Translations under genes and position numbers: made by a program
Shown here: piece after piece, positions 1 through 64,000 of the stretch
Layout of the letters: every line of letters begins with the position of its first letter
Numbering within the stretch: position 1 is the first letter of the stretch
Assembly: GCA_964359755.1 (NCBI GenBank)
Contig: CAYHUB010000002.1
Location: 924 to 64,923, forward strand
DNA length: 64,000 nucleotides
Reading direction: 5' to 3'
From: an uncultured Candidatus Saccharibacteria bacterium
GTDB taxonomy: Bacteria; Patescibacteriota; Minisyncoccia; GWC2-36-17; WO2-46-25
The notes under the pieces: model-generated
Databases searched by the model: none
Told to the model about the DNA's origin: nothing
Seen by the model: the letters and a program-made list of their open reading frames with translations, nothing else

Positions 1-890
1 TCGGAGAGACCCGCTTCCATCATCTCTTTATCGAGGTGTATCATGATGTCGTGGTTGCTCTTGTGCAGGGGGTGCAGATGAACGCCCTGATACAACGAAC
101 GCTCTTTTTCAAGAAGATTTTGCAAGAACTCCTCCGCATCATACTTTTTGAACGCGAGATGCTTGGGATTGAACTGCGTGTAATCAAGAACGTTTTGCGT
201 TACCCGTTCGAGCTTCATGATATCTTCAAATATCATCGAAGCTCTTTTCCTGCCTGTGCCGCTGAGCGAATCATCGTCTTTAAGATGTTGTGCGTGGCCT
301 CCGCTGCTCGTAAGCGCATTTCGTGTTACATGCGCGATTTGCGAATATCGCTGTCCGAGGATCGACACCAGTTTTTTTTGCACGGCATCATCTTTTTCTT
401 GTGCATTTCCGTGCGCATGCGCGATTGCGCCTGCGACGAAATCACTAACAATCCCCGCTGTTCGTGTGGTTTCAGCTGATATTTCGAGCGTTGATGTAAA
501 GTCAAAAACCATGATTCCCAGCGGCTTCTCTTCTTTCAAAAGAGGAGCGAAGACGATTGAGGTAATGCTGCGGTACGCCACATGTTCTTTCAGGTGCGGT
601 GTTCGCGGATCGCGCGCGGGATCGTGTACGTGCACCACGCAACGATCCTTATGCATAACATTTTTTAAGAAGTCGGCGTGCTTTCCGACGACCTCTTGTC
701 CGACGCTGTGGCCTTCTTTCGGGTATCCTGCGTGCAGGACCAACCGGTTGTTTTTCACGGGAAGCACAATGCAACAGCGCGAGCTTCCCACGACCTTCGC
801 TCCTTTTTCCACTGCGATGTGCAGTGCGTCTGGAAGCAGTTTTTTGAGCATTTCATCCACCATTTCCGCAAACGCAATCAACTTTTTCAT
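1..890 (-). CDS. GAF-domain sensor protein, N-terminal part (gene continues past window start)
   Basis: Reverse-strand ATG at 888-890 preceded by GGAGGGAG. By-eye translation MKKLIAFAEMVDEMLKKLLPDALHIAVEKGAKVVGSS... has a GAF-like core then a histidine-kinase-like region. The frame stays open to position 1, which explains why no complete minus ORF is in the track. The plus-strand ORFs here are Arg/Cys-rich antisense artefacts. Confidence 0.5.
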   Translation of the reverse strand, partial: MKKLIAFAEMVDEMLKKLLPDALHIAVEKGAKVVGSSRCCIVLPVKNNRLVLHAGYPKEGHSVGQEVVGKHADFLKNVMHKDRCVVHVHDPARDPRTPHLKEHVAYRSITSIVFAPLLKEEKPLGIMVFDFTSTLEISAETTRTAGIVSDFVAGAIAHAHGNAQEKDDAVQKKLVSILGQRYSQIAHVTRNALTSSGGHAQHLKDDDSLSGTGRKRASMIFEDIMKLERVTQNVLDYTQFNPKHLAFKKYDAEEFLQNLLEKERSLYQGVHLHPLHKSNHDIMIHLDKEMMEAGLS

Positions 891-975
891 GACTCCCTCC
901 TTTTTATATTCTATTGTTTAATGTGCGTCGTTTTTGAATAGACTTATTGTACGCTATTTTTTTGAATCGGTCAAC

Positions 976-1073
976 CCCGTTAGAAGTCTTACATTCATCG
1001 ATTCGTCGCTCTGATTATTGATGCGAAGATGGTAATAATTTTAAAAGTTTCACTTATAAGACTTCTAACGGGG
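976..1073. repeat. Intergenic segment bracketed by 12-bp inverted repeat CCCGTTAGAAGT / ACTTCTAACGGG
   Basis: cccgttagaagtc at 977-989 and agacttctaacggg at 1059-1072 flank about 70 bp of AT-rich DNA just upstream of ileS. The same IR arms recur at 8576-8699. Confidence 0.6.
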
Positions 1074-1123
1074 TCAAGCGTATTTTCTTGATAGTTTCTG
1101 CATTTTCGAGTACTATTTCCTGT

Positions 1124-4100
1124 ATGGAACAAGAAAAAGAAGGGCAAAAATCTCAGCTTGCGCGCATGGAAGAGGAGGTTCTTGCATGGTGGGAAGAAAA
1201 AAAAGTATTCAAGCAGGTTCTCGCAAAACGAAAGAAAGGAAAACTTTTCGTATTTTACGAAGGCCCGCCGACGGCAAACGGCATGCCGCATCCCGGGCAT
1301 GTGATGGGGCGGTGTTTTAAGGATCTTTTTTTGCGGTATAAATCGATGCAGGGGTATTTTGTTCCGCGGCACGCGGGGTGGGATACGCACGGTCTGCCGG
1401 TAGAGATCGAAATAGAAAAAAAGCTCGGTATCGCGAAAAAAGCGGACATCGAGAAATTCGGCATCGGGGAATTCAACCGGTTGTGCAAAGAATCGGTGTG
1501 GAACTATAAAGACGAATGGGAAAAGATGACCCATCGCATCGGGTTTTGGCTTGATATGGATCACCCGTACATCACCTATGACGCGAAGTACATGGAAACG
1601 TTGTGGTGGATCATTGCGCGCATATTTGAAAAAGGGCTGTTGGTGGAGGATTACAAGGTGATGCCGTATTGCGCGCGGTGTGGCACCGGCCTTTCGTCGC
1701 ATGAGCTCGCGCAAGGGTATAAGACGGTGAAAGACAAGTCGGTGTATGTGAAGTTTCCTTTGGTGCGTCATGCGCCCGAAGAGCGTGTGTACGAAAAAGC
1801 AAAACACAAAACAGTGTTTGACGAACATGACGACCCATCGGTGCGCGAATATTTTTTGGTATGGACGACGACGCCCTGGACGCTTCCCGCGAACGTCGCG
1901 CTTGCGGTTCACCCTGATATTACCTATGTAAAAGCAAAAAAAGAAAACGAAGTGCTTATCGTGGCGCGCGATCGTATGCAGGTGCTTGGTGAGGGATGGG
2001 AGATCATGAAGACGATGAAGGGAAAAGAGCTTCTCGGCGAGCGATACGAACAATTATTCACATTTCTTACGCCCGACAAAGACGCGTTTTTTATCGTTGC
2101 GGGTGATTTTGTTTCTGCGGCAGACGGATCGGGGATCGTGCATCTTGCGCCCGCATACGGAGAGGATGATATGGTGATGGCAAAAAAATATGATCTCCCG
2201 GTGTTGCATCCGGTACAGGAAAATGGGGAATTTGCCGCGCCAATCCCGTGGAGAGGGATGTTTGTAAAAAACACCGATGAAGCGATCGTAACTGATCTCA
2301 AAGAGAGAGGGCTTTTCTTTAAAGAGGAAACATACGAACACGAATATCCGTTTTGCTGGCGGTGCGACACGCCCATTTTGTATTATGCGCGGAAATCGTG
2401 GTTCATTACGATGTCCGGCTTGCGGGAGAAATTGATCGAAAATAATAAAAAGGTCAATTGGGTTCCTGCTCATACAAAGGAGGGGCGGTTCGGCGAATGG
2501 CTTGCGCAGGCAAAGGACTGGGCATTTTCCCGCGAGCGGTATTGGGGAACCCCCCTGCCGGTATGGCGGTGCGACGGGTGCGGGAAGATAGAAGCGGTGG
2601 GGAGCGTCGCCGAGCTTGGCGAACGCTCACAGTTGAAGAATCGGTATGTTGCGATGCGCCACGGGCAAGCACTGTTCAATGCAAAACGCGTCGCGGAAAC
2701 ATCGGGGAGAGCGGAAAATCATCTTACGAAAAAAGGAATTCAGGAAAGCAAAGCGTCGCTCGCGCGTTTTACCAAAAAGAATAAAGGAGTTGTCCCTGAT
2801 ATCATCATTACTTCGCCATTTCCGCGTACGCAGGAAACGGCGCACATTACGGCGGAATATTTCGGTATCGCGCCCGAGCGCATCATCACGGACGCGGCGA
2901 TCGCGGAGATTGAGATAGGTGTATTTGACGGCAGGCCGGTGAAAGAATATCACGCGTATTTTTCTTCGTACGAGGAAATGTTTGAAAAACGCCCGCCTGA
3001 GGGCAAGAGCCTGACTGATCTGCGTGTGCGCATGACCGCGTTTTTGAGGCGCATAGAAGAAAAATATGAAGGGAAAACCATTTTTATCATCAGTCATGAG
3101 TATGCGGTGTGGATGTTGGAAACGGCATTGCTCGGATATGACCTTGCAGAAACCGTCGTGGCAAAAAAGAAAAAAGGAGACGATTATATAGCGACCGGGG
3201 AGATCCGCGCATTGCCGAGCGCGCGCTTACCCCTTGATGAAAAAGGATTTTTAGATCTGCATAAACCGCATATTGATGCCATCACCTTTGCGTGCCGAGC
3301 ATGCGAGAAGGGGATAATGAGGCGCGTGCCCGAGGTGTGCGATGTGTGGTTTGATTCCGGCGCGATGCCGTTTGCGCAGGCGCACTTTCCGTTCGCGCAA
3401 GACAGCAAAAAAGCCGGCGCGCAAAAAAGCATCGCACAGCGCATGAAGCAGATCCCGTACCCCGCCGATTTTATCACCGAGGGCGTGGACCAGACGCGCG
3501 GGTGGTTTTATACGCTTCTTGCGGTTGCGACCGCGCTTGACACCGGAATCCCGTATCGCACCGTGGTGTCGCAGGGGCATATTTTGGACAAGCACGGGAA
3601 AAAAATGTCCAAGTCGAAAAAGAATTATACCGATCCGCTTGCAATCGCGGATGCATACGGTATTGATGCGCTCCGGTGGTATTTTTTCGTGGTGAACCCG
3701 GTGGGGGAGCCGAAGCGGTTTGATGAAAAGGACGTGCTTGATGCTCAGCGCAAATCGGTCATGATGCTTATCAATGTCGGTAATTTTCTTAAATCATATG
3801 CGTATGCCGGGCGATTGCCGGCAAAACTTCCGCCGGTGAAAAACTTGCTCGACCGGTGGATCATTTCCCGCATGAACCATACGATTGCCGCAGTGACGGA
3901 AGCCATGGACGCGTATGACGCGCAAACCGCGGGGCGCCATCTTGCGGCGCTTCTCGACGATGTTTCGAATTGGTATATCCGCCGCTCGCGGGAGCGATTC
4001 CAGCTCGCTGAAGACGCACGCGATCATAAGGCCGCAAGCGCGGTGCTTCGCATGGTGTTTGAGCAGACGCTGGTTCTTGCATCACCGTTCATTCCATTCA

Positions 4101-4693
4101 CAACAGAAAAGCTATGGCTGAATATGGGTAAAAAAACAAGCATTCATCTTGAAAAGTATCCGTCTTCGGATAAAAAACGAATTGATAAGAAGCTTGAGTA
4201 TGCTATGATGCATATACGAGAAGCGGCGAGTATGGCGCTTAAAGCGAGAGCGGATGCGCGCATAAAGGTGCGACAGCCGCTGGGAATGCTAACAATCAGC
4301 GGGAAAACGTTTGCAGTCGCAAAAAAGGAACTTCTTCGTCTTCTCAAAGACGAAGTGAACGTGAAAGAGGTTGTCGTGGACGGTGCGCTTGCCGAGGGTA
4401 TCCAACTTGATACGACTATTACACCCGCATTACAAGAAGAAGGAATGATGCGGGAGATCACGCGACACATCCAGCAGGCGCGCAAAGATGACGGACTTAC
4501 GAAACAAGACAGCGTTATTCTCCGTTGTGCCGTTGAGGGAAACGCACGACGCGCGTTTGAAACAGGGAGCGGGCGATTACTGCAGAGGGTTGTCGCGCGC
4601 AACATAGAGTATGTTATGCGGGAAGCCATGAAGAGTCCCCGTGAGATCGAAGGGGAAAATTATCATGTGTGGTTTGAAATACAAAAAATATGA
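1124..4693 (+). CDS. ileS: Isoleucyl-tRNA synthetase (type 2) with an inserted histidine-phosphatase-like domain
   Basis: Class I aaRS motifs are present: P-T-A-N-G-M-P-H-P-G-H (HIGH region), KMSKS, zinc knuckles WRCDGCG and CRACEKG. I placed the start at MEQEKEG (1124) by alignment to EEEVLAWW-type N-termini; the track ORF starts at 1088. TGA stop overlaps the recO start. Confidence 0.9.
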   Translation: MEQEKEGQKSQLARMEEEVLAWWEEKKVFKQVLAKRKKGKLFVFYEGPPTANGMPHPGHVMGRCFKDLFLRYKSMQGYFVPRHAGWDTHGLPVEIEIEKKLGIAKKADIEKFGIGEFNRLCKESVWNYKDEWEKMTHRIGFWLDMDHPYITYDAKYMETLWWIIARIFEKGLLVEDYKVMPYCARCGTGLSSHELAQGYKTVKDKSVYVKFPLVRHAPEERVYEKAKHKTVFDEHDDPSVREYFLVWTTTPWTLPANVALAVHPDITYVKAKKENEVLIVARDRMQVLGEGWEIMKTMKGKELLGERYEQLFTFLTPDKDAFFIVAGDFVSAADGSGIVHLAPAYGEDDMVMAKKYDLPVLHPVQENGEFAAPIPWRGMFVKNTDEAIVTDLKERGLFFKEETYEHEYPFCWRCDTPILYYARKSWFITMSGLREKLIENNKKVNWVPAHTKEGRFGEWLAQAKDWAFSRERYWGTPLPVWRCDGCGKIEAVGSVAELGERSQLKNRYVAMRHGQALFNAKRVAETSGRAENHLTKKGIQESKASLARFTKKNKGVVPDIIITSPFPRTQETAHITAEYFGIAPERIITDAAIAEIEIGVFDGRPVKEYHAYFSSYEEMFEKRPPEGKSLTDLRVRMTAFLRRIEEKYEGKTIFIISHEYAVWMLETALLGYDLAETVVAKKKKGDDYIATGEIRALPSARLPLDEKGFLDLHKPHIDAITFACRACEKGIMRRVPEVCDVWFDSGAMPFAQAHFPFAQDSKKAGAQKSIAQRMKQIPYPADFITEGVDQTRGWFYTLLAVATALDTGIPYRTVVSQGHILDKHGKKMSKSKKNYTDPLAIADAYGIDALRWYFFVVNPVGEPKRFDEKDVLDAQRKSVMMLINVGNFLKSYAYAGRLPAKLPPVKNLLDRWIISRMNHTIAAVTEAMDAYDAQTAGRHLAALLDDVSNWYIRRSRERFQLAEDARDHKAASAVLRMVFEQTLVLASPFIPFTTEKLWLNMGKKTSIHLEKYPSSDKKRIDKKLEYAMMHIREAASMALKARADARIKVRQPLGMLTISGKTFAVAKKELLRLLKDEVNVKEVVVDGALAEGIQLDTTITPALQEEGMMREITRHIQQARKDDGLTKQDSVILRCAVEGNARRAFETGSGRLLQRVVARNIEYVMREAMKSPREIEGENYHVWFEIQKI

Positions 4694-5271
4694 GTCAGCG
4701 GTCTACGATTGCCCTTGTGGTAAAAAGAAAAAACAAAGGAGAGCACGATCAGCTGCTTACGCTGTTTACGAAGCGATACGGAAAGATCGAGTTTATATGC
4801 CGCGGAATCCGGAAAAAAGAAGCAAAGCTTGCCGGGCACTTGGGGTTGTTGTGTCTTTCAGACGTGAGTTTCGTGCTGGGGAAACACACCAAGGTGCTTA
4901 CCTCCGCGTGCAATCGCGAACATTTTGCCGCGATCAAAAAAGATCTTTTGAAGCTGAAGGCGGCGCAGCGCATTATGAAGCTTCTTGACGCGTACACGAT
5001 CACGGAGGAAAAGGACGAAGCGATCTTTAACCTTGTCGTCGGCGCGCTTGATTATTTGAATCGGCGGGAGATGACAACGCTTGAGCTGAAATTCTTCCTC
5101 CGTTATTTTGAATTTAAATTTTTAAGCGTGCTAGGATATGAGCCGGAGGACAAGACGATCATGCGGGCGTTCGGCAATCAGCATATCGCGCTTTCTGAGG
5201 ATGACCTGGACACGATGGAAGAGGTCTTTGACCGTCATTTTAAAGATATTTACGGAGCAGTGAACATATAA
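4690..5271 (+). CDS. recO: DNA repair protein RecO
   Basis: 193 aa. The N-terminal OB region (VVKRKNKGEHDQLLTLFTKRYGKIEF) and the LGYEP motif are typical of RecO. 4-bp ATGA overlap with ileS. Confidence 0.7.
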   Translation: MSQRSTIALVVKRKNKGEHDQLLTLFTKRYGKIEFICRGIRKKEAKLAGHLGLLCLSDVSFVLGKHTKVLTSACNREHFAAIKKDLLKLKAAQRIMKLLDAYTITEEKDEAIFNLVVGALDYLNRREMTTLELKFFLRYFEFKFLSVLGYEPEDKTIMRAFGNQHIALSEDDLDTMEEVFDRHFKDIYGAVNI

Positions 5272-5274
5272 ACT

Positions 5275-7161
5275 ATGGACAGTCGTTTAGAAGAATTTGA
5301 AAAAAAACTATATACCCGGAAAGAGGATGAGACGGTGAAGCAGAAAGGGTATGAGGTATATAAAGAAGAAGACGCTACGCAGATGCAGGGCAGATGGGAA
5401 AAGAGCGAGCCGGCTTCTTTGTCTCTGGGAGCAAGAAAAATACGCGTTATGCCGATCCTTGCGGCGGCGTTTTTTGCGCTTATGATAAGCGGGGGGTATT
5501 ATCTTTTCACGCGCGAACAGCCGTTTGACGCACAAAGCGTGTACGGCGAGATATCCGGTCCGGAGCGCGTATCGTCGGGCGATGAAGTGTCGTATACGAT
5601 TACGTATCGGAACAATACAAATGTCGCGCTACGAGGGGGAAGCATGGTGTTTACATGGCCGGAAGACTCGGTGGCGCTTGATGAGGGCGACGCAGCGGCA
5701 AGGGAGGTAAGGGAGGAGATAGGCATGATCGTTCCGGGACAAGAAAAAAGTGCGACCTTTAAAAGAAGAATATATGGGATGAAGGATGAGCAAAAAGAGG
5801 TTTCTGCGGTGTTTCGGTATACGCCCGAGAATGTTGCGAAAGAGATCGAGGATAAAAAAACAAAGGCGCTCATGATCGTAGCAACGCCGCTCGCGCTTAT
5901 CATTCAAGCACCCGGGCAAGCGGTTTCCGATAAGGAGATCGAAATCGCCGTGGAGTATCAGAATCAGTCCGATGCGTCTTTTCCCGACATGGAGTTGCGT
6001 GCGGTATATCCGAAAGATTTTACCTTTGTGTCCGCCGATCCGGCTCCTTCATCAGAAAATAATGTGTGGAAGATCGGTGATATTGAAGGGAGAGAGAGCG
6101 GAACAATAAAAATAAAAGGAAGCTTCTTTGGCGCGCAGGGAGAGACGAAATCAGTGTATATGGAGCTTGGTGTTAAGGGGGATAATAACGCGTTCATGCA
6201 ATATGCCCGTGCAGACAGCACGGTGGCCATTGCGTCATCGGCACTATTCGTTTTTTTAACAGCCAATGATTCGCGTGATTATGCCGCAAATCCCGGGGGA
6301 TCCGTTCAATTCAAAGTACATTACAAAAACACCACGAATGTGCAGATCCCGAATGTCACGATATTGGCGAATATTGATAAGACATATATAGAGATAAAAA
6401 CGCTGTCCGTGCAGTGGGGAGTGATTGACGGAAGGACGAATTCGATCATCTGGAACCCAGTCAGCGTTCCGGAGCTTGCGGTGCTTGACCCGAAGGAAGA
6501 AGGAGTCGTGTCGTTTTCCGCAGCATTAAAAACCGGATTTTTACCGAAGAATTTTTCAGATAAAAACTTGACCGTTGTTGCGCGTACGCGCATTACTGCC
6601 GCAACATCGCCCGAGAGTTTGAGCGGTTTGCCGCTTGAAAGCAAAGACGAGGTCAGCGTGAAAATAAATACGCAATTCTCGTTCAATGAAAAAGCGTATT
6701 TCCAGGACGGACTTCTCCAGAACACCGGTCCATTTCCTCCAACGGTTGGCCAACGGACGACCGTTGGGATATCATGGCAGTTATCAAGTACTATCAACGA
6801 CGTTGATGAAGTTGAGGTGACTGCGGTAGTGCCGCCGAACGTCGAATGGACGGGAAATGTGTATCCTCAGGATGCAAGTATAACGTATGATCTCGACCGA
6901 GGGGTAATCCGATGGAAGCCGGCGAGGGTGTTTGCGGGCACCGGCATCCTTCTTTCTCCTTTGCGCGTTGATTTTCAGCTTGCGTTCACGCCCGCGGACG
7001 CGCATATAGGGCAGGTGATTAATTTAATATCCGGCGCAACGCTCAAAGCGGTGGACGCATTTACCGGAACGCAGATGGACCGGCAAGTGTCTCCGGTCAA
7101 TACGGATCTGTTAAATTCCATGAAAAGAGAACAAGGAAGAGTTATTGGAACGGGTTTTTAG
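5275..7161 (+). CDS. Membrane-anchored hypothetical protein with repeated beta-sandwich (DUF11/CARDB-like) domains
   Basis: 628 aa. One N-terminal TM segment (VMPILAAAFFALMISGGYYLF) followed by several roughly 110-aa repeats rich in T/S/N/V. No catalytic motif is visible. Confidence 0.4.
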   Translation: MDSRLEEFEKKLYTRKEDETVKQKGYEVYKEEDATQMQGRWEKSEPASLSLGARKIRVMPILAAAFFALMISGGYYLFTREQPFDAQSVYGEISGPERVSSGDEVSYTITYRNNTNVALRGGSMVFTWPEDSVALDEGDAAAREVREEIGMIVPGQEKSATFKRRIYGMKDEQKEVSAVFRYTPENVAKEIEDKKTKALMIVATPLALIIQAPGQAVSDKEIEIAVEYQNQSDASFPDMELRAVYPKDFTFVSADPAPSSENNVWKIGDIEGRESGTIKIKGSFFGAQGETKSVYMELGVKGDNNAFMQYARADSTVAIASSALFVFLTANDSRDYAANPGGSVQFKVHYKNTTNVQIPNVTILANIDKTYIEIKTLSVQWGVIDGRTNSIIWNPVSVPELAVLDPKEEGVVSFSAALKTGFLPKNFSDKNLTVVARTRITAATSPESLSGLPLESKDEVSVKINTQFSFNEKAYFQDGLLQNTGPFPPTVGQRTTVGISWQLSSTINDVDEVEVTAVVPPNVEWTGNVYPQDASITYDLDRGVIRWKPARVFAGTGILLSPLRVDFQLAFTPADAHIGQVINLISGATLKAVDAFTGTQMDRQVSPVNTDLLNSMKREQGRVIGTGF

Positions 7162-8584
7162 CAAGAAAATGGCGGTACAAAAAATGGAAGAGCAAATAAC
7201 ACTGGAAGATATTGTTTCGTTGTGCAAACGCAGAGGATTCGTATATCCGTCGTCTGACATCTATGGCGGGTTTGCCGGCGTGTATGATTACGGGCACTAC
7301 GGTATTTTATTGAAAAATAATATCCAGGCGGCGTGGTGGCGGCACATGGTGCAGCTGCGCGATGATGTGTACGGACTCGATAGCGCTATTTTTATGCACC
7401 CCACAACATGGGTGGCATCCGGGCATGTGGGGGGGTTCAATGATCCCCAGGTGGACTGCAGGAAGTGCAAGAATCGCATGCGCGCGGATCACCTCCTTGA
7501 AGCGTTTGGCATCAACGCCGACAAGGCGACGATTGAATACATCAATGCCGAGCTCGACCGACTGAGGGAAAAAAAGGAACTGAAATGCGCGACGTGCGGC
7601 TCTTCTGATCTGACACAGGCCCGGGTCTTTTCGCTCATGGTGAAATCAAATCTCGGTTCTCCCACCGAGGAGCTGACCGACGAGAACGCGGTATATTTGC
7701 GCCCCGAAACGTGCGGTGGCATTTATTTGGAATATAAAAACACCATTGATTCCCTGCATCCGAAACTGCCGTTCGGTATCGCGCAGGTTGGCAAAGCATT
7801 TCGCAACGAAATCGTCGCGCGCCAGTTTGTGTTCCGCACACGGGAGTTCGAACAAATGGAAATGCAATATTTTCTGCATCCGGATGATATGAAAAAAAGC
7901 TACGAGATGTGGAAGCAGGAACGATGGCAGTGGTATGTGGCATACGGGATCCCGAAAGAAAAGATACGGTGGTATCAGCACGAAAAGCTCGCGCACTATG
8001 CGTCGGAGGCGTACGACATCGAGTTTTCGTTCTCGTCGCTCGGAGGCTTTAAAGAAGTGGAGGGCATTCATGCGCGCGGCGACTGGGACTTGTCGCAGCA
8101 CGCGAAATATTCCGGCGTTGACCTGTCGTATACGGATGAAGCTACCAAACAAACATTCATCCCGCATATTATGGAAACATCCGTCGGGCTGGGGCGGCTG
8201 TTTTTGATGTTTCTTGATCATGCCTACACCCAGGAAGAGGTGAACGGGGAAACACGGACGGTACTGAAGCTCGATAAACGGCTGGCTCCCGTGAAAGTTG
8301 CGGTGTTCCCGCTGTTGCGCAACAAGCCGGAGCTCGTGCAAAAAGCCCGCGCCGTGTATGATATACTCAAAGGCGTTTTTATGTGCGAGTTCGATGACAA
8401 CGGCAACATCGGCAAACGATACCGGAGACAGGACGAGATCGGTACGCCGTGGTGCCTTACTATTGATTTTCAGACGCTTGAGGATGGCACGATCACGGTG
8501 CGCGACCGCGACACGCTCGCGCAGGAGCGCGTGGCAATCGCCAGCTGTGCCGCATACTTACAAGAAAAATATGAATCCCGTTAG
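7145..8584 (+). CDS. glyQS: Glycyl-tRNA synthetase (dimeric class II, GlyQS type)
   Basis: Motifs RRGFVYPSSDIYGG and WVASGHVGGFNDPQVDC are present, and the 479-aa size fits GlyQS. The track start is TTG at 7145 with AAGGAAGAG 6 nt upstream. Alternative ATG starts lie at 7169 and 7184. Confidence 0.85.
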   Translation: MERVFSKKMAVQKMEEQITLEDIVSLCKRRGFVYPSSDIYGGFAGVYDYGHYGILLKNNIQAAWWRHMVQLRDDVYGLDSAIFMHPTTWVASGHVGGFNDPQVDCRKCKNRMRADHLLEAFGINADKATIEYINAELDRLREKKELKCATCGSSDLTQARVFSLMVKSNLGSPTEELTDENAVYLRPETCGGIYLEYKNTIDSLHPKLPFGIAQVGKAFRNEIVARQFVFRTREFEQMEMQYFLHPDDMKKSYEMWKQERWQWYVAYGIPKEKIRWYQHEKLAHYASEAYDIEFSFSSLGGFKEVEGIHARGDWDLSQHAKYSGVDLSYTDEATKQTFIPHIMETSVGLGRLFLMFLDHAYTQEEVNGETRTVLKLDKRLAPVKVAVFPLLRNKPELVQKARAVYDILKGVFMCEFDDNGNIGKRYRRQDEIGTPWCLTIDFQTLEDGTITVRDRDTLAQERVAIASCAAYLQEKYESR

Positions 8585-8699
8585 AAGTCCTTGGCATAAA
8601 ATTTCTTAGAAATTTTATGTGAGACGGTAACAAGGGGAAATACGCGAAACATTATTTACTTTTATGACAATGATAATACTAAAATACGAACTTCTAACG
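8576..8699. repeat. Intergenic segment bracketed by 12-bp inverted repeat CCCGTTAGAAGT / ACTTCTAACGGG (second copy)
   Basis: cccgttagaagtcc at 8576-8589 contains the glyQS TAG stop. gaacttctaacggg at 8686-8699 abuts the ATG of the M16 peptidase. The interior holds a perfect 12-bp palindrome cataaaatttct/agaaattttatg. Confidence 0.6.
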
Positions 8700-8701
8700 G
8701 G

Positions 8702-9988
8702 ATGAACAGTAAGCTTACCTATCATAAAACAACACTGGCAAACGGCGTGCGGGTGATCACGGTGCCGATGAAAAACACCTCGGCCGTTACTTCGATCGTG
8801 TTCGTAAAAACAGGATCACGCCATGAATATCGGAAAGAGAACGGCATTTCGCATGTGCTTGAGCACATGCTTTTTCAAGGCACAAAAAAGCGCCCGGATA
8901 AGATCACGCTGAAAAGAGAACTTGATCGGATCGGCGCACAAAGTAATGCCTATACGTCGCAAGACCACACCGCATATTACGTGAAGGCGGATGCGAAGCA
9001 TCTTGATCTGAGCTTAGATATTCTTTCGGATATGTATTTACATCCGCTGTTTAAAAAAGAAGCGCTTGAAAAAGAACGGCGCGTGGTGGCGGAAGAGATC
9101 CATATGGTTAAAGACACGCCGCAAAGGCAGGTATGGGATAATTTTTATCAGTTGCTGTATCCTGATAATTCACTCGGGTGGTCCATCGCGGGACCAGCAA
9201 AAACCGTGCTGTCGCTCACAAACAAAGACCTTTTTTCATATCTTGCGCGAGGATATGTCGCAAAAAACACAGTCATTGTTGTTGCGGGAAACACGAATGA
9301 GCGGCAAGTAATTACAAAAGTAAAAAAATATTTCCGCGGTATGCAAAAAGGCAGGTTATCTGCGTATGCGCCGGTCAGCGATAAACAAAAGGAGGCGAGA
9401 GTCCACAGTGAATACAAAAAGATAGGTCAGGCGCATTTAGTCGTTGGTGTGCCCGGATATTCCGCACTTGATAAACGGCGGTACGCACTTGATGTGCTGT
9501 CGGCGATTTTGGGCGGGTATTCCAGTTCGCGGCTTGTGGTGTCCGTGCGGGACGACCTTGGACTTGCGTATTATGTCGGAGCGGACGTGAATTATCATGA
9601 AGATACGGGCTCATTTTCCGCATATGCGGGAATCAATTTGCGCAATATAGACCTTGGCATTACAGCGATCATGAAAGAATTTCAAAAGGCGGCAACGCGT
9701 CCTATTACAAAAAAAGAGATCGATGATGCAAAAAGCCACATTGAAGGAGCGTTCAGTTTGCGGCTTGAAGCATCGGATAGCGTTGCGGTTGGCGCGGGAT
9801 GGTCTGAGCTGATGACCGGGAGAATAGAAACGCCGGATGAATATGTGAAAAACATCAAGAAAGTAAGCGCTGAGGATCTGCAGGCGGTGGCAAAAGACAT
9901 TTTCAAAACCGAAAAACTTAATTTTGCGATCATCGGGCCGTTTCAAAAAAAAGATGCAAAGCGTTTTCAATCATTACTTCATATATAA
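8702..9988 (+). CDS. M16 family zinc peptidase (pitrilysin/insulinase-like)
   Basis: Inverted zinc-binding motif HVLEHMLFQGT (HxxEH) near the N-terminus. 428 aa. Confidence 0.8.
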   Translation: MNSKLTYHKTTLANGVRVITVPMKNTSAVTSIVFVKTGSRHEYRKENGISHVLEHMLFQGTKKRPDKITLKRELDRIGAQSNAYTSQDHTAYYVKADAKHLDLSLDILSDMYLHPLFKKEALEKERRVVAEEIHMVKDTPQRQVWDNFYQLLYPDNSLGWSIAGPAKTVLSLTNKDLFSYLARGYVAKNTVIVVAGNTNERQVITKVKKYFRGMQKGRLSAYAPVSDKQKEARVHSEYKKIGQAHLVVGVPGYSALDKRRYALDVLSAILGGYSSSRLVVSVRDDLGLAYYVGADVNYHEDTGSFSAYAGINLRNIDLGITAIMKEFQKAATRPITKKEIDDAKSHIEGAFSLRLEASDSVAVGAGWSELMTGRIETPDEYVKNIKKVSAEDLQAVAKDIFKTEKLNFAIIGPFQKKDAKRFQSLLHI

Positions 9989-9999
9989 AAAGAAAATAC

Positions 10000-11379
10000 A
10001 TGAATAACCAATATCCAAAACTTACGTTTTGCGGAGGCGCGGGCGGCGTAACGGGCGCATGTTATTTACTCGAAACAGAGCATACGAAAATACTCGTTGA
10101 TTGCGGCATGTTTCAGGGATCGCGTTTTGCCGAAATACTCAACAGCGATCCGTTTCCGTTTGATCCCAAAGAGATCGCTGCCGCGCTCATCACGCATGCG
10201 CATATCGATCACACCGGGCGTTTGCCCAAGTTGTGCAAGGACGGATTTCACGGGAATATTTTTGCAACGATGCCGACGCTTGATTTTGCGAAGGCGCTTT
10301 TGATCGATTCAGAACATGTGATCGCCATGGAAGCAAAACATGAGGGGCAAGAGCCGTTCTATACCGCAAAGGATGTCGAGCTCGTGTTTACGCTTACCAA
10401 GCCCGTTGAATACGGAATGATGGTGCGCGTCACCGAAGATGTGGCGTGTAAATTTTACGACGCAGGGCATATTTTAGGGTCCTCCATCATCGAGATCTTT
10501 GTTACGACGGGGGATAAAAAAATAAAGATCGTATTTACCGGAGATCTTGGTAATTCGCCCGGACCGCTGTTGCGGGACACGCATAAAGAAACCGATGCGG
10601 ATTATGTGGTGATCGAGTCGGCATACGGAGATAGATTGCACGAGCAGGAAGGAGAAAGAAAAGATTCTCTGGAAGATGTCATCGAGGAGACGATCGCCGC
10701 GGGTGGCGTGCTTATGATCCCGGCGTTTGCCACCGAGCGCACGCAAGAGTTGTTGTATGAATTCAATGATCTGGTGGAGAACGGCCGCATCCCTAAAGTT
10801 CCGGTATTCATTGATTCTCCTCTCGCGATCAGGATCACGGAAGTGTATAAACGCTATTCGTCGTTTTACGACGAGGAAGCCCTGCGTTTGCTGAAGTCGG
10901 GCGACGAGATATTCAGCTTTCCCGGATTGAAATTTACGCCGACGGTGGAAGATTCCAAACACATCAACAGCGTGCCCTCGCCCAAGATCATTCTTGCGGG
11001 CTCGGGCATGTCGCACGGCGGGAGGATCGTATATCACGAAAAATTATATTTACCCGACCCGAAAAGCACCCTGCTCATTATCGGGTATCAGATCAAAGGA
11101 TCGCTCGGACGGCGCCTGCTTGATGGGGAGAAAATGGTGAGGATCCACGGGAGCGATGTGACGGTCCGCGCAAAGATCAAGCAGATCTCGGGGTATTCGG
11201 CGCACGCCGACCAGCAAGGACTGTATCGGTGGGTGGAGCCGATGCGGCTGTCGATCAAGAAATTATTTGTCGTACAAGGAGAAGAGAGCGCGTCAGAGAT
11301 ATTTTCACAGATCATAAAAGACCGGCTCGCGATAGACGCGGTGGTGCCGAAGGTCGGCGACTCCTTTGTTTTGGAATAA
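10000..11379 (+). CDS. MBL-fold beta-CASP ribonuclease (RNase J / CPSF-like)
   Basis: HAHIDHTGRLP metallo-beta-lactamase motif, followed by beta-CASP-type motifs (D..G.S; H..D) later in the protein. 459 aa. Confidence 0.6.
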   Translation: MNNQYPKLTFCGGAGGVTGACYLLETEHTKILVDCGMFQGSRFAEILNSDPFPFDPKEIAAALITHAHIDHTGRLPKLCKDGFHGNIFATMPTLDFAKALLIDSEHVIAMEAKHEGQEPFYTAKDVELVFTLTKPVEYGMMVRVTEDVACKFYDAGHILGSSIIEIFVTTGDKKIKIVFTGDLGNSPGPLLRDTHKETDADYVVIESAYGDRLHEQEGERKDSLEDVIEETIAAGGVLMIPAFATERTQELLYEFNDLVENGRIPKVPVFIDSPLAIRITEVYKRYSSFYDEEALRLLKSGDEIFSFPGLKFTPTVEDSKHINSVPSPKIILAGSGMSHGGRIVYHEKLYLPDPKSTLLIIGYQIKGSLGRRLLDGEKMVRIHGSDVTVRAKIKQISGYSAHADQQGLYRWVEPMRLSIKKLFVVQGEESASEIFSQIIKDRLAIDAVVPKVGDSFVLE

Positions 11380-11423
11380 GGCAAGGCGCGTGGTATTATT
11401 GCATTAGTTTATAAGAATCATCT

Positions 11424-12008
11424 ATGGCTACATCACCGAAATATAAGATATGCGTGTCGGGCGCCGCGGAATCAACCCATTGCGGAGCAAGCGTACTTGC
11501 GCTTGCAGAAGAGATCGGGAGGGAGATCGTGCGGCAAGGCGCGGTGCTGGTGACTGGCGCGACATCGGGCGTGCCGTATTGGGCGGCAAAAGGAGCAAAG
11601 GCGGAGGGAGGGATATCGATCGGCGTATCGCCGGCGGCTTCCGAGCTCGCGCATGTGAAGGCATATAAATTGCCGATCGATTACTTCGACCTTATTATTT
11701 ATACGGGGTTTGATTATTCAGGAAGAAACCTGCTTTTGACGCGCGCGGCGGACGCGGTGATCACCATTTGCGGGCGCATGGGCACGTTAAATGAATTTAC
11801 GATCGCGTTTGAAGACCGCAAGCCGCAGGGGGTGCTTATCGGCACCGGAGGCACCGCGGATTATTTAAAGAGCATCATTGAAAAAATGCATCGCGGTCCC
11901 GGGAAAGTGGTATATCATAAGGATCCCAAGAGGCTTATCGCGGAAGTGATCAAGCTCATCAATAAGGACCAAAAAATGAAAACAGAGCCGTCAAAACGGA
12001 GAAGCTAA
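11424..12008 (+). CDS. LOG/TIGR00725-family Rossmann-fold nucleotide-binding protein
   Basis: ICGRMGTLNEFT resembles the LOG-family GGxGTxxE motif. 194 aa. Confidence 0.45.
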   Translation: MATSPKYKICVSGAAESTHCGASVLALAEEIGREIVRQGAVLVTGATSGVPYWAAKGAKAEGGISIGVSPAASELAHVKAYKLPIDYFDLIIYTGFDYSGRNLLLTRAADAVITICGRMGTLNEFTIAFEDRKPQGVLIGTGGTADYLKSIIEKMHRGPGKVVYHKDPKRLIAEVIKLINKDQKMKTEPSKRRS

Positions 12009-12029
12009 TAGTAAGTATTTAAAAGAACC

Positions 12030-12482
12030 ATGATCGATCCCCATCAAGTTTCCATGATTATCTCGCTTATTGTCGCAACGACGCTCGGGTTTGTTGTCGG
12101 CGTCGAGCGTGAGTTTGTGGGGAAAGAAGCGGGAATCAAAACATACGCGCTCGTTGCGCTTGGCGCCGCATTGTTCACGGTCATTTCATTCGATCCGAAC
12201 TTTCCTGATCCTTCCCGCATTATTTCTCAGATCGTTGTCGGTATCGGGTTTATCGGTGCCGGGATCATTATTTTTCATCAAAACAAGGTGCACGGACTCA
12301 CGACAGCCGCGGCGCTGTGGACGATGGCGGGGGTGGGGGTTGCAACCGGTATGCGATATTATACGCTTGCGGTTGCAAGTACGGGCATCATACTTTTTGT
12401 TCTTTTTGCGCTTCGGAAGCTTAAAATTGAAGAAAGGATTCATAAATTTGTCGGCATAGACGAAGAGGAGAGGGATCGGTAA
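12030..12482 (+). CDS. MgtC/SapB family membrane protein
   Basis: TTLGFVVGVEREFVGKEAGIKTYALVALGAALFT matches the MgtC signature. 150 aa with 4-5 TM segments. Confidence 0.75.
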   Translation: MIDPHQVSMIISLIVATTLGFVVGVEREFVGKEAGIKTYALVALGAALFTVISFDPNFPDPSRIISQIVVGIGFIGAGIIIFHQNKVHGLTTAAALWTMAGVGVATGMRYYTLAVASTGIILFVLFALRKLKIEERIHKFVGIDEEERDR

Positions 12483-12502
12483 TCCTAAGAGAGCGAAACC
12501 AT

Positions 12503-13654
12503 ATGAAAAGAATCATATTCGGGAATGAGCGATACGGCGTTGCAACGCTCGTGGGAACGATTGTTGGCGTGGGCATTTTCGGGCTGCCGTATGCGGCATC
12601 GCGTGCTGGGTTTTTTACCCAGCTTTTTTATTTAGGCGTATTTGCGGGAGTGTTCGTGCTGCTGCATCTCATGTTCGGTGAGATCATGCTGCGCACCGCG
12701 GAGCGCCATCGTCTTGCAGGGTATGTGGGAGTGTATTTCGGGGAAGCGGCAAAAAAATTCATTGAACTTATTACGATCGCAGGCACGCTCGGAGGCATGC
12801 TTGCGTATCTGCTGGTCGGAGGACTGTTTTTAAAAACATTGACGGGAGGCATCTTTGGCACCATTGAGCAGTATTATATTATTCTGTGGGCGCTTCTCAG
12901 CTTTGTTTTGTTTTCAGGGCTGAAGATGGTGGAGAGAACGGAGGCCATCATGTTGTTTTTTATGGTTGCGATTATTACGCTTTTATTTGCGGTAAGCATT
13001 CCGCTTGTTGATGCCGGCAACTTCTCCTTTTCTATTCCGGAAAATTTCTTTTTCCCGTACGGCGTAACGCTGTTTGCACTCTCAGGAACCGCGGCAATTC
13101 CTTTGGTGCGGGATGTGCTTAAGAACGAAGAGCATAGGATCAAAAAAACAATTATTCTGGGAACGCTGATACCCGCGCTTTTGTATGCTCTTTTTGTTTT
13201 TTCCGTGGTCGGCGTGACAGGAGCGGGAACTTCCGAGGATGCGCTTACAGGTCTGAATGGAGCATTAGGAAGATCTGCGGTGTTCGTTGGAGCGCTGTTT
13301 GGCTTGTTGGTCATCTCGACATCATACATTGTGTTCGGTCTTTATTTGAAAGATACGTTATGGTATGATTTTAACGTGCATCGTAAGACCGCGTTGTGGT
13401 TTATTCTTACGGCGCCGCTTGTGCTTGTGTTATTTCAGTCGGCGAGCTTTATTGCGCTTATCAGCTTTCTTGGCGCTATTTTTGGGGGTACGGAGGCGAT
13501 CTTTATTATTCTCGCATTTCAAAGAGCGCGAAAGCACGGCACTCGGACGCCGGAATATCAGCTGAAGGTCCCTTCCGTGATCTTATATGTTCTTATGGCG
13601 CTTTTTATGTTCGGTATCGTGTATACATTATTTGATGGAAAATTAAATTTATGA
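12503..13654 (+). CDS. Amino-acid permease-like polytopic membrane transporter
   Basis: 383 aa with about 11-12 hydrophobic helices. The N-terminus IVGVGIFGLPYAASRAGF is typical of the aromatic/hydroxy amino-acid permease family. Confidence 0.5.
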   Translation: MKRIIFGNERYGVATLVGTIVGVGIFGLPYAASRAGFFTQLFYLGVFAGVFVLLHLMFGEIMLRTAERHRLAGYVGVYFGEAAKKFIELITIAGTLGGMLAYLLVGGLFLKTLTGGIFGTIEQYYIILWALLSFVLFSGLKMVERTEAIMLFFMVAIITLLFAVSIPLVDAGNFSFSIPENFFFPYGVTLFALSGTAAIPLVRDVLKNEEHRIKKTIILGTLIPALLYALFVFSVVGVTGAGTSEDALTGLNGALGRSAVFVGALFGLLVISTSYIVFGLYLKDTLWYDFNVHRKTALWFILTAPLVLVLFQSASFIALISFLGAIFGGTEAIFIILAFQRARKHGTRTPEYQLKVPSVILYVLMALFMFGIVYTLFDGKLNL

Positions 13655-14481
13655 GCGAAGGAAAAAAAATAAAAGTCGTGTTGGTGGAAGACGAAGAAGT
13701 ATTGCTTGATGTTCTTGAAAGCAAGCTTAAAAAAGAGGGATATGAGGTGTTTAGCGCGAAGGACGGGCAAGCAGGACTCGATCTGATACGGGCGATACTG
13801 CCCGACCTCGTGCTGCTTGATATCATTATGCCGCGGATGGACGGGTTAGAAGTGCTGACAAACATGCATAATGACGCGGTTCTTTCGAGCATCCCCGTGA
13901 TCATTATTTCCAACTCAGGGCAGGCGGTGGAAATAGAAAAAGCGGCTGCGCTTGGCGCGAAAGATTATTTAGTGAAGGCGGAATTTGATCCGCAGGAGGT
14001 GCTTGATAAAATGAGCGCGTTGTTGAAAACAATGGGGAAAGAGACGGACGCCGCTATGGTAAGCGCAGCTCCGGAGAAAAAAGAAGCCGTAGCGGTGAAC
14101 CCCGCTGATTTTCGCGTACTTCTTGTTGAGGACGACAGCTTCTTACGCGATCTTATTTCACAAAAGATGAAAAAAGAAGGATTTGTCGTGATCGAAGCGG
14201 TTGACGGAGAGGAGAGTTTGAAAAAAGCGGCAACAGAAAACCCGCACATCATTCTTCTCGATCTCATTCTTCCAGGTGCGGACGGTTTTGATATACTCAA
14301 AAAATTAAAAGAAGATCCCTCTGTCAGCAAGGTGCCGGTCATTGTGCTCTCCAATTTAGGACAAAAAGAAGATGTCGAAAAAGGGATCCGCTTGGGGGCG
14401 ACCGACTATTTGGTGAAGGCGCATAACACGCCGGGGGAGATCATTGATAAGGTAAGGGAAATACTCGCAAAGAACTATTAG
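13651..14481 (+). CDS. Tandem receiver-domain (REC-REC) response regulator without output domain
   Basis: Two CheY-like modules: KVVLVEDEE...LLDIIMPRMDG and RVLLVEDDS...LLDLILPGADG, each with the conserved phospho-acceptor Asp and a Lys. Confidence 0.75.
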   Translation: MSEGKKIKVVLVEDEEVLLDVLESKLKKEGYEVFSAKDGQAGLDLIRAILPDLVLLDIIMPRMDGLEVLTNMHNDAVLSSIPVIIISNSGQAVEIEKAAALGAKDYLVKAEFDPQEVLDKMSALLKTMGKETDAAMVSAAPEKKEAVAVNPADFRVLLVEDDSFLRDLISQKMKKEGFVVIEAVDGEESLKKAATENPHIILLDLILPGADGFDILKKLKEDPSVSKVPVIVLSNLGQKEDVEKGIRLGATDYLVKAHNTPGEIIDKVREILAKNY

Positions 14482-14543
14482 CATGTAGGGGCGCATCCCG
14501 CACTCGTGGTGCCTCTCTGTTTTTTTACCCGTATAGCTACATA

Positions 14544-15584
14544 ATGAAATATATTCGCTATGGATCGGTATTTTTAGCGCTCGCATTCATATTTTTAGCG
14601 GGCGTTTTATGGTATGGCGGTACGTTTAGCAAGACGGTTTCGGTAAAAAACAGCACAACAACGACTCCCAGAGAAACTCAAGAAAATAAGGATAGCGATA
14701 AACGCCTTGCGCATAATCCGCTTACCGGCACGATGTGCGAAGAGGGCGACGCGCGTCCGTTTGCGGTGATGCTGGCGGCAGATAACGTTGCGCGCCCGCT
14801 CTACGGCATCGCGCAGGCGGATATCGTAGTGGAGATGCCGGCGCTTACCAGCGGCATTACCCGTTATATGGGAATATTCGCATGCGAGCATGCAGAGGAA
14901 ATCGGGTCCATACGATCCGCGCGGCACGACTTCCTTCCTTTCGCAAAAAGCTTCGATGCGATCTATGCGCATTGGGGCGGTTCATACCTTGCTCTTGATG
15001 CTCTGAAAACGAAAGAACTTGATACTATTGACGCATTGCCAAACCCGTACGACGCGTTTTATCGGAGAAACGACAGGCTTGCTCCGCATAACGGGTTTAC
15101 GTCGTTTGCCCGGCTGAAAGAAGCGGCGCAAAAACTCGGCTATCGCACGGAGGGAAAAGCCACGGGATATCCGCGCATCGGTGATGAGGCGGTTTTAAGC
15201 ACGAATCAAAACATTTCAATCGGATACCCGTTTCCGTATAACGTGGATTTTTCCTATGCGTACACGACAAATTCATATGTCCGGTCGCGCGGAGGAGAAA
15301 AAGAAATAGATGCGGCGACACAGACGCAGGTAGAAGTTAAAAACATTATCATTATGCGATCGGCATCGCGTCAAATCAGCCCTGATTATAACGACGTGGA
15401 TGTGGAAAATGGAGGAGACACGATAGTGTATCGCAACGGAGAAATGAAAAAAGGGACATGGAAAAAAGAAGGCGAGCGATATGTTTTCTCTGGCGAGAGC
15501 GGGCAGATGCTTGGGCTGGTAGCGGGGAAAACATGGATATCCATTGTACAGCCCGATCAGAAAGTGGAATTTACTCTCAAATAA
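14544..15584 (+). CDS. DUF3048-family (YerB-like) secreted/lipoprotein
   Basis: N-terminal hydrophobic anchor, then NPLTG...RPFAVM...ARP..GIAQADIVVEM...GITRYM, which matches the DUF3048 consensus as I recall it. Confidence 0.45.
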   Translation: MKYIRYGSVFLALAFIFLAGVLWYGGTFSKTVSVKNSTTTTPRETQENKDSDKRLAHNPLTGTMCEEGDARPFAVMLAADNVARPLYGIAQADIVVEMPALTSGITRYMGIFACEHAEEIGSIRSARHDFLPFAKSFDAIYAHWGGSYLALDALKTKELDTIDALPNPYDAFYRRNDRLAPHNGFTSFARLKEAAQKLGYRTEGKATGYPRIGDEAVLSTNQNISIGYPFPYNVDFSYAYTTNSYVRSRGGEKEIDAATQTQVEVKNIIIMRSASRQISPDYNDVDVENGGDTIVYRNGEMKKGTWKKEGERYVFSGESGQMLGLVAGKTWISIVQPDQKVEFTLK

Positions 15585-15587
15585 CGC

Positions 15588-16529
15588 ATGATCATCATTC
15601 TTCACGGTATTAATACTTTTTTAACGAAGCGAAAGCGCGATGAAATTATAGCGAGCTATCGCGCAAAGCATCCGCAGGGTTTAAGCTTTTTTGAATTCGA
15701 CGAGGAAAGCAAAACGCGGGATATACAAACGGCACTTGAAACCGCATCATTGTTTGAGGAAAAAAAATTGGTGGTGTGCAGAAATATGCTTTTGAGCGTT
15801 GCAGATGACGATGGGTTTTTTGCATGGATGGGAGAGAAGACAATAAAAGAAGATAGTACGACCGTGGTGGTGTTTTCCGAGGACCGCGTGCTTGCGGAAA
15901 CAAAAAACAAAAACATCGCATGGCTTTTGGAAAAACCGGCAGTGATGCAAAAGGCAGAAAGCATAAGCGCATCGCGCCTGCCCGCATGGATAGAACAGGA
16001 GGCGATGCGGCATCACGCGGTAATCGAGCATGACGCGGCGGCGCATCTTATTGATGTATGCGGCGATGACCTTTGGCGACTTTCGAACGAGATAGAAAAA
16101 TGCGCTTCATATGATAAAAAAATAACGAAAACGCACGCGCAGCTTCTGGTGCCCATGACTATGGAAGGCCGCATCTTTGATGCGCTCGGGGCGCTCGCGG
16201 AAGGAAATATAAAAAAAGCGGCAACGAACTTTTTTACGTTGTTGAAAGACGGGGAAGATTGGGCGAAGATGTTCGGCGCGGTAGCGTTTCATTTTCGCGG
16301 CATGGTTCGGGTACGGAGTTTGCTTGATCTGGGGTTTGAGAAAGAACAGATGCGCAAAGAGCTGGGCATGCATCCGTTCGCCGTGCAAAAAACCATGGGC
16401 TATGTCCGAGGCGTGAATAGAGATGCTCTTACGAAGACCTATCAGATGATCGCGCGCGCAGACGTGGCTCTCAAAACAGGGAAGATGACCGCCGAGGAAT
16501 TTTTTGAGCGTCTTTTATTGGGTGTATAG
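15588..16529 (+). CDS. holA: DNA polymerase III delta subunit
   Basis: 313 aa. N-terminus MIIILHGINTFL... and overall length fit HolA. Confidence 0.5.
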   Translation: MIIILHGINTFLTKRKRDEIIASYRAKHPQGLSFFEFDEESKTRDIQTALETASLFEEKKLVVCRNMLLSVADDDGFFAWMGEKTIKEDSTTVVVFSEDRVLAETKNKNIAWLLEKPAVMQKAESISASRLPAWIEQEAMRHHAVIEHDAAAHLIDVCGDDLWRLSNEIEKCASYDKKITKTHAQLLVPMTMEGRIFDALGALAEGNIKKAATNFFTLLKDGEDWAKMFGAVAFHFRGMVRVRSLLDLGFEKEQMRKELGMHPFAVQKTMGYVRGVNRDALTKTYQMIARADVALKTGKMTAEEFFERLLLGV

Positions 16530-16545
16530 CAAAAGATAGTGATAA

Positions 16546-16572
16546 AAAGAAAAAGATGGGACCAAAAGTTCC
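16546..16572. terminator. Bidirectional hairpin between holA and rpsT
   Basis: agatgggaccaaaagttccatct stem-loop flanked by A- and T-tracts, lying between the convergent genes. Confidence 0.5.
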
Positions 16573-16603
16573 ATCTTTTTCTTTATGGGTTTGCTGTGTA
16601 AAA

Positions 16604-16876
16604 TTACTTTTGAGAAGACGCTTTATGAAGCGCTATGGTAAGGCGCGATTTCTTTCGTGCACCGGTATTTTTTTTGATAACGTTGTTTTTTACCGCTTTG
16701 TCGATTGCCTGATAGAGGCGGGGGAGCAGCGCTTTTGCCTCATCGGACTTCTTTTTTTGCGCGAGCGAGCGGATCTCTTTTGCGACCACCCTCATCTTAT
16801 CGAGCGAACGGATGTTTGCGATTCTTTTTTTCTTGCTCTGGCGCAACGCTTTCTTTACTGATGATGTAATTGGCAT
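16604..16876 (-). CDS. rpsT: 30S ribosomal protein S20
   Basis: 90 aa, basic. MPITSSVKKALRQSKKKRIANIRS... is typical of S20. Confidence 0.85.
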   Translation of the reverse strand: MPITSSVKKALRQSKKKRIANIRSLDKMRVVAKEIRSLAQKKKSDEAKALLPRLYQAIDKAVKNNVIKKNTGARKKSRLTIALHKASSQK

Positions 16877-16974
16877 AGATATAATAAAAAATAATACTGC
16901 TATTTGAATGAGGATACTTTACTCCACCTGCGTTAAAAAAGCAACCCCCGCGCCCATGTATGCGAGGAGAAATA

Positions 16975-17005
16975 AAAAAGCCGGATACAATTTCTGTATC
17001 CGACT
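16975..17005 (-). terminator. Rho-independent terminator of the 17055-17846 gene
   Basis: On the minus strand, ccggatacagaaattgtatccgg hairpin followed by CTTTTTTATTT. Confidence 0.6.
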
Positions 17006-17054
17006 CGTAACCTTGGCAAAGGGGGATGTGTGTGAAACAAGTTAGATGCGCCGT

Positions 17055-17846
17055 TTAGGCGGCGTGAGCGTGAACCGGCTCCTGAGTGAGGCCAAACGGC
17101 GTCGTGATGACGGCAGTTTTAGCCCACTGCACAAAAGAAAGAATCCTGGTCTTACCGCTTTGGATCATTGTCTCAGCGGCCGTCTTGGTCAGAAGACTGT
17201 AAGCGCGGACGATCTTGTCCTCAGTAACGACATTCGTCACGTTGTTCTGGACTCTATCCATGAAAAGGACGTTTTTGGCGAACGAGCCGATTTCCGTGGT
17301 CTTGTCCCACTGGTTGGCGAAGATGTTCGCCAGCGTCGTTTTCTGCACGGTCTTTCCAAGAGAAAATGCCACTTCGTTTCTGCTTATCACTCTAAGGTTC
17401 GCTATCCCGCTTGGAACAGTGAGCCCAGGAGAGAAGTGCTTCTCTTTTCCCATGGTTTCGGTCAGCGCCGCATACCCGGAGAAAATCGCGCCGTTCATGT
17501 TTCCCGCGGTATCCGCGAGTTTGGTCAGAGCGGCGAGAATCTTTTCGTTCGGCATGGTTCCGAAGTAGGATACAAACAGCTTGCCGTTGGGCAACTTGTT
17601 GACATACCTAATGACGGTGTCTATTTTCAAGACATTTGCCTCAGGAAGGGAGCACATTGCCTGCGAGAGAATCGAAAGGTTTCTTACGGATACAACCTGT
17701 ACGGTGTCCGTATCCCTTTTTGCGATAATCATCGCCGCGGCGTTCTTGATGTCCTGCGGTCCCATGGCGGCAATCGCTGCCGGCGTCATCTGTGCCACTG
17801 TGTAATTGCCCGCCTTCTCAATCTTTTCACCGATGCTTTTGTGCAT
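17055..17846 (-). CDS. Hypothetical protein (263 aa, no recognisable domain)
   Basis: Strong SD AAGGAGAGAA 5 nt upstream of ATG, normal amino-acid composition, own terminator. The overlapping plus ORF 17046-17999 is Arg/Cys-rich and rejected. Confidence 0.6.
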   Translation of the reverse strand: MHKSIGEKIEKAGNYTVAQMTPAAIAAMGPQDIKNAAAMIIAKRDTDTVQVVSVRNLSILSQAMCSLPEANVLKIDTVIRYVNKLPNGKLFVSYFGTMPNEKILAALTKLADTAGNMNGAIFSGYAALTETMGKEKHFSPGLTVPSGIANLRVISRNEVAFSLGKTVQKTTLANIFANQWDKTTEIGSFAKNVLFMDRVQNNVTNVVTEDKIVRAYSLLTKTAAETMIQSGKTRILSFVQWAKTAVITTPFGLTQEPVHAHAA

Positions 17847-17954
17847 TGTTTCTCTCCTTTTTTAAGGTTATTGGTTTTCCCCTTTGCCAAGAGATTACCC
17901 TTTGTAAAGAACTCATGTTGTTTGAAACAACAAGATCACAGTATGTATGAATGT

Positions 17955-18000
17955 ATGAATCTTGTCAAGTTTCCCAAGACCGTGCTCTTTCTGATATAAT
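17955..18000 (+). promoter_or_regulatory. Candidate pyrG promoter with extended -10 (TGaTATAAT)
   Basis: ctgatataat at 17991-18000, about 28 nt upstream of the pyrG ATG. A TTGTCA-like -35 sits too far upstream, so this relies on the extended -10. Confidence 0.4.
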
Positions 18001-18027
18001 CCAAAGCGAGATTATTTACCTTTTGAC

Positions 18028-19635
18028 ATGCCAAAGTATATTTTTGTGACGGGGGGCGTATGTTCGGGACTGGGAAAGGGGATCGCGGGGGCGTCCATCG
18101 GGATGCTACTCAAGGCCGCGGGGTTTACCGTCGCGATGCAGAAGCTCGACCCGTATTTGAACGTGGATCCGGGCACGATGAACCCGTATCAGCACGGCGA
18201 GGTGTTCGTGACGCATGACGGCGCCGAAACCGACCTTGATATCGGGCATTACGAGCGATTCATTGACGAGGAATTTTCCGCGCTTTCAAGCGTGTCTACC
18301 GGGCAGGTGTACCAAAAAGTGCTTGATAAAGAGCGCGAAGGGCTGTATCTGGGCAAGACGATCCAGATCATTCCTCATATCACCAACACCATTAAAGAGC
18401 ACATCCGTACCTGCGCCGAAAAATCGGGCGCCGATATTTTTTTATGCGAGATCGGCGGCACCGTGGGAGATATCGAGGCGGAGCCGTATCTTGAAGCGAT
18501 CCGCCAGCTCCACCATGAAGAAAAGCATCATAATATCATGTTTGTGCATCTTGTGCTCTTGCCGTATTTAAAAAGCTCGGGCGAATTGAAAACAAAGCCC
18601 GCGCAGGCATCGGTACGCGAACTGCGCAAGATCGGTATTAACGCGGATGTTATTTTGTGCCGGTTTGACGACGATCATATTGACCGCGAACATCTGGAAA
18701 AAATCGCGCTGTTTTGCGATGTGCCGATGGAGGCGGTGATTCCCGCGCCGACCGTTGCGTCTATCTACGAAGTGCCATTGAATTTCGACAAAGCAAATAT
18801 CGTCAAGCTCATTACCGATCATTTTCGTATTGACCACCGCGTGCCCGAGCTTAAAGAGTGGGAAGAGTTCGTGCGAAAGATCGGGTCGCACCTTCCGGAA
18901 GTGCCGATCGCGCTGGTGGGGAAATATACAGGACTTAAAGATGCATATTACAGCGTTATTGAAGCGGTGAAAGCCGCGGGATATTTTAATAATGTAAAAA
19001 TACATATCGTGTGGATAGATGCCGAAAAGATCGAGAAGGACGGGGAAGAAGGAAAACAGGAGTGGGAGAATCTGAAAAAAGCGAAAGGTATTGTGGTGAT
19101 GGGAGGGTTCGGCAAGCGCGGCGTGGAAGGCAAAATCGCCGTGGCGCGCTATGCGCGGGAAAATAACATACCGTATCTCGGGTTGTGCCTCGGCATGCAA
19201 ATCGCGGCAATAGAATTTGCGCGCCATGTGCTTGGCCTCACCGACGCGAACTCAGCCGAATTCGACGACACGACGAAAAACCCCGTCATTTATCTGATGG
19301 AGTCGCAAAAAGATATCCATAAAAAAGGAGGCACGATGCGGTTGGGTGATTTTGCGTGCCGCGTCAAAAAAGATTCAAAGAGTTTTATCGCCTACGGAAC
19401 AGAAGATGTCGTGGAACGCCACCGGCATCGGTTTGAATTCAACAACATCTATAAAGAAACGTTTGAAAAAAACGGTATGATCATTGCGGGTATAAACCCC
19501 GAGACTGGGTTGTGCGAAATATTGGAAAACAAAAATCACCCGTGGTTTGTCGGCGTGCAGTCGCATCCCGAATTCACATCGCGCCCTCTCCGCCCGCATC
19601 CGCTGTTCCGCGACTTCATCAAAGCGGCGATATAG
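18028..19635 (+). CDS. pyrG: CTP synthase
   Basis: N-terminus KYIFVTGGVCSGLGKG and C-terminal GATase motifs GLCLGMQ and H..RHRFE. 535 aa. Confidence 0.95.
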   Translation: MPKYIFVTGGVCSGLGKGIAGASIGMLLKAAGFTVAMQKLDPYLNVDPGTMNPYQHGEVFVTHDGAETDLDIGHYERFIDEEFSALSSVSTGQVYQKVLDKEREGLYLGKTIQIIPHITNTIKEHIRTCAEKSGADIFLCEIGGTVGDIEAEPYLEAIRQLHHEEKHHNIMFVHLVLLPYLKSSGELKTKPAQASVRELRKIGINADVILCRFDDDHIDREHLEKIALFCDVPMEAVIPAPTVASIYEVPLNFDKANIVKLITDHFRIDHRVPELKEWEEFVRKIGSHLPEVPIALVGKYTGLKDAYYSVIEAVKAAGYFNNVKIHIVWIDAEKIEKDGEEGKQEWENLKKAKGIVVMGGFGKRGVEGKIAVARYARENNIPYLGLCLGMQIAAIEFARHVLGLTDANSAEFDDTTKNPVIYLMESQKDIHKKGGTMRLGDFACRVKKDSKSFIAYGTEDVVERHRHRFEFNNIYKETFEKNGMIIAGINPETGLCEILENKNHPWFVGVQSHPEFTSRPLRPHPLFRDFIKAAI

Positions 19636-19666
19636 TTGGGAGAGGCGCGTCTTGCTTGGTTGTGGG

Positions 19667-19780
19667 CAATCGCCCCCCACTCAATCATTTCTTTTATCTT
19701 AACGGAAGCGCAGCCCTTCATTAATTATCTTATAGATGGGCGTGAGTGGATTAAAGAAAGGATTGAGTGGGGGGCGATTG
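19667..19780 (+). repeat. Palindromic intergenic repeat element, copy A
   Basis: Perfect 20-bp outer IR caatcgccccccactcaatc / gattgagtggggggcgattg encloses the conserved core TTTATCTTAACGGAAGCGCAGCCCTTCA...GGGCGTGAGTGGATTAAAGAAAG. Confidence 0.8.
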
Positions 19781-19838
19781 CGTCTAAAGAGAACATAAGC
19801 TTATAATCAAAAACTTTTTAAATCTGCGCAACAAAAGG

Positions 19839-20402
19839 ATGGGCAAAAAAGAGGCGCTCGAAAAGCTGAAAAAAGAAATGGAGGAAGATTCCGGTCTGCC
19901 GCTGTATGGCAGCGCAAACTTGGTATTCGGGGAGGGGAGCGAGGACGCAGAGATACTTTTTATCGGCGAGGCGCCGGGGCGCCGAGAAGACGAACTGTGC
20001 CGGCCGTTTGTGGGGCAGTCGGGAAAATTGCTGGACAAAATGCTTGCTAAAATAAATATGCCGCGCGAGCGCGTGTATATCACGAATATCGTGAAGCGAC
20101 GCCCGCCCCAAAACCGCGACCCGTTTGCAGAAGAAATACAAGCGTACACGCCGTATCTTCAAAGGCAGATCGACATCATCAAACCGGTGATGATCGCGAC
20201 GCTTGGCAGATTTTCCATGAATTATTTTTTACCGGACGCGAAAATATCGCGTGATCACGGCACAGCGACGCGCATCAATGCATACGTCCTTGTGCCGCTG
20301 TATCACCCGGCGGCGGCGCTTCGCTCGGGGAAGATGTTCAAGGAACTTGAAAAGAACTTTTTAGAGCTTCCGAAACTACTCAAAGACGCAAAAACCGCTT
20401 AA
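19839..20402 (+). CDS. Uracil-DNA glycosylase, family 4
   Basis: GEAPGRREDELCRPFVGQSGKLLDKML motif. 187 aa. Confidence 0.8.
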   Translation: MGKKEALEKLKKEMEEDSGLPLYGSANLVFGEGSEDAEILFIGEAPGRREDELCRPFVGQSGKLLDKMLAKINMPRERVYITNIVKRRPPQNRDPFAEEIQAYTPYLQRQIDIIKPVMIATLGRFSMNYFLPDAKISRDHGTATRINAYVLVPLYHPAAALRSGKMFKELEKNFLELPKLLKDAKTA

Positions 20403-20421
20403 ATAAAAGGAAATAGTGGTA

Positions 20422-20450
20422 TTGACAACATGATAAATATGAAGTATAAT
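20422..20450 (+). promoter_or_regulatory. Consensus sigma70-type promoter TTGACA-N17-TATAAT
   Basis: ttgaca at 20422-20427 and tataat at 20445-20450 with an exact 17-nt spacer. AAAAGGAGG SD sits before the ATG at 20504. Confidence 0.7.
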
Positions 20451-20503
20451 TGTCTCGTAAATTTAGAAGCTGCTATTTAAAAAATACATAAAAGGAGGTT
20501 CGC

Positions 20504-20773
20504 ATGAATAAGAATTCTGGTTGGTTTAAGTTTTTCTTTAAAAATCTTTTTTTTCTGGTGGTGGGATTAGCGATGGGAGCGGCAATGACGAGTGCGCTTC
20601 TCTTCTTTTTCCCCCCTGATTTCTCAGAAAGAGAAATCAGGGGGGAGTGTAATAAGTGGCAAAACTGGGCGCAAGAAATACGAGCTGACATATTTTCTCC
20701 GTCAGCAGAAATGGTAAGACAATGCCGGAAGGTTGGCATAGAACTTACGGTAAAAAAAGGAGAAGAAGAGTAG
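20504..20773 (+). CDS. Small membrane protein (89 aa), hypothetical
   Basis: Consensus promoter plus strong SD, and one TM helix (LFFLVVGLAMGAAMTSALLFFF). A perfect 14-bp palindrome ccccctgatttctc/gagaaatcaggggg lies inside the CDS at 20612-20645. Confidence 0.55.
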   Translation: MNKNSGWFKFFFKNLFFLVVGLAMGAAMTSALLFFFPPDFSEREIRGECNKWQNWAQEIRADIFSPSAEMVRQCRKVGIELTVKKGEEE

Positions 20774-20789
20774 AAAAAATAGGTTTAAA

Positions 20790-20820
20790 AGAGGGGGCAT
20801 CAATGATGCCCCCTCTTTCC
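20790..20820. terminator. Bidirectional terminator between the small ORF and phoH2
   Basis: agagggggcatcaatgatgccccctct hairpin flanked by an A-tract upstream and TTCCTTTTTT downstream. Confidence 0.7.
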
Positions 20821-20824
20821 TTTT

Positions 20825-22264
20825 TTAGAGAATATTTGCTGCCAATTCGGCGAGCGCGGAGCGCTCGCTTCGCATCATCATGATGTGGCCGGAGCAAACG
20901 TATTGTTTGAACCGGTGAATAGCGATTGATAATCCATTATTATGAATGTTGAGATACGGACTATCGATCTGGTTTATATCGCCGGTCAAAACTATCTTTG
21001 TTCCCTCGCCGGCCCTCGTGATGATTGTTCGTATCTCGTGGCCGGTGAGATTTTGCGCCTCGTCAATTATGAAAAATTGATGAGGCAAACTTCTTCCTCT
21101 GATGTAGGTCAGCGGTTCAACATACAAAACCCCGTCATCGATGAACTTCTGCCACGGAGGTTTTGGTCTGCCGTTTGTTTCGGCGGACTTATGTCTGGTC
21201 GAGTCGCCTTCATTCACCTTCCTTTTTTGCTTCCTCTCCTTTCTGGTCGGCTCCGAGACATCCTCTTTTGGTCTCTCGGCGCATATTTTTTTCCAGCCAG
21301 AAAATAATATATCCAGATTGTCGAATATCGGCTGCATCCAGGGATTGAGCTTTTCATTGATATCTCCCGGAAGAAAGCCGATATCTTCGCCCATTGGTTT
21401 TATCGGACGGGCGACGGATATTCTTGAATACATTTTTCTTTGCTGTTGTTCAAATGCGGCGGCTAACGCGAGCAGCGTTTTGCCTGTTCCCGCTTTGCCG
21501 GTGAGTGTGACGAGCGTGATGTCCGGATCGAGCAGGAGCTCAAGAGCAAGTCTTTGCTCGGCGTTCTTTGGCTTGATGCTGAAGACCGCTTGAGATGGCA
21601 CGACATTGACGGGTAATCGTATCAAAACATCATCTTTGCAGATTGTCTCCACGCGATCATTTCTGTCGTTTTTAATGATCACGAACTCATTGGGCATTAT
21701 TTCAAGATCTTCGGGGAGGGGAGCTTTTCCCGATCTTTTGGCAATAGTGAAAATGCCATTTTTGTCCCTTATCTCTTGAAATCCTGCATAGAGACCGACT
21801 TTGTCATTTCGGTATTCTTCCGCCCGTATTCCGTAAGCCGACGCCTTGTTCAAAAGATTGATATCGTTAGTGACAAGGATAACGGGAAGATTTCCGCTTT
21901 GCGGCGTCTGTTGCCACTTCAAAGCGACAGCCAAAATGTGATGGTCCGGCTTGTCCGCGTGGTTTTTCAACGGCGACAAAGAATGAATATCGTCCTCGGT
22001 GTCTATGAAGAGCGTTCCGCCGCTTTCTAACGTGACACCGTTTTTGAAATCTCCGCCATTGCGGACTTTATTCAGATACCGGGAAACTTGGCGGCTGTTG
22101 GCGCCAAGCTCATCCAATCCCTTTTTGAAGTTGTCGAGCTCATCAAGGGCGGTAAACGGGATGACAAGATAGTTGTCTTTCAGATTCAACAATACTTCCG
22201 GATCATGCAGGAATATGTTCGTGTCGATGATATAGATCTTTTTCGGGACATTTTTTTCCGACAT
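20825..22264 (-). CDS. PIN-domain PhoH-like ATPase (PhoH2/YlaK-like)
   Basis: N-terminal PIN (IYIIDTNIFLHD...TALDELD), then Walker A LTGKAGTGKT and PhoH-type C-terminus. I placed the start at MSEKNV (22264), which has AAAGGAGGCGGCT upstream. The track ORF extends to 22417 with a Lys-rich leader. Confidence 0.75.
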   Translation of the reverse strand: MSEKNVPKKIYIIDTNIFLHDPEVLLNLKDNYLVIPFTALDELDNFKKGLDELGANSRQVSRYLNKVRNGGDFKNGVTLESGGTLFIDTEDDIHSLSPLKNHADKPDHHILAVALKWQQTPQSGNLPVILVTNDINLLNKASAYGIRAEEYRNDKVGLYAGFQEIRDKNGIFTIAKRSGKAPLPEDLEIMPNEFVIIKNDRNDRVETICKDDVLIRLPVNVVPSQAVFSIKPKNAEQRLALELLLDPDITLVTLTGKAGTGKTLLALAAAFEQQQRKMYSRISVARPIKPMGEDIGFLPGDINEKLNPWMQPIFDNLDILFSGWKKICAERPKEDVSEPTRKERKQKRKVNEGDSTRHKSAETNGRPKPPWQKFIDDGVLYVEPLTYIRGRSLPHQFFIIDEAQNLTGHEIRTIITRAGEGTKIVLTGDINQIDSPYLNIHNNGLSIAIHRFKQYVCSGHIMMMRSERSALAELAANIL

Positions 22265-22503
22265 AGCCGCCTCCTTTTTTTCCGGCTTGTCTTTTTTGAT
22301 GCGGAGAGTTTTTTGATGAAAAGGCCGACTCTCCACGTTTTTTTGCAACCTCTTCTTTTCCTCTCCCGCAGTCAGCATCATTCCGCGATTTCTTGACGTG
22401 CCTTGGTCTCTCAGCATTTTGTGCCTCCTTGTATATGAATTTTTTAAGGTCCTGAATATGAGTTTCTTATATCACTATTTACCGGCGATGACAATAGCGA
22501 AAA

Positions 22504-24483
22504 TTAAGCGAATTTTTTGAGTTTTTTAATGATGTTTTTAAGTCGTTCCGCGTTTTTGAAATCAAGCTCTTTTGCGGCGCGTTTCATTTCTTTTGTATAC
22601 TGCTCGACCAATTTCTGGATGTCTTTTGTTTCCGAAAAAACACCTATTTCTTCAAAGGAGAGATCGGTTTCATTTTTTTGCGCCGCGATGCGTTCTCGCA
22701 GCGGCTTTTCTATCTGACGCGGCGTGATGCCGTGTTTTTTATTATATTGCTCCTGTATCTCGCGTCGACGGTTTGTTTCTTCTATCGCTTCGTTCATTGA
22801 GCGCGTCATCGTGTCTGCGTACATGATCACTTCGCCTTCGAGATGGCGCGCGGCGCGACCCATCATTTGGATAAGCGTTGTTTTATTCCTTAAAAACCCT
22901 TCTTTGTCAGCGTTCATAATAACAACAAGCGACACTTCCGGAATATCAAGCCCTTCGCGAAGCAGGTTCACGCCCACGATGACATCGTACTCGCCGAGGC
23001 GCAGGGCATGGAGGGTGTCTGTGCGTTCAAGCGTTTTTACCTCCGAATGAAGGTAATGCGCTTTGACTCCTTTTTCTTTCAGGAATTCCGCGAGGTCTTC
23101 CGCCATGCGCTTGGTGAGCGTGGTGACAAATACGCGCTGTTTTTTTGCTACGCGTTTTTTTATTTCTTCTATCGCGTCCCGTACCTGATGTTCGGCGGGG
23201 CGCACGGTAATGACAGGATCCAACAGACCCGTGGGGCGCACGAACTGGTTTACGATATGTCCGTGTGATTTGTTGAGCTCATAGGGTGCGGGCGTTGCCG
23301 ACATGTAGATCGCTTGCGGTACGCGCTGTTCGAATTCCTCAACCCGCAGGGGCCGGTTGTCGCGTGCGGAAGGCAGGCGGAAGCCGTAATTGATAAGCGT
23401 ATCTTTGCGCGCCTTGTCGCCAAAATACATCCCGCGTATCTGGGGGATGGTCATGTGCGCCTCATCCACGAGGATAAGAAAGTTTTTCCCGTATGCGTGC
23501 GCGAAATAGTCGATAAGCGTGAAAGGAGGGGAGTCGGGCTCGCGGAATTCTATCTGGCGCGAATAGTTTTCGATGCCGTGGCAGTACCCCGCGCTGGTAA
23601 GCATTTCAAGGTCAAAGCGCGTGCGCTGTTCTATCCTCTGCGCTTCGATCAATTTTCCCTGAGCGGTAAATACCGCGATCTGCTCTGTTAATTCGTTTTC
23701 AATATTTGCGACGGCACGCGGTATTGTTTTTGTTTCCGCGAGCCAGAATTTTGCGGGAAATATCCGCAGGTGTTCAATGTCTTTCCACCGGGGCGTGAGC
23801 TCGTTTGCGGCAATGCGGATGCGTTCTACCTCGTTTTTCCCGAAGATGACCTGAATGATATCGTTGCCGGTCGAGGGGCGTATTTCAACAATTTCTCCTT
23901 TCGCGCGAAAGATCCCCGGAATCGTTTCTATGTCATTGCGCTGATATTGGAGCGCGACGAGGTGCAGGAGAAGCTCTTTGGGCTGTATGCGCTGCCCCTG
24001 CGACACACGCACACTCAGAGCTTCGTAGTTTGCGGGCGCGCCGATGTTGTAGATGCACGATACTGACGCGATAACGATAACATCGTCGCGCGAAAGGATA
24101 GATTGCGTCGCTTCGTGCCTCAGCCGGTCGAGCTCTTCGTTGATCTTTACGTCTTTATCAATGTAGGTATCGGTCTGCGGCATATACGCCTCCGGCTGGT
24201 AGTAGTCGTAGTAGCTTACGAAATAATGCACGGAATTTTCCGGGAAAAACCCTTTAAATTCTTGATAGAGCTGGTAGGCGAGCGTTTTGTTGTGCGAGAT
24301 GACGAGCGTCGGCTTGTGCGTGCGCGCAATGACGTGCGCGGCGGTAAATGTTTTGCCCGAACCGGTAACGCCCACAAGCGTTTGGTGCGTGGCGCCCGCC
24401 TCAACGCCGTCTGCAAGCGCGGCAATCGCGTCGGGCTGATCGCCGGCGGGAGTGAAATCCGAGTGGATCTTAAAAAGAAGCAT
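22504..24483 (-). CDS. uvrB: Excinuclease ABC subunit B
   Basis: FTPAGDQPDAIAAL and GVTGSGKTFT motifs, UvrB-type helicase motifs, and a C-terminal UvrC-interaction region. Start set at MLLFKIHSDF (24483) by homology; the track ORF begins 38 codons earlier. Confidence 0.9.
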   Translation of the reverse strand: MLLFKIHSDFTPAGDQPDAIAALADGVEAGATHQTLVGVTGSGKTFTAAHVIARTHKPTLVISHNKTLAYQLYQEFKGFFPENSVHYFVSYYDYYQPEAYMPQTDTYIDKDVKINEELDRLRHEATQSILSRDDVIVIASVSCIYNIGAPANYEALSVRVSQGQRIQPKELLLHLVALQYQRNDIETIPGIFRAKGEIVEIRPSTGNDIIQVIFGKNEVERIRIAANELTPRWKDIEHLRIFPAKFWLAETKTIPRAVANIENELTEQIAVFTAQGKLIEAQRIEQRTRFDLEMLTSAGYCHGIENYSRQIEFREPDSPPFTLIDYFAHAYGKNFLILVDEAHMTIPQIRGMYFGDKARKDTLINYGFRLPSARDNRPLRVEEFEQRVPQAIYMSATPAPYELNKSHGHIVNQFVRPTGLLDPVITVRPAEHQVRDAIEEIKKRVAKKQRVFVTTLTKRMAEDLAEFLKEKGVKAHYLHSEVKTLERTDTLHALRLGEYDVIVGVNLLREGLDIPEVSLVVIMNADKEGFLRNKTTLIQMMGRAARHLEGEVIMYADTMTRSMNEAIEETNRRREIQEQYNKKHGITPRQIEKPLRERIAAQKNETDLSFEEIGVFSETKDIQKLVEQYTKEMKRAAKELDFKNAERLKNIIKKLKKFA

Positions 24484-24576
24484 AGAATTGTAGAATATAG
24501 CATTATAGCTGTAATGAAAAGATAAGCTACCGCCGTAGTATTGTGATAAATGCACGCGAGTATTGGGCTTAAAAAA

Positions 24577-24602
24577 TAAAAGGATGCGTATTCGCATCCT
24601 TT
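24577..24602 (-). terminator. Terminator of the small 24618-24821 gene
   Basis: aaaaggatgcgtattcgcatcctttt hairpin. A T-tract follows in the minus sense. Confidence 0.55.
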
Positions 24603-24617
24603 TAAGTTTTTTGTAAT

Positions 24618-24821
24618 TTATAGCACCTCGTTTACGAAAAGAGCGACCTTTCCTTTCTTCCCGTAACTTCTTATTTCCGCTTTCCTTCCTTTTGCTTTTT
24701 CTATCCTATCCTTCTCTTTTTCCAGCCAGCGTTTCATACAAATCATGCCATATTCCGTATCGACCATTTCACACGGATCTGCCCATTCCGTGTGTTGAAC
24801 CCTCTTTGCTTTCTTCTTCAT
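24618..24821 (-). CDS. Small hypothetical protein (67 aa)
   Basis: SD GGGAGGG 6 nt upstream. Lys-rich. Sits in a local AT-rich stretch. Confidence 0.45.
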   Translation of the reverse strand: MKKKAKRVQHTEWADPCEMVDTEYGMICMKRWLEKEKDRIEKAKGRKAEIRSYGKKGKVALFVNEVL

Positions 24822-24994
24822 TTTTACCCTCCCTGTAAGTTGTTAAACAGCAATGTACCGGGATACTACTATAGTCTTTAAAAACGTCAATAAAATAAAC
24901 AAAATAGTATAATAATTTCGCTTACTTTAGCCAAAAGAAGAAGTATTTTTTCAAAAAGATTGACAATTTATAAAAAGATTGTTACGTTTTATCT

Positions 24995-25750
24995 ATGAAT
25001 CAAGATCAGGTTTTATTAAATCTTATAGAAGAGTCGGGGCTCTCGCAGAAAGAATCCAAGGTGTATTTGGCCTTATTGGAGCTTGGGCAGGGAACTATTA
25101 ATGAAATTTCAAAAATAACAGGATTAAAAAGACCCATTATTTATGTTATTTTAGAAGGCCTATTTAAAAGAGGATATGCCAATGAAGTGCCGCATTGTAA
25201 AATAAATACATACCAGGCTATCGACCCCGCCGTTATATCGCTCAAGCTTCAAGCGGTGGCAAAAAATTTCTTTGATATGGTTCCGGTCATGAAAACGTTA
25301 TCTCACAAAAGCAATGTCCGCCCCGTCATATCTTATTATGATACAAAAGAGGGGATACTCAACGCTTACAATGAGGTAAATAATTATAGCGACGCTTTTT
25401 TTATCACGAGTTTATCAAGAATAGAAAATTTCTTTCCAAAAATTCTTACCGATTGGAAAAAATATTACAAAAAAAATATTATTAAATTAACGAGCAGAAA
25501 TTTGATTTCAGGTACGACGGAAGACATTGCGATCATAAAGGAATTTATGGAAATAACCGACAAGGTGCAGGGGAGAATAGTGCCGGAACTGAAAGATTAT
25601 AATGTCGACTTTGCTCTGTACGGTAATAAATTAAGCATCGCTTCTTTTAACAAAAATCCATTTTTAATCATCATCACATCCGAAGAAGTAGTTAAAACGA
25701 TCATGCCTATCATTGAGTTGGCATGGAACATGGGGAAAAGGATACCATAA
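24995..25750 (+). CDS. TrmB-family HTH transcriptional regulator
   Basis: N-terminal wHTH LSQKESKVYLALLELGQGTINEISKITGLKRPIIYVIL is typical of TrmB. The gene is markedly AT-rich compared with its neighbours. Confidence 0.6.
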   Translation: MNQDQVLLNLIEESGLSQKESKVYLALLELGQGTINEISKITGLKRPIIYVILEGLFKRGYANEVPHCKINTYQAIDPAVISLKLQAVAKNFFDMVPVMKTLSHKSNVRPVISYYDTKEGILNAYNEVNNYSDAFFITSLSRIENFFPKILTDWKKYYKKNIIKLTSRNLISGTTEDIAIIKEFMEITDKVQGRIVPELKDYNVDFALYGNKLSIASFNKNPFLIIITSEEVVKTIMPIIELAWNMGKRIP

Positions 25751-25870
25751 AAAAGCGTTTGAGAAAGAAGTGAAAGTGAGATATGATGGAAGTCGTGAAG
25801 TGTGAAATATGAAAACTATTTTTAGCGCATCCCTTCTGTTTTACGTTTCAAGATTCATGTTTCAAGCCTT

Positions 25871-26446
25871 ATGATCTCTTATCTTGAGGGAACAGCGATC
25901 GCGAAGAACGAAAAGAACGCAATAATCCTTGTGAACGGCGTCGGCTACAAGGTGTTTTTTTCCGGTGGAGATTTAAATACCATAGCACTCACCGGGGACA
26001 CCGTCAAAGCGTTTACCCATCTGCAAGTAAGGGAGGATGCGCTTGAATTATACGGCTTTTTAGACCGGTCGGCGCTTGAGCTTTTCGAGCTGTTCATTAC
26101 GATTTCGGGCATCGGGCCGAAGGTGGCCCTTGCGATCATTTCTACGGAAAGTCCAAGCGTGCTTGCGGGGGCAATCGCGCGCGAAGACGTGAAGTTTCTT
26201 ACCAAGGTGTCGGGCGTGGGTCTCAAAAGCGCGCAAAAGATCGTGCTTGAACTGCATGAAAAAATAGCGAAAGTGAGTTTTGCGATGCATGACGCGGGCG
26301 CATCGGCGGACGCGGATGCAATCGATGCGCTTGTGGCGCTCGGGTGGAGCGCACGCGATGCGAGAGAAGCGCTCAAAAATATTCCCAAAGAAATTGACCG
26401 GACCGATTTGCGGATCAAAGAGGCGTTGAAAAAATTAGGGAAGTAA
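25871..26446 (+). CDS. ruvA: Holliday junction DNA helicase RuvA
   Basis: ISYLEGT...VNGVGYKVFFS OB fold, then LFELFITISGIGPKVALAI HhH motifs and a C-terminal RuvB-binding domain. 191 aa. Confidence 0.9.
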   Translation: MISYLEGTAIAKNEKNAIILVNGVGYKVFFSGGDLNTIALTGDTVKAFTHLQVREDALELYGFLDRSALELFELFITISGIGPKVALAIISTESPSVLAGAIAREDVKFLTKVSGVGLKSAQKIVLELHEKIAKVSFAMHDAGASADADAIDALVALGWSARDAREALKNIPKEIDRTDLRIKEALKKLGK

Positions 26447-26476
26447 ATAGCCGTGGATTACGAAATGATATTTTTG

Positions 26477-26592
26477 TACTCTATCCTCTCTCCCAATTCT
26501 TTCTTTTATCTTAACGGAAGCGCAGCCCTTCATTAGTTTTTATATAAGGGCGTGAGAGGATTAAAGAAAGAATTGGGAGAGAGGATAGAGTA
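26477..26592 (+). repeat. Palindromic intergenic repeat element, copy B
   Basis: 23-bp perfect outer IR tactctatcctctctcccaattc / gaattgggagagaggatagagta around the conserved core TTCTTTCTTTTATCTTAACGGAAGCGCAGCCCTTCA...GGGCGTGAGAGGATTAAAGAAAG. Confidence 0.8.
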
Positions 26593-26610
26593 TGACAAGC
26601 GGATTGCTAT

Positions 26611-27672
26611 ATGGAATTTCTTTTTAATCCCGCGATAGCGCGCGAAGAATGGAATGAATTTATTGTCCGCCACAGCGGCAGTTTTTTGCAGTCGTTTGAA
26701 TGGTCCGGCTTTCAGGAAAAAGCAGGCAATACGGTCGCGCGCATCGTGATAAAAAAAGATGGCGTCATAGTGTTGTGTGCGAACGCAATTTTTCATACGC
26801 TTCCGTTTCGTAAAGCGTATTGGTATGTGCCGTATGGTCCGGTGATCGCAGAAACTGTACAAGAAAAAGAAAAAATAATCCGCTTCTTTCATGAGAAGTT
26901 TTCCCTCAGCGCAGGGAAAGAAGTGATTTTTATAAAAATTGAGCCGGAGGAGATGGAGGCGGGAAACATGTTTGCAGATATTGGAACGCAGAGCGCGGCA
27001 TCGCAACCGCAGGAAACGGTGATCATTGATTGCACACTTTCCGAAGAAGAGATGCTTTCGCAGATGAAACCGAAAACGCGCTATAACATTAAAATCGCAG
27101 AGCGGCACGGAGTAAAGATCATAAGTCCCGACGATCAAACAAAGCTTGATCCGGAGATCTTTCTCTCCTTGCTTTCCGCTACGGCGGCGCGGCATCGGTT
27201 TCGTGCGCATGACGGGCAGTATTACCGGACGATGCTTGAAACGCTTGTACCGCACGAAAAAGCGGCGATGAACAACGCATGTTTCGCGCGATTGTTTTTC
27301 GCGCAGCATGAGGGGGCAGTGATCGCTTCCGCGCTCGTGGTATTTTTCGGACGCCGCGCGACGTATCTGCACGGCGCTTCGGACGCCGCGCAGAAAAACG
27401 TTATGGCGCCCTATGCGCTACATTTTGAGATCATGAAATACGCGAAACAGGCGGGATATGCGGAATATGACCTGTGGGGAGTGGCGACCGAGCGGTCATC
27501 CGATGAAATAAAGAGGAAATGGGGAGGATTTTCTCGGTTTAAGCTCGGGTTTGGCGGCAACGTGGTTGAACGCCCCGGCGCATACGATTTCACGCTTCGC
27601 CCGCTATGGTATATTATATATAGAGGTGTGAAAAAAGCGTCACCTATTCGTTCATGGTTAAAAAGATCGTAA
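26611..27672 (+). CDS. FemAB-family peptidoglycan aminoacyl transferase (FemX/MurM-like)
   Basis: 353 aa, double-GNAT FemAB architecture. The C-terminal region WGVATE...KWGGFSRFKLGFGG is characteristic of the family. Confidence 0.65.
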   Translation: MEFLFNPAIAREEWNEFIVRHSGSFLQSFEWSGFQEKAGNTVARIVIKKDGVIVLCANAIFHTLPFRKAYWYVPYGPVIAETVQEKEKIIRFFHEKFSLSAGKEVIFIKIEPEEMEAGNMFADIGTQSAASQPQETVIIDCTLSEEEMLSQMKPKTRYNIKIAERHGVKIISPDDQTKLDPEIFLSLLSATAARHRFRAHDGQYYRTMLETLVPHEKAAMNNACFARLFFAQHEGAVIASALVVFFGRRATYLHGASDAAQKNVMAPYALHFEIMKYAKQAGYAEYDLWGVATERSSDEIKRKWGGFSRFKLGFGGNVVERPGAYDFTLRPLWYIIYRGVKKASPIRSWLKRS

Positions 27673-28994
27673 AAAAACTTACTCCCGGATTTATACTTTC
27701 GGCGTATCATCTTTCACTCGCGTATTGCGCCGCGCTGCGGTATTGGTTTCCTTCCGCATCAATGGTGGTGATCGGGGTAACAGGTACGAAGGGGAAGTCG
27801 AGCGTAGTATTTATGCTTGCCAAAATCCTTGAAGAGGCCGGTATAAAAGTCGCCGTGTCTTCTTCGTTGATGTTTAAGATCAACGAGAACGAATGGCTGA
27901 ACCCGTACCACATGACCATGGCGGGGAGGTTTAAGCTTCAGCAGTTTTTATATCAGGCAAAGAACGCGCGATGTACGCATGTGATCATTGAAACGACATC
28001 GGAAGGCATCAAACAGCATCGCCATCGGTTCATTCATTTCGACGTCGCGGTGTTTACCAATCTCACGCCGGAGCATATCGAGGCGCATGGCGGGTTTGAA
28101 AATTATAAAAAGGCGAAAGGAAAGCTTTTTGAAGCGCTCGCGCATGCGAAGAAAAAAACAATCAATGGGAATAGGATTGAAAAAATAGCCGTGGTAAATA
28201 CGGATAATGAGCACGGGCATTATTTCTTACAGTTTCCTGCCGATACAACATACGGATTCAGCGCGCAAGGAACGTGCGTGATGCCGCCGAGCGCGAATCA
28301 TACGTGCGTGTCGGCATCAGCGGTGGACGCGGGGTCCGAAGGGGTGAGTTTTGATGTGGAAACTACGAAATTTCGCATGCATTTGCTCGGGCAATTCAAC
28401 GTGGAAAACGCGCTGTGCGCCGCAGTGACGGCAAAAAGCCTCGGAGTAGCGTTTTCCGTTGCCGCTTCAGCTCTTGCAAAAATAGAAGAGATCCCGGGAA
28501 GGATGAAATTCATACGGGAAGGACAGAGGTTTACCGCGATCATTGATTTCGCGCATACGCCCAGTTCGTTTGAAGGCGTGTTTGCGGTGATGAGGCAGTT
28601 GAAAGATCCGCACGGGAGGATTATTGCGGTGTTTGGTTCCGCGGGCGGGGGAAGGGATAAATGGAAACGGCCGGAGCTTGGAAAGATTGCCGCGCGCGCC
28701 GCAGACCATATTATTCTTACCGCGGACGACCCGTATGAAGAAGACGTAGAGGAGATTTGCGCGGAGATTCAAAAAGGCATTGACAGTGAAGCATTTAAAG
28801 GAAAAGTGGAGGTTATTTCCAATAGGCGGGAAGCGATCAGAACCGCGCTGGGAATGGCGCGATGGAATGATATTGTTTTATTCTTAGGGAAAGGCACCGA
28901 ACAGACGCTTATGATCGGTACCGAAAGCGTTTCATGGAACGAAGAAAGCATCGTAATAGAAGAAATACGCAATATGCTCTATGACCGGAAATGA
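27654..28994 (+). CDS. Mur ligase family protein, MurE-like (short N-terminal domain)
   Basis: P-loop GVTGTKGKSS, DFAHTPSSFEG, and C-terminal ADHIILTADDPYEED, which resembles the MurE DNPR region. Only about 35 aa precede the P-loop. Confidence 0.65.
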   Translation: MVKKIVKKLTPGFILSAYHLSLAYCAALRYWFPSASMVVIGVTGTKGKSSVVFMLAKILEEAGIKVAVSSSLMFKINENEWLNPYHMTMAGRFKLQQFLYQAKNARCTHVIIETTSEGIKQHRHRFIHFDVAVFTNLTPEHIEAHGGFENYKKAKGKLFEALAHAKKKTINGNRIEKIAVVNTDNEHGHYFLQFPADTTYGFSAQGTCVMPPSANHTCVSASAVDAGSEGVSFDVETTKFRMHLLGQFNVENALCAAVTAKSLGVAFSVAASALAKIEEIPGRMKFIREGQRFTAIIDFAHTPSSFEGVFAVMRQLKDPHGRIIAVFGSAGGGRDKWKRPELGKIAARAADHIILTADDPYEEDVEEICAEIQKGIDSEAFKGKVEVISNRREAIRTALGMARWNDIVLFLGKGTEQTLMIGTESVSWNEESIVIEEIRNMLYDRK

Positions 28995-29535
28995 CGCAAA
29001 AGCGATAAAAACATTTTTGTTGTTGCTGGTGGTTCTCGGAGCAGTGATGCTGACGTTTTTTTATACTGTCCGGAAGGAGATGGTTGAGATCAAGCAGGTA
29101 ACGATGCCGCCATCCGCACAAAAAATACAGGCGATCGCATGGGAACAACTTCGTAACGTGAAGGACGATGCGAAAATAGAAGTACGCATGAATAATGCCC
29201 GCGTTATCGCCGAGGTGATGCGAAGCGATGCAAAGCGACAGCAAGGACTTTCAGGAAGAGACGGGCTTCCCGAGAGCGAAGGAATGGTATTTATATTCGA
29301 TCACGAAGAGGCATATTCATTTTGGAACAAAGACATGAAATTCCCCATTGATGTGGTGTGGATGTCAGGCGGTACGGTGGCGGGCGTGTCATCGCTTCCC
29401 GTATATGACGGCACAACACCTGCCATTATCACCGCTCCGTCGCCCGTTGACGTAGTGCTTGAAGTTCCTTTGGGGTTTGCAAGTACGCATGCAATTATGG
29501 TAGAAAATAATGTAGAAATATATGAAACCCAATAA
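28981..29535 (+). CDS. DUF192-family membrane-anchored protein
   Basis: TM anchor, then [18 protein letters not shown]...[15 protein letters not shown], which matches DUF192 (COG1430) as I recall it. Confidence 0.55.
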
Positions 29536-30103
29536 TATCATTTCATTGCTTGTGCTGGTTGCGGTCGCCGGCTCGGGCATTTATTATTTTATGTACCGCA
29601 CCACGCCTCCTCCTATGGAAAAAACAGGAAACATCGTCGTTATCGAAACAGATAAGGGAATTATAAAAGCGGAGCTTCGCGCAGACGCGGCGCCAAAAAC
29701 CGTCGCGAATTTTACCGGGCTTGCCGGGAAAAAGTTTTACGACGGACTTGTGTTTCACCGCGTGGTACCCGGTTTCGTGATCCAAGGAGGCGACCCGAAA
29801 GGAGACGGTACGGGGGGGTCGGGCATGAATGTCCCACTTGAAATCAAGTGCCAAGACGGCACTATGAACGAAGGCAAAGAGGTGGCGTGTCCGGTTGCGC
29901 TTCCGCATAGCGACGGAGCACTTGCCATGGCGCGCTCAAATGATCCTAATTCGGCGAGCTCGCAGTTTTATATCACGCTCGGCGAACAGTCGTTTTTGAA
30001 CGGCAAATACGCGGTGTTCGGATATGTAACGGAAGGAAAAGATATTGCGCGCCTCATAGAGCAGGGGGGTATGATCAAGCGGATATATCTGGAAAATAAA
30101 TGA
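29522..30103 (+). CDS. Cyclophilin-type peptidyl-prolyl cis-trans isomerase, membrane-anchored
   Basis: [15 protein letters not shown] and [16 protein letters not shown] motifs, with an N-terminal TM helix. Confidence 0.85.
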
Positions 30104-30843
30104 ATAACAAGGTTGAAAAAACGCTTTCAGTGACCGCGAATAAAGCAGATCTGATCCTGTGGTTTTTGTCGGTGCCTCTTTTACCGATGATCTTTGCGGA
30201 GTTTTTTACAACGCTTTCATCAGACGTAGAACTGTATTTCACGTCGTATTACTTCATTTTGTGGGCGGTGTTCACTGTTGAGTTTTCATCACGTCTTATT
30301 CTTTCAAAGAATAAAATAGGGTATTTGAAAGAAAATTGGATCGATGTGCTGGTGGTGTTCACGCCTGCATTTCGGACGTTTAAAGTGTTCCGGTTTATGC
30401 GCTTTCCCATCATGTTTCTTTCTGAAAGGGTCCTGCGCGCGTTCGGTTCGCTCGGAATCAATTTTTTGTACTACGTTATTTTCGTGACGGTAGTGACGCT
30501 TGTCGGCGCGGACCTCGCTCTTTTCTTCGAGCAGCAATCTCCTGTCTCGGAGATCAAGACATTCGCTGATGCGACATGGTGGGCGATCACGTTTCTTACC
30601 ACCGCCGGCAACAATAGTTATGTGGCGACCACAGGCGCGCGCGTAGTAGGCGTTGCGCTTATGACGATCGGGTTTGCCGTGTTCAGCATCCTCATTGCGA
30701 CCATTGTGTCATTTTTCATGAAAGAACACGCGATGAAGACGGCGCCGAACGAAGATGGTTTGCTTGAAGGTATTAAAGACGAACTTGGCATTGATGAGAT
30801 TATGGAGCGGCTTGAGAGGATAGAAAAAAAGCTCAATGAATAA
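30100..30843 (+). CDS. Voltage-sensor-containing 6TM cation channel-like protein
   Basis: S4-like [12 protein letters not shown] with R/K at every third position, then a pore-helix region [26 protein letters not shown] that lacks a canonical GYG filter. 247 aa. Confidence 0.55.
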
Positions 30844-30845
30844 CA

Positions 30846-32009
30846 GTGCAAAAAGTTTTACTTATCCATTATCACGAGATGTCGTTAAAAGGGGCAAATC
30901 GCCCCTTTTTTGAACGGATACTGCACAACAACATAAAAAAAGCGCTTCCGAAAGACGCGTATACGACGTGTGAAATGTGCTACGGGAGAATCATGGTCCG
31001 GCTGACGGAGCGCGCGGATGAAGAAGAGGTGCGCTCATGCATCCGCACGGTGTGCGGTATTGCCAATTTCTCGTTTGCATCTCTGCTTGCGTACGATTTT
31101 TCACTGTTGTGCGAGGAGGTGCTTGGCGCGCTTGCCGCGCGTGAATTTACGACATTCCGCGTGACCGCGCGGAGGGCGGATAAGCAGTTTCCGCTCAACT
31201 CACAAGAGATCAATGAACAGCTCGGCGCGCTCATCGTAACAAGACTGGGCAAGCGCGTGAAGCTGGAAAGCCCCGATCTCAACTGCCGCATTGAGATCGT
31301 CGGGAAAAACATTTTTTTCTATGTCGAAAAAGAAAAAGGGTGCGGCGGCCTGCCGGTAGGGTCTTCCGGAAAAGTACTCTCGCTTCTTTCTTCCGGCTTT
31401 GATTCTCCGGTGGCATCATGGAAAATGATGCGAAGGGGGTGCGAGGTCATATTCCTTCATTTTCACAGCTATCCGCACACATTGCAGGCGTCTCAGGAAA
31501 ATGTGCGGGAGATTGTGAAGGTTCTTACAAAATTCCAGCATCGGTCAATCTTGCTCTCTGTTCCTTTTTTGGAAATTCAAAAAACGATCTGTGCGGCTGA
31601 TATTCCCGAAGGGTTGCGGGTGGTGTTGTATCGGCGGTTTATGATGCGCATCGCCGAGCGTATTGCGGGCCAGGAAGAATGCAAGGCGCTTGTGACCGGC
31701 GACTCGCTCGGGCAAGTGGCATCCCAGACGCTTGAAAATATCGTAGTGATTTCTGCCGCAACGACCATGCCGATTCTCCGCCCGCTTATCGGGGAGAATA
31801 AAGATGATATTATTACGACCGCAACCGCTATCGGTACCGCTACGATATCGGCGCAGCCGTACGAAGATTGCTGCAGTCTTTTTGTGCCGGAACACCCGGA
31901 AACGCGGGCAAACATACAGGAGGTGGAACGATGCGAAACGAAATTGGAAATCGAAAAGCTTATCGCTGACGCGGTCGCGGGTATGACGCGCGAAGAAATA
32001 ATTGTATAA
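30846..32009 (+). CDS. thiI: tRNA 4-thiouridine synthase ThiI (THUMP + PP-loop)
   Basis: PP-loop LLSSGFDSP and an N-terminal THUMP region. GTG start. Confidence 0.8.
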   Translation: MQKVLLIHYHEMSLKGANRPFFERILHNNIKKALPKDAYTTCEMCYGRIMVRLTERADEEEVRSCIRTVCGIANFSFASLLAYDFSLLCEEVLGALAAREFTTFRVTARRADKQFPLNSQEINEQLGALIVTRLGKRVKLESPDLNCRIEIVGKNIFFYVEKEKGCGGLPVGSSGKVLSLLSSGFDSPVASWKMMRRGCEVIFLHFHSYPHTLQASQENVREIVKVLTKFQHRSILLSVPFLEIQKTICAADIPEGLRVVLYRRFMMRIAERIAGQEECKALVTGDSLGQVASQTLENIVVISAATTMPILRPLIGENKDDIITTATAIGTATISAQPYEDCCSLFVPEHPETRANIQEVERCETKLEIEKLIADAVAGMTREEIIV

Positions 32010-32015
32010 TATTTA

Positions 32016-32137
32016 TATTCTGTTTTGGCATGCCCCCACCCTCTTTTCTTTTTTTAATCCACTCACGCCCTTTATTTGTATAATAGTTATTGAGGGGCTG
32101 CGCTTCCGTTAAGATAAAAAAAAGAAAAGAGGGTGGG
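32016..32137 (-). repeat. Palindromic intergenic repeat element, copy C (inverted orientation)
   Basis: The reverse complement carries the core TTTTATCTTAACGGAAGCGCAGCCCCTCA...GGGCGTGAGTGGATTAAAAAAAG. Outer IR tggcatgcccccaccctcttttc / gaaaagagggtgggggcatgcca. Confidence 0.8.
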
Positions 32138-32161
32138 GGCATGCCACCGTAAGGTAAAAGA

Positions 32162-33556
32162 ATGATACGCGAATTCAAAAACAAAAAAGTGGTGATCATG
32201 GGGCTCGGGAGCTACGCACAGGGGAGCGGTTTTGCCGCCGCCGCTTTTTTTGCCAAGGCGGGATCAAGGGTGCTTGTCACCGATATGAAGCCCGCTTCTT
32301 TTTTCGCATCTGCGATAACAAAGCTCAAGAAATATCCCCATGTGCGCATGGTGTTTGGAAAACACCGTGAGCAGGATTTTATACAAGCGGACCTTATTAT
32401 TAAAAATCCGGATGTGCCCAAGAGTTCTCCGTATCTTCGCGTCGCGAAAGAATACGGCGTGCCGGTGTGGGATGACTGGACCGTGTTTTTGGCGATAAGC
32501 GACGCTATGATCGTCGGGGTGACCGGCTCAAAAGGGAAAAGCACCACGGCGGTGCTTATCAATGAGATGGTACGCCGGCAGTACCGCTCGCATCTGTGCG
32601 GTAATATCGGCGTGTCGCCGCTTGCGATATGGCAAAAGATACACAATGACGATGTGGTGGTGGCGGAACTTTCAAGCTTTGGCCTGCACGGGTTTGAGAC
32701 GTCGCGCATCAGCCCTCATGTCGCGGTGATCACCAATCTGTTTCCCGAGCATCTCAATAAATATAAAAATATCGGGGAGTATTATAAGGATAAAGAAATA
32801 ATTTTCAGATATCAGAAGAGCGATGATTGGTGCATTGCCAATAGAGATAATGCGGAAACCAAAAAACGCGTCGCACAAGCGAAGTCAACCGTGCTGTGGT
32901 TTTCAAAAAAACCGTTTCGCGGTGATGGCGCGTACATAAAAGATACATCAATTTTCTTTTCGCAGGGAACTGAAAAAACGCGCATATGCGCGGTTTCGGA
33001 TATTCAGCTTCTCGGCGCGCATAATCTCGAAAATGTTCTGGCGGCCGTCTGCGTTGCGATGTGTATGGGCGTGCCACCGAATGCCATACAAAAAACAATC
33101 AAAGAATTTCGCGGGGTTCCGGGGCGCATGGAATTGGTGAGGACGGTGAGGGGAGTTGCGTATTACAATGACACGACGGCAACCATGCCCGAAGCGGCGA
33201 TCGCGGCGCTTGATGTGCTCGCGCACAAGAATGTGATACTGCTTGCGGGCGGCGCCGATAAGAAGCTCAATTACCGCGAGCTTGCGCGCGCGATCAAAAA
33301 GCGCGCACCAAAGCTTGTGCTGTTTAAGGGTGCCGCGACGGAAAAACTTATGCAGGAGCTTGAGAAAATAAAGTACCATAAAATACTCGGCATCGTTACC
33401 GGTATGAAAGACGCGCTCTCCATCGCGCGCGCCGAGGCAAAAAGAGGAGATGTGGTGCTGTTGTCGCCGGGAGCGGCGAGCTTCGGCATTTTTAAGAACG
33501 AATTTGACCGCGGCGATCAATTTTGCGCGCTGGTGAGGAAACTTCCCTCACACTAA
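32162..33556 (+). CDS. murD: UDP-N-acetylmuramoylalanine--D-glutamate ligase
   Basis: N-terminal Rossmann VVIMGLGSYAQG, P-loop GVTGSKGKSTT and MurD-type C-terminal domain. 464 aa. Confidence 0.85.
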   Translation: MIREFKNKKVVIMGLGSYAQGSGFAAAAFFAKAGSRVLVTDMKPASFFASAITKLKKYPHVRMVFGKHREQDFIQADLIIKNPDVPKSSPYLRVAKEYGVPVWDDWTVFLAISDAMIVGVTGSKGKSTTAVLINEMVRRQYRSHLCGNIGVSPLAIWQKIHNDDVVVAELSSFGLHGFETSRISPHVAVITNLFPEHLNKYKNIGEYYKDKEIIFRYQKSDDWCIANRDNAETKKRVAQAKSTVLWFSKKPFRGDGAYIKDTSIFFSQGTEKTRICAVSDIQLLGAHNLENVLAAVCVAMCMGVPPNAIQKTIKEFRGVPGRMELVRTVRGVAYYNDTTATMPEAAIAALDVLAHKNVILLAGGADKKLNYRELARAIKKRAPKLVLFKGAATEKLMQELEKIKYHKILGIVTGMKDALSIARAEAKRGDVVLLSPGAASFGIFKNEFDRGDQFCALVRKLPSH

Positions 33557-35151
33557 AGCGATTTCACCATATAGGTGTCTTTGAGCGTATAGCCGAGTTT
33601 ACCGTAGTAGCCGCGCACGCCAGCACCCGCGATCACTGCCATTTTTTTCATCCCGAACTCTTTTTTTGCGATGTTTTCCGCTTCCGCGAGCAGTTTTTTT
33701 CCGAGTCCTTTATGTTGTTTTCCCCGTGAATGATTTTTTTGCCTGAGCAGAGGTACCACTTCGCCATACGTATGTATCTCGCGTATGAGCGCGGCGCCTT
33801 CGAGCGCGCCGAAAAGCGGCCGCGTGTCTGAAGGAGAGATACGGAGACGGAGGAGCGCGATAAGCTTATCGTTTTTAACGTCTTCGTAAGACAGGAAAAT
33901 TTCCTTGCCGCCCGAAGCATCATAATCCGTTCGCTTTAATTTTACATCGCGCGCTTGTGCGACGGTGTCTTTGATCTCTCTGCACCTGATACAGCGGCAC
34001 GCTATTCCTTGTTCCGCCATTTTTTTGTGAATGACCTGGCGCAGATTTGAAGCGGTGCTTCCCGCTGCGATGCTCGGCGCGGGAATATCGCGGATCACCC
34101 GCACGATACGGCAGTATTCCGGCACATATTGTTTTGCTCTGGTGATAATAGAAATAAGCTGGCGGTCGGTGTACGGGCGGTATAAGCCTTTTTGCCACAT
34201 GCGGTACAGTTTTGTATTTTTAACAACCATGCATGGATAGATCTTGAGCATATCGGGTTGAAAACGCGGGTCGGTAAAAAGCTTTTTGAACATCGCGACA
34301 TCTTTCGCGGGAGTAGAGCCCGGGAGGTTGGGCATCATATGATAATTGATCTTAAACCCCGCATTTTTGAGCAAGGCGGTCGCGTGCGCAACCGCATCGA
34401 TATGATGGCCGCGCTGGGAAATATCAAGAACGTCGTCATACACGCTTTGCACGCCAAGCTCCACGCGCGTGCAACCATAGTGGCGCATGCGTTTTATTTC
34501 GTCTTCGTTCACCCAATCGGGCCGTGTTTCAAGCGTAAGCCCGACGAGCTTATGCGTAGCGTGTCTGCGGTTGTATTCCTGGAGTGACGCAAGCGATGAT
34601 TTTGTTTTTTTGCCCCCGGAATTTTTTTCGTTCAATGCTTCATACAGCCGCGCGATGAATTGTTCTTGGAAGCGGTGGGGGATGGACGACCACGTCCCGC
34701 CGATGACGATAATTTCGATCTTGTCGGTCGCGTGCCCCTGCGCTTTAAGCGCCGCAAGACGGCTGGCGACCTGCCGGTAGGGGTCGAACTCGTTGGCGAT
34801 CGCGCGCATGACCGCGGGCTCGTTGGACAGATAGCTTTTGGGCATGCCGCGCTCGGTTGGGCAAAAGACGCATGCGCCCGGGCACGCGCCGTTGGGTGTC
34901 ATGACGGTGATTGCGGCAATACCCGAAAGCGTCCGCACTTTTCTTTTTACGATGATGCGCGCGAGCGGGGGATTCGGTTTGATTTTTTTTGCGTCGAGGA
35001 GTTTTCCGTATGCGGCAAAAAGCGCAATGTTTGATGCGAGGCCTTCGGTGCCGCCCGCGGCGTGCGCGCGTCTGATCGCCTCGAATGAGGCCTCATCGAG
35101 ATTTTTTTTACGAGACGCCTCAACGATTATTTTTTCAGCTGTTGTTGGCAT
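33553..35151 (-). CDS. elp3: ELP3-family radical-SAM/GNAT tRNA wobble-uridine modification enzyme
   Basis: GIAAITVMTPNGACPGACVFCPTERG radical-SAM cluster motif of the ELP3 type, plus a C-terminal GNAT region (KHKGLGKKLLAEAENIAKKEFG). 532 aa. Confidence 0.8.
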   Translation of the reverse strand: MPTTAEKIIVEASRKKNLDEASFEAIRRAHAAGGTEGLASNIALFAAYGKLLDAKKIKPNPPLARIIVKRKVRTLSGIAAITVMTPNGACPGACVFCPTERGMPKSYLSNEPAVMRAIANEFDPYRQVASRLAALKAQGHATDKIEIIVIGGTWSSIPHRFQEQFIARLYEALNEKNSGGKKTKSSLASLQEYNRRHATHKLVGLTLETRPDWVNEDEIKRMRHYGCTRVELGVQSVYDDVLDISQRGHHIDAVAHATALLKNAGFKINYHMMPNLPGSTPAKDVAMFKKLFTDPRFQPDMLKIYPCMVVKNTKLYRMWQKGLYRPYTDRQLISIITRAKQYVPEYCRIVRVIRDIPAPSIAAGSTASNLRQVIHKKMAEQGIACRCIRCREIKDTVAQARDVKLKRTDYDASGGKEIFLSYEDVKNDKLIALLRLRISPSDTRPLFGALEGAALIREIHTYGEVVPLLRQKNHSRGKQHKGLGKKLLAEAENIAKKEFGMKKMAVIAGAGVRGYYGKLGYTLKDTYMVKSL

Positions 35152-35177
35152 TTTAGGATTGATGATACGATGAAAGC

Positions 35178-35900
35178 ATGCACAAGCAGTATGCCAACTA
35201 TCTCATAGAAAAGACAAGAGCGGACTATGACCGCATCGCGTCTGATTTTGACCGGACGCGCGGGTATGTATGGAAAGAGCTGGAGCGGTTTGGAGAATAT
35301 ACGCGGGAAGGACAGAGGGTACTCGACTTCGGATGCGGGAACGGCCGCCTTTTTGAACTGTTCAAAGGAAAGAATATCGCGTATACGGGCATTGATCAGT
35401 CGGGAGGGCTGATTGCACATGCGCGTACGCGGCATGCGAAGGATATCGCGCAAGGAACCGCGCAGTTTATTGAAGCATCGGGCGACACCCTTCCATTTCC
35501 GGACGCATCGTTTGACTGCGTGTTTTCGATTGCCGCGCTTCATCATATTCCTTCTGAAGAAAAGAGAAAAGAATTGCTTCGTGAGTTTGCGCGCGTGATG
35601 AAGCCGGAGGGGCGGCTCATAATCACCGTGTGGAATTTATGGCAGAAAGGGTATCGCGGACTGATCGTGCGCGCAACGCTTAAAAAAATCATCGGGCGGT
35701 CGCAGCTTGATTTTTTTGATGTATTCGTGCCTTGGAAAGACAGCACAGGAGATGTGCAGGCACAGCGATACTATCATTGTTTTTCCTTGTTTTCGCTAAA
35801 ACGGCTTGTACGCCGCGCGGGGTTCCTGCTTTATGAGAGCGGGTATTTTGCGGTGAAAAAGGACAGGGTCAATATTTACGTAATCGCCGCAAAAGAGTAG
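35178..35900 (+). CDS. Class I SAM-dependent methyltransferase (type 11; Trm9-like by context)
   Basis: VLDFGCGNGRLFELF motif I and MKPEGRLIITVWN motif. Divergently arranged with elp3. Confidence 0.65.
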   Translation: MHKQYANYLIEKTRADYDRIASDFDRTRGYVWKELERFGEYTREGQRVLDFGCGNGRLFELFKGKNIAYTGIDQSGGLIAHARTRHAKDIAQGTAQFIEASGDTLPFPDASFDCVFSIAALHHIPSEEKRKELLREFARVMKPEGRLIITVWNLWQKGYRGLIVRATLKKIIGRSQLDFFDVFVPWKDSTGDVQAQRYYHCFSLFSLKRLVRRAGFLLYESGYFAVKKDRVNIYVIAAKE

Positions 35901-35915
35901 GATACGAATAATAGT

Positions 35916-36950
35916 ATGACAGCGCCTTCAAGAAATTCTATTGATATCACGTTTGCGTCCATTATGAAGGTGGCGGCCGTTGTGCTTGGGCTGGCGCTCA
36001 TGTATTCCGTAAAAGAGATCCTCGCCTTAGTGTTTCTCGCGATCATTATCGCATCCACTGTTGACCGGTGGGCGAGCTTTTTTGAGCGATACCACATCCC
36101 CCGCATGGGAGGCGTGGCGCTGGTGTATGTTGGGTTTGTCGCGCTTCTTGTCGCAGTGCTGTATTTTATTGTCCCGCCAATCCTTACGGAGGTGAAGCAG
36201 TTGGTGCTCTTTCTTCCTGATTATTATGATGTTGCGGCAAAACAGATCTTTCGTACTACGCGCGGCATTTCGCCCGATTACGCGCGAAGCATGCAGGAAT
36301 TCGCTACGGGGCTTGAAGCGCGCATTACCGGTGTAACGTCGGGCGCATTGTCCGCCGCCGTGGATGTGTTTGGCGGGGTGGTGGCGTTTGGCATGGTGAT
36401 CGTGACCTCGTTTTATCTCGCGATGCAACGCCGAGGCGTTGAGCATTTTTTACGGCTCGTGACGCCCAAAGCGCAGGAGGAATATGTTCTTGACGTGTGG
36501 CGGCGCGTGGAAATAAAGCTGGGGAAATGGCTCGAAGGCCAGCTTCTGCTCGGATGTATCGTGGGAGTCACCGTGTTTGTCGGGCTTTCACTGATCGGCG
36601 TGCCGTATGCACTGCTGCTTGCGCTTGTTGCGGGGATCTTTGAGATCATTCCGATCGCAGGACCGCTGTTTTCCGCGCTCGTCGGCGTTTCTGTTGCGTT
36701 CCTTGTTTCGCCGGTACTCGCGTTTCTTACGCTTCTTTTTTACGGCGCCCTGCAGCAGATCGAGAATCATGTTCTGGTCCCGTTATTTTTAAAAAAGATC
36801 ACAGGGCTTAATCCGGTGGTGGTCATCGTCGCACTGCTTGTCGGCGCAAAGCTCGGCGGCATCATGGGCATGCTTATTGCGGTGCCGCTTGCAACGATAG
36901 GAGGCGAGCTATTGGATGATCTTGCGAAGAAAAAAGCGGGATCAGTATAA
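35916..36950 (+). CDS. AI-2E family (UPF0118/PerM-like) transporter
   Basis: 344 aa with 7-8 TM segments. Conserved central region GKWLEGQLLLGCIVGV...IPIAGPLFSALVGV. Confidence 0.7.
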   Translation: MTAPSRNSIDITFASIMKVAAVVLGLALMYSVKEILALVFLAIIIASTVDRWASFFERYHIPRMGGVALVYVGFVALLVAVLYFIVPPILTEVKQLVLFLPDYYDVAAKQIFRTTRGISPDYARSMQEFATGLEARITGVTSGALSAAVDVFGGVVAFGMVIVTSFYLAMQRRGVEHFLRLVTPKAQEEYVLDVWRRVEIKLGKWLEGQLLLGCIVGVTVFVGLSLIGVPYALLLALVAGIFEIIPIAGPLFSALVGVSVAFLVSPVLAFLTLLFYGALQQIENHVLVPLFLKKITGLNPVVVIVALLVGAKLGGIMGMLIAVPLATIGGELLDDLAKKKAGSV

Positions 36951-37391
36951 GAGCAGGAAAAGAGAAGCGGCAACGACAAAGATTTCGGTCATAGCGCCAA
37001 GCCATAACGGCGGGCGGGTTCCTATGGGCGTAATGAGTGCGTGCCAGAAGGCATGAAACTGCATGTGGCGGCGAAGATATTTCCCGCGTGAAAATAAATA
37101 GATCGCCAAAAGACCGTCGGGGACAATGCCGAAAAACGCACCCCACACAATAAGCGCTTGTTCTGCGGAGTCAAAACGCTGGAGCGTAAAAAAGATAATG
37201 AAAAGCCCCGCGGCGATATCGGCCGTGATCTTGTATGCGGTTGCTTTTTTTGATGTCATGATGGCATACTCCCAGTGGGGAAGCGCATCAAGGAGATAGT
37301 GGAGTGCGACAGCGCCAAGCGCAAGAAGAACCGGTTGATGGAGAGAGGTTGCCAGCGCGGCACCCGCGAGCATATGGGGAGCAAGGATCAT
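36942..37391 (-). CDS. Hypothetical membrane protein
   Basis: 149 aa with 4 predicted TM helices and no recognisable motif. Confidence 0.4.
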   Translation of the reverse strand: MILAPHMLAGAALATSLHQPVLLALGAVALHYLLDALPHWEYAIMTSKKATAYKITADIAAGLFIIFFTLQRFDSAEQALIVWGAFFGIVPDGLLAIYLFSRGKYLRRHMQFHAFWHALITPIGTRPPLWLGAMTEIFVVAASLFLLLY

Positions 37392-37406
37392 AATTCAGAA
37401 TACATC

Positions 37407-38087
37407 ATGTCACATTTATTTATCGTAGCGACGCCGATAGGGAATTTGGAAGATATTTCTTTCCGCGCTGTGCGGATATTGCAGGAGGCTGATCTGATCC
37501 TCTGCGAAGATACGCGCGTGACAAAAAAACTGCTTGATCGGTATGCCATCAAAAAACCGCTTCAATCATATCATCAACACAGTAAGCTGGCAAAGACAGA
37601 ATACATCGTAGATATGCTTGCCTCGGGGAAAAACATGGCATTGGTTTCCGATGCGGGAACGCCGGGAATATCCGACCCGGGAGGGTTGCTTGTTGAAGCA
37701 GTCGTTAAACGATTGGGAGACGAAGTAACGATCGTTCCGATTCCCGGGGCGAATGCCGCGCTCGCCGCGCTCTCCGTGTCAGGGTTTCCCACGGACCGGT
37801 TTATATTTTTAGGATTTCCGCCGCATAAAAAAGGAAGGAAAACATTTTTTGAAGAAGTAGCGGCTCTACGCGAAACCGCGGTGTTGTACGAATCAAAACA
37901 CAGAATAGAAAAGGCGCTTACCGCGCTCGCCGAGCATGCGAAGGAGAGGAACATCGTGGTTGCGCGAGAACTCACCAAACAATTTGAAACGCTCTATCGC
38001 GGCACCCCGGGGGAGTGTCTTGCCGCGCTGAAAGCCGACGACATGCGCGGCGAATTTGTCGTAGTAATTGCACCAGTAAAAGCATGA
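37407..38087 (+). CDS. rsmI: 16S rRNA (cytidine1402-2'-O)-methyltransferase RsmI
   Basis: LFIVATPIGNLEDISFRAVRILQEADLILCEDTR is typical of RsmI (tetrapyrrole-methylase fold). Start set at MSHLF (37407), which avoids overlap with the upstream antisense gene. Confidence 0.8.
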   Translation: MSHLFIVATPIGNLEDISFRAVRILQEADLILCEDTRVTKKLLDRYAIKKPLQSYHQHSKLAKTEYIVDMLASGKNMALVSDAGTPGISDPGGLLVEAVVKRLGDEVTIVPIPGANAALAALSVSGFPTDRFIFLGFPPHKKGRKTFFEEVAALRETAVLYESKHRIEKALTALAEHAKERNIVVARELTKQFETLYRGTPGECLAALKADDMRGEFVVVIAPVKA

Positions 38088-38932
38088 ACGCATTTTTTCC
38101 TCTTATTGCGGCGGTCATATCGGCGGGCTCGCTTACCTTCGATAAAATGATCCTATCGGTTCACAATGTCGATTATCGCGCCTATCTTCGTTTCGGCTAT
38201 CCGGTGTATTTTGGCGCGATGGTCGTATTGTTTTTGATCTTTTCCCCGCCGCTTCCCCCCGAGCTTTTTGCTGGAGAACTGCTTGCGCTGTTTTTGGCGT
38301 CTGCGGCGGTGATGCTTGTGTTGTCGATCACCTATTATCGCGCGCTTGACGATGACGGGCTGGGTGAGGTGCAAACACTCGACCTCCTGCATTATATCCC
38401 CGTGGTACTGGTATCGTTTTTTTTATTTTCCGATGAGCGCAATATGGTTGTGGTTGCCGCCGCGCTTGTTGCAACGGGTGCCGTTTTTTGGTCGCATTGG
38501 GAACATCATCGGGTTGTGATTGCAAAGCGCACGCTTGAGTTTGTAGTATGGGCGGCGGTTGCCGCGCCGATCGAGGCGGTAATCGCAAAAACACTATTGT
38601 TGTATTGGCATCCTGTGGCATTTGCAACCATACGCTCCGGCGTGATCGCAGTCGCGATCTTTCTGTTGTTTTCGAGGCATGCGGTGCGGCTGCCGGCGCA
38701 GGCAATGAGGGCTTCTTTTCTCCCTGCAGCGCTTTCCGCAGTTGCCATTACGCTGTATTTTTACAGTTTCCAGCAGTTTGGGATTGTTTACACGGTACTG
38801 CTTTTTTCTATTCAGCCGTTGTTGGTATATGTGTCCGCGGTGCTTTTCTTAAAAGAGCAATTCCACTGGAAAAAGGCGATCGCATTTGTGATCGTGCTTT
38901 GCGCGATCACTGCGGCGCAGATTCTTTCATAG
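38084..38932 (+). CDS. DMT/EamA-like membrane protein
   Basis: About 10 TM helices. Start MNAFFPLIA at 38084 overlaps the rsmI stop as ATGA. Confidence 0.5.
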   Translation: MNAFFPLIAAVISAGSLTFDKMILSVHNVDYRAYLRFGYPVYFGAMVVLFLIFSPPLPPELFAGELLALFLASAAVMLVLSITYYRALDDDGLGEVQTLDLLHYIPVVLVSFFLFSDERNMVVVAAALVATGAVFWSHWEHHRVVIAKRTLEFVVWAAVAAPIEAVIAKTLLLYWHPVAFATIRSGVIAVAIFLLFSRHAVRLPAQAMRASFLPAALSAVAITLYFYSFQQFGIVYTVLLFSIQPLLVYVSAVLFLKEQFHWKKAIAFVIVLCAITAAQILS

Positions 38933-38995
38933 CGCTTGGGAGGCGTCTCGCGCGGTTGTTGTGAATAAGAGAGATATGATACTGTAAGGAGTATT

Positions 38996-40501
38996 ATGGC
39001 AGAACAAAAAAAATTCTATGTGACCACGTCCATTGCGTATGTAAACGCTCCGCCGCATATCGGATATGCGATGGAGCTTGTGCAGGCGGATGTTCTTGCG
39101 CGATATCACCGTCTTTTGGGAGAAGACGTGTTCTTGCTTACCGGCACCGATGAGCACGGTAAAAAAGTAGCCGAAGCGGCGGCAAAAAACGCTATGGCGC
39201 CGCGCGCGTACGTCGATATGATAGCGGCTCGGTTTGATGCGCTCTGCTTTGCGCTCGGTGTTTCCGAATATCATTTTATCCGCACGAGCGACCAAACAAC
39301 ACACACGCCTGTTGTCCTTGATATGTGGCGAAAAATGGCGGACGCGGGCGATATCTATAAAGGAGAGTACGAAGGGCGCTACTGCGTCGGGTGCGAGGCG
39401 TTTTTGCGCGAAGCGGAAATAGATGATGAAAAACGCTGTCGTATCCATACAAAAGAAACGCAGGCGGTACGAGAAGAGAATTATTTTTTCAAATTTTCAA
39501 AATACGCGAAAAAGGTTGAACAGCTTATCCGCGACAATGTAATTCATATTGTTCCCGAGTTCCGCAAGAAAGAGGCGCTCAATCTTTTTTCCGAAGAAGG
39601 GGTGCGCGACTTCAGCGTGTCGCGGCCGAAAGAAAGCGTGGAGTGGGGGATCCCGGTGCCGGGTGACGAACGCCAGCTGATCTACGTATGGGTGGACGCG
39701 CTCTTAAATTATGTATCGGGCGCGGGCTACGGCACAGGTGATTTTAACAAACGATGGCCGCCTGACGCACAGGTGATCGGAAAAGATATTCTGCGCTTTC
39801 ACGCGATGATGTGGCCGGCGTTTTTGCTCGCATGCGGATTCTTGGAAAACAATCTGCCGAAGATGCTTGCGGTGCACGGGCATATTTCCATAGAAGGGCA
39901 GAAAATGTCCAAGTCGCTGGGGAATGTGGTTGACCCCGTGGAGCTAATCGCCAAATACGGAAAAGAGCCGGTGCGGTACTATGTATTGCGCGAGATGCCT
40001 TCGGATGATGACGGGGATTTTTCGTTCGCGCGGTTTGAAGAACGGTATACGGCGGATCTGCAAAACGGGCTCGGTAATTTGGTCTCGCGCGTGACGGCGC
40101 TTGCACTCACGCACCCCGAGGCCGTGAAAGGCATTAGGGTAAACGGAGTTACCGCGCACGCAAAGGAAACATACCAAAAATATGAAAACGCGATCAATGC
40201 GTTTCAGCTTCACCGCGCGCTTGAGCAAGTATGGACATTGGTTGAACAATCAAATAAAGCAGTGGAAGACGCAAAGCTGTGGGATCTTGCTGTAAGGGAC
40301 CCAAGAGAGGCGAATACAGTATTTACGGAGCTTGCACATAATTTTGCCGCTATCGCGTATATGCTCGCGCCGTTTCTTCCGGAGACCGCAGAAAAAATCG
40401 CTATTGCGATCGGCGCGGATATCACGGCGCTTGCCGGTAATACCGGTGTCGCAGTGTGCTTTCAAAAGCCGGCGATATCTCTTTTTCCGAAGCTACAATA
40501 A
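38996..40501 (+). CDS. metG: Methionyl-tRNA synthetase
   Basis: PHIGYAMELVQADVLAR HIGH-region variant, zinc knuckle CVGCEAF...CRIH, KMSKSLGN. 501 aa, with no C-terminal tRNA-binding extension. Confidence 0.9.
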   Translation: MAEQKKFYVTTSIAYVNAPPHIGYAMELVQADVLARYHRLLGEDVFLLTGTDEHGKKVAEAAAKNAMAPRAYVDMIAARFDALCFALGVSEYHFIRTSDQTTHTPVVLDMWRKMADAGDIYKGEYEGRYCVGCEAFLREAEIDDEKRCRIHTKETQAVREENYFFKFSKYAKKVEQLIRDNVIHIVPEFRKKEALNLFSEEGVRDFSVSRPKESVEWGIPVPGDERQLIYVWVDALLNYVSGAGYGTGDFNKRWPPDAQVIGKDILRFHAMMWPAFLLACGFLENNLPKMLAVHGHISIEGQKMSKSLGNVVDPVELIAKYGKEPVRYYVLREMPSDDDGDFSFARFEERYTADLQNGLGNLVSRVTALALTHPEAVKGIRVNGVTAHAKETYQKYENAINAFQLHRALEQVWTLVEQSNKAVEDAKLWDLAVRDPREANTVFTELAHNFAAIAYMLAPFLPETAEKIAIAIGADITALAGNTGVAVCFQKPAISLFPKLQ

Positions 40502-40503
40502 CA

Positions 40504-41274
40504 ATGCTTTTTGATTCGCATACGCATGTTAATTTCAAGGATTTTAATGACGACCGCGATGCGGTGATCAGGCGGTGCCTCGATGAAAACATCTGGATGA
40601 TCAACGTGGGGACGGACGCTCCATATTCCAAAAAAGCAGTCGAAATCGCGCACGCCTATCCCGAAGGCGTGTATGCGGCAGTCGGCGTGCACCCCAATGA
40701 TGGCGGGGAGGCAGGTGAGTTTCCGGCAATAGAAGAATTGGCGAAGGACAAAAAAGTAGTGGCGATAGGGGAAACAGGACTTGATTATTTTAGGATGGCG
40801 AATAACGAAGCGCGGGCAAAAGAAAAGCAAAAAGAGCTTTTTATCAAACACATTGAGCTGGCGCAAAAAATTAAGAAGCCGCTTATTATTCATTGCCGAG
40901 ACGCGCACGATGATCTATTGGCTTTGCTTCTCGCCACTCGCCACTCGCTACCCGCTTGTCCCGGCGTCATGCACTTTTTCACCGGGACGAAAGAAGACGC
41001 GGAGAACTATTTGGACCTCGGGTTTTACCTTTCGTTTTCAGGCGTGCTTACGTTCACGCATGATTACGACGAGCTTGTGCGGCGGGTTCCGCTCGAAAAG
41101 ATATTAGTGGAAACAGACGCGCCGTTCGTTGCTCCGGTGCCGCATCGCGGAAAAAGAAATGAGCCGTCATATATAAAATATGTGGCTCAACGGATCGCGG
41201 ATATCAAAGGATTGTCGTTTGAAGAAGTTGCAACGCGGACAACGCAGAACACCCGTGAGTTGTTTGGCGTGTAA
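40504..41274 (+). CDS. tatD: TatD family hydrolase
   Basis: MLFDSHTHVN start, GETGLDY, and HCRDAH motifs. Starts immediately after the metG stop. Confidence 0.8.
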   Translation: MLFDSHTHVNFKDFNDDRDAVIRRCLDENIWMINVGTDAPYSKKAVEIAHAYPEGVYAAVGVHPNDGGEAGEFPAIEELAKDKKVVAIGETGLDYFRMANNEARAKEKQKELFIKHIELAQKIKKPLIIHCRDAHDDLLALLLATRHSLPACPGVMHFFTGTKEDAENYLDLGFYLSFSGVLTFTHDYDELVRRVPLEKILVETDAPFVAPVPHRGKRNEPSYIKYVAQRIADIKGLSFEEVATRTTQNTRELFGV

Positions 41275-41286
41275 CGGCAATACCTG

Positions 41287-41709
41287 CTAATAGCAGGTGA
41301 TTTTATTCCACGGCATTTTACCTCCGGATGTATTAAAAAATGTTCCTGCAAGGGAGGTGAGGATCGTATCAATGATGATCCATGCGCCAAAGACGATCAG
41401 AAGACCAATAATGGTGTTTCTGATTATTTTTATCCCTTCCTGACGCGCGCCCGGCGACCCGCCCGAGGTGAGTATTTTGAATCCCGCGATCGCAAAGGCA
41501 AGGACTGCAAGCGAAGGAGCGATAATCGTGGTAAGCTCAGTGGCAATGGTCTCTCCAAGTGTGAAAAGATGACAGAGAGAGCACGGTTTCTTTTGCTCAG
41601 CTGTTGCATCAGCCCCGGTTCGTCCGCATGGAACAAGACCGGCGGCAAGCGCAACGAGCGGAACCGCTATCATAAAAAGCGCCCCTACAATAAGTAATTT
41701 TTTCCACAT
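41287..41709 (-). CDS. Secreted pilin-like protein with C-terminal two-helix hydrophobic domain (distant paralogue of the 56.6-59.6 kb array)
   Basis: Sec signal MWKKLLIVGALFMIAVPLVALA, a Cys-containing segment, then AIAGFKILTSGGSPGARQEGIKIIRNTIIGLLIVFGAWIII. This has the same AG...G...AR...IIG topology as the array proteins. Confidence 0.5.
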   Translation of the reverse strand: MWKKLLIVGALFMIAVPLVALAAGLVPCGRTGADATAEQKKPCSLCHLFTLGETIATELTTIIAPSLAVLAFAIAGFKILTSGGSPGARQEGIKIIRNTIIGLLIVFGAWIIIDTILTSLAGTFFNTSGGKMPWNKITCY

Positions 41710-41799
41710 AGATTCATTATATACCGCGCATGCCTAAAAGGGCAATTTTTCTGATTTCTACCATTGATTTCCTGCATAAAACCTGCTACCATAAGAGGC

Positions 41800-42459
41800 A
41801 TGCAAATCACATGGTACGGTCAAGCGTGTTTTAAGGTTTCAAGCGGCGATGCCACTATTATCATAAGCCCATTTGGGAAAGGAGTTGGGCTCAATCCGCC
41901 ACGAGGAAAGGCGGATGTTGTGTTGCTTTCAGGCGATGGCAATGACGGCGATATGACGACTCCCGAAGGCAGTGTTGTGATCTCGGGCGAAGGGGAATAC
42001 GAGGTGAAAGGTGTTCTGATTAACGGCTTTTCGTTTTTTCATGCTCATGAAGGAACAAAAGCGGTGCGAAAATCCACGATTTACACGATCGTTATGGAGG
42101 GCGTGACGCTGTGCCACCTTGATAACGCCACGCCTAAGCAGGTGGACGCTATTTTAGAGAAGATCGGCGAGATCGACGTGCTTATGGTGCCGGTGGGTGG
42201 CACGCATCGCATCGGGAAGGAAGAGATCCATATGCTTGATGCCGAAGCGGCGGCGTCGCTGGTGGGAAAGATAGAGCCGCGCATCGTGATCCCGATGCAT
42301 TATAAGGTTCCCGGACTCACGCTTGCATTGGGAAGCGTCGAGCCGTTTTTGAAGGCGATGGGCGTTTTGCATGGCGATGGACCCGTGGATAAAATAACCA
42401 TAAAGAAAAAGGACCTTCCACAGGAAGAAACAAAGGTTATAGCGCTTTCAGTGGCATAA
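41800..42459 (+). CDS. MBL-fold metal-dependent hydrolase (UPF0173-like)
   Basis: MQITWYGQACFKV start and HxHxDH-like elements. The track ORF starts at 41764. Confidence 0.55.
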   Translation: MQITWYGQACFKVSSGDATIIISPFGKGVGLNPPRGKADVVLLSGDGNDGDMTTPEGSVVISGEGEYEVKGVLINGFSFFHAHEGTKAVRKSTIYTIVMEGVTLCHLDNATPKQVDAILEKIGEIDVLMVPVGGTHRIGKEEIHMLDAEAAASLVGKIEPRIVIPMHYKVPGLTLALGSVEPFLKAMGVLHGDGPVDKITIKKKDLPQEETKVIALSVA

Positions 42460-42473
42460 CACTACTTTGCATT

Positions 42474-42737
42474 ATGATCCATTTTCTTCAGCAATTAAAG
42501 TATAAGCCGGAGCCGGTAAAGCGGAAGATATTTCTTTTTTCCATGATCGGCTTTTTCACGGTAGTCGTGTCGCTGTATGTATTTTCCATTCGCAATTCCG
42601 TTGCGCATTCGCTGAGCGAAAGCGCGGCGGACACCATCGGGTTGCCGGGCGAGTTTCATCTTCCCGGGCTTAAAGAAAGCGTGATGGCGAATGTAAAAGA
42701 TATTGTGGAGGGAATGAAGGGAGTGCAGGGTCAATAA
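42474..42737 (+). CDS. Small hypothetical membrane protein (87 aa)
   Basis: One TM helix (IFLFSMIGFFTVVVSLYVF). No homology recognised. Confidence 0.35.
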   Translation: MIHFLQQLKYKPEPVKRKIFLFSMIGFFTVVVSLYVFSIRNSVAHSLSESAADTIGLPGEFHLPGLKESVMANVKDIVEGMKGVQGQ

Positions 42738-42751
42738 TGTTTGAATGTATG

Positions 42752-42863
42752 ACCACCACCACGCTCCATTCTTTCTTTTATCTTAACGGAAGCGCAGCCC
42801 TTCAATACTATTTATAGAAAAGGGCGTGAGAGGATTAAAGAAAGAATGGAGCGTGGTGGTGGT
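42752..42863 (+). repeat. Palindromic intergenic repeat element, copy D
   Basis: Outer IR accaccaccacgctccattc / gaatggagcgtggtggtggt with a core identical to copy B. Confidence 0.8.
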
Positions 42864-42904
42864 AAAAATGCGGTGTGATTTCATAATGCAAGAAACAAGA
42901 ACTC

Positions 42905-45382
42905 ATGGCAGAAGAAGAACAAAAATTCTCTATAGGAAACGTTGAGCCGCGCGAGATCGTCGACGAAATGAAAGAGTCGTATCTTGATTATGCGATGTCC
43001 GTTATTGTCATGCGCGCCCTGCCCGATGTCCGGGACGGAAGCAAGCCGGTGCACCGGAGGATCTTGTACGCGATGTCCGAGCTCGGCCTTCGGCACAACG
43101 TGAAATTTTTAAAGTGCGCGCGCATCGTCGGCGATGTGCTCGGTAAATATCATCCGCACGGGGATATGGCGGTGTATGATGCGCTTGCGCGCATGGCGCA
43201 GGATTTTTCGCTGAGGTATCCGCTGGTGGACGGGCAGGGGAACTTCGGCTCGGTGGACGGCGATTCTCCCGCGGCAATGCGGTACACCGAAGCGCGCATG
43301 ACCGCGGTCGCGGAAGAAATGCTGTTTGATATCGAAAAAGAAACCGTTGATTTTGTCGACAACTATGACGGTACGCGCAAAGAGCCGAAGGTGCTTCCCG
43401 CGCGCGTGCCCCAACTGTTGCTCAACGGACAGACGGGTATTGCGGTGGGTATGGCGACAAACATCCCTCCTCATAATCTCGGCGAGCTGGTGGATGCCAC
43501 CATACACCTCATCGACCACCCGAAAGCGGATGTCACCGCGCTGCTTGAATTCGTAAAAGGACCGGACTTTCCGACAGGCGGCATCGTGTACAATCAGGAC
43601 GATATCGTGACGGTGTACAGCACCGGCAGGGGGCCTCTTACCGTGCGCGGGAAAGCGGAGATCGCGGAAACAAAAAGCGGGCACCATCAGATCATTATCA
43701 GCGAGATACCGTTTCAGGTGAACAAATCGTCGCTTATCGAGAAAATGGCCGACCTCGTTCGTGAAAAAACGATCGAAGGCATCAGAGATATCCGCGACGA
43801 ATCGGACAAAGACGGCCTGCGCATCGCCATTGATCTCAAAAACGACGCGTTCCCGCAAAAGATACTCAACAAGCTCTATAAGCTTACCGATCTTCAAAAG
43901 GCGTTCCACTGCAATATCCTCGCGCTCGTGGACGGCATTCAGCCGACCGTACTGTCGCTGAAGGCCGTACTTGAGTATTTTATCGCGCATCGCAGAGAGG
44001 TGGTGGAGCGCAGAACGCGCTATGACCTCGGAAAGGCAAAAGACCGCGCGCATATCCTCGAAGGGCTGAAAAAGGCGCTTGACCATATCGACCGGATCAT
44101 CGCGACCATTAAAAAGTCAGCATCAAAAGAAGACGCGCATGTGAGCCTGGTGCGCGTATTTGCGCTCACCGAAATTCAGGCAACCGCGATCTTGGAAATG
44201 AAATTGCAGACGCTCGCCGGGCTTGAGCGCAAAAAGATCGAAGACGAGCTCGAAGAAAAGAAAAAACTCATCGCATATCTGAGCGGCCTCTTGAAAGACC
44301 CCAAAAAGATCCTCGGCGTGGTGAAAAAAGAACTTGAAGAGATCAAAGAGAAATACGCGGACGTGAGGCGCACGAAGATCATAAAAGGAAAAGTGTCCGA
44401 GTTTAAAGAAGAAGATCTTATCCCCGATGAAGAGACCATGATCGCGCTATCGTACGGCGGATATATCAAGCGCGTGAATCCCGCGATGTACCGCACCCAG
44501 CGAAGAGGCGGAAAGGGGATCATCGGCATGGAAACAAAAGAGGAAGATGTCGTGGAGCATCTGCTCTCGACGAACGCGCACGCGAACATTTTATTCTTTA
44601 CGAACAGAGGAAAAGTTTTCCAGACGAAAGTATACGAAGTGCCCGAAGCATCGCGCGTATCAAAAGGAAAAGCGATCGCGAATATCCTCGATATCCAGCA
44701 GCAAGACACCGTGACCGCGCTGGTGCCGCTCAAAGAGATGTTGGGTAAAAAAGGGAAAGGCGACGCCGCAAGCGATATCCACTTAATCATGGCGACGAAA
44801 AATGGTATCATTAAGAAAGTGAAAGCGTCTGAATTTATCACCGTGCGGAGCACCGGCGTGCAGGCTATCACGCTTAAGGGAAGTGATATGCTCAAATGGG
44901 TGCGCATATCGCATGGCGGCGACGAGATCATTCTCCTTACCAAAAACGGCAAGGCGATCCGGTTTCATGAAAAGAACGTGCGCGCCATGGGAAGAACTGC
45001 CGGCGGCGTGCGCGCTATTACGCTCAAAGGAGGGGATGAAGTCGTGGGCGTCGACGTGATCCCTGCGGGGAGAGCAAGCGAATTTGAACTGCTTGTCATC
45101 TCGGAGAATGGGCTCGGGAAAAAGACAGCGCTTGACGAATATCGCGCGCAAGGCCGCGGAGGACAGGGGATCAAAACGTACAATGTCAGTGAAAAAACAG
45201 GAAAGCTCGTGGCATCATTGCTCATTTCACAAGAAGAGGAAGACCTTATCGCAATTTCCAAGAAAGGGCAAGTGATACGGACCCAGCTTGTGTCGATACC
45301 GGCGCTTGCGCGGGCAACGCAGGGAGTGCGGGTGATGCGGCTTGCGACAGGAGATCGGGTGGCATCCATCGTGTGTTTATAA
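42905..45382 (+). CDS. gyrA: DNA gyrase subunit A
   Basis: N-terminus [36 protein letters not shown], a QRDR-like region, and C-terminal beta-pinwheel repeats. 825 aa. Confidence 0.95.
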
Positions 45383-45411
45383 CGCAAAAGGCGGAGAGCG
45401 AAAAACGAAAT

Positions 45412-45963
45412 ATGTCTTCTGTAACCCATCACAGCGTAAAATTTCTCAATCCTTCGTTCGTGCTTGCGCAATCGGGCATCGGCGAAGGAATGCAGGTTGC
45501 CGATTTTGGCTGCGGCCAGGGAGATTTCGCGCTTGCCGCCGCAAAGCTTGTCGGACCGGAGGGAAAAGTATGCGCGATCGACATTCAGGATTCCGCGCTC
45601 AGCTCAACGAGATCAAAAGCGCGCATCGGGGGATTGCTGAACATCGTTCTTGTGAAAGGAAACGTGGAAGTTTCAGGAGCGAGCGGCTGCGCCGACGGGT
45701 CTCAAGATGCGGTCCTTCTGACCAATCTTTTATTTCAAACGGAGAAACGCGCCGAGGTTTTACATGAAGCAATGCGGGCGTTGAAGCCGGGCGGCATCGC
45801 GATATTCGTGGATTGGGAGAAAGAAGCGCCACTTGGACCCATGCGCAATTTACGCATGGAAAAAGAAGCAATAGAAAAACTTATTATACAGGAAGGATTC
45901 GTGTTTAAAAAAGAAATCGAAGCAGGCGCATTTCATTTTGGAATGTTGTTTACAAAGAAGTAG
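45412..45963 (+). CDS. Class I SAM-dependent methyltransferase
   Basis: VADFGCGQGDFA motif I and LKPGGIAIFVDW. The track ORF starts at 45373, overlapping the gyrA end. Confidence 0.6.
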   Translation: MSSVTHHSVKFLNPSFVLAQSGIGEGMQVADFGCGQGDFALAAAKLVGPEGKVCAIDIQDSALSSTRSKARIGGLLNIVLVKGNVEVSGASGCADGSQDAVLLTNLLFQTEKRAEVLHEAMRALKPGGIAIFVDWEKEAPLGPMRNLRMEKEAIEKLIIQEGFVFKKEIEAGAFHFGMLFTKK

Positions 45964-45978
45964 TAAGAAACGCTTTTC

Positions 45979-47277
45979 ATGAGTAAAGTAAAATACATTA
46001 TCGGCGGGGTACTTGCTCTTGTGGGGGTATTTTGGGTACTTGTGTGGGCGGGCGTGGTGCCGGGCCTGCGGATCATTGATAAAGCGACCATTAAAAAATC
46101 AAAGTTGGTCGTGTGGGGAACAGCGGACGATGCCTCCGTCTACAACGAACTCGCCAAATTATTCAAGGCGGAGAACCCGGGTATGGAGATAACATATCAT
46201 AAAAAGGCCGAAAGCACGTATGAACAAGATCTTTTGCGCGCGTTTGCCGGAGGCGAAGGGCCGGACATATTCGGCGTACATCATACGTGGCTGTATCGCT
46301 ACGGCGATCTTATTACCGCCGCGCCGAAAGAAATCTTTCCTGCGTCGGAATTTCGCGAGCAATTTGTAGATGTAGCGCAGAGGGATTTTCTTTTTGGAGA
46401 AAACTTATTCGGTGTTCCTCTGTATACTGATACGCTCGCGCTGTATTACAACATTGACCTGTTCAACAGCGCCGGCATCGTGTTTCCGCCGAAGGATTGG
46501 GAGGAATTCACGAAATATTCTCAGGCGCTCACAAAACGCAAGCAATCCGGCGATATTGCTGTTTCGGGAGCGGCGCTCGGCGGGGGAAAGAATGTGGTAT
46601 TTTCGAGCGACATCCTTACGGCGCTCATGCTGCAAAACGGGGCGCTTTTATCGGATGCCACCGGCCGCATTAATTTCAAAAGTCTCGGCGGAGGATTGAT
46701 CCCCATAGAAAAAGCGCTTAAGTTTTATACATCGTTTGCAAAACAGACAAGTCCGAATTACAGCTGGTCGGGTACTTCTTTGGAAAATTCAGAAACCATG
46801 TTTGCGCAAGGAAAAGCGGCGATGATACTGGGATATGCGAGCACAAAAGAAAGCATTATGAGAAAGTCTCCGCGTCTGCGGTTTGCGGTCGCCCCGTTTC
46901 CTCAGGTAAAAAATGCCACCATTAAAAAGAATTACGCCGATTATTGGGGATATGCGGTGTATAAAAATTCTCCCAGCAAAGACGCGGCATGGCAGTTTCT
47001 ACATTTTCTTGCCCAGCACAATATCAGCGCGTATTATGCCTCGGTCACCCAGCGGCCGGGAAGCCTGCGGAGCGTGATTGCCGCGCAACAGGAAGATCCG
47101 CAGATAAAAATGTTCGCCGAACAGGCGCTTTCCGCGGTATCATGGATCCAACTCGACGATCAAGTGATCAAACAGGTGTTTACCGATATGATCGATGCGC
47201 AGGTTACGGGGGATCAGCCGCTTCAGCAGGCTATTTTAAGCGCCGATACAAAGATCAACACGCTGATGAAAAAGTAA
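45979..47277 (+). CDS. Extracellular solute-binding protein (family-1 ABC-type SBP) without adjacent permease genes
   Basis: N-terminal TM/signal anchor. KLVVWGTADDASVYNELAKLFKAENPGMEITY is typical of sugar-type SBPs. It is followed directly by the surface-protein genes. Confidence 0.65.
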   Translation: MSKVKYIIGGVLALVGVFWVLVWAGVVPGLRIIDKATIKKSKLVVWGTADDASVYNELAKLFKAENPGMEITYHKKAESTYEQDLLRAFAGGEGPDIFGVHHTWLYRYGDLITAAPKEIFPASEFREQFVDVAQRDFLFGENLFGVPLYTDTLALYYNIDLFNSAGIVFPPKDWEEFTKYSQALTKRKQSGDIAVSGAALGGGKNVVFSSDILTALMLQNGALLSDATGRINFKSLGGGLIPIEKALKFYTSFAKQTSPNYSWSGTSLENSETMFAQGKAAMILGYASTKESIMRKSPRLRFAVAPFPQVKNATIKKNYADYWGYAVYKNSPSKDAAWQFLHFLAQHNISAYYASVTQRPGSLRSVIAAQQEDPQIKMFAEQALSAVSWIQLDDQVIKQVFTDMIDAQVTGDQPLQQAILSADTKINTLMKK

Positions 47278-47278
47278 T

Positions 47279-49969
47279 ATGGAAAAACTTTTTTCGTACC
47301 GTATATATTACTTCTTGTTCGCACTAGCCGGACTTTTTCTGTTTTGCGGAGCGCACTATGCGTACGCGTATATGGCGCCGATAGATTGTGCAGGACCGTA
47401 TCTTCTCGGGCAGAAGTACGATGCATCTCCGCCCCCAACCCCTAAAAACGGTCAATTTGCCTGTGCTATCGGGACGGCAACCGGTGATACGCCGGTACCC
47501 TCGATTCCCTCGGGAAACTTCTATCGCTGCGAGGAAACCATGGCGAACCAGTTGTATTGCCGACATTATATAAATCCGACCACTGATTATTATACCTGTA
47601 CGTATTATGGAACCGGAGCTCATGTCGGAAGCGATTTTTTTCAGAGAATAATATTTGACAATTGCACCTACTCGGTTATTCCACCGACTATTTCGTTTAC
47701 CGCCCCTTCTTCTATTAATTTAGGCCAGTCCGCAACGCTTTCATGGAATGTGACAAACGCGGCAACCTGCACCGCGACGGGAGGGTGGTCCGGTGCCAAA
47801 GCTCTTCCTTCCGGCTCAGAAACGGTAACACCCACCACCACGACGACCTATACGCTATCGTGCACGGGATCAACCACCTTAAGCCAATCGCGCACCGTCA
47901 CGGTCAACATCCCTGACACCACCCCTCCAACCAGCCCGACCAATCTCGCCGCGTTTGCGGTTGCTACGTCCCAGATAAACCTCACCTGGACTGCGTCCAC
48001 CGACACGGGCGGGTCGGGGCTTGCGGGGTATCGTATTGAACGGTGCATGGGAGTGGGGTGCGCGAGTTTTGCCGAAATCGCCACTTCTCCTATTGCAAGT
48101 TACAGTAACATCGGTCTTGCGCCATCCACGAGTTACAGCTATCGCGCGCGCGCGTATGACGGCGCAGGAAATACCAGCGGATATTCCAATATCGACTCCG
48201 ACACCACGCCCGCGCCGGCCGACACCACGCCCCCTTCCGCGCCATCGCTTAGCGGTGTCGTATTTTCTCCCACGCAGATCGATCTTTCTTGGACCGCATC
48301 CACCGACAACGTTGGCGTTACGGGGTATCGCGTGTATCGCAACACCACGCTCATATATACGGCAGGGAGCGCTACAACGATATATTCAGATATGGGCCTC
48401 ATACCTTCCACTTCGTATAGTTATTACGTGTCGGCGTATGATAGCGCGGGAAACGCCACGCAATCTAACACGGTAACTATCGCGACGCCCGCAATACCCG
48501 ACACCACGCCGCCGGTATTTATATTCAATTCTCCCGGCTCGACGCTTCTTGCGGGTACGACGTCTGCGACGCTCGGAGGGACTACGAATGAAAACGCAAC
48601 ATGCCGATATAATGAAAACACCGACACCACGTTTGACTTGATGACGCCATTTAGCACCACGGGAACGACAAGCCATACTAAACTAATCCCGCAACTACCC
48701 TTACAACTGACCGACGGCACCGTGTATTATTATTATGTAAAATGTCGCGATACGGCGCCTATTCCCAATACTAATCCAGTAGGTATTCCGTATATGTTTC
48801 AGGTTGATTCCCCATTGCCCGACACGACGCCTCCTATCATTTCAAACGGATCGCCCTCAGGCGTGCTTGCCGCAGGTACCACATCAGTAACGATGAGCGT
48901 GGTCACCGATGACGATGCGTATTGCCGATATAATCAAGACAGCGATACTACGTTTGACCTTATGACAAATAATTTCACCAGTTCCGATCTTAAAAACCAT
49001 ACGGTACCGCTTATAGGCCTTACCAACGGCTCATCGTATTTGTATTACGTGAGGTGCCAGAACACGCCGGGAGGGTATGCGAACACGAGCGGCTATCCTA
49101 TCTCGTTTGTCATTGCGTTTCCCGCAAACATGAATCCGATGGCATTGATCGTCATAACGCCATCGACATCGGGCACCGCGCCGTTTGCGATATCCGCCAA
49201 CGGAAGCGGAAGCTACGATTCAGACGGAAGTATTGCGCAATATACGTGGAGTTGGGGGGACGGCTCGCCAAACGCGACCGGCGTTGGGTCGTCGCATACC
49301 TACGCCACCGCGGGTACCTACGCACTTTCGCTTAAGGTGGTTGATAATCAAGGCGGCAGCAACACCGCCTACGAGACGATCGCGGTTTCTGCGGCGACCG
49401 TGCTTCCCCCTCCGAGTTCAGTGAATGTGTGCACCGCCGAATGTACGCATACCTCCGACTGCATAGCTCTTTACGGTTCCTCCTCTATCTGCGGTCCTTC
49501 GAAGTTTTGCACCGCGCAAGGGGGCGGCGAGGGCCCGTTCCGTTCTGATTTTTACCTCTCGCGCACCGACGGCTCCATGAGCCAGCAATCGCCCGCCACA
49601 TTCCCCGCGGGAACCGCTTCTGTTATCATGAGCATGAAAACAGACGTGAACGCGGAGTGCCAATATTCGACAGTCAGCAACACGCTCTATGATGCAAGCG
49701 CGATGAAAACATTTACAAGCACCGGCACACTCGATCATTCGGTCACGCTGACCGGCCTCGCAAGTATGACCGCGTCAGCGCACACATACTATGTCCGCTG
49801 CCGCGATCTTGAGAGCGGTATCGTGAATGACACCGATCAAGCCATATCGTTTATTACGGGTGCGCCGATTATTGTGTCGGGTCCGGACCCTTACATGTGC
49901 CTCATTAATGCTGATTTTGTCCGCGACAACATTCCGTATGTGTTTGATATTTGCATGCCGAAACCATGA
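47279..49969 (+). CDS. Large secreted surface protein with FN3, PKD and novel Cys-bracketed repeats (896 aa)
   Basis: Signal peptide; two FN3-like modules (INLTWTASTDTGGSGLAGYRIERC, IDLSWTASTDNVGVTGYRVYRN); three to four repeats of the CRY...TTFDLM...GTTSH...YYYV.C type; a PKD-like module (YTWSWGDGSP...GTYALSLKVVDNQGGSN). Confidence 0.7.
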   Translation: MEKLFSYRIYYFLFALAGLFLFCGAHYAYAYMAPIDCAGPYLLGQKYDASPPPTPKNGQFACAIGTATGDTPVPSIPSGNFYRCEETMANQLYCRHYINPTTDYYTCTYYGTGAHVGSDFFQRIIFDNCTYSVIPPTISFTAPSSINLGQSATLSWNVTNAATCTATGGWSGAKALPSGSETVTPTTTTTYTLSCTGSTTLSQSRTVTVNIPDTTPPTSPTNLAAFAVATSQINLTWTASTDTGGSGLAGYRIERCMGVGCASFAEIATSPIASYSNIGLAPSTSYSYRARAYDGAGNTSGYSNIDSDTTPAPADTTPPSAPSLSGVVFSPTQIDLSWTASTDNVGVTGYRVYRNTTLIYTAGSATTIYSDMGLIPSTSYSYYVSAYDSAGNATQSNTVTIATPAIPDTTPPVFIFNSPGSTLLAGTTSATLGGTTNENATCRYNENTDTTFDLMTPFSTTGTTSHTKLIPQLPLQLTDGTVYYYYVKCRDTAPIPNTNPVGIPYMFQVDSPLPDTTPPIISNGSPSGVLAAGTTSVTMSVVTDDDAYCRYNQDSDTTFDLMTNNFTSSDLKNHTVPLIGLTNGSSYLYYVRCQNTPGGYANTSGYPISFVIAFPANMNPMALIVITPSTSGTAPFAISANGSGSYDSDGSIAQYTWSWGDGSPNATGVGSSHTYATAGTYALSLKVVDNQGGSNTAYETIAVSAATVLPPPSSVNVCTAECTHTSDCIALYGSSSICGPSKFCTAQGGGEGPFRSDFYLSRTDGSMSQQSPATFPAGTASVIMSMKTDVNAECQYSTVSNTLYDASAMKTFTSTGTLDHSVTLTGLASMTASAHTYYVRCRDLESGIVNDTDQAISFITGAPIIVSGPDPYMCLINADFVRDNIPYVFDICMPKP

Positions 49970-52900
49970 AATTTGAAACCTGGAAAACAAAAATAAAAAA
50001 TAAAAAAATACGCATCGCGCTCGCGAGCATGTTTTTGGTCGCCGCAGGCGCGGCACTCGGCGCGATGCCGTTCTATGCGCACGCGAGCACGGTGTTTATT
50101 CCTTTTCCAATTGATGTTGCCAGTTCTAGTACTGCCGGCGTCACCGCATGGACGACATATGCAAATACAGGCGGAGCTATCCCTGCGAGCGCAACCGGCG
50201 TTATTTTGGAAGCTTACGGAAGGATGTGTTGTGTCGATGGTGCCGGTGGGGACGTAGACGGACGTATTAAAATTCGCAAAGATAGCACGTCTTCCGAGTA
50301 CGTGCTTTTACGCGGGAGAGCATCTTCCGGAGGCGACAATGTTGCATGGGTAAATCAAGGGGTGTTTCCTGTCAGTTCAACCGGCACATTTCAATACGCC
50401 GTAGAAAGTCCGGGACTTGACTCGGGATGGAGGATAAAGATAATAGGGTATACCACCGACATTGTATTTGTAGCTCCCGTTCTCATTGGTAGCGGTAGCG
50501 GCACCGATGCCATTTCATGGACAGCATACAACAACGATGGCGGGGTTATTCCTCCCAGCGCAACCGGCGTTATTTTGGAAGCTGAGGCAGCGATGTGTTG
50601 CACTGATGGGGGAGGGGACGTGGATGCGCACATCGTGATTCGCAAAGACGGTACGTCTCCCCAATACGTGCTTTTACGAGGAAGAGCATCTGGCGGAGGC
50701 GACGGTGCCGCTTGGGCAACTCAAGGAGTGTTTCCTGTCAGCTCAGGGGGGGAATTTCAATACGCCATAGAGGCTCCGGGATTTGATGGCTGGCTTGGAC
50801 TTGATGGCGTTACATGGAAGATAAAGATAGTGGGGTATACCACCGACCGCAGATTTATTGCCCCAACCGAAGTCGCCAGCTATACACCATCGTGGTATTC
50901 CATAAGCGGCTCCAATGAGGGTACCGCTCTTCCTGGCTGGACCACCTATACTGATCCAAATGATATCATCCCCTCTAATGCAACCGCTGTTATTTTGCAA
51001 GCGGAAGGAGGGATGGACGGACCAGATGGTGCTATTGATGTGGATGGATATATATTAATCCGTAAAAATAGCTCATCCATGAATCTCACGCTTTTACGCG
51101 GGATATCGTCTTCCGACGGCGACGATATCGCATGGGCAAATCAAGGAGTGTTTCCTCTTAGCCCAACAGGCACATTTGATTACATGGTATTTGCTCCGGG
51201 ATTTCACCACGGATGGAAGCTAAAAATAGTGGGGTATGTCGCCAGCGCGACTCTTCCGTCTATCTGCCCAAACTTCGGTCTTGAACGCACGACGACCTAC
51301 GACCTGCAAAATGAAGCGTACGCGACCGGATATGGCGTTGCCGTGGACAGCAGTAATAATACATACATCACCGGAGATCAATACGCGCCTGCGACGGCAA
51401 GCATGGATATGTATGTCATCAAATACGACCAAGCCGGCAATGTGGTATGGTCTGCCGTATATGATAATGCGGGGGGCAATGAATCGGGATATGGCATCGC
51501 GGTAACGCCAAACGGAAGCGCCGTATATGTGGTGGGAAGCCAGAACGAAAAAGCATTTATACGCAAGTATGATTCAGCCGGATCTTTGGTAACATCATTC
51601 GGTTCCGGCGGGACAGTGGTATATGAATATGGCGCCCAGACCGTCGCGCGCGCGGTCGCGCTTGATACCGCGGGGAATGTGTATGTAGCGGGACATCGGG
51701 GAAAAGCATCAGGGTCGGGCATTGACGCGGTATTGCTGTCATACAATTCTTCCGGATCGCTCCTTTCAGGGTTCCCGGTGATCTACAGCGCTACATATAA
51801 TTCATCCGCGCTCGGCGTTACGGTGTCGGGTTCTTCCGTGTATATGACGGGGTATGTTCAAGTGTCTTCCACAGATACCGATATGTTTGTGGGGAAATAT
51901 ACCACAAGCGGCGCGCTGTCGTGGTCTAAAACGTATCAGAATACAATATCAATCACTATTTTTGGCACAACGATTACCTTACCTGATGAGAATGAAACCG
52001 AAACAGGATATGGCGTGAGCGTGGATGGCAGCGGAAATGTGTTTGTAACGGGATACACCAGCGAAAATGGAGGGCATACCTTTTTGAGAAAATATGATTC
52101 ATCGGGAGCGCTTGCGTGGGGCGAGGTGCGCAACTCCGCCGGCGTTCCCAATGACATGGGGAGGGGGGTGGTAGTCGGAAATTCTGGGAGGATATTTGTA
52201 ACAGGGCGCCAGCAAACAAACAATGAGGACGCGTTTTTGGCGGAATATTATACGGATCAAACGACCCTTGTTACCTACCCTGATTTTTCAAAGGGACCGC
52301 TAAGTTTATGCGCAAACGGTAAAATCGCTTTTGTATATGAAAGAAATGGATCAAGGGCGCGCGTGTATCTTACGACTTTTCCCACAGGCAGTAGTGACAC
52401 TACTACTTGGGTGGGGTTTGGATGCACGGGCGGTGATCCCGGGCATTGGGCCGAAGCCGCCGGCAAAAGAATGTTCTATGATTTTGATTGGAATGATGTC
52501 CCTGCGGAAATAACCGAATTTACCGCGATAGTAGACACCAATGATTCAAATGTAGGCACCAAGGACTGGAAGGGATCGGCGACGTTTTTAAGAAGCGATG
52601 CGGACAAAACGGTTATGGGCGGTGAGTGTTACTGTAGCACTACGTGGGGTACTCCACTCTCTCCTCTCACCATGGATATTCACTGGCACAGCGTGCTTAA
52701 AGGGTTGACTCCCACTACCCTCCCTTATCAAGGCGATAAGGGAGGTATGACGGAGTATAACGAAATGGCGCATGGCATTGCGCAGACCAACTCAACCGTT
52801 TCGGGACACACTACTACTTCTAATGACGTATATGTCGTTGGGTATCAGGCATCTAATGGCGGTTCGGCATTTCTCAATAAATACAGTTGTAATGCGTTAT

Positions 52901-55900
52901 TAGGTCCGGGAGGTGGAGGCGGAGGCGGAGGCGATACCGTGATCGCTGCTTTCACCCCCACGCCGATCAGCGGGACGGACCCGCTCACGGTGAGCGTGGA
53001 CGCACGCGCTTCTTCAGGCACGATAACAAGCTATGAATGGGATTGGAGCTATGACGGCGTTACATTTGATATCGATGGTATGGGCATGCTTGCATCGAAC
53101 GAATATACCGCGCACGGAACATATACGATCGCGTTGAGAATAACCACGGTTGGAAACGTAACCGATATCGATGCGCAAACCATCACTGTTTCGCCAAACC
53201 AGGCACCTATCGCCGGCTTTAAAGTGTGCGATATGGATAACAGTAACTGCGTACCTCCGGCGCCCGAGCCATTTACCGGCGCGTCGCCTCTGCGCGTGAA
53301 TGTAGACGGCGGCGACGGGGCAAGCTACGATCCGGATGAATTACAAGGCGGCTATATCGCATCCTTCAGCTGGGACTGGGGCGACGGGACGGTTTCAGGG
53401 GTCGGCGAGAAAGCAACACACCTGTATTCCACTCCTAAGCCATATACCATCACGCTTACCGTGACGGATAATGGAGGCTTACCGAGCACCGCCGTAACAA
53501 AGAGTGTTTTAGTGACCGAACAATACGTATGCACGTCGGGATCGGGGTCTGGAGGAGTATGTGCGGGATCAACGCCGGTATGCGGTCCCACGGAAACAGA
53601 GGGCGTTACGGCGTGCTATGCGTGTCTTGAGGATACGAGTTGCGGGACAGGATACCAGTGCCTCGGTGCCGCGTGCAACGCAGGCGATATGTGTCTTCCT
53701 GATGCCGCCGGCAATCCTGTCGCGTGTCCTTTGGACGGGAAATGCCCCGAAGCAGTTACTTGTAACCCGCTTGTAAGCGCGACGTGCCCCGATGGTTCGA
53801 CATGCCCCGCAAGCGGAGTTTGCCCGGCGGTGAAAAACATTTGTGCGCTTTCGGGTTCCGGGGTTGATGCGCAATGCTATGTTGAGGAGCAGGGGAGCTG
53901 CGCAATCAATGCCGATTGCACCGAAAGCATTATGGGAGGCGTATGCGAGAGCGGTTCGTGCAGATACGCCCGCTGTTCATACGAAAATTCATTGGCGTGT
54001 ACCACCGCCGCCGATTGCGCGGACAGCGACGGCATTTGCAACGCCGGTGCATGCGTATATATATACGATTGCGCGTACGGCCCCGGCATGGAGGGAGGGG
54101 TAACGGGGTTATACGTCACCTCCACGCCCGACACGATGCCGACGATGCCGATGGGCGTTCAGTCGGACGGGCAGGCGTGCACTCAGCCGACGCCCGACGC
54201 GCCCAACAACTGCGAAGGCATCAACGGATGTCTGTATTACAATTATTATCCCACCACCGGAACACCGATTCCTAATTCAAGTAACAGCGTTGCCAACTGC
54301 GTGAATACGTTTGAAGGAGGCACCGGGTGCATATATTACCAATATTACAGTTCGCTTGCCGTCGCCACGACGCCGGCGACAAAAACCAATTGCTTGCCGC
54401 GCTACGCCGAGAAGTCAAAAAAATCGCCACAGGCGGGCATTCCCGAAGGGTGTTTTGTCGTTGACAAAGGCACCGCGGGAAAGGAATACAACTGTACTTC
54501 AATTGACGGATGTTATTACTATCTCGACGGAAGCGTTGATTGCACGTACACGAAAGCTACCGCGACAGCGTGCACGACAAACGCGCAGTGCGAAGCGGCA
54601 AGTACCGTGCCGCTTATGATCCCCGTGTGCGATACGGGCCTATGCGAATACAAAGGGAACGGGTGCTTTTATGAGCCGAATCCCGAGGGCGCTATTTCAT
54701 GCCCGGGCGCGACCAGACCTGCCACAGGCGGAGATGACTTTGTCCAGTGCACGCTGAACCCCGACGGATTACTTCCCGGGTTTTTGGATACAAGCGGCAA
54801 CGTGCTTAGTTCGTGCAACACGAACGCTGATTGTCCCGCGAATAATATCTGTCTGAACGGCACATGCTATCCGGCCTGTCAGGCAAATGTCGACTGCGCG
54901 ACCGGCGAGCAATGCACGACCACTTGTACTACCTCGATGGACTGCACCGCAGGGCTGATATGCGATGCAAACGTATGCGTACTGCCGCAGTGCGCGGGCG
55001 CAACGCCATCAGGAACGCTGTGGAATGTCACCATGGCGAATCTCGGCCTTACCACTTCCACGGATTCAAATTGCAGATATTCAATCGACAGTGCCACCGC
55101 GTATACCGCAATGATGCCGTTTGCGACCACGAACACGACAAGCCACAGCCAGCAGTTGACCGGTCTTATTGACGGTTCCTACGCATACTATGTGTTGTGC
55201 CAGGAACTATCATCAAGCGTGCTTGCCGGTATGTGCCAGATTGATTTTACGATCGATACGCTCATGTGTATCCCGGGCACGATATGCCCCAACGGCGCGG
55301 TGTGCCCCGCTAGCGGGGTGTGCCCGTCAACGGTCCCTGCGTGCGCGGGCGCGTCCCCCACAGGCAAACTTCCTTTCGGCACGACCTCGACAACGATTGG
55401 GCTTGCCACCGCGCAAGACGCGATATGCAGCTACTCTTTGATAGTGACCGATCCGTATGCAACGATGGCGCCGTTTACCACTACCGGTACGACAAGTCAT
55501 AGCACGAACGTAACAGGTCTGTTTACGGGTGCAAATACCTATTACGCAAAATGCCAAGATGCGGCTGACCCAACTAAAATCACCAATGCGTGTTCGATAG
55601 TATTCGGGGTGGGAGACGATTGCACCTCAAATTTGCAGTGTTTTGGCGGATTTCAGTGCGTGAACGGCACATGCCAGCCGCCGGTGTGCGGGAACGCGTT
55701 GCCGACCGGCGCGCTTACTCCGGGAACTCCGAGCACGACCATCAGCATGACGACCCCCGCGGATGCAACCTGCCGATATTCGATCAATAGCGCTGATCTG
55801 TACAGCGCGATGACTTCATTCACTACGACCGGCACCACAAATCATTCCTCCTTTGTGTCGGGGCTTGTAACGGGGGGAAACACGCATTATGTGCGGTGCC

Positions 55901-56580
55901 AGGATGCGGTGACCAGCGCGGAAAAATTCTGTTCGATTCCGTTCACGGTCGGCGTGTGCAATCAGCAATACAAATGCGAAACAGGGTGGATGTGTATTCC
56001 CAACATCGGGAACGGTATGTGCACTCCGCCGCCGCCGCCATGTGATCCGGGCACGCTGTGCCCCGATGGGCAGATGTGTCCCGTAAACGGAATGTGTCCG
56101 CCGCCGCCGCCATGCGTGCAGGGAGACCCTCTTTGTTCGAACAACTGGTGTCCGCAGGGATCCGTATACAACGCAATCACGGGAGAGTGCGATTACGGTA
56201 ATTACGATACTTTCTGTTCGTTGAATCCCACGCATCCGTTATGTGTTAGTGGGCCATCAGGGCCGAACAGCGCGATCTTATCCGGCATCACATCCTGCAA
56301 CACACTTGGGTATACCTTCACCGGCACGGCGATTACGCCGTCGGGCAATTGCGATCTTGTCGCTATCATCCTCGCCCTGCTTTCATGGATGGCGTGGATC
56401 ATCGCTTTGCTTGCGGTACTCTCGGGTCTGCGCGCGGCGTATCTCTATATCACCTCCATGGGCGACGAGCGCAAGCTTATTCTCGCGCGCCGGTATTTGA
56501 TCTATACTACGATCGGCGTAGGCGTGTCGGTACTGACCTTCAGCATCGTGGCGATAACAAGGGCAATACTCAACATCTAA
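49951..56580 (+). CDS. Giant multi-domain surface protein (2209 aa) with C-terminal pilin-like two-helix anchor
   Basis: Signal peptide; three about-130-aa N-terminal repeats; SBBP-like beta-propeller repeats (GYGVAVDSSNNTYITG...); a Gly9 linker; two PKD-like modules; Cys-rich EGF-like segments; four CRY/CSY-type repeats; a Pro/Cys-rich stalk. The C-terminus LLSWMAWIIALLAVLSGLRAAYLYITSMGDERKLILARRYLIYTTIGVGVSVLTFSIVAI is homologous to the downstream small proteins. Confidence 0.75.
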   Translation: MHAETMKFETWKTKIKNKKIRIALASMFLVAAGAALGAMPFYAHASTVFIPFPIDVASSSTAGVTAWTTYANTGGAIPASATGVILEAYGRMCCVDGAGGDVDGRIKIRKDSTSSEYVLLRGRASSGGDNVAWVNQGVFPVSSTGTFQYAVESPGLDSGWRIKIIGYTTDIVFVAPVLIGSGSGTDAISWTAYNNDGGVIPPSATGVILEAEAAMCCTDGGGDVDAHIVIRKDGTSPQYVLLRGRASGGGDGAAWATQGVFPVSSGGEFQYAIEAPGFDGWLGLDGVTWKIKIVGYTTDRRFIAPTEVASYTPSWYSISGSNEGTALPGWTTYTDPNDIIPSNATAVILQAEGGMDGPDGAIDVDGYILIRKNSSSMNLTLLRGISSSDGDDIAWANQGVFPLSPTGTFDYMVFAPGFHHGWKLKIVGYVASATLPSICPNFGLERTTTYDLQNEAYATGYGVAVDSSNNTYITGDQYAPATASMDMYVIKYDQAGNVVWSAVYDNAGGNESGYGIAVTPNGSAVYVVGSQNEKAFIRKYDSAGSLVTSFGSGGTVVYEYGAQTVARAVALDTAGNVYVAGHRGKASGSGIDAVLLSYNSSGSLLSGFPVIYSATYNSSALGVTVSGSSVYMTGYVQVSSTDTDMFVGKYTTSGALSWSKTYQNTISITIFGTTITLPDENETETGYGVSVDGSGNVFVTGYTSENGGHTFLRKYDSSGALAWGEVRNSAGVPNDMGRGVVVGNSGRIFVTGRQQTNNEDAFLAEYYTDQTTLVTYPDFSKGPLSLCANGKIAFVYERNGSRARVYLTTFPTGSSDTTTWVGFGCTGGDPGHWAEAAGKRMFYDFDWNDVPAEITEFTAIVDTNDSNVGTKDWKGSATFLRSDADKTVMGGECYCSTTWGTPLSPLTMDIHWHSVLKGLTPTTLPYQGDKGGMTEYNEMAHGIAQTNSTVSGHTTTSNDVYVVGYQASNGGSAFLNKYSCNALLGPGGGGGGGGDTVIAAFTPTPISGTDPLTVSVDARASSGTITSYEWDWSYDGVTFDIDGMGMLASNEYTAHGTYTIALRITTVGNVTDIDAQTITVSPNQAPIAGFKVCDMDNSNCVPPAPEPFTGASPLRVNVDGGDGASYDPDELQGGYIASFSWDWGDGTVSGVGEKATHLYSTPKPYTITLTVTDNGGLPSTAVTKSVLVTEQYVCTSGSGSGGVCAGSTPVCGPTETEGVTACYACLEDTSCGTGYQCLGAACNAGDMCLPDAAGNPVACPLDGKCPEAVTCNPLVSATCPDGSTCPASGVCPAVKNICALSGSGVDAQCYVEEQGSCAINADCTESIMGGVCESGSCRYARCSYENSLACTTAADCADSDGICNAGACVYIYDCAYGPGMEGGVTGLYVTSTPDTMPTMPMGVQSDGQACTQPTPDAPNNCEGINGCLYYNYYPTTGTPIPNSSNSVANCVNTFEGGTGCIYYQYYSSLAVATTPATKTNCLPRYAEKSKKSPQAGIPEGCFVVDKGTAGKEYNCTSIDGCYYYLDGSVDCTYTKATATACTTNAQCEAASTVPLMIPVCDTGLCEYKGNGCFYEPNPEGAISCPGATRPATGGDDFVQCTLNPDGLLPGFLDTSGNVLSSCNTNADCPANNICLNGTCYPACQANVDCATGEQCTTTCTTSMDCTAGLICDANVCVLPQCAGATPSGTLWNVTMANLGLTTSTDSNCRYSIDSATAYTAMMPFATTNTTSHSQQLTGLIDGSYAYYVLCQELSSSVLAGMCQIDFTIDTLMCIPGTICPNGAVCPASGVCPSTVPACAGASPTGKLPFGTTSTTIGLATAQDAICSYSLIVTDPYATMAPFTTTGTTSHSTNVTGLFTGANTYYAKCQDAADPTKITNACSIVFGVGDDCTSNLQCFGGFQCVNGTCQPPVCGNALPTGALTPGTPSTTISMTTPADATCRYSINSADLYSAMTSFTTTGTTNHSSFVSGLVTGGNTHYVRCQDAVTSAEKFCSIPFTVGVCNQQYKCETGWMCIPNIGNGMCTPPPPPCDPGTLCPDGQMCPVNGMCPPPPPCVQGDPLCSNNWCPQGSVYNAITGECDYGNYDTFCSLNPTHPLCVSGPSGPNSAILSGITSCNTLGYTFTGTAITPSGNCDLVAIILALLSWMAWIIALLAVLSGLRAAYLYITSMGDERKLILARRYLIYTTIGVGVSVLTFSIVAITRAILNI

Positions 56581-56583
56581 ACC

Positions 56584-56618
56584 TTGAAACGTGAAACGTG
56601 AAACGTGGAACATGAAAC
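56584..56618 (+). promoter_or_regulatory. Five tandem heptamers (TTGAAAC GTGAAAC GTGAAAC GTGGAAC ATGAAAC) at the start of the pilin-like array
   Basis: Read directly from the sequence. The array spans the 31-nt gap after the giant gene stop and reaches the first pilin-like gene's start codon. Confidence 0.4.
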
Positions 56619-57274
56619 ATAGAATTCAAAATTCAAGCGCTGTTTTTTTTGTATGTGCCACAGTCGCGCTGGCGTTTCTTTTTCCGTTGGCTACCGGGGT
56701 GTATGCGGAACCATTTACTCCGGGCCCAACCGGAACGCCTAGTCCCATATTCGAACCTCCCACCGGAGCCACATCGTTTTCCGCTATTGTGTGCAAAGTA
56801 ATCGAGTTTTTTTCCGCAACAATCCTTCCGCCGCTTGCGGTACTGATGATGCTGGTGGTAGGATTTTTGTTCATGATAGGCGGCCAGATGCCTCAGAAAG
56901 CGATTGCCGCGCGAAAAACGCTGTTATACGTTGTCGCGGGAGTGGTATTGCTGTTGCTTGCCCCGGGGATCCTTGGGGTGATTGTTGATATCACAGGAGC
57001 ATCATCTGCATCCTTTACCGCGTGCTCCACGTCAATAACGACCGCGAGCATCATAGCAACGATCGCAGGACTCGTTAATTGGTTCGCGTGGTTCGTTTCT
57101 ATCACCTCCGTCGCGATGGGCCTGTACGCCGGCGCGCTCTACCTCACCGCGCGTGGCGATTCAGCGCAGGTGCTCAAAGCGACAAAAGTGTTTTCCTTTA
57201 CCATTATCGGCATCGCGGTCGCGGTCGTTTCGTTCAGCATTATCGTGCTGACAAAAACGTTCTTCGGGATATAG
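56612..57274 (+). CDS. Secreted protein with two tandem pilin-like two-helix domains
   Basis: Signal peptide ...ATGVYA/EPF. First domain ILPPLAVLMMLVVGFLFMIGGQMPQKAIAARKTLLYVVAGVVLLLL. Second domain VNWFAWFVSITSVAMGLYAGALYLTARGDSAQVLKATKVFSFTIIGIAVAVVSFSII. ATG at 56612; the track uses GTG at 56591. Confidence 0.6.
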   Translation: MKHRIQNSSAVFFVCATVALAFLFPLATGVYAEPFTPGPTGTPSPIFEPPTGATSFSAIVCKVIEFFSATILPPLAVLMMLVVGFLFMIGGQMPQKAIAARKTLLYVVAGVVLLLLAPGILGVIVDITGASSASFTACSTSITTASIIATIAGLVNWFAWFVSITSVAMGLYAGALYLTARGDSAQVLKATKVFSFTIIGIAVAVVSFSIIVLTKTFFGI

Positions 57275-57310
57275 GATCTCCTAAGCATAAGACTACCGCG
57301 CATATTTCTG

Positions 57311-57415
57311 CGCCACCCTCGCCTATAATTCTTTCTTTTATCTTAACGGAAGCGCAGCCCTTCAATAATTATTATATACATAAAGGGCGTGAGAGGATTA
57401 AAGAAGGAGGTGGGG
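57311..57415 (+). repeat. Palindromic intergenic repeat element, copy E
   Basis: The core is identical to copy B. The outer IR cgccaccctcgcc / ggaggtggggggtg is imperfect. Confidence 0.75.
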
Positions 57416-57470
57416 GGTGATGGCTGATACTACTTGAGCGGGAAACCAATCTCGTAATTCAAAATAACAT

Positions 57471-57713
57471 ATGGAAACAAATCCAATCGTACTGATGTTT
57501 ATCAACCTTATTAACTGGTTTTCCTGGTTTGTTTCCATCACCTCCGTCGCGATGGGCCTGTACGCGGGCGCGCTGTATCTCACCGCGAAAGGGGATCCGG
57601 CAAAAGTAGCGAACGCATCGCGGGGCCTTTTGTATACGATTATCGGCGTTGTCGTTTCTATCGCCGCGTTCAGTATTAAGGCAATCGTGAAATCGCTCAT
57701 CGTTTTTGGGTGA
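57471..57713 (+). CDS. Truncated pilin-like paralogue lacking a signal peptide (possible pseudogene or recombination remnant)
   Basis: 80 aa: LINWFSWFVSITSVAMGLYAGALYLTAKGD.... Nucleotides 57521-57563 are identical to 57088-57130 of the upstream gene. Preceded by repeat copy E. Confidence 0.4.
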   Translation: METNPIVLMFINLINWFSWFVSITSVAMGLYAGALYLTAKGDPAKVANASRGLLYTIIGVVVSIAAFSIKAIVKSLIVFG

Positions 57714-57840
57714 TCTCTGCAGGAGGATGCAGATTGCACGAAGCTATTTCGTTTTCCTCTGTGGATAGACTTTTTATCGCTTTTTTAGTATAGTAAAGAG
57801 AGTAAAAAAGGTCGAAAAATAACTAATTTTATTTCGTTTT

Positions 57841-58218
57841 ATGAAAAAATATTTAGCATTCGTAATGGTAGTGGCATTTGCGTTTTCTTTCGCAAGCGTA
57901 GCATTTGCACAGGCTCCCGGTCAGGCGATCACCCCTACAGGGCTCACCGCTGACACGCTTGGCACCTCAGGATCGGTCACCGATACCACCTCTTTAGTTG
58001 GAAAGATCATGGGCTTGGTGAATTGGATAGCGTGGTTCGTCGGTTTGATGGCGGTATTGATGGGCTTGTACGCGGGCGTTTTGTTTATTACCGCGGCAGG
58101 CAATGCAGATTCGATCACCAAAGCGCGAAGCATTTTGCTTTACGCAATCGTTGGTATCGCAGTGGCGGTACTCGCATTCAGCTTGGTCGCGATCTCGAAA
58201 TCGGTTTTCTCTCTGTAA
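57841..58218 (+). CDS. Secreted pilin-like protein (125 aa), copy 1
   Basis: Signal peptide MKKYLAFVMVVAFAFSFASVAFA/QAP, a Thr/Ser-rich segment, then VNWIAWFVGLMAVLMGLYAGVLFITAAGNADSITKARSILLYAIVGIAVAVLAFSLVAI. Confidence 0.7.
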   Translation: MKKYLAFVMVVAFAFSFASVAFAQAPGQAITPTGLTADTLGTSGSVTDTTSLVGKIMGLVNWIAWFVGLMAVLMGLYAGVLFITAAGNADSITKARSILLYAIVGIAVAVLAFSLVAISKSVFSL

Positions 58219-58241
58219 TTCAATTTTATTCTCGAATACGC

Positions 58242-58275
58242 GCAAGCCCCCTCGTTGGAGGGGGCTTGCTGTTAT
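58242..58275 (+). terminator. Rho-independent terminator
   Basis: gcaagccccctc-gttg-gagggggcttgc hairpin followed by TGTTATTGT. Confidence 0.7.
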
Positions 58276-58365
58276 TGTGGATACCGTACGTATACTGTTT
58301 TCCATAAGTTTGATATAGTAAAGAGAGTAAAAAAGGTCGAAAAATAACTAATTTTATTTCGTTTT

Positions 58366-58743
58366 ATGAAAAAATATTTAGCATTCGTAATGGTAGTGGC
58401 ATTTGCGTTTTCTTTCGCAAGCGTAGCATTTGCACAGGCTCCCGGTCAGGCGATCACCCCTACAGGGCTCACCGCTGACACGCTTGGCACCTCAGGATCG
58501 GTCACCGATACCACCTCTTTAGTTGGAAAGATCATGGGCTTGGTGAATTGGATAGCGTGGTTCGTCGGTTTGATGGCGGTATTGATGGGCTTGTACGCGG
58601 GCGTTTTGTTTATTACCGCGGCAGGCAATGCAGATTCGATCACCAAAGCGCGAAGCATTTTGCTTTACGCAATCGTTGGTATCGCAGTGGCGGTACTCGC
58701 ATTCAGCTTGGTTGCGATCTCGAAATCGGTTTTCTCTCTGTAA
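58366..58743 (+). CDS. Secreted pilin-like protein (125 aa), copy 2 (identical protein)
   Basis: Protein sequence is identical to 57841-58218. Confidence 0.7.
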   Translation: MKKYLAFVMVVAFAFSFASVAFAQAPGQAITPTGLTADTLGTSGSVTDTTSLVGKIMGLVNWIAWFVGLMAVLMGLYAGVLFITAAGNADSITKARSILLYAIVGIAVAVLAFSLVAISKSVFSL

Positions 58744-58765
58744 TTCTTTTTACTCCGACATCTCG

Positions 58766-58803
58766 CTCCCGTCCTTGCTTCATGTAAGGGCGGGAGTTTG
58801 TTG
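58766..58803 (+). terminator. Rho-independent terminator
   Basis: ctcccgtcc...ggacgggag hairpin (one GU pair) followed by TTTGTTGTTG. Confidence 0.55.
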
Positions 58804-58856
58804 TTGGGGATAAAGAGATGTGCTTTTTTGCGATAGTTTTGATACACTGTACGTAT

Positions 58857-59249
58857 ATGAAAAATATCTGTGTGAAGATGGTTTTACTTATGGTGGTAGG
58901 CGTTGCTATCGCCATGCCGTTTGGCGTGTTGGCGCAGGATAATCCGATAGGCAAGATTAGTGATGTTGGTGCGGGAGTTGGAGAAGTTAATATTAGTACG
59001 GGTGCCGTGCTCAACGCAGACACACTTGTTACAATAATTACGACGCTGGTAAACTGGTTTGCATGGGTTATTGCGCTTGCATCGGTCGTTATGGGCCTAT
59101 ACGCCGGATTTCTTTTTATCACCGCCAGAGGAGAAGCATCGCAGATCTCAACGGCGCGCCAGACGCTTCTGTGGGCGGTCATCGGCATTGCGGTTGCGGT
59201 CATTTCGTTCAGCATTATCATATTAACCAAAACAATTTTTGATTTATAA
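58857..59249 (+). CDS. Secreted pilin-like protein (about 130 aa)
   Basis: Start chosen at MKNICVKMVLLMVVGVAIAMPFGVLA/QDN (signal peptide). C-terminus VNWFAWVIALASVVMGLYAGFLFITARGEASQISTARQTLLWAVIGIAVAVISFSIII. The track ORF starts at 58818. Confidence 0.65.
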   Translation: MKNICVKMVLLMVVGVAIAMPFGVLAQDNPIGKISDVGAGVGEVNISTGAVLNADTLVTIITTLVNWFAWVIALASVVMGLYAGFLFITARGEASQISTARQTLLWAVIGIAVAVISFSIIILTKTIFDL

Positions 59250-59254
59250 TTTCT

Positions 59255-59641
59255 ATGAAATATAAAACATACATCGTACTGTTATTCATGGTATTGATCG
59301 CGCCGGCCATTGTTTTTGCCGCCGCCCCCGATTCAACACTTGGGAAGATCACTGATAGTGCCACAACAGGCATAGCGACAGATTCAAACAGTGCAGATTA
59401 TGCAGATGTAAACACGATTACGGGCAAAATTACAGGCGTAGTAAACTGGTTTTCGTGGGGCATCGCGCTTGTATCGGTGGTCATGGGGTTGTATGCCGGA
59501 TTTCTTTTTATCACCGCCAGAGGAGAGCCCGCCCAGCTTAAAACCGCGCGCGCGACACTTTTGTGGGCGATAATCGGCGTTGCGGTGGCGGTGCTCGCGT
59601 TTAGCATCATTGCTATTACAAAATCTATTTTTACACTGTAA
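59255..59641 (+). CDS. Secreted pilin-like protein (128 aa)
   Basis: Signal peptide MKYKTYIVLLFMVLIAPAIVFA/AAP. C-terminus VNWFSWGIALVSVVMGLYAGFLFITARGEPAQLKTARATLLWAIIGVAVAVLAFSIIAI. Confidence 0.7.
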   Translation: MKYKTYIVLLFMVLIAPAIVFAAAPDSTLGKITDSATTGIATDSNSADYADVNTITGKITGVVNWFSWGIALVSVVMGLYAGFLFITARGEPAQLKTARATLLWAIIGVAVAVLAFSIIAITKSIFTL

Positions 59642-59663
59642 GCAGGTTATTTTTTAAAAAAAG

Positions 59664-59697
59664 AACCCCTCGTTTTGCACTTGCAAAACGAGGGGTT
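59664..59697. terminator. Bidirectional hairpin between pilin array and convergent minus-strand operon
   Basis: aacccctcgttttgca / tgcaaaacgaggggtt 16-bp stem. T-tract on the minus-sense side, A/T tract on the plus side. Confidence 0.65.
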
Positions 59698-59712
59698 TAG
59701 TTATCGCGGAGG

Positions 59713-60444
59713 TCAGTGGTTCTCGACCTCCATTGTTGGGGGCTCCGAACGGAACCGCGTTGCATGAAACGTTGCGGTGGATCCGTCCCATCCGATCTGT
59801 TCGTTCGCGGCGGGATCGGTGAGGAACGCCTGCATATAGTTATACTGCAGGTGCACCTCGGCTTTTTCGGTGAGCGGATTATTAAAGTAGATAATGCCCC
59901 CCGCCTCCCTGATGTAGTCGTGCGCCACGATGTTCCCACGCGCATCCTGAATGATAAAAACCATAACCCCGGGAGGCAGATCGGGAAAGGGGAGATCATG
60001 GCGGAACCTAGGGCGCGTCACTTTGCCCGGCTCGCCATAAATGGGGATACTCGCGCCATTAGCACCGTACGAACACCGATTCCTTGTGGGGAAATCGGGG
60101 CCGAAATCAATGTGCCTGATTTGGACGTTCTCGCCCGGCTCAAGCGAGGTGATATATGGATACATCACCTCGCAGGGGGTGACGATCTCCACATCTTTGC
60201 CTCCTGCCATTTCTCTGCGGCGAGTTTTTGTTTTAATCCCGGGCTTTTTAACAGTTGATCCTCTCGCGATCCATAAGTCGCCTTCTATGAATCCCTTCGG
60301 GGCGTGGGATTCGCGGTATACTCTGATTTCTCGCGATATCGCCTTGTCCGCGAATTTGAAGATCGCAAGCAGAATGAGAAGTGTAATTCCCCACCAGAAC
60401 ATTTTCGTGCCGACCTTAACAGCTTTGTCATCCGATATGTTCAT
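59713..60444 (-). CDS. Hypothetical membrane-anchored protein (243 aa)
   Basis: Single N-terminal TM (MFWWGITLLILLAIFKF), then a soluble domain without recognisable motifs. The ATGA overlap with the upstream gene implies an operon. Confidence 0.45.
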   Translation of the reverse strand: MNISDDKAVKVGTKMFWWGITLLILLAIFKFADKAISREIRVYRESHAPKGFIEGDLWIARGSTVKKPGIKTKTRRREMAGGKDVEIVTPCEVMYPYITSLEPGENVQIRHIDFGPDFPTRNRCSYGANGASIPIYGEPGKVTRPRFRHDLPFPDLPPGVMVFIIQDARGNIVAHDYIREAGGIIYFNNPLTEKAEVHLQYNYMQAFLTDPAANEQIGWDGSTATFHATRFRSEPPTMEVENH

Positions 60445-61499
60445 AGCTTTTTACCTCCTTTCTTTTTACCGCCGGTGACCGCTTTTCCTGCCATCACCAT
60501 TTGGCTAAGAGCAAGTAACGTTTCGGGCGGAACATTTTCAAGCCCCGTCAGGCTCACATCAATGCGCTGTGCCTCGGGCTTCTGGTAGTACTCCTGTACC
60601 ACCATGACGAGATCCCGCGCTTCTTTGTCGTTGAGGGAAGGATTTTTCTTCTTCACCTCTTCGATCATTGCCAACACAAGGTTGGTGTCGAGGCGCTCGA
60701 TCTCCCGCTCGATGTCGCGCTGACGGAATTCGCTTCTCACCTTCGCGGTCTCGGGGTTTGGCTCGAGCGCAAGCGTGCTGACGGTGAGCAGAACGCCGTA
60801 ATCCTCGAGAAATATCCGCTCAAGACCGCGCACATTGTTGTCTTGTTCCGGCAGATTTCTTTCTTCAGGGATCATTAACGTGATATCTGAAGTATCAATG
60901 TTGCGCGCCTCCATCTTTTTCTTAAACTCTTCTTGGTAGACGGTGGCAATCGCGATGATCCTTTGCTCCGCCGTTTTGTTTCCATTGTCGGGAACGCTAT
61001 ATTTAAGCCCTTTCCCGATGGCAAGCTGGATCGCGTCGTTCATTTTTTTGGAAAGCGCGCATTCGGCGGGTATGGTCGTGAGCAATTCATCAAGCATCTC
61101 CGCCATCCGCGCTTTTGCATCAGTTTCTATCTTTTCCTGTTGTTTGTCGTACAGCAAAAGATAGTTCGATGCACTGCTGATCCATGCCAGGCCGCGTTTG
61201 TTCATTTCTTCCGGCGGTAAAAGCTGAAAGCCGAACGTACCTTTGCATTGTATCTGGTCATCAAGTACGTTCATGGTAAACTCAAACGGAACCCTTTCTC
61301 GCGGTTTCAGCGAGTGAAGTATCAGCGAGCAGAACGGGGGAAGAATACGCAGTCCCTCCGTTAAGACTCTGTTAAGCCGCTTGCCTCCCAAAAAAACAGG
61401 GATGGCAAGCATGTTTGGCGGTACCAACCGCACAAACAGCCATACGAATGTTCCTGCGCCGATCAATATCAGCGCGAGTGTGAAGATTAGATTCTGCAT
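60441..61499 (-). CDS. SPFH/band-7 (flotillin-like) membrane protein, tentative
   Basis: N-terminal TM; IPVFLGGKRLNRVLTEGLRILPPF... matches the SPFH pattern loosely; long charged, helical C-terminal half. 352 aa. Confidence 0.4.
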   Translation of the reverse strand: MQNLIFTLALILIGAGTFVWLFVRLVPPNMLAIPVFLGGKRLNRVLTEGLRILPPFCSLILHSLKPRERVPFEFTMNVLDDQIQCKGTFGFQLLPPEEMNKRGLAWISSASNYLLLYDKQQEKIETDAKARMAEMLDELLTTIPAECALSKKMNDAIQLAIGKGLKYSVPDNGNKTAEQRIIAIATVYQEEFKKKMEARNIDTSDITLMIPEERNLPEQDNNVRGLERIFLEDYGVLLTVSTLALEPNPETAKVRSEFRQRDIEREIERLDTNLVLAMIEEVKKKNPSLNDKEARDLVMVVQEYYQKPEAQRIDVSLTGLENVPPETLLALSQMVMAGKAVTGGKKKGGKKL

Positions 61500-61663
61500 T
61501 TTTTCCTCCTCCTTTTTGGGTTATTGTATTGTCAAAGGTCTTGATTCCTTCGTATATGTGAAAAGGGCAGTATGCCTCTTTTGTGGCAACATTATACAAT
61601 TTCCTGACAGAAAAGTCAATGGCTGCATAAAGGGGCTTGCGTGCGCGGGCATAATCTGATAAA

Positions 61664-62887
61664 GTGAACCTTGCTTTAAGCATTATGCAGAATATCATTG
61701 TAGAACAAAATCAGGTGCAGAACCAACAGATCAAAGCCATCATGGAAGAGGCGCTGAAATCGGGCGCATCAAAACTGCCGAAAGTGGGCGATGTGATCAA
61801 TGGGACGGTGGCGAATAAGGGGAGTTTGACACTCTATGCCGATTTTGGCGTGCTGGGCACCGGTATCGTGTATGGGCGGGAATATCGCGAAGCATCGGAC
61901 ATCATCAAAAAGATGAATATCGGCGATGCGATCTCCGCGAAAGTGGTGGAGCTTGAAAATGACCGCGGGTTTATCGAGCTTTCATTGAAGGATGCCGGCT
62001 ATACGCTCGCGTGGGATGACCTTATTAAGAAAAAAGACACAGGCGAAGTCATCGAGGTGGAGATCAAAGAAGTGAATAAAGGCGGGTTGCTGGCGGAGAT
62101 CAATAATATTCCCGCGTTTATGCCGGTTTCACAGCTCGCGACCAAGCATTATCCGCGCGTGGACGGAGGCGATAAATCAAAAATTCTTACGGAGCTTCAG
62201 AAATTTGTCGGGCAGAAATTCAAAGTGAAGATCATCGACGTGAATCAGACGGATGAAAAGCTGATCGTGTCTGAAAAAGAAGCGCAGGATAACGATCTGA
62301 AAAAAATCCTTTCAATATATAAGGTGGGGGATGTCGTTACGGGAGAAGTTTCGGGCGTCGTGAATTTCGGCGTGTTCGTAAAATTCACTCCGAGCGCGCC
62401 ATCGGGCGAAGGGCCAAGCGAGCTTGAAGGGCTTGTGCATATTTCCGAGCTTGATTGGCAGCTTATCGAAAACCCCGCGGATACATTCAAAGTCGGCGAC
62501 AAAGTGAGCGCGCAGATCATTTCGCTTGATAGCGACAAGATCTCATTATCGATCAAGGCGCTGAAAGCCGATCCGTGGAAAGACGCGGAAGAGAAATTCA
62601 AGAAGGGGGACGCAATAAAAGGCACCGTGGTGAAAGTAAATCCTTTTGGCGCGTTTGTGCGCGTTGACGGCGACATTCAGGGCTTGTGCCATATCTCGGA
62701 ATTCGGCACGGATGAGCAGATGAAAAAAACGATCGCGGTGGGAGAGACATATGATTTTTATGTGCAGTCTGTTTCCGGCAAAGAACACCGCATGGGGCTT
62801 GGGTTCGGAAAGGCAAAAGCAAAAGTACAGGAAGCGGCCACCGCGCCGGAAGCAACCGAAGAAAAAAGCGCGGAAGAAAAAGTGTAG
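61664..62887 (+). CDS. rpsA: 30S ribosomal protein S1 (short form with multiple S1 domains)
   Basis: About six S1-like repeats (GDVINGTV..., GDAISAKV..., GEVIEVEI..., GDVVTGEV...GLVHISEL, GDKVSAQI..., GDAIKGTV...GLCHISEF). Alternative start at 61685. Confidence 0.85.
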   Translation: MNLALSIMQNIIVEQNQVQNQQIKAIMEEALKSGASKLPKVGDVINGTVANKGSLTLYADFGVLGTGIVYGREYREASDIIKKMNIGDAISAKVVELENDRGFIELSLKDAGYTLAWDDLIKKKDTGEVIEVEIKEVNKGGLLAEINNIPAFMPVSQLATKHYPRVDGGDKSKILTELQKFVGQKFKVKIIDVNQTDEKLIVSEKEAQDNDLKKILSIYKVGDVVTGEVSGVVNFGVFVKFTPSAPSGEGPSELEGLVHISELDWQLIENPADTFKVGDKVSAQIISLDSDKISLSIKALKADPWKDAEEKFKKGDAIKGTVVKVNPFGAFVRVDGDIQGLCHISEFGTDEQMKKTIAVGETYDFYVQSVSGKEHRMGLGFGKAKAKVQEAATAPEATEEKSAEEKV

Positions 62888-62909
62888 AAATAATCTTTGC
62901 ATCAGAGCA

Positions 62910-62952
62910 AAAATGCGTTTTTCCTGCGAGAGCTTGAAAACGCATTTTTATT
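62910..62952 (+). terminator. Rho-independent terminator after rpsA
   Basis: aaaatgcgtttt / aaaacgcatttt 12-bp stem with a 15-nt loop, followed by TTTTTATT. Confidence 0.7.
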
Positions 62953-62959
62953 ACAGTTC

Positions 62960-63120
62960 AGAGCCTATCCCAATAGGGTCTCCGTTACGAGCCACGATAG
63001 CTTCGAAGCGGAAAAATGAGAAACTCGCGAAGCTTTGTCGAGACAAGGCGACATGAGTTTCTCATTTTTCAGCCGAAGATCGCGTGGCGCAGTAGGAAAG
63101 TTCCTATTGGGATAGGCTCT
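62960..63120. repeat. Long nested palindrome (18-bp outer IR, 16-bp inner IR)
   Basis: agagcctatcccaatagg (62960-62977) pairs with cctattgggataggctct (63103-63120). The interior holds gaaaaatgagaaactc / gagtttctcatttttc (63011-63026 and 63055-63070). Confidence 0.75.
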
Positions 63121-63159
63121 TATGTTGTCTATTTAAGAAAATATGGGTAGAATACTACG

Positions 63160-64000
63160 ATGAAAATATTCACGAAAAACTTATTGTATGCGGTACTTTT
63201 CTTTGCGGTTATCTCCGCTCTTTTTTCTTTGGTGCGCACGCCGGCAGAAACGGCGGAAGAAGTCGCCCTTTCACGGCTTGCGACGCAGGTGAACGAGGGG
63301 ATAGTAAAAGAGATCATTGTTGAGGGAAGCAATCTTTCGGTGGTTTTGAATGACGACAAGAAGGAAACAACAAAAAAAGAAAGTGAAGCATCGCTCACCG
63401 AGTCGCTGAAAAATTACGGCGTGGATTCGGAAAAACTTCGCTCGGTGAATATCACTATGCAGGAGCCGTCAGGCGCGCTCTTTTGGCTTGGAGCGATCCT
63501 GCCGTTTCTCCTGCCGTTCATATTCCTCGGCGTGCTTATTTGGTTTATGTTCCGCCAGGCGCAAAAAGGATCTCTGCAGGCGTTCTCGTTCAGCAAGACA
63601 AAAGCGCGCATGGCGGGAAAAGGAGAGCGCGTTACCTTCGCCGATGTCGCAGGGTTGAAAGAAGCGAAGGAAGAATTGCATGAGATCATTGATTTTCTGA
63701 AGAACCCGAAAAAATTCATTGATATCGGCGCAAAAATTCCGCGCGGCGTTTTGCTTATGGGGCCTCCGGGCACCGGCAAAACATTGCTTGCGCGCGCGGT
63801 CGCTGGGGAGGCGGAAGTGCCATTCTTTCATATTTCAGGCTCCGAATTCGTTGAGATGTTCGTGGGTGTGGGCGCGTCGCGCGTGCGGGATACGTTCGCG
63901 ACCGCAAAGCAAACTGCGCCGTCCATTCTTTTTATCGACGAGCTTGATGCTATCGGGCGCCACCGCGGCGCGGGGCTTGGCGGCGGGCACGATGAGCGCG
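63160..64000 (+). CDS. ftsH: ATP-dependent zinc metalloprotease FtsH (N-terminal part, continues past window end)
   Basis: TM, periplasmic region, second TM, then AAA module [23 protein letters not shown]...[15 protein letters not shown]. Open to the window edge and not in the track. Confidence 0.9.

Follow-up and report, generated by a model that had tools for sequence, protein, structure and literature searches.

Few enzymes have been studied as thoroughly as the aminoacyl-tRNA synthetases. The modules of the class Ia synthetases, such as the CP1 editing domain and the leucine-specific domain of LeuRS, are whole domains that are tolerated in loops of the Rossmann-fold catalytic domain. To our knowledge, these modules act on the aminoacyl-adenylate, on the aminoacyl-tRNA, or in tRNA binding; none of them is a phosphatase, nor are we aware of an aminoacyl-tRNA synthetase that contains a phosphatase module. 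A curated precedent for a bacterial isoleucyl-tRNA synthetase (IleRS) with an additional enzyme-like domain, an N-acetyltransferase, is the NCBIfam model "ileS_w_GNAT" (NF040702). The protein described here scores 325 bits against this model, which has a cutoff of 1999, and no model for an IleRS combined with a phosphatase came up when the whole protein was scanned against NCBIfam. The literature searched on aminoacyl-tRNA synthetases or IleRS with a histidine phosphatase or PGAM, and on synthetases of the Patescibacteria/CPR, likewise held no description of such an architecture.

On the phosphatase side, the closest characterized proteins are the short branch-1 histidine phosphatases PspA (PDB 4IJ5), PhoE/YhfR (1H2E and 1EBB), CobC (6E4B and 6NRU), Rv2419c (4QIH), and HFP (9MMH). 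Of these, 4IJ5 is a phosphoserine phosphatase, 6E4B and 6NRU an α-ribazole phosphatase, 4QIH a glucosyl-3-phosphoglycerate phosphatase, and 9MMH a phosphatase of the riboflavin pathway. The domain studied here has a similar fold, the same size of about 200 amino acids, and the same RHG...R...E...H set; its sequence resembles theirs weakly, though significantly (E = 4e-8 to 6e-6, 18–24% identity). These phosphatases are free-standing metabolic proteins, whereas the present domain is found inside or next to an IleRS. Its best NCBIfam match, at 69 bits against a cutoff of 326, is the bifunctional RNase H/acid phosphatase PRK07238 (Rv2228c/RnhC type), in which a CobC-like histidine phosphatase is also joined covalently to an enzyme acting on nucleic acids; no NCBIfam equivalog cutoff is reached. 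PRK07238 is, however, an end-to-end fusion with RNase H, while the present protein has an internal insertion in an aminoacyl-tRNA synthetase.

The gene in question, ileS, lies at positions 1124–4693 of the + strand in the 64,000-nucleotide stretch of DNA that was analyzed (the window); all features given below are on the same strand. A preliminary description of this DNA had noted a continuous frame of 1201 amino acids. The frame is indeed single and unbroken, running from 1088 to 4693 when counted from a TTG at 1088, but the true start is likely the ATG at 1124, which makes the protein probably 1189 residues long. Its product scores 894 bits against the isoleucine–tRNA ligase equivalog TIGR00392 (cutoff 621), and Pfam places tRNA-synt_1, Anticodon_1, and DUF5915 domains along it. 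Outside the insert, it is fully homologous to the type-2 enzymes of Thermus thermophilus (1ILE, E = 2e-239) and Priestia megaterium (IleRS2, 8C8U, E = 9e-229), sharing with them the HIGH and KMSKS signatures, the CP1 editing motifs, two CxxC knuckles, the anticodon-binding domain, and DUF5915. Type-2 bacterial IleRS is eukaryote-like and mupirocin-tolerant. The exception models for the MupA and MupB mupirocin-resistance enzymes are matched at 787 and 762 bits, below their cutoff of 1900.

The HIGH signature of the class I active site reads HPGH (1289–1300), in place of which most relatives have PG[IVL]HH. This GxHH variant was considered as a mark of the insert-bearing enzymes and rejected, because it is present in some non-CPR type-2 IleRS as well. 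The KMSKS loop (3602–3616) is kept in the homologues, and the editing motifs WTTTPW and GxGxVHxAPxxGxDD vary little or not at all in the homologue alignment. With these signatures intact, positions 1124–4693 are best explained, as far as sequence can tell, as encoding a functional housekeeping type-2 IleRS. The AlphaFold2 (AF2) model of the full-length protein has a pLDDT of 91.2 and a pTM of 0.85, with values of 92–97 for the blocks of the insert. No tRNA genes were found in the window.

The insert lies in the loop between the two CxxC knuckles, in the second half of the Rossmann fold. The first zinc knuckle (C483 and C486, 2570–2581, within WRCDGCG at 2564–2584) aligns with Cys461/Cys464 of the T. 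thermophilus enzyme and is invariant in 114 homologues, and the second (C724 and C727, 3293–3304, within FACRACEKG at 3287–3313) aligns with Cys502/Cys504. The two are separated by about 37 residues in 1ILE (Cys464 to Cys502) and by 237 residues in the window protein, owing to the phosphatase. The alignment to 1ILE stops at residue 502 of the query and restarts at residue 703, while the numbering of 1ILE advances from 480 to 483, and exactly 200 residues (503–702, positions 2630–3229) are therefore without a counterpart. The same segment has no counterpart in the 16 IleRS, ValRS, and LeuRS chains of the PDB alignment that span the region, 8C8U included. The preliminary description, which had placed about 200 extra residues between the knuckles at 2620–3250, thus bracketed the insert correctly. 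The frame continues across both junctions (...ELGERS|QLKNRY... and ...PSARL|PLDEKG...) without a compositional break. An intein was considered and rejected, in agreement with the earlier view: the Pfam matches of the ileS product include no Hint, intein, or endonuclease domain, and the insert ends in ...SARL followed by Pro, and so lacks the His-Asn plus Cys/Ser/Thr of a C-terminal splice junction.

Pfam assigns residues 523–688 (TTG numbering), flanked by two stretches of tRNA-synt_1, to His_Phos_1 (PF00300) with E = 3e-26 and 92.7 bits, for a cutoff of 21.7. A phmmer search with the insert against the six-frame open reading frames of the window, MetRS and GlyRS included, returned no second copy. 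Modeled alone, the insert is predicted to fold independently as a confident domain (AF2 pLDDT 96, pTM 0.92), and Foldseek matches this model with a probability of 1.00 and TM scores of 0.70–0.77 to PspA, CobC, GpgP, PhoE, and HFP, that is, to the PGAM-type α/β fold. The Pfam match, the PDB alignment, and the AF2 models thus agree with the histidine phosphatase in a type-2 IleRS that had been proposed from the letters alone.

The epithet "PGAM-like" used in that proposal holds at the level of the superfamily but not in the sense of a mutase. The model of the cofactor-dependent phosphoglycerate mutase (dPGM), TIGR01258, gives 25.7 bits against a cutoff of 81.7, no mutase model reaches its cutoff, and TIGR01258 and the GpmA-type models NF0107xx/NF002217 cover just the first 70 or so residues of the insert. 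The dPGM structures 1QHF and 1BQ3 align only over insert residues 6–77, and the mutase motifs ERHYG, RR, and HGN of E. coli GpmA are replaced, by eye, by EIEIG, nothing, and SHE. An assignment as dPGM was accordingly rejected; judged from sequence and predicted fold, the insert resembles the short phosphatases PspA, PhoE, CobC, and GpgP.

The motifs quoted in the preliminary description are all present, and the catalytic set is complete. The RHG motif with R512 and the nucleophile H513 (2657–2665) is invariant in the homologue alignment and present in 144 of 144 insert-bearing IleRS and in all 54 stand-alone relatives. The second phosphate-binding arginine, R568 (2825–2827, within SPFPRTQETA at 2813–2842), is also invariant. 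The general acid E595 (2906–2908), presumably the counterpart of Glu83 in PhoE and of Glu89 in dPGM, directly precedes IEIGVFDG (2909–2932) and is Glu or Asp in all 144 insert-bearing proteins (121 Glu, 23 Asp) and all 54 stand-alone relatives. The second catalytic histidine, H658 (3095–3097, in ISHEY, within ISHEYAV at 3089–3109), is invariant in the 144 and kept in 52 of the 54. The full Arg-His-Arg-(Glu/Asp)-His set is thus found in 144/144 insert-bearing and 52/54 stand-alone proteins, and the catalytic residues of the insert do not vary across 114 homologues with identities down to 44%. On average, the identity to the query is 39% for the insert and 41% for the anticodon/C-terminal part. 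On sequence and model grounds, the insert most likely works as a phosphohydrolase of the kind represented by PhoE, PspA, CobC, and GpgP; where an active module and a degenerate insertion had both been envisaged, the intact catalytic set strongly favors the former.

The inserted form is widespread. A PF00300 insert is present in all of the 120 best IleRS homologues (93–44% identity, from Parcubacteria lineages) and in 10 GTDB Patescibacteria ileS loci; 70 type-2 ileS loci that belong to other phyla lack it. Among Parcubacteria-type Patescibacteria, the insert is a trait of the whole lineage. An insert-based profile (A2), of which the window insert is the seed, finds 669 representatives at E ≤ 1e-30. 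Among 153 full-length IleRS, 143 share the insertion site of the window protein (site A). The phosphatase has entered IleRS at no fewer than two to four distinct sites, one of them in a separate IleRS lineage without Cys knuckles, and some IleRS carry two copies. In the numbering of the query, site A corresponds to 502/703, another site to about 728, site B to 755–778, and site C to 894–898; for two loci (L166 and L169), complete genes were confirmed in contigs. About a dozen database proteins that start with Met and consist of the phosphatase and the C-terminal half of IleRS might suggest a split synthetase, but they were rejected as truncation artifacts, because the example that was traced (P0194) starts 42 nucleotides from the end of its contig.

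The nearest relatives of the insert include stand-alone genes adjoining an ileS without insert, which is a new observation. Among the best 150 matches of the A2 profile, 149 of them with sequence, 54 are stand-alone proteins of 177–220 residues (about 190). Such a gene directly precedes an ileS that lacks the insert in L001 and L004. Of 73 informative metagenome loci, 67 show this arrangement, and the other 6 have no ileS downstream of the phosphatase gene. The distance to ileS is at most 150 nucleotides in 57 of the 67 loci and commonly 2–6 nucleotides, the junction in locus L087 (phosphatase at 5001–5570, ileS from 5573) reading TAG-gt-ATG; the two genes are apparently translationally coupled. 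In an NJ tree without support values, the IleRS of the operon type fall into a single clade, and they were sampled with a biased probe, so the adjacency may be partly inherited synteny rather than independent evidence. In the window, ileS is followed by recO (4690–5271, Pfam RecO_N/RecO_C), which overlaps its stop codon, and the neighborhood phosphatase/ileS–recO–X–glyS–M16 peptidase is conserved, its order being shared with L001 and L168. We define the IleRS-associated phosphatase of Patescibacteria as a family by a strong match to A2 together with a location inside or immediately upstream of ileS, and the window insert belongs to it. The clade-wide insert, its separate-gene equivalent upstream of ileS, and the several insertion sites all go beyond the preliminary description.

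Taken together, with a probability of about 0.78, we read the locus as encoding a housekeeping IleRS that carries an inserted phosphatase, predicted to be active and functionally coupled to the synthetase. The inserted unit, a complete branch-1 histidine phosphatase about 200 residues long, sits between the equivalents of T. thermophilus residues 480 and 483; it would physically act with IleRS, and selection would keep the two tethered or co-expressed. Because relatives have either the insert or a phosphatase gene adjoining ileS, the two enzymes probably cooperate, in a way that has not yet been described.

The domain could instead be an ordinary small-molecule phosphatase (for phosphoserine, a sugar phosphate, or a cofactor pathway) with no relation to translation. 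In a lineage with reduced genomes, it would have been fused into an essential gene with constitutive expression, at a surface loop that tolerates insertions. The loop between the zinc knuckles does vary and lies at the surface, and the nearest characterized relatives in both sequence and fold are metabolic phosphatases. The phosphatase also occurs in other contexts, including tandem doublets away from ileS. It is fused to ArgRS in 3 clusters, for instance in L168, which has no ileS nearby; this is probably a fusion with the upstream neighbor in the order argS–phosphatase–ileS–recO, and with only 3 clusters the link to ArgRS was set aside. It is further fused to TsaC in 4 clusters (e.g., P0177). 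The latter fusion would hint at a connection between t6A and tRNA-Ile, but it counts as weak evidence, because only 4 clusters are involved and the TsaC of CPR is fused to many unrelated domains, namely six other domain types that include Ogt-like, TruB, CPDase, Nudix, and GNAT. Odd and apparently opportunistic fusions of this kind are many in CPR, which again suits an incidental association. IleRS is nevertheless the dominant partner, with 153 full-length proteins against the 3 ArgRS and 4 TsaC clusters. Entry at several sites, including in the lineage devoid of Cys knuckles, and a separate gene that in most loci lies 2–6 nucleotides upstream of ileS also speak against such an association, and the simple loss of a stop codon between neighbors would not produce an insertion midway inside a catalytic domain. 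We consider an association unrelated to translation rather improbable.

Much less probable still is a pseudoenzyme, in which the fold would be kept without turnover as a structural or ligand-sensing regulatory module of IleRS. Many appended domains of aminoacyl-tRNA synthetases are noncatalytic, and the conserved Glu of the "GES" motif is Lys in the window protein. This replacement is seen only there and in its two closest relatives, however, and the nucleophile, both arginines, the acid, and the second histidine are kept in every one of the 144 proteins over 44–93% identity. Pseudoenzymes normally lose at least the nucleophile or the acid, and a phosphate-binding sensor would need neither an invariant acid nor both histidines. 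Finally, an artifact in which a frameshift or an assembly error has joined two genes, or a selfish element such as an intein, has nothing but the unusual protein length in its favor and is hardly credible given the continuous frame, the even composition, the lack of Hint, intein, or endonuclease domains, and the recurrence of the architecture across NCBI, JGI, ENA, and Logan assemblies, where over 140 independent homologues display it.

If the phosphatase does act together with IleRS, a tentative first guess for its substrate is a by-product or inhibitor of the adenylate reaction (AMP, another nucleotide monoester, or PPi), which would be cleared locally so that aminoacylation continues; we know of no branch-1 histidine phosphatase that hydrolyzes PPi. 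Somewhat less probable would be a blocking phosphate or pyrophosphate on the 3′ end of the tRNA, or a phosphate on IleRS itself. It is conceivable, though doubtful at present, that aminoacylation throughout a large radiation of bacteria includes a further, so far unrecognized catalytic step supplied by the phosphatase, which would make IleRS a bifunctional synthetase-phosphatase. In one version, a blocking 3′-phosphate or pyrophosphate would be taken off the tRNA, countering toxins that pyrophosphorylate the CCA end. In a second, a phosphate set on IleRS by a toxin kinase would be removed, and in a third, AMP or PPi would be destroyed on the enzyme, keeping charging irreversible in cells whose economy is rich in PPi and AMP; the literature searched gave no usable statement on inorganic pyrophosphatase in CPR. 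In any of these versions, if true, the phosphatase would be essential for a normal supply of Ile-tRNA.

For annotation, metabolic reconstructions of CPR genomes could count the embedded His_Phos_1 domain as a phosphoglycerate mutase by mistake, and several insert-bearing proteins are named by NCBI just "class I tRNA ligase family protein". Three kinds of evidence tie the phosphatase to IleRS, namely its conservation in every close relative sampled, over many lineages of Parcubacteria, its several entry sites, and a gene-neighbor equivalent of the Rosetta-stone type. This tie is open to testing through an H513A mutant and through the two-gene version, in which the partners can be separated. If the coupling is functional, it would point to an unknown requirement of translation in these ultra-small symbiotic bacteria, such as product clearance, repair of tRNA ends, or protection from toxins.

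The present analysis shows that the window encodes a housekeeping type-2 isoleucyl-tRNA synthetase (IleRS) whose Rossmann fold bears, in a surface loop, a histidine phosphatase that folds on its own and is catalytically complete. It also shows a family-wide genetic link between this phosphatase and IleRS. Residues are numbered from the ATG at nt 1124, which gives a 1189-aa protein (earlier TTG-based numbers are these plus 12). The protein scores 894 bits against the NCBIfam ileS equivalog (cut-off 621), and Pfam places His_Phos_1 (PF00300; E = 3e-26, 92.7 bits vs a cut-off of 21.7) between two pieces of tRNA-synt_1, with Anticodon_1 and DUF5915 also present. In the alignment with T. thermophilus IleRS (1ILE), the query stops at 502 and restarts at 703, while 1ILE passes from 480 to 483; it therefore contains 200 additional residues (nt 2630-3229), flanked by knuckle 1 (C483/C486, Cys461/464 of 1ILE) and knuckle 2 (C724/C727, Cys502/504). 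Of the solved IleRS, ValRS and LeuRS chains compared, none of those covering the region aligns to this segment. The preliminary description had proposed some 200 extra residues between the zinc knuckles, a histidine-phosphatase domain in them, a continuous frame and no intein, and each of these is borne out: the + strand ORF (1088-4693) is uninterrupted and shows no break in base composition, the window IleRS has no Hint/intein domain in Pfam, and the C-terminal splice junction (His-Asn plus Cys/Ser/Thr) is absent from the insert. The HIGH signature of the window IleRS (nt 1289-1300) is the canonical HPGH; in the alignment, PG[IVL]HH takes its place in the majority of relatives with the insert and also in some type-2 IleRS from outside the CPR. 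The GxHH variant is reportedly linked to mupirocin hyper-resistance in IleRS2.

Compared with PDB sequences, the insert alone matches the short histidine phosphatases PspA (4IJ5, E = 4e-8) and PhoE (1H2E). Its scores stay below every NCBIfam equivalog cut-off; the highest, 69 bits vs 326, is to the family of bifunctional RNase H/acid phosphatases, in their phosphatase half. The full-length AlphaFold2 model (114 homologues) has a pLDDT of 91.2 and a pTM of 0.85, with 92-97 pLDDT in the insert, and the isolated domain is modeled confidently as an independent unit (pLDDT 96, pTM 0.92). The Foldseek neighbors (TM 0.70-0.77) are the riboflavin-pathway HFP, PspA, Rv2419c GpgP, CobC and PhoE, phosphatases that have the fold and ~200-aa size in common with the insert at 18-24% identity. 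On the basis of these matches, models and neighbors, we assign the insert to the phosphatase type of the superfamily and exclude the mutase type. The initial label of PGAM-like histidine phosphatase is hence kept as to superfamily and dropped as to mutase type: GpmA-type dPGM models (TIGR01258, NF0107xx) match the first 70 insert residues alone, and the fold neighbors are phosphatases.

Selection maintains the active site. Over 114 IleRS homologues (93% to ~44% identity), the insert has no invariant positions other than R512, H513, G538, S564, R568 and H658; the two Arg that bind phosphate and the two catalytic His are among them. The catalytic residues persist in a larger set of 144 single-insert IleRS: both Arg and both His occur in 144/144, and the acid is Glu in 121 and Asp in 23. 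The mean identity to the query is 39% for the insert, compared with 62% for the catalytic core, 53% for the editing domain and 41% for the anticodon/C-terminal part; the insert is thus under ordinary purifying selection and not decaying. Of the homologues, 96% have Glu in the 'GES' motif of the phosphatase; only the window protein and the two relatives nearest to it have Lys there (K628, nt 3005-3007).

Homologue comparison, proposed beforehand as the check on the spread of the insert, gives PF00300 in 120/120 best IleRS homologues from a 5.8-billion-protein collection. Their named hosts are Candidatus Azambacteria (closest, 79%), Zambryskibacteria, Nealsonbacteria, Wildermuthbacteria, Giovannonibacteria, Pacebacteria and 'Parcubacteria/Patescibacteria group'. 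In a GTDB species-genome sample, the insert lies within ileS at 10 loci (Yanofskybacteria, Spechtbacterales, Paceibacteria, Minisyncoccia, Patescibacteria group, one Peregrinibacteria-labelled MAG, and two labelled merely 'bacterium'); one Patescibacteria locus, L023, is without it. Type-2 ileS of other lineages in that sample, including Chloroflexota, Bacillota, Actinomycetota, Ignavibacteria, Cloacimonadota, Gemmatimonadota and an Asgard archaeon, have a phosphatase within ±3 kb at 0/70 loci. The Candidatus Peregrinibacteria-labelled MAG (L009) is the sole insert-bearing match labelled outside the Parcubacteria group; its ileS has a single in-frame TAG at about nt 3546, which could stem from a sequencing error, mark a pseudogene or be recoded.

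The point at which the domain is inserted was determined for 153 full-length IleRS. The domain occupies the zinc-knuckle loop, as in the window (site A), in 143 of them; elsewhere it lies just past the second knuckle (about q728, window protein numbering), at site B (q755-778, following the WFDSG...PFAQ segment) or at site C (q894-898, preceding the anticodon-binding domain). Several IleRS have double copies, and P0138 (1419 aa, complete within its contig) reads synthetase-phosphatase-synthetase-phosphatase-anticodon domain. P0261, likewise complete, has its insert at site B and belongs to an IleRS lineage entirely without Cys knuckles. Rare hosts with a C-terminal phosphatase are ArgRS (3 clusters) and TsaC (4 clusters), and tandem phosphatase doublets exist, one not adjoining ileS. 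Proteins combining a phosphatase with the IleRS C-half were rejected as contig-edge artefacts (one example traced). In P0121 (1161 aa), the N-terminal part of IleRS is followed by histidine-phosphatase domains, three to four in tandem, and the C-terminal part of IleRS is missing; truncation or degeneration of the gene may explain this, or an error of assembly. TsaC (Sua5/YrdC, t6A pathway) of Patescibacteria (P0273-P0381) is fused to a wide range of domains, Ogt-like PF01035 in most, others being TruB, 2H/CPDase phosphoesterase, Nudix, GNAT, DNA glycosylase and His_Phos_1.

The separate-gene equivalent of the insert is a newly recognised finding. An insert-profile search of 1.84 billion representative proteins gave 669 matches at E <= 1e-30; among the best 150 analysed (149 with sequence) are insert-bearing IleRS and 54 stand-alone proteins of 177-220 aa. 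Mean identity is 37% both within and between the classes, and nearest neighbors interleave. Two stand-alone genes could be placed in context, and each immediately precedes an insert-less ileS: the order is argS ... phosphatase - ileS (955 aa) - recO at L001, and L004 has the same junction of phosphatase and ileS. Six stand-alone sequences, used as seeds for a metagenome scan, yielded 80 loci, 73 with sufficient downstream sequence: an insert-less ileS starts <=150 nt downstream in 57/73, commonly 2-6 nt past the stop (at L087, ...AAC TAG gt ATG ACT...), lies within 2.5 kb in another 10, and is absent from the available downstream sequence in 6. At one exception, L086, a defence island (5621-10419; EcoRI-type adenine methylase, AbiU2 HEPN, GmrSD/HNH, NYN nuclease) directly follows the phosphatase, where ileS normally lies. 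In an NJ tree with inserts removed and no support values, the IleRS next to separate phosphatase genes form one clade nested among insert-type lineages, which hints, within a probe-biased sample, that the separate gene is the derived state. Many of these IleRS combine MGVHHA with 'EMHKS' at the position of KMSKS.

The window order ileS-recO-DUF11 protein-glyS-M16 peptidase agrees with that of the stand-alone loci. The block from recO through a large surface-type protein (DUF11) and glyS to the M16 peptidase (4690-9988) recurs at L168 (6001-13035), where the large protein is DUF7619; it is conserved downstream of a phosphatase-bearing synthetase, be it IleRS or, at L168, where ileS is missing from this place, ArgRS::phosphatase. 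The insert is absent from the window MetRS (about 38999-40498) and GlyRS (7145-8584), ARAGORN finds no tRNA gene across the 64 kb, and a large ORF of 2210 aa lies at 49948-56577 (+).

Both parts belong to known families, each recognised by its own family model, and none of the curated models searched matches the combination; an NCBIfam 'IleRS with GNAT domain' model exists, whereas the NCBIfam scan of the window protein gave no IleRS-plus-phosphatase model. The architecture was not described in a full-text literature search, and the sequences are already public, several named just 'class I tRNA ligase family protein'. The IleRS-phosphatase feature is real and widespread, and appears to be undescribed.

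Because of the fusion at multiple sites, the duplication within IleRS and the tight coupling when separate, the phosphatase is predicted to be active and to work in complex with IleRS. Small phosphomonoesters are the substrates of its relatives; at an aaRS, AMP or other nucleotides would be the obvious examples, and IleRS, ArgRS and TsaC all form acyl-adenylates and release PPi. For these reasons we tentatively favor (probability about 0.3) a phosphatase that would locally remove a phosphorylated compound arising as a by-product of adenylation or inhibiting it. As the next option, somewhat less likely, it would take a blocking phosphate off the tRNA 3' end, or a phosphate off IleRS itself. The main rival, an unrelated metabolic phosphatase merely riding in an essential gene, has to be weighed against the same fusions and coupling and seems improbable. 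A pseudo-enzyme, given the unfailing R, H, R and H, is very unlikely, and an artefact, given the unbroken frame and 120/120 homologues, hardly deserves consideration. What gives the IleRS-phosphatase feature its interest is the linkage evidence, through which a functional partnership of the two enzymes can be put directly to the test.

Follow-up and report, generated by a model that had tools for sequence, protein, structure and literature searches.

MITEs are small elements (under ~200-400 bp) that lack a transposase gene and consist of terminal inverted repeats around a core, bounded by a target duplication in the form of direct repeats (PMC3184786). ERIC sequences, imperfect palindromes of ~127 bp found in transcribed intergenic regions in either orientation, form long stem-loops and influence mRNA fate, and the Correia/NEMIS elements of Neisseria are intergenic, co-transcribed MITEs of ~100-160 bp whose hairpin transcripts affect expression (PMC3184786). 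REP and REPIN sequences are recognised as single strands, show signs of stem maintenance and persist for a long time at fixed loci (PMC3116915; PMC8266576); REPs require a GTAG motif at the hairpin foot and undergo HUH cleavage at CT (PMC8266576).

How do the intergenic palindromes of a 64,000-nt stretch of Patescibacteria DNA (the window, to which unprefixed positions refer) compare with these systems? With ERIC they share palindromes in either orientation between genes, terminal inverted repeats, target duplications, long stem-loops and cross-genus conservation (PMC3184786). They differ from ERIC in host phylum and in sequence, which is unrelated; in the target duplication, which is 7 bp here and TA in ERIC; in a stem that is hypervariable with full compensation around a short, asymmetric and nearly invariant junction; and in terminal repeats that also carry alternative cargos. 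Like Correia/NEMIS they are small intergenic MITEs with terminal inverted repeats and a target duplication (PMC3184786), but the Neisseria elements differ in their 26-bp repeats, TA duplication, IHF sites and functional promoters; here no promoter signal was detected, and conservation centres on an internal three-way junction, not on the ends. Like REP/REPIN sequences, they are multicopy extragenic palindromes that form long hairpins, but they have terminal repeats and 7-bp duplications and lack GTAG. No description of this repeat family was found in Rfam or the searchable literature. We put at about 0.75 the probability that the palindromes are copies of a new Patescibacteria MITE family, whose cargo is a conserved three-way-junction hairpin constrained on one strand.

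The first-pass annotation had listed five copies in the window, each between co-directional genes, and both statements hold. The exact 19-mer CTTAACGGAAGCGCAGCCC occurs at 19698(+), 26510(+), 32095-32113(-), 42782(+) and 57342(+), with a chance expectation of 0.01 (none of 100 shuffles attains five); the 3' half GGGCGTGAGNGGATTRAAG also occurs five times, paired with these five places; and a covariance model, built later, matches exactly the five copies in the window. The coordinates needed one correction: copy 3 lies at 32026-32146, not at 32016-32137, a shift of ~10 nt. Copies 1-4 fold as ~115-nt hairpins (-64 to -67 kcal/mol, z -8 to -11.5), and copy 5 is degenerate (-41 kcal/mol, z -3.2) because part of its 3' arm is gone. 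The outer inverted repeats, described as nearly perfect within each copy, are so in copies 1-4 (arms of 31-34 nt, 94-97% complementary), where the stems are perfect, and not in copy 5; the outer stems, listed as different in each copy, are not unrelated, many of them sharing a degenerate ...GYCGCCAYCRYCC... pattern. Each window copy keeps at most one degenerate terminal repeat, and all five cores are intact. The features are as follows.

19666..19781, + strand: copy 1, in the pyrG-udg spacer, terminal repeats gone (19-mer, fold, covariance model)
26452..26465, + strand: copy 2 left terminal-repeat remnant (CGTGGATTACGAAA, against the consensus CTTTGAATTACGAAA), right partner gone
26477..26592, + strand: copy 2, the flagged element, between ruvA and femAB, a complete hairpin cargo (covariance model, 110 bits)
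26477..26496, + strand: copy 2 variable 5' arm of the closing helix P1 (TACTCTATCCTCTCTCCCAA), pairs with 26573-26592
26497..26509, + strand: copy 2 inner 5' strand of P1/P2, conserved and rich in pyrimidines (TTCTTTCTTTTAT); its partner is 26558-26572, with a T·T mismatch that is conserved
26510..26528, + strand: copy 2 junction core, 5' half (CTTAACGGAAGCGCAGCCC), holding the minimal C-GGAA-G hairpin, P3 (CGC) and the start of P4 (GCCC) (alignment, covariation)
26529..26547, + strand: copy 2 variable AT-rich apical region (copy comparison)
26548..26572, + strand: copy 2 core 3' half and inner stem (GGGCGTGAGAGGATTAAAGAAAGAA) (alignment, covariation)
26573..26592, + strand: copy 2 variable 3' arm of P1 (TTGGGAGAGAGGATAGAGTA) (fold, arm complementarity)
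32026..32146, - strand: copy 3, between thiI and murD, with a minus-strand core
36945..36954, no strand: empty target site, filled in the relative L131
42752..42863, + strand: copy 4, between a small ORF and gyrA, upstream of gyrA, no variation among strains
42879..42892, + strand: copy 4 right terminal-repeat remnant (TTTCATAATGCAAG)
57313..57423, + strand: copy 5, decaying, between two T4SS-pilin-like genes, core whole and 3' arm partly missing (78.7 bits)
57450..57463, + strand: copy 5 right terminal inverted repeat (TCTCGTAATTCAAA, one mismatch)

Pooling the hits in Patescibacteria genomes and metagenomes yields 149 pattern copies, of which 126 are distinct. The structure of the cargo emerges from an alignment that takes the core as its anchor and so was not fitted to the stems. 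The 43 proposed pairs are formed in 89.5% of cells, as against ~50% when the register is slid, and double-sided changes fill 302 cells versus 90 in shuffles, an abundance of the compensatory changes that had been proposed as a check; ~17 arm positions show all four Watson-Crick pair types each. The closing helix measures 26-33 bp (mode 30), its outer ~17 bp being free in sequence, and leads to a conserved junction with the 5' strand CTTAAC-GGAA-GCGCAGCCC and the 3' strand GGGCGUGAGNGGAUU, above which the apical hairpin varies. What looks like an internal loop is a three-way junction with a minimal GNRA-capped arm, because in one variant (L029:3954-4075) the C-GGAA-G is replaced by a 16-nt hairpin; there GCCC/GGGC has also become GTCC/GGAC, and across the copies the second P4 pair covaries (C-G 96, U-A 18, U·G 10, C·A 1). 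Other altered-core variants exist at L028:1205-1318 and L004:2421-2580. A subfamily (L004, L024, L140 and L165) carries a ~85-nt two-hairpin insert exactly between P1 and P2, which turns the junction into a four-way one. Discrete internal insertions are also carried by some ERIC copies, a further likeness.

Strong covariation, a conserved helix length and optional hairpin insertions at junctions, which structured RNAs have, are what one would expect of a non-mobile family of structured RNA genes or cis-regulatory RNA motifs, that is, of ancient paralogs under selection. The distribution of the family offers such a reading one more point in its favour. The exact 19-mer is found in 30 stretches of species-representative genomes, all of them Patescibacteria, which bears out the CPR host proposed at first pass and its expectation that the core would be found beyond the window; the hosts are several Ca. 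Azambacteria MAGs and other CPR bins. JACRAK01 alone accounts for 11 stretches, and this related MAG has at least 12 copies by the exact 19-mer, so that the projected dozens of copies per genome are plausible. A looser pattern adds 109 metagenome stretches, chiefly from groundwater. Two subfamilies can be told apart: an 'Azambacteria' type with the inner stem TTCTTTCTTTTAT/ATTAAAGAAAGAA and an AT-rich apical region of 19-26 nt, and a 'short' type with the inner stem TTTCTGAAACC/GGGTTGAAGAAA and a short GC apical hairpin. The two types belong to hosts that diverged deeply (RuvA 32-38% identical), and the junction is conserved across these hosts, the cross-lineage conservation of the core being partly an ascertainment effect of pattern-based searching.

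Rfam 15 at gathering thresholds gave no match in the window and only tRNAs at 12 other loci; a permissive scan of copy 2 returned generic miRNA-precursor hairpins far below threshold. The curated RNA families, including self-cleaving ribozymes, 6S and SRP, were rejected, as no element scores at the gathering threshold, and comparison by eye with twister, hammerhead, pistol, the k-turn, SRP domain IV, the 23S GTPase-associated region and group II domain 5 yielded short word similarities only. A tRNA/tmRNA search of the window found none. A viral or plasmid origin was likewise discarded: the 15 matches to a 16-mer in viral contigs are chance matches, none of which fits the covariance model.

The ends of the element lie farther out than the ~110 bp first assigned to it, an extent that holds for the palindrome and not for complete copies, which go on through spacers to terminal repeats of 15 bp. 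At 160-190 bp, the full unit reads, in order, 7-bp duplication, 15-bp CTTTGAATTACGAAA, a spacer of ~10-20 nt, the cargo (92-145 bp, the ~100-120-nt palindrome of the first pass), a spacer of ~5-20 nt, TTTCGTAATTCAAAG and the same 7 bp; it folds as a rod of 160-190 nt. The terminal inverted repeats CTTTGAATTACGAAA ... TTTCGTAATTCAAAG occur in both subfamilies, 5-20 nt outside the hairpin. Of 104 copies, 23 have the left repeat in the correct orientation, 28 the right and 14 both; wrong-orientation controls gave 1 and 0. Only ~35% of copies have a recognisable terminal repeat, and because none of the five window copies keeps both, their membership in the family rests on the shared cargo. Of the 20 complete copies, none of which is in the window, 10 are bounded by direct repeats of 6 bp or more, usually 7 bp, that abut the unit in a consistent register (e.g., TCATAAA, TAAAATA, TAAACGG, TATATTT and TATCTTA); 2000 shuffled pairings average 0.40 and never exceed 3. 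The unit thus inserts with a staggered cut that gives a target duplication. The same repeats enclose other interiors (L131:2136-2257, L091, L073 and L078), and L147:481-513 is a bare pair of them; the ends are therefore a vehicle that takes alternative cargo.

Small size, absence of a transposase gene, terminal repeats, target duplication and dispersed copies with presence/absence differences are all features of a MITE. No ORF lies inside the unit, and the neighbours of 126 copies are unrelated housekeeping genes, with no partner protein adjoining the elements; in ~1.2 Mb of loci there is neither a repeat pair that encloses an ORF, as an autonomous parent with the same ends would, nor a recurrent transposase-like protein.

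Could the elements instead be single-stranded DNA hairpins of the REPIN/REP kind, or IS200/IS605 derivatives (PATE-like), moved by an HUH tyrosine transposase (RAYT/TnpA) for which the junction is the recognition hairpin? They are extragenic and multicopy, adjacent copies cluster in one locus (L028), constraint falls on one strand (see below) and G·T wobble is tolerated in single-stranded DNA hairpins; the outer motif, moreover, contains TTAC and TCAA tetranucleotides, which we take to sit at IS608-like positions. HUH single-strand transposition, however, is not known to give target duplications or terminal inverted repeats, and we know of no REPs that have either; here there are 7-bp duplications and 15-bp terminal inverted repeats. 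The hairpin foot has no conserved GTAG (columns 1-4 of alignment A1 are without consensus), nor do the flanks; no Y1 transposase or RAYT gene was seen among the neighbours of the 126 copies; and core orientation shows no bias against a GC-skew proxy. With target duplications, terminal repeats and the missing GTAG against it, this explanation fails, and we hold it to be quite improbable.

A second single-strand system was also compared. Integron attC sites are imperfect palindromes of ~60-140 bp between co-directional genes; their structure, not their sequence, is conserved, and they act as a folded single strand in a strand-selective manner. Their core sites, R''/R' = RYYYAAC/GTTRRRY, lie at the base, and the sites are located 3' of gene cassettes in an array. 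The elements described here have no RYYYAAC/GTTRRRY, their hairpin base being variable or carrying CTTTGAATTACGAAA; they neighbour core genes (pyrG, ruvA, gyrA, murD, rpsR), not cassettes; and they are randomly oriented and have target duplications. Identity with attC was rejected on the absent core sites and on the neighbours.

The mobile unit can be followed between relatives. L131 is a close relative, with 90-96% nucleotide identity over window positions 25495-39083. Where the window is uninterrupted, at 36945-36954, L131 holds a sibling of 125 nt, which has the same terminal repeats in perfect form and a TAACAA duplication and differs in its interior; conversely, the segment 32012-32161, which holds window copy 3, is absent from L131, in which the thiI stop lies 3 nt from the murD start, a difference that insertion in the window and deletion in L131 fit equally. 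At a greater distance than in the L131 comparison, the rpsR junction holds a whole hairpin in L018 and is 10 nt long in L012. The unit is, then, gained or lost between close relatives. It also disperses together with its arms: short-type copies with near-identical arms are found in ~11 unrelated gene contexts. These filled and empty sites and near-identical units in unrelated contexts, together with the terminal repeats and 7-bp duplications, support the mobile-element alternative of the first-pass annotation. Its suggestion that the variable outer stems arose from insertion is not supported, as the arms travel with the element and diverge later. In the comparison of strains that it proposed, copies 1, 2 and 4 are invariant (no flips, no presence/absence), and for the neighbour of copy 5 no record turned up; the close relative L131 lacks copy 3. 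Short-read contigs break inside the shared core.

Terminal repeats with target duplications, filled versus empty sites in close relatives and identical units in unrelated contexts are also what the RNA-gene reading does not accommodate, and it further has to contend with orientation that is unbiased relative to genes, no consistent promoter or terminator, no association with a gene class and no Rfam match. It keeps, on the other side, two points that are set out below, a strand-specific G·U excess that extends to antisense copies and orthologous sites that persist with compensated changes. Because of the transposon hallmarks, a pure RNA-gene family fails as an explanation and is unlikely. We also tried and rejected insertion into pre-existing terminator hairpins, with the arms as target: there is no hairpin at empty sites, and the arms move together with the element. 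No 'empty' palindromic targets were found from abutting half-motifs. The arms give no matching signal with their own flanks or insertion site, and a guide function is therefore unsupported.

The MITE does not only come and go; over longer times it flips in place, through recombination between its own inverted repeats. The whole unit, spacers included, is flipped in L002/L102 versus L023. At the copy 1 site, L120 has the same arms with the interior flipped (flanks ~95% identical), and JACRAK01 (L004) has a different long-stem element. The core is flipped relative to the 85-nt insert in L140/L169 and L165. At a finer scale, apical hairpins exist as reverse-complement pairs (CGCAAAGCG/CGCTTTGCG and others), loops flip between AAA and TTT among copies, the perfect-palindrome tip CTCCGCTCGCGAGCGGAG is common to at least 8 copies with unrelated arms, and L151 has a templated reverse-complement insertion. 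Copies thus swap modules, both tips and the 85-nt two-hairpin insert; the tip flips, the palindromic tips and the L151 insertion are DNA-level signatures of recombination or template switching, as expected of palindromes.

Are the elements, then, invertible DNA switches (invertons), in which a recombinase flips the interior and so changes the expression of a neighbouring gene? Flips of the interior or the whole unit at orthologous sites, in three comparisons, and the AAA/TTT loop flips would fit. Near-identical strains and assemblies, however, are uniform in orientation at copies 1, 2 and 4, there is no internal promoter and no adjacent invertase, and any long inverted repeat is expected to flip passively. 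For want of population heterogeneity the inverton explanation fails, and we give it hardly any credence.

What sets the cargo apart from an ordinary passenger is that its pairing is strand-specific. Of the pairs in the closing helices, 2485 are Watson-Crick, 86 G·U and 22 A·C, with 43 of other kinds. The excess of G·U over A·C (p=4e-10) is not compositional, since G lies on either arm (47 and 39), and copies lying antisense to their two neighbours still show it (25:4). When orthologs are compared, nearly every arm substitution is compensated, with compensated to single changes of 8:0 for copy 2 and its L004 ortholog, 6:1 for L001/L135, 6:0 for L008/L133 and 6:0 for L098/L015; copy 2 has orthologs in both L131 and L004, the latter with an additional 85-nt insert. 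Such strand-specific pairing shows that the core strand matters in a single-stranded form. The first-pass annotation had offered selection for RNA structure as its other explanation. The structural part of that claim is upheld by the covariation, the strand-specific G·U excess and the compensated changes; a constraint on RNA in particular is not supported, given that the elements take no preferred orientation with respect to transcription and show no evident promoter, and single-stranded DNA is also a possible form.

Relative to co-directional genes the core points the same way in 30 cases and the opposite way in 38 (p=0.40); relative to local GC skew, a proxy for replication direction, the split is 41:33, and no replication-strand bias is seen by this proxy. 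A σ70-like promoter or a hairpin-plus-T terminator is not consistently present at the window copies; a perfect consensus promoter exists in the same genome at 20422. A pathway-specific riboswitch or cis-regulatory leader was rejected on the unrelated housekeeping neighbours and the 30:38 split. The elements are always intergenic, at a median of ~38 nt from each neighbour.

This position, a strong hairpin in either orientation and the terminator-like hairpins that long perfect palindromes provide elsewhere in the same genome would all suit host-evolved, factor-dependent terminators or insulators, in which the core is a protein-binding site for termination or processing and mobility is incidental. 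The missing U-tract tells against them: in agreement with the first pass, which had noted that the copies are not classical terminators, the terminator scan picks out none of the five as a hairpin with a T-run and their 3' flanks have no T-runs, and an intrinsic terminator was rejected on these grounds. A bidirectional hairpin, moreover, needs neither an asymmetric core nor strand-specific pairing, 10 of 90 typed sites lie between divergent genes, and the transposon hallmarks are there. The terminator explanation fails because the U-tract is missing, and we regard it as very unlikely.

For the MITE we favour, the sequence comparisons suggest the following course of events. The unit would be mobilised in trans by a putative DDE-type transposase that recognises the terminal repeats; an enzyme of this type is proposed because HUH single-strand transposases are not known to make staggered-cut duplications. 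After insertion the terminal repeats would decay, as they have in all five window copies, while the cargo would be kept, constrained to fold on the core-bearing strand. The constraint is most plausibly that of a transcribed hairpin RNA which, as in ERIC and Correia, would act from within surrounding transcripts: a conserved factor might recognise the junction, and the hairpin might thereby alter the processing or stability of those transcripts. An RNA reading gets no support from the random orientation or from the promoter and terminator scans, and the DNA-level signatures (tips, loop flips and L151) weigh against it. The constraint could also act on the single-stranded DNA form of the core strand, and arm-to-arm templated correction at the DNA level probably helps to keep the stems perfect.

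Is the cargo, beyond this, a previously undescribed functional structured nucleic acid of Patescibacteria, a ~110-nt rod whose junction, with its C-GGAA-G mini-hairpin, binds a putative conserved factor of the cell or encoded by an element, made as RNA from the core strand whatever the context, spread by the MITE and since domesticated? We entertain this only tentatively; if true, it would be a new RNA class whose genes multiply by transposition. The cargo is odd for a selfish repeat, with a short asymmetric junction conserved between hosts that have just ~35% RuvA identity, a helix of fixed length, and stems that evolve strand-specifically and with full compensation. The genomes of CPR/Patescibacteria are tiny, and to our knowledge their non-coding content has been little studied; here they are seen to contain a MITE system that is active or was so recently and whose cargo is modular. 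Its elements break short-read assemblies predictably and fill a sizeable share of intergenic regions that are very short. With the covariance model and the terminal-repeat consensus, the elements can be annotated and the transposase searched for. If the junction is a recognition module for a protein or an RNA, it would offer a handle on a CPR-specific process and an example of structured RNA or DNA that disperses by transposition.

The spacer between pyrG and udg that carries copy 1 in the window has an orthologous counterpart in the MAG JACRAK01 (locus L004; the L-numbered loci come from Patescibacteria genomes and metagenomes, with coordinates counted within the locus). This site is occupied by a long-stem, multi-branch element (L004:2421-2580) with 28-bp arms (CCTCGCGCCCTTTTCTTTATTTTTTACC / GGTAAAAAATAAAGAAAAGGGCGCGGGG). 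Because this element differs from copy 1, the orthologous site holds different elements in two related genomes. Its interior contains GACGAAGCGCAGGCC, which is reminiscent of the core of the studied family.

The 15-bp terminal repeats that bound complete family members are not confined to hairpin cargo; they, or motifs resembling them, recur in the following settings:

L131:2136-2257, L091:3293-3411, L073 near position 2158 and L078:2934-3092: sibling MITEs with the same terminal repeats and other interiors
L147:481-513: a bare terminal-repeat pair, about 5 nt apart
L010:1700-1765, L085:4229-4295, L130:249-315 and L132:1751-1817: a small hairpin, CCCCCACATAAATATTTATGTGGGGG
L117:3160, L125:7144 and L169:678, among other sites: orphan copies of the right-repeat motif (TTTTGTAATTCAAAATG...)

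Sibling MITEs and hairpin-cargo elements have their left ~30 nt in common, namely the terminal repeat plus ACCNCATCTTYTT. The small hairpin is flanked by reiterated ATTCATAATTC motifs, which resemble the terminal repeat. The orphan motifs directly adjoin start codons and have no hairpin in their vicinity; they may be all that is left of decayed elements, or may point to co-option of the repeat in 5' leaders.

In the window itself, the first codons of murD (window 32162-32182), ATGATACGCGAATTCAAAAAC, read TTTGAATTCGCG on the opposite strand and resemble the terminal repeat. This stretch immediately adjoins copy 3 and is found also in L131, the close relative in which the copy 3 site is empty; it is thus host sequence, and its resemblance to the repeat may be a coincidence or may reflect a target preference. 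Copy 5 has the following surroundings:

window 49951-56580: gene for a cysteine-rich, repetitive surface-type protein of 2209 aa
window 56591-58218: several small T4SS/TrbC-pilin-like genes that follow it, among which copy 5 is located

At L029:7140-7458, the inverted repeat around a family copy runs for >100 bp on each side and reaches the contig end; this extension may be an assembly fold-back, not real sequence. Two copies from one MAG (L012:8-118 and L017:7849-7959), both at contig ends, have near-identical arms and flanks; their apical hairpins are wholly unlike (CACCCCTTTCGCGAAAGGGGTG vs. AGCACATAACTTGTTATGTGCT). The pair represents either paralogs or two haplotypes of a single locus that broke the assembly.

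The window also contains other palindromes and a promoter:

974-1074 and 8575-8703: second intergenic hairpin family, arms (A)CCCGTTAGAAGT(CTTA) / (TAAG)ACTTCTAACGGG(T)
62960-63120: perfect 18-nt inverted arms, AGAGCCTATCCCAATAGG / CCTATTGGGATAGGCTCT
16546-16584, 20610-20646, 20788-20818, 24571-24610, 58235-58276 and 59664-59697: plain palindromes, nearly perfect, whose centres measure 1-5 nt
20422-20450: promoter that matches the σ70 consensus perfectly (TTGACA and TATAAT, 17 nt apart)

The second hairpin family, which has no sequence kinship to the studied one, has conserved outer arms that enclose 65 and 101 nt; the 18-nt arms enclose a further near-palindrome (63008-63073). Several plain palindromes have A-run/T-run flanks, e.g., AAAGAGGGGGCATCA.TGATGCCCCCTCTTT between convergent genes, and as a group they look like the bidirectional intrinsic terminators of this genome. 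The perfect match to the σ70 consensus shows that canonical promoters are in use in this CPR genome.

Follow-up and report, generated by a model that had tools for sequence, protein, structure and literature searches.

Two genes lie head-to-head within the 64-kb window, that is, the whole stretch of DNA analysed. An ELP3 homologue of 532 amino acids occupies positions 33553-35151 on the minus strand, and a gene for a class I SAM methyltransferase of the Trm9 type, 240 amino acids long, occupies positions 35178-35900 on the plus strand. Both ORFs have the coordinates and strands reported in the initial annotation. The former, made of a radical-SAM and a GNAT/KAT domain, is predicted to encode a tRNA U34 cm5U synthase by matches to TIGR01211, Pfam and PDB entries; the latter is predicted to encode a tRNA (carboxymethyluridine34-5-O)-methyltransferase by PDB, hhalign, HMM and AF2/Foldseek comparisons. 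The start codons are separated by a divergent intergenic spacer of 26 bp (35152-35177). Because the spacer is so short, promoters, if any, must sit within the coding sequence of the partner gene; a sigma-70-like site was sought in the spacer, and none was found. The 64-kb window hosts no tRNA genes and neither mnmE nor mnmG.

The ELP3 homologue fits the NCBIfam model TIGR01211 at model positions 41-522 of 522 (E = 1.2e-171, 571.8 bits, cutoff 350), and Pfam assigns to it Radical_SAM, Radical_SAM_C and Acetyltransf_1 (residues 478-521). Among PDB entries the best score was obtained with the archaeal MinElp3 6iaz (439 bits), followed by DmcElp3 5l7j (415 bits) and yeast Elp3 (376 bits). An ELP3-type radical-SAM motif and a C-terminal GNAT region had been claimed at the outset, and both are present. 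The first, VMTPNGACPGACVFCP (residues 83-98, positions 34858-34905), includes the [4Fe-4S] cysteine motif CPGACVFC (34861-34884, minus strand), in which C90, C94 and C97 have the spacing CX3CX2C and which aligns to the cluster motif of MinElp3. The second, identified by motif and by Acetyltransf_1, contains the acetyl-CoA binding motif QHKGLG of the GNAT/KAT domain (residues 479-484, 33700-33717, minus strand). The Zn-binding motif CRCIRC of bacterial and archaeal Elp3 proteins was located by motif search at residues 385-390 (33982-33999, minus strand), and a GGTW motif was also found. Judging from the TIGR01211 score and these motifs, 33553-35151 is a bona fide Elp3 equipped with every cofactor motif.

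Residues 1-62 (34966-35151, minus strand) form an N-terminal extension that lies outside the DmcElp3 match. PDB alignments start at query residues 63-69, that with DmcElp3 at residue 69, and 11 of the first 68 residues are K or R. MinElp3, which by itself forms cm5U in vitro (PMC7663514), has an extended basic N-terminus important for tRNA substrate recognition, which is short in DmcElp3 (Lin 2019). It is very improbable that the window ELP3 is a non-tRNA enzyme, for instance a protein lysine acetyltransferase or a protein with some other radical-SAM role, and that the gene pair has a different joint role. Elp3 was once described as a histone acetyltransferase, and the name persists in PDB entries, but in bacterial, archaeal and eukaryotic Elp3 it is tRNA that sets off acetyl-CoA hydrolysis, which histone and tubulin peptides fail to do (PMC6367351). 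The window protein has every tRNA-modifying motif together with the basic N-terminal extension, and its conserved partner is an orthologue of a tRNA U34 methyltransferase.

Family models give the methyltransferase generic names. Pfam assigns only Methyltransf_11/25/23, no NCBIfam model scores above its own cutoff (CpaM 69.8 bits vs 180; UbiE 56.9 vs 158), and relatives are labelled at NCBI as 'class I SAM-dependent methyltransferase'. A Trm9-like enzyme had been proposed in the initial annotation from the SAM-binding motif I. The motif is there (LDFGCGNGR, residues 49-57), and D50, G52, C53 and G54 in its DFGCGNGR portion (residues 50-57, 35325-35348, plus strand) are invariant in the family; being a generic class I feature, however, it is weak ground for the assignment, and the Trm9 identity is backed by other evidence. 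The Yarrowia Trm9 entry 5cm2_Z is the top PDB match both of the single sequence (E = 6.9e-16, aligned over residues 27-224) and of the family profile (85.5 bits, covering positions 25-233 of the 235 in the profile), in the latter case ahead of generic methyltransferases by about 10 bits only (75.3 bits, 3sm3 and 1ve3). Alignment of the family to 28 fungal Trm9 sequences by hhalign spanned 209 columns (probability 100%, E = 1.6e-40, 31% profile identity), and the match includes Trm9-specific N- and C-terminal elements lying beyond the Rossmann core. An HMM derived from 112 fungal Trm9 sequences was searched against 5,987 ORFs from the window and 80 ELP3 loci. It picked exactly 66 ORFs, all of them ELP3-linked methyltransferases (60-112 bits); the window protein scores 92.8 bits, and no match was obtained with the other class I methyltransferase of the window, at 45373-45963. 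Despite the generic Pfam and NCBIfam names, 35178-35900 is, on these profile comparisons, a Trm9 orthologue. The family identity of both proteins is established.

An AF2 model of the methyltransferase (pLDDT 95.5) was compared to known structures by Foldseek. The entry 5cm2_Z ranked second (E = 2.7e-17, target-normalised TM-score 0.82), slightly below the uncharacterised 3sm3, and its 26% identity was the highest among the 50 matches listed. A class I Rossmann fold with a Trm9-type lid is seen in the model, and the fold by itself is not discriminating.

A search of species-representative genomes retrieved 198 relatives of ELP3, and the loci of the best 80, almost all from Patescibacteria, were analysed. 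The earlier description of ELP3 as sporadic in bacteria does not suit Patescibacteria, where the gene is widespread. Linkage was counted on the 77 bacterial loci, and the three archaeal ones (L076, L079, L080), kept separate, had no linked methyltransferase. The methyltransferase gene is present in 65 of the 77 bacterial (Patescibacteria) loci, and is head-to-head to ELP3 in 57 (median gap about 77 bp, range -10 to 2601 bp). Other neighbours found in the window recur in just 1-17 of the 77 loci, and no third gene family is nearly as frequent as the pair, the next real one occurring in at most 21 loci. When the methyltransferase was used as the seed, ELP3 adjoined the gene in 34 of 37 assessable relatives (at least 36% identity). 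Pairwise distances of the two proteins are correlated (r = 0.82, Mantel 0/2000), as would be the case with any pair of genes inherited vertically. Conservation of the gene pair across the lineage is strong.

An unrelated methyltransferase of the generic class I (UbiE/BioC/small-molecule) type, lying next to ELP3 by chance, would fit the generic or sub-threshold family assignments, the NCBI label and a motif I that is not specific to Trm9. This explanation is extremely unlikely, and the counts of linkage and reciprocity in effect refute it: no other neighbour approaches the frequency of the pair, and the association holds when searched from either gene. Moreover, the Trm9 HMM selects this gene and skips the second class I methyltransferase of the window, and the full-length profile match spans the Trm9-specific terminal elements. 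Clustering with unrelated small-molecule methyltransferases, and failure to co-occur with ELP3 in other genomes, had been indicated at the outset as outcomes speaking against the pairing of Elp3 with Trm9. Neither was observed, 5cm2_Z being the best PDB match and the HMM being specific for the ELP3-linked genes, and the overall reading is supported.

Alanine mutants of ScTrm9 that lost activity are known for R29, D72, H116, W145, W168, R241, Y243 and N271 (PMC4678810). The window protein keeps all the ScTrm9 equivalents (Y17, R28, D73, H122, H123, W152, W186, R197, Y199, N232), and six of these ten functional positions are invariant in 66/66 ELP3-linked homologues. Positions given below are all on the plus strand. 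The N-terminal signature Y17-x10-R28 (YDRIASDFDRTR, 35226-35261), aligned by hhalign to Y18 and R29 of ScTrm9, is invariant in 66/66; R29 is needed for activity, and has been proposed to bind the cm5U carboxylate (PMC4678810). Equally invariant (66/66) are D73 (35394-35396), corresponding to the SAM-binding acidic residue D72, the replacement of which by alanine abolishes SAM binding (PMC4678810), and W152 (35631-35633), corresponding to W145, which is essential and has been proposed to stack on U34 (PMC4678810). H122-H123 (35541-35546) match H115-H116, with H123 conserved in 66/66 and H122 in 59/66 homologues; H116 is essential, and H115 has been modelled in contact with the O4 of U34 (PMC4678810). 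W186, in a VPW motif (35733-35735), is the equivalent of W168, essential in ScTrm9, and the position is aromatic in 66/66 (27 W, 39 F). R197-Y198-Y199-H200 (35766-35777) correspond to the R241-Y242-Y243-H motif, in which R241 and Y243 are required. R197 is found in 66/66; position 199 is Y in the window protein, and of the 66 family members 16 have Y there and 37 have H. N232 (35871-35873) is the counterpart of N271, a required residue modelled to read O2/N3 of U34 (PMC4678810); it is N in 58/66 members, and E in 8 loci of convergent arrangement. Catalytic and substrate-binding residues of Trm9 are thus conserved, with family-level drift (n=66) at the equivalents of W168, Y243 and N271, which vary conservatively.

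The methyltransferase could be coupled to Elp3 and yet carry out another reaction, for instance on a different Elp3-derived side chain, elsewhere in the anticodon loop of the same tRNAs, or on Elp3 itself. Tight linkage denotes functional coupling, and says nothing on the specific reaction. At the positions matching W168 and Y243 most family members depart from fungal Trm9 (F in 39/66, H in 37/66), the subgroup of 8 members has E in place of N271, the profile identity to Trm9 is just 31%, and the in vivo product of bacterial Elp3 is undocumented (PMC7663514). On the other side, the equivalents of R29, H115/H116, R241 and W145, the proposed holders of carboxylate and uracil, are invariant or nearly so (n=66). 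Because these residues are kept across 66 homologues, a different substrate is hard to reconcile with the data, and the window protein retains all of them, the W, Y and N included. Another reaction is therefore held to be unlikely, and methylation of cm5U34 is the preferred reading.

The two genes quite probably encode a two-step pathway of the archaeal/eukaryotic type for the wobble uridine, cm5U34 to mcm5U34, in a Patescibacteria (Azambacteria-like) bacterium. Elp3 would act alone, without Elp1/2/4/5/6. Its radical domain, with the [4Fe-4S] cluster and SAM, and the acetyl-CoA bound by the GNAT domain would place a carboxymethyl group on C5 of U34, yielding cm5U34; the Trm9-type methyltransferase, with SAM, would then convert the carboxylate to the methyl ester, yielding mcm5U34. 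The chemistry in this organism and the choice of tRNAs are both inferred. The initial annotation spoke of a complete U34 pathway. The term is an overstatement: only two steps, to cm5U and then to mcm5U, are predicted to be encoded here, and neither a Trm112 nor a 2-thiolation gene was seen.

Eukaryotic and Haloferax Trm9 require Trm112, and the Haloferax partner is documented (PMC6144793). Neither the window nor the 10 kb on each side of the 80 ELP3 loci yielded an ORF with a DUF343/Trm112 motif, in a motif search that would miss a divergent Trm112. Neither a small zinc-knuckle ORF in the window nor a conserved small neighbour gene at the loci was found. In Yarrowia Trm9 the hydrophobic patch docking Trm112 comprises V59, F78, V102, V103 and F116, and it has not been kept as such in the CPR family. 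At three of the four hydrophobic core positions, the equivalents of V59, F78 and V103 are hydrophobic in 3%, 20% and 32% of the 66 CPR proteins, against 96-100% of the 112 fungal Trm9 sequences, and are mostly R/K/N/E/D. The V102 equivalent is hydrophobic in 59%, against 94% in fungal Trm9; F116 and D117 of the docking region are retained. With no Trm112 gene seen in the neighbourhood and a docking patch that is mostly polar, the methyltransferase probably works stand-alone, without Trm112. Loss of the patch argues for a Trm112-independent variant, and not against a Trm9-like chemistry. The enzyme would be either autonomous or assisted by another, unnamed partner.

It may tentatively be suggested that mcm5U is the standard C5 modification of U34 across a large part of the Parcubacteria-type CPR, made by a stand-alone Elp3 and a Trm112-independent Trm9 instead of MnmE/MnmG, though this wider view is doubtful at present. 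If true, there would be no earlier case of mcm5U as a regular tRNA modification in bacteria, nor of a Trm9 that is autonomous by nature. The chemistry is already known; the novelty lies in the host group and in the likely independence from the partner.

In humans, Trm9-Trm112 corresponds to the methyltransferase domain of ALKBH8 with TRMT112; the CPR methyltransferase is fused to neither AlkB nor RRM. The window protein shares with the yeast/Yarrowia Trm9-Trm112 complex (5CM2) the class I fold and the extra beta-hairpin lid (TM-score 0.82 on the target). Common to fungal Trm9 are also the N-terminal Y...F..TR, HH, VW..Q, VPW, RYYH and the C-terminal N, including all residues required for cm5U34 methylation, and as in yeast the enzyme would act downstream of Elp3. 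In contrast, the window protein is bacterial, is about 26-31% identical to fungal Trm9, lacks the long insertion ahead of the RYYH strand, and differs in having no Trm112 gene nearby and, across the CPR family, a mostly polar Trm112-docking core.

Parallels are found in archaea as well. In Haloferax volcanii and Sulfolobus solfataricus a stand-alone Elp3, without Elp1/2/4-6, is likewise followed by a Trm9 orthologue. S. solfataricus has its Elp3 and Trm9 genes in a physical cluster (PMC2584109), and for Haloferax the presence of mcm5U34 has been documented (PMC7663514). Unlike the probably stand-alone enzyme described here, H. volcanii Trm9 (HVO_1032) works with Trm112 (PMC6144793). Trm9 is limited to a subset of archaea (PMC2584109), whereas in Patescibacteria loci the pair is normally present.

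Like DmcElp3 of Dehalococcoides mccartyi (5L7J), the reference Elp3 for bacteria, the window ELP3 is a bacterial stand-alone form that combines rSAM and KAT domains with a CxCxxC zinc motif, but it has about 62 additional N-terminal residues. The N-terminus of DmcElp3 is significantly shorter, its tRNA affinity is reduced, and its activity is very weak (PMC6367351, PMC7663514). Bacterial Elp3 has been reviewed as rare or specific to Dehalococcoides (PMC6367351, PMC7663514). The 198 relatives detected in species-representative genomes, the best 80 of which are almost all from Patescibacteria, give a different picture.

The canonical bacterial pathway for xm5U34 is that of MnmE/MnmG, with MnmC, which uses GTP, FAD, methylene-THF and glycine, and yields cmnm5U and mnm5U. 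The target, C5 of the wobble uridine, and the decoding purpose are those of Elp3-Trm9, but enzymes and chemistry are unrelated.

The genes encoding an Elp3 protein (33553-35151, minus strand, 532 aa) and a methyltransferase (35178-35900, plus strand, 240 aa) are divergently transcribed, and 26 bp separate the facing start codons. No sigma-70-like site was detected in this spacer by a promoter scan of the junction, and promoter-like counts were not above those of shuffled sequence. The surrounding gene content is bacterial, and includes MurD, a second Mur ligase, FemAB, GyrA, UvrB, RuvA, RecO, DNA polymerase III delta, ThiI and several aminoacyl-tRNA synthetases; tRNA genes and Rfam families reaching the gathering threshold are both missing from the window. 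The nearest relatives of both proteins are found in MAGs of 'Candidatus Azambacteria' and other Patescibacteria (candidate phyla radiation, CPR). Identity to NCBI-named Patescibacteria/Azambacteria proteins is 74-80% for the methyltransferase, and ELP3 is 81-87% identical to its counterparts at the related loci L001 and L007.

By profile comparison the 33553-35151 product is unambiguously an Elp3. It scores 571.8 bits against NCBIfam TIGR01211 (curated cutoff 350), over model positions 41-522 of 522. Of the solved structures, its best matches are the archaeal MinElp3 (439 bits) and the Dehalococcoides mccartyi DmcElp3 (415 bits); yeast, mouse and human Elp3 structures score about 375 bits. The ELP3-type radical-SAM motif VMTPNGACPGACVFCP, with cysteine spacing CX3CX2C, is at residues 83-98, the bacterial/archaeal zinc motif CRCIRC at residues 385-390, and QHKGLG, in the C-terminal GNAT region, at residues 479-484. 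The initial annotation had placed the radical-SAM motif and the GNAT region in this ORF, and both were located there; exact coordinates and strands of the two ORFs were similarly recovered. Since the match to DmcElp3 begins only at residue 69, the protein carries an N-terminal extension of about 62 residues; 11 K/R are found among the first 68 residues. The comparable extension of MinElp3 is important in tRNA substrate recognition (Lin et al. 2019).

Five independent lines of evidence identify the predicted product of 35178-35900 as a Trm9 orthologue. The initial annotation had called it Trm9-like for its motif I (LDFGCGNGR, residues 49-57). The call is retained, but the motif is a weak argument alone, because Pfam assigns generic class I domains, nothing more specific, and the NCBIfam matches (CpaM, DVU_1556, UbiE, BioC) are all sub-threshold. 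NCBIfam was made for naming bacterial and archaeal proteins, and the absence of a Trm9-specific match is therefore uninformative rather than negative. The best solved relative is Yarrowia lipolytica Trm9, in the complex with Trm112 (5cm2 chain Z). This alignment reaches residue 224, past the Rossmann core, as no other PDB match does. Trm9 is still first (85.5 bits) when a 48-sequence family profile is compared to PDB, and the alignment runs end to end, the C-terminal DNWWVVAK segment included. Alignment by hhalign of the family to 28 full-length fungal Trm9 sequences, collected with the Yarrowia query, gave a probability of 100% and E = 1.6e-40 over 209 columns. Reciprocally, 112 fungal Trm9 sequences were made into an HMM and compared to all 5,987 ORFs of 60 aa or more from the window and 80 ELP3-seeded related loci. 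The HMM matched exactly 66, the window methyltransferase (92.8 bits) and 65 ELP3-linked methyltransferases. The second class I SAM methyltransferase of the window (45373-45963, plus strand, 196 aa, UbiE-like, Methyltransf_31/25/11, directly after gyrA), an internal negative control, was not matched.

The AlphaFold model of the methyltransferase is of high confidence (pLDDT 95.5). Foldseek aligns it to 5cm2_Z (TM-score 0.82, target-normalised), which has the highest identity among the 50 matches listed. Two points are weaker. In the PDB search Trm9 leads uncharacterised methyltransferases by only about 10 bits, and Foldseek places 3sm3 slightly above Trm9; in the profile alignment, though, the HH, W and R residues of the Trm9 signature are missing from 3sm3. 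Some relatives already bear the name 'TRM9' or 'alkB family protein 8' in a few labels that derive from JGI/KEGG, and the NCBI label is 'class I SAM-dependent methyltransferase'. An exhaustive profile search returned 1,495 clusters (50% identity, E of 1e-30 or better). No fusion ('Rosetta stone') evidence was found among the best 150 of these, in which all proteins are stand-alone and 190-335 aa long.

Activity of Saccharomyces Trm9 requires R29, D72, H116, W145, W168, R241, Y243 and N271, and H115 and Y18 have been modelled at the cm5U site (Letoquart et al. 2015, PMC4678810). In the hhalign alignment the window methyltransferase is identical at all the required positions (R28, D73, H123, W152, W186, R197, Y199, N232) and also at the two modelled ones (H122, Y17). 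Y17, R28, D73, H123, W152 and R197 are invariant in 66 ELP3-linked homologues; the W186 position is aromatic in all, and H122 and N232 are kept in 59 and 58, respectively.

The association of the two genes was monitored in related genomes. An ELP3-seeded scan, one genome per GTDB species, yielded 198 relatives, of which the best 80 were analysed: 77 bacterial loci (Azambacteria, Moraniibacteriota, Portnoybacteria, Paceibacterota and similar) and 3 archaeal. The pair co-occurs widely: 65 of the 77 bacterial loci have a full-length methyltransferase homologue no more than 2.6 kb from ELP3. The arrangement is head-to-head in 57 of these, the two starts being about 77 bp apart in the median and at most 400 bp apart in 52; in the remaining 8 the methyltransferase is downstream of, and convergent with, ELP3. 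The methyltransferase is absent from 5 of the 77 loci having at least 1 kb of flank on each side (L009, L028, L035, L053, L073), and in 7 the flank is not assessable on one side. Other window neighbours, among them ThiI, MurD, an AI-2E transporter, RsmI, MetRS and cyclophilin, are present in just 1-17 of these 77 loci, and on this basis general synteny and chance adjacency are rejected.

No further pathway gene (thiolase, MnmA/Ncs6) was found to be conserved among the neighbours of the ELP3 loci. When all neighbour ORFs were clustered, the next commonest real family occurred in 21 of 78 loci at most. The commonest encodes a 536-aa protein (21 loci). The second-commonest, a ~349-aa ORF lying up to 10 kb from ELP3 at about 20 loci (e.g. 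L020 13863-14909), has an N-terminus which may be RlmN-like.

In the reverse test, for which metagenomes were scanned from the methyltransferase alignment as seed, ELP3 adjoins the methyltransferase in 34 of 37 assessable loci at 36% identity or more, and in 14 of 33 loci hosting more distant relatives. Three loci with adequate flanks (L098, L104, L106) have a methyltransferase without adjacent ELP3. Several distant ELP3-less matches are on contigs of 19-23% GC, reach 121-133 bits with the fungal Trm9 HMM, and are probably eukaryotic Trm9 genes. The nearest out-group of the family in sequence space would thus be Trm9 proper.

Pairwise distances of ELP3 and methyltransferase are correlated over the 65 pairs (r = 0.82, Mantel 0/2000), and the eight convergent loci form one group in both matrices. 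The pattern is consistent with a pair that was inherited as a unit and rearranged once, though any two vertically inherited genes also correlate. The convergent loci (L014, L016, L017, L019, L023, L041, L059, L077) belong to a Paceibacterota/Moraniibacteriota subgroup, and the Trm9-like gene is 120-2531 bp from ELP3. Their methyltransferases end in ...NGEEMVLEME, and feature Glu in place of the U34-reading Asn (ScTrm9 N271 equivalent).

Other genes of the window are worth describing. A 1201-aa class I aminoacyl-tRNA synthetase of the Ile/Val/Leu type (1088-4693, plus strand; tRNA-synt_1, Anticodon_1, DUF5915) has an unusual architecture, as a His_Phos_1 domain (92.7 bits) is inserted at residues 523-688, inside the catalytic-domain match. 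ORF 11424-12008 (plus strand) encodes a SLOG cluster-4 family protein, and ORF 20825-22417 (minus strand) a 530-aa PIN-PhoH fusion protein. A 149-aa ORF without Pfam match (36942-37391, minus strand) overlaps the 5' end of an RsmI-like TP_methylase gene, 37275-38087 (plus strand), for which a GTG start is predicted; the Pfam domain of the latter begins at residue 48, hence its translation probably initiates at an internal Met near 37400. A cluster of genes at 41287-41709 (minus strand) and at 56591-57274, 57841-58218, 58366-58743 and 59255-59641 (plus strand) codes for small T4SS-pilin/TrbC-like proteins that have signal peptides. The 57841-58218 and 58366-58743 products are identical (125 aa), a perfect tandem duplication at the protein level. 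Two very large PKD/fibronectin-III proteins of 896 and 2209 aa (47279-49969 and 49951-56580, plus strand) are encoded between a solute-binding protein gene and the pilin cluster.

Without Trm112, eukaryotic Trm9 is insoluble and inactive. The two proteins act together in eukaryotes (PMC4678810) and in Haloferax (PMC6144793). A Trm112/DUF343 motif scan of the window, and of the 10 kb flanking each of the 80 ELP3 loci on either side, found no such ORF, inspection of all the small intergenic ORFs of the window revealed no Trm112-like one, and no conserved small gene emerged from neighbour clustering at the ELP3 loci. The YlTrm9 core shielded by Trm112 (V59, F78, V102, V103) is 94-100% hydrophobic in 112 fungal sequences. 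In the 66 CPR proteins, by comparison, most of this docking core is substituted. The V59 equivalent is R/K/N/Q (3% hydrophobic), that of F78 is N/E/K/D (20%) and that of V103 mostly K (32%); the V102 equivalent is still 59% hydrophobic, and F116 and D117 are retained. From the replaced core, the lack of Trm112-like ORFs near the loci and the stand-alone proteins we infer a Trm112-independent Trm9. The surface at the docking site is apparently polar in these compact proteins of 230-250 aa. CPR methyltransferases may be Trm9 enzymes that are soluble and active without a partner and, if so, would be a practical reagent for structural studies with tRNA.

A wobble-U34 modification role, suggested for the pair in the initial annotation, is supported by family identity, residue conservation and linkage, and a two-step cm5U34 to mcm5U34 pathway is the best-supported reading of the sequence data. 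Stand-alone Elp3 would use radical SAM and acetyl-CoA to add a carboxymethyl group to C5 of U34, a reaction reconstituted with MinElp3 (PMC7663514), and the Trm9-type enzyme would methyl-esterify cm5U34 to mcm5U34. Bacterial Elp3 has been termed 'a rare example' (PMC6367351) and treated as confined to Dehalococcoides, direct evidence of xcm5U34 derivatives lacking in those Elp3-bearing species (PMC7663514). A 2026 paper places Elp3 in 'numerous bacteria' with no detail, and a 2026 preprint on CPR methyltransferases mentions neither Trm9 nor Elp3. Full-text literature searches returned nothing relevant tying Elp3 to CPR, Patescibacteria or Parcubacteria, nor on MnmE/MnmG status in CPR. From the pair, a wobble modification of the eukaryote/archaeon type (mcm5U) is predicted for a very large bacterial radiation that is uncultivated. 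The pair is also relevant to the question of whether the Elp3 pathway is an ancestral trait or one that CPR bacteria and archaea have exchanged.

Elp3-Trm9 gene clustering is known in Sulfolobus solfataricus, and only some archaea have Trm9 (PMC2584109). In Patescibacteria Elp3 is common, and its gene is almost always head-to-head with that of a Trm9 orthologue. The predicted function is established chemistry, by recognisable orthologues; what is new is the host group, the near-universal head-to-head coupling of Elp3 and Trm9 within it, and the likely loss of the Trm112 requirement in CPR Trm9.
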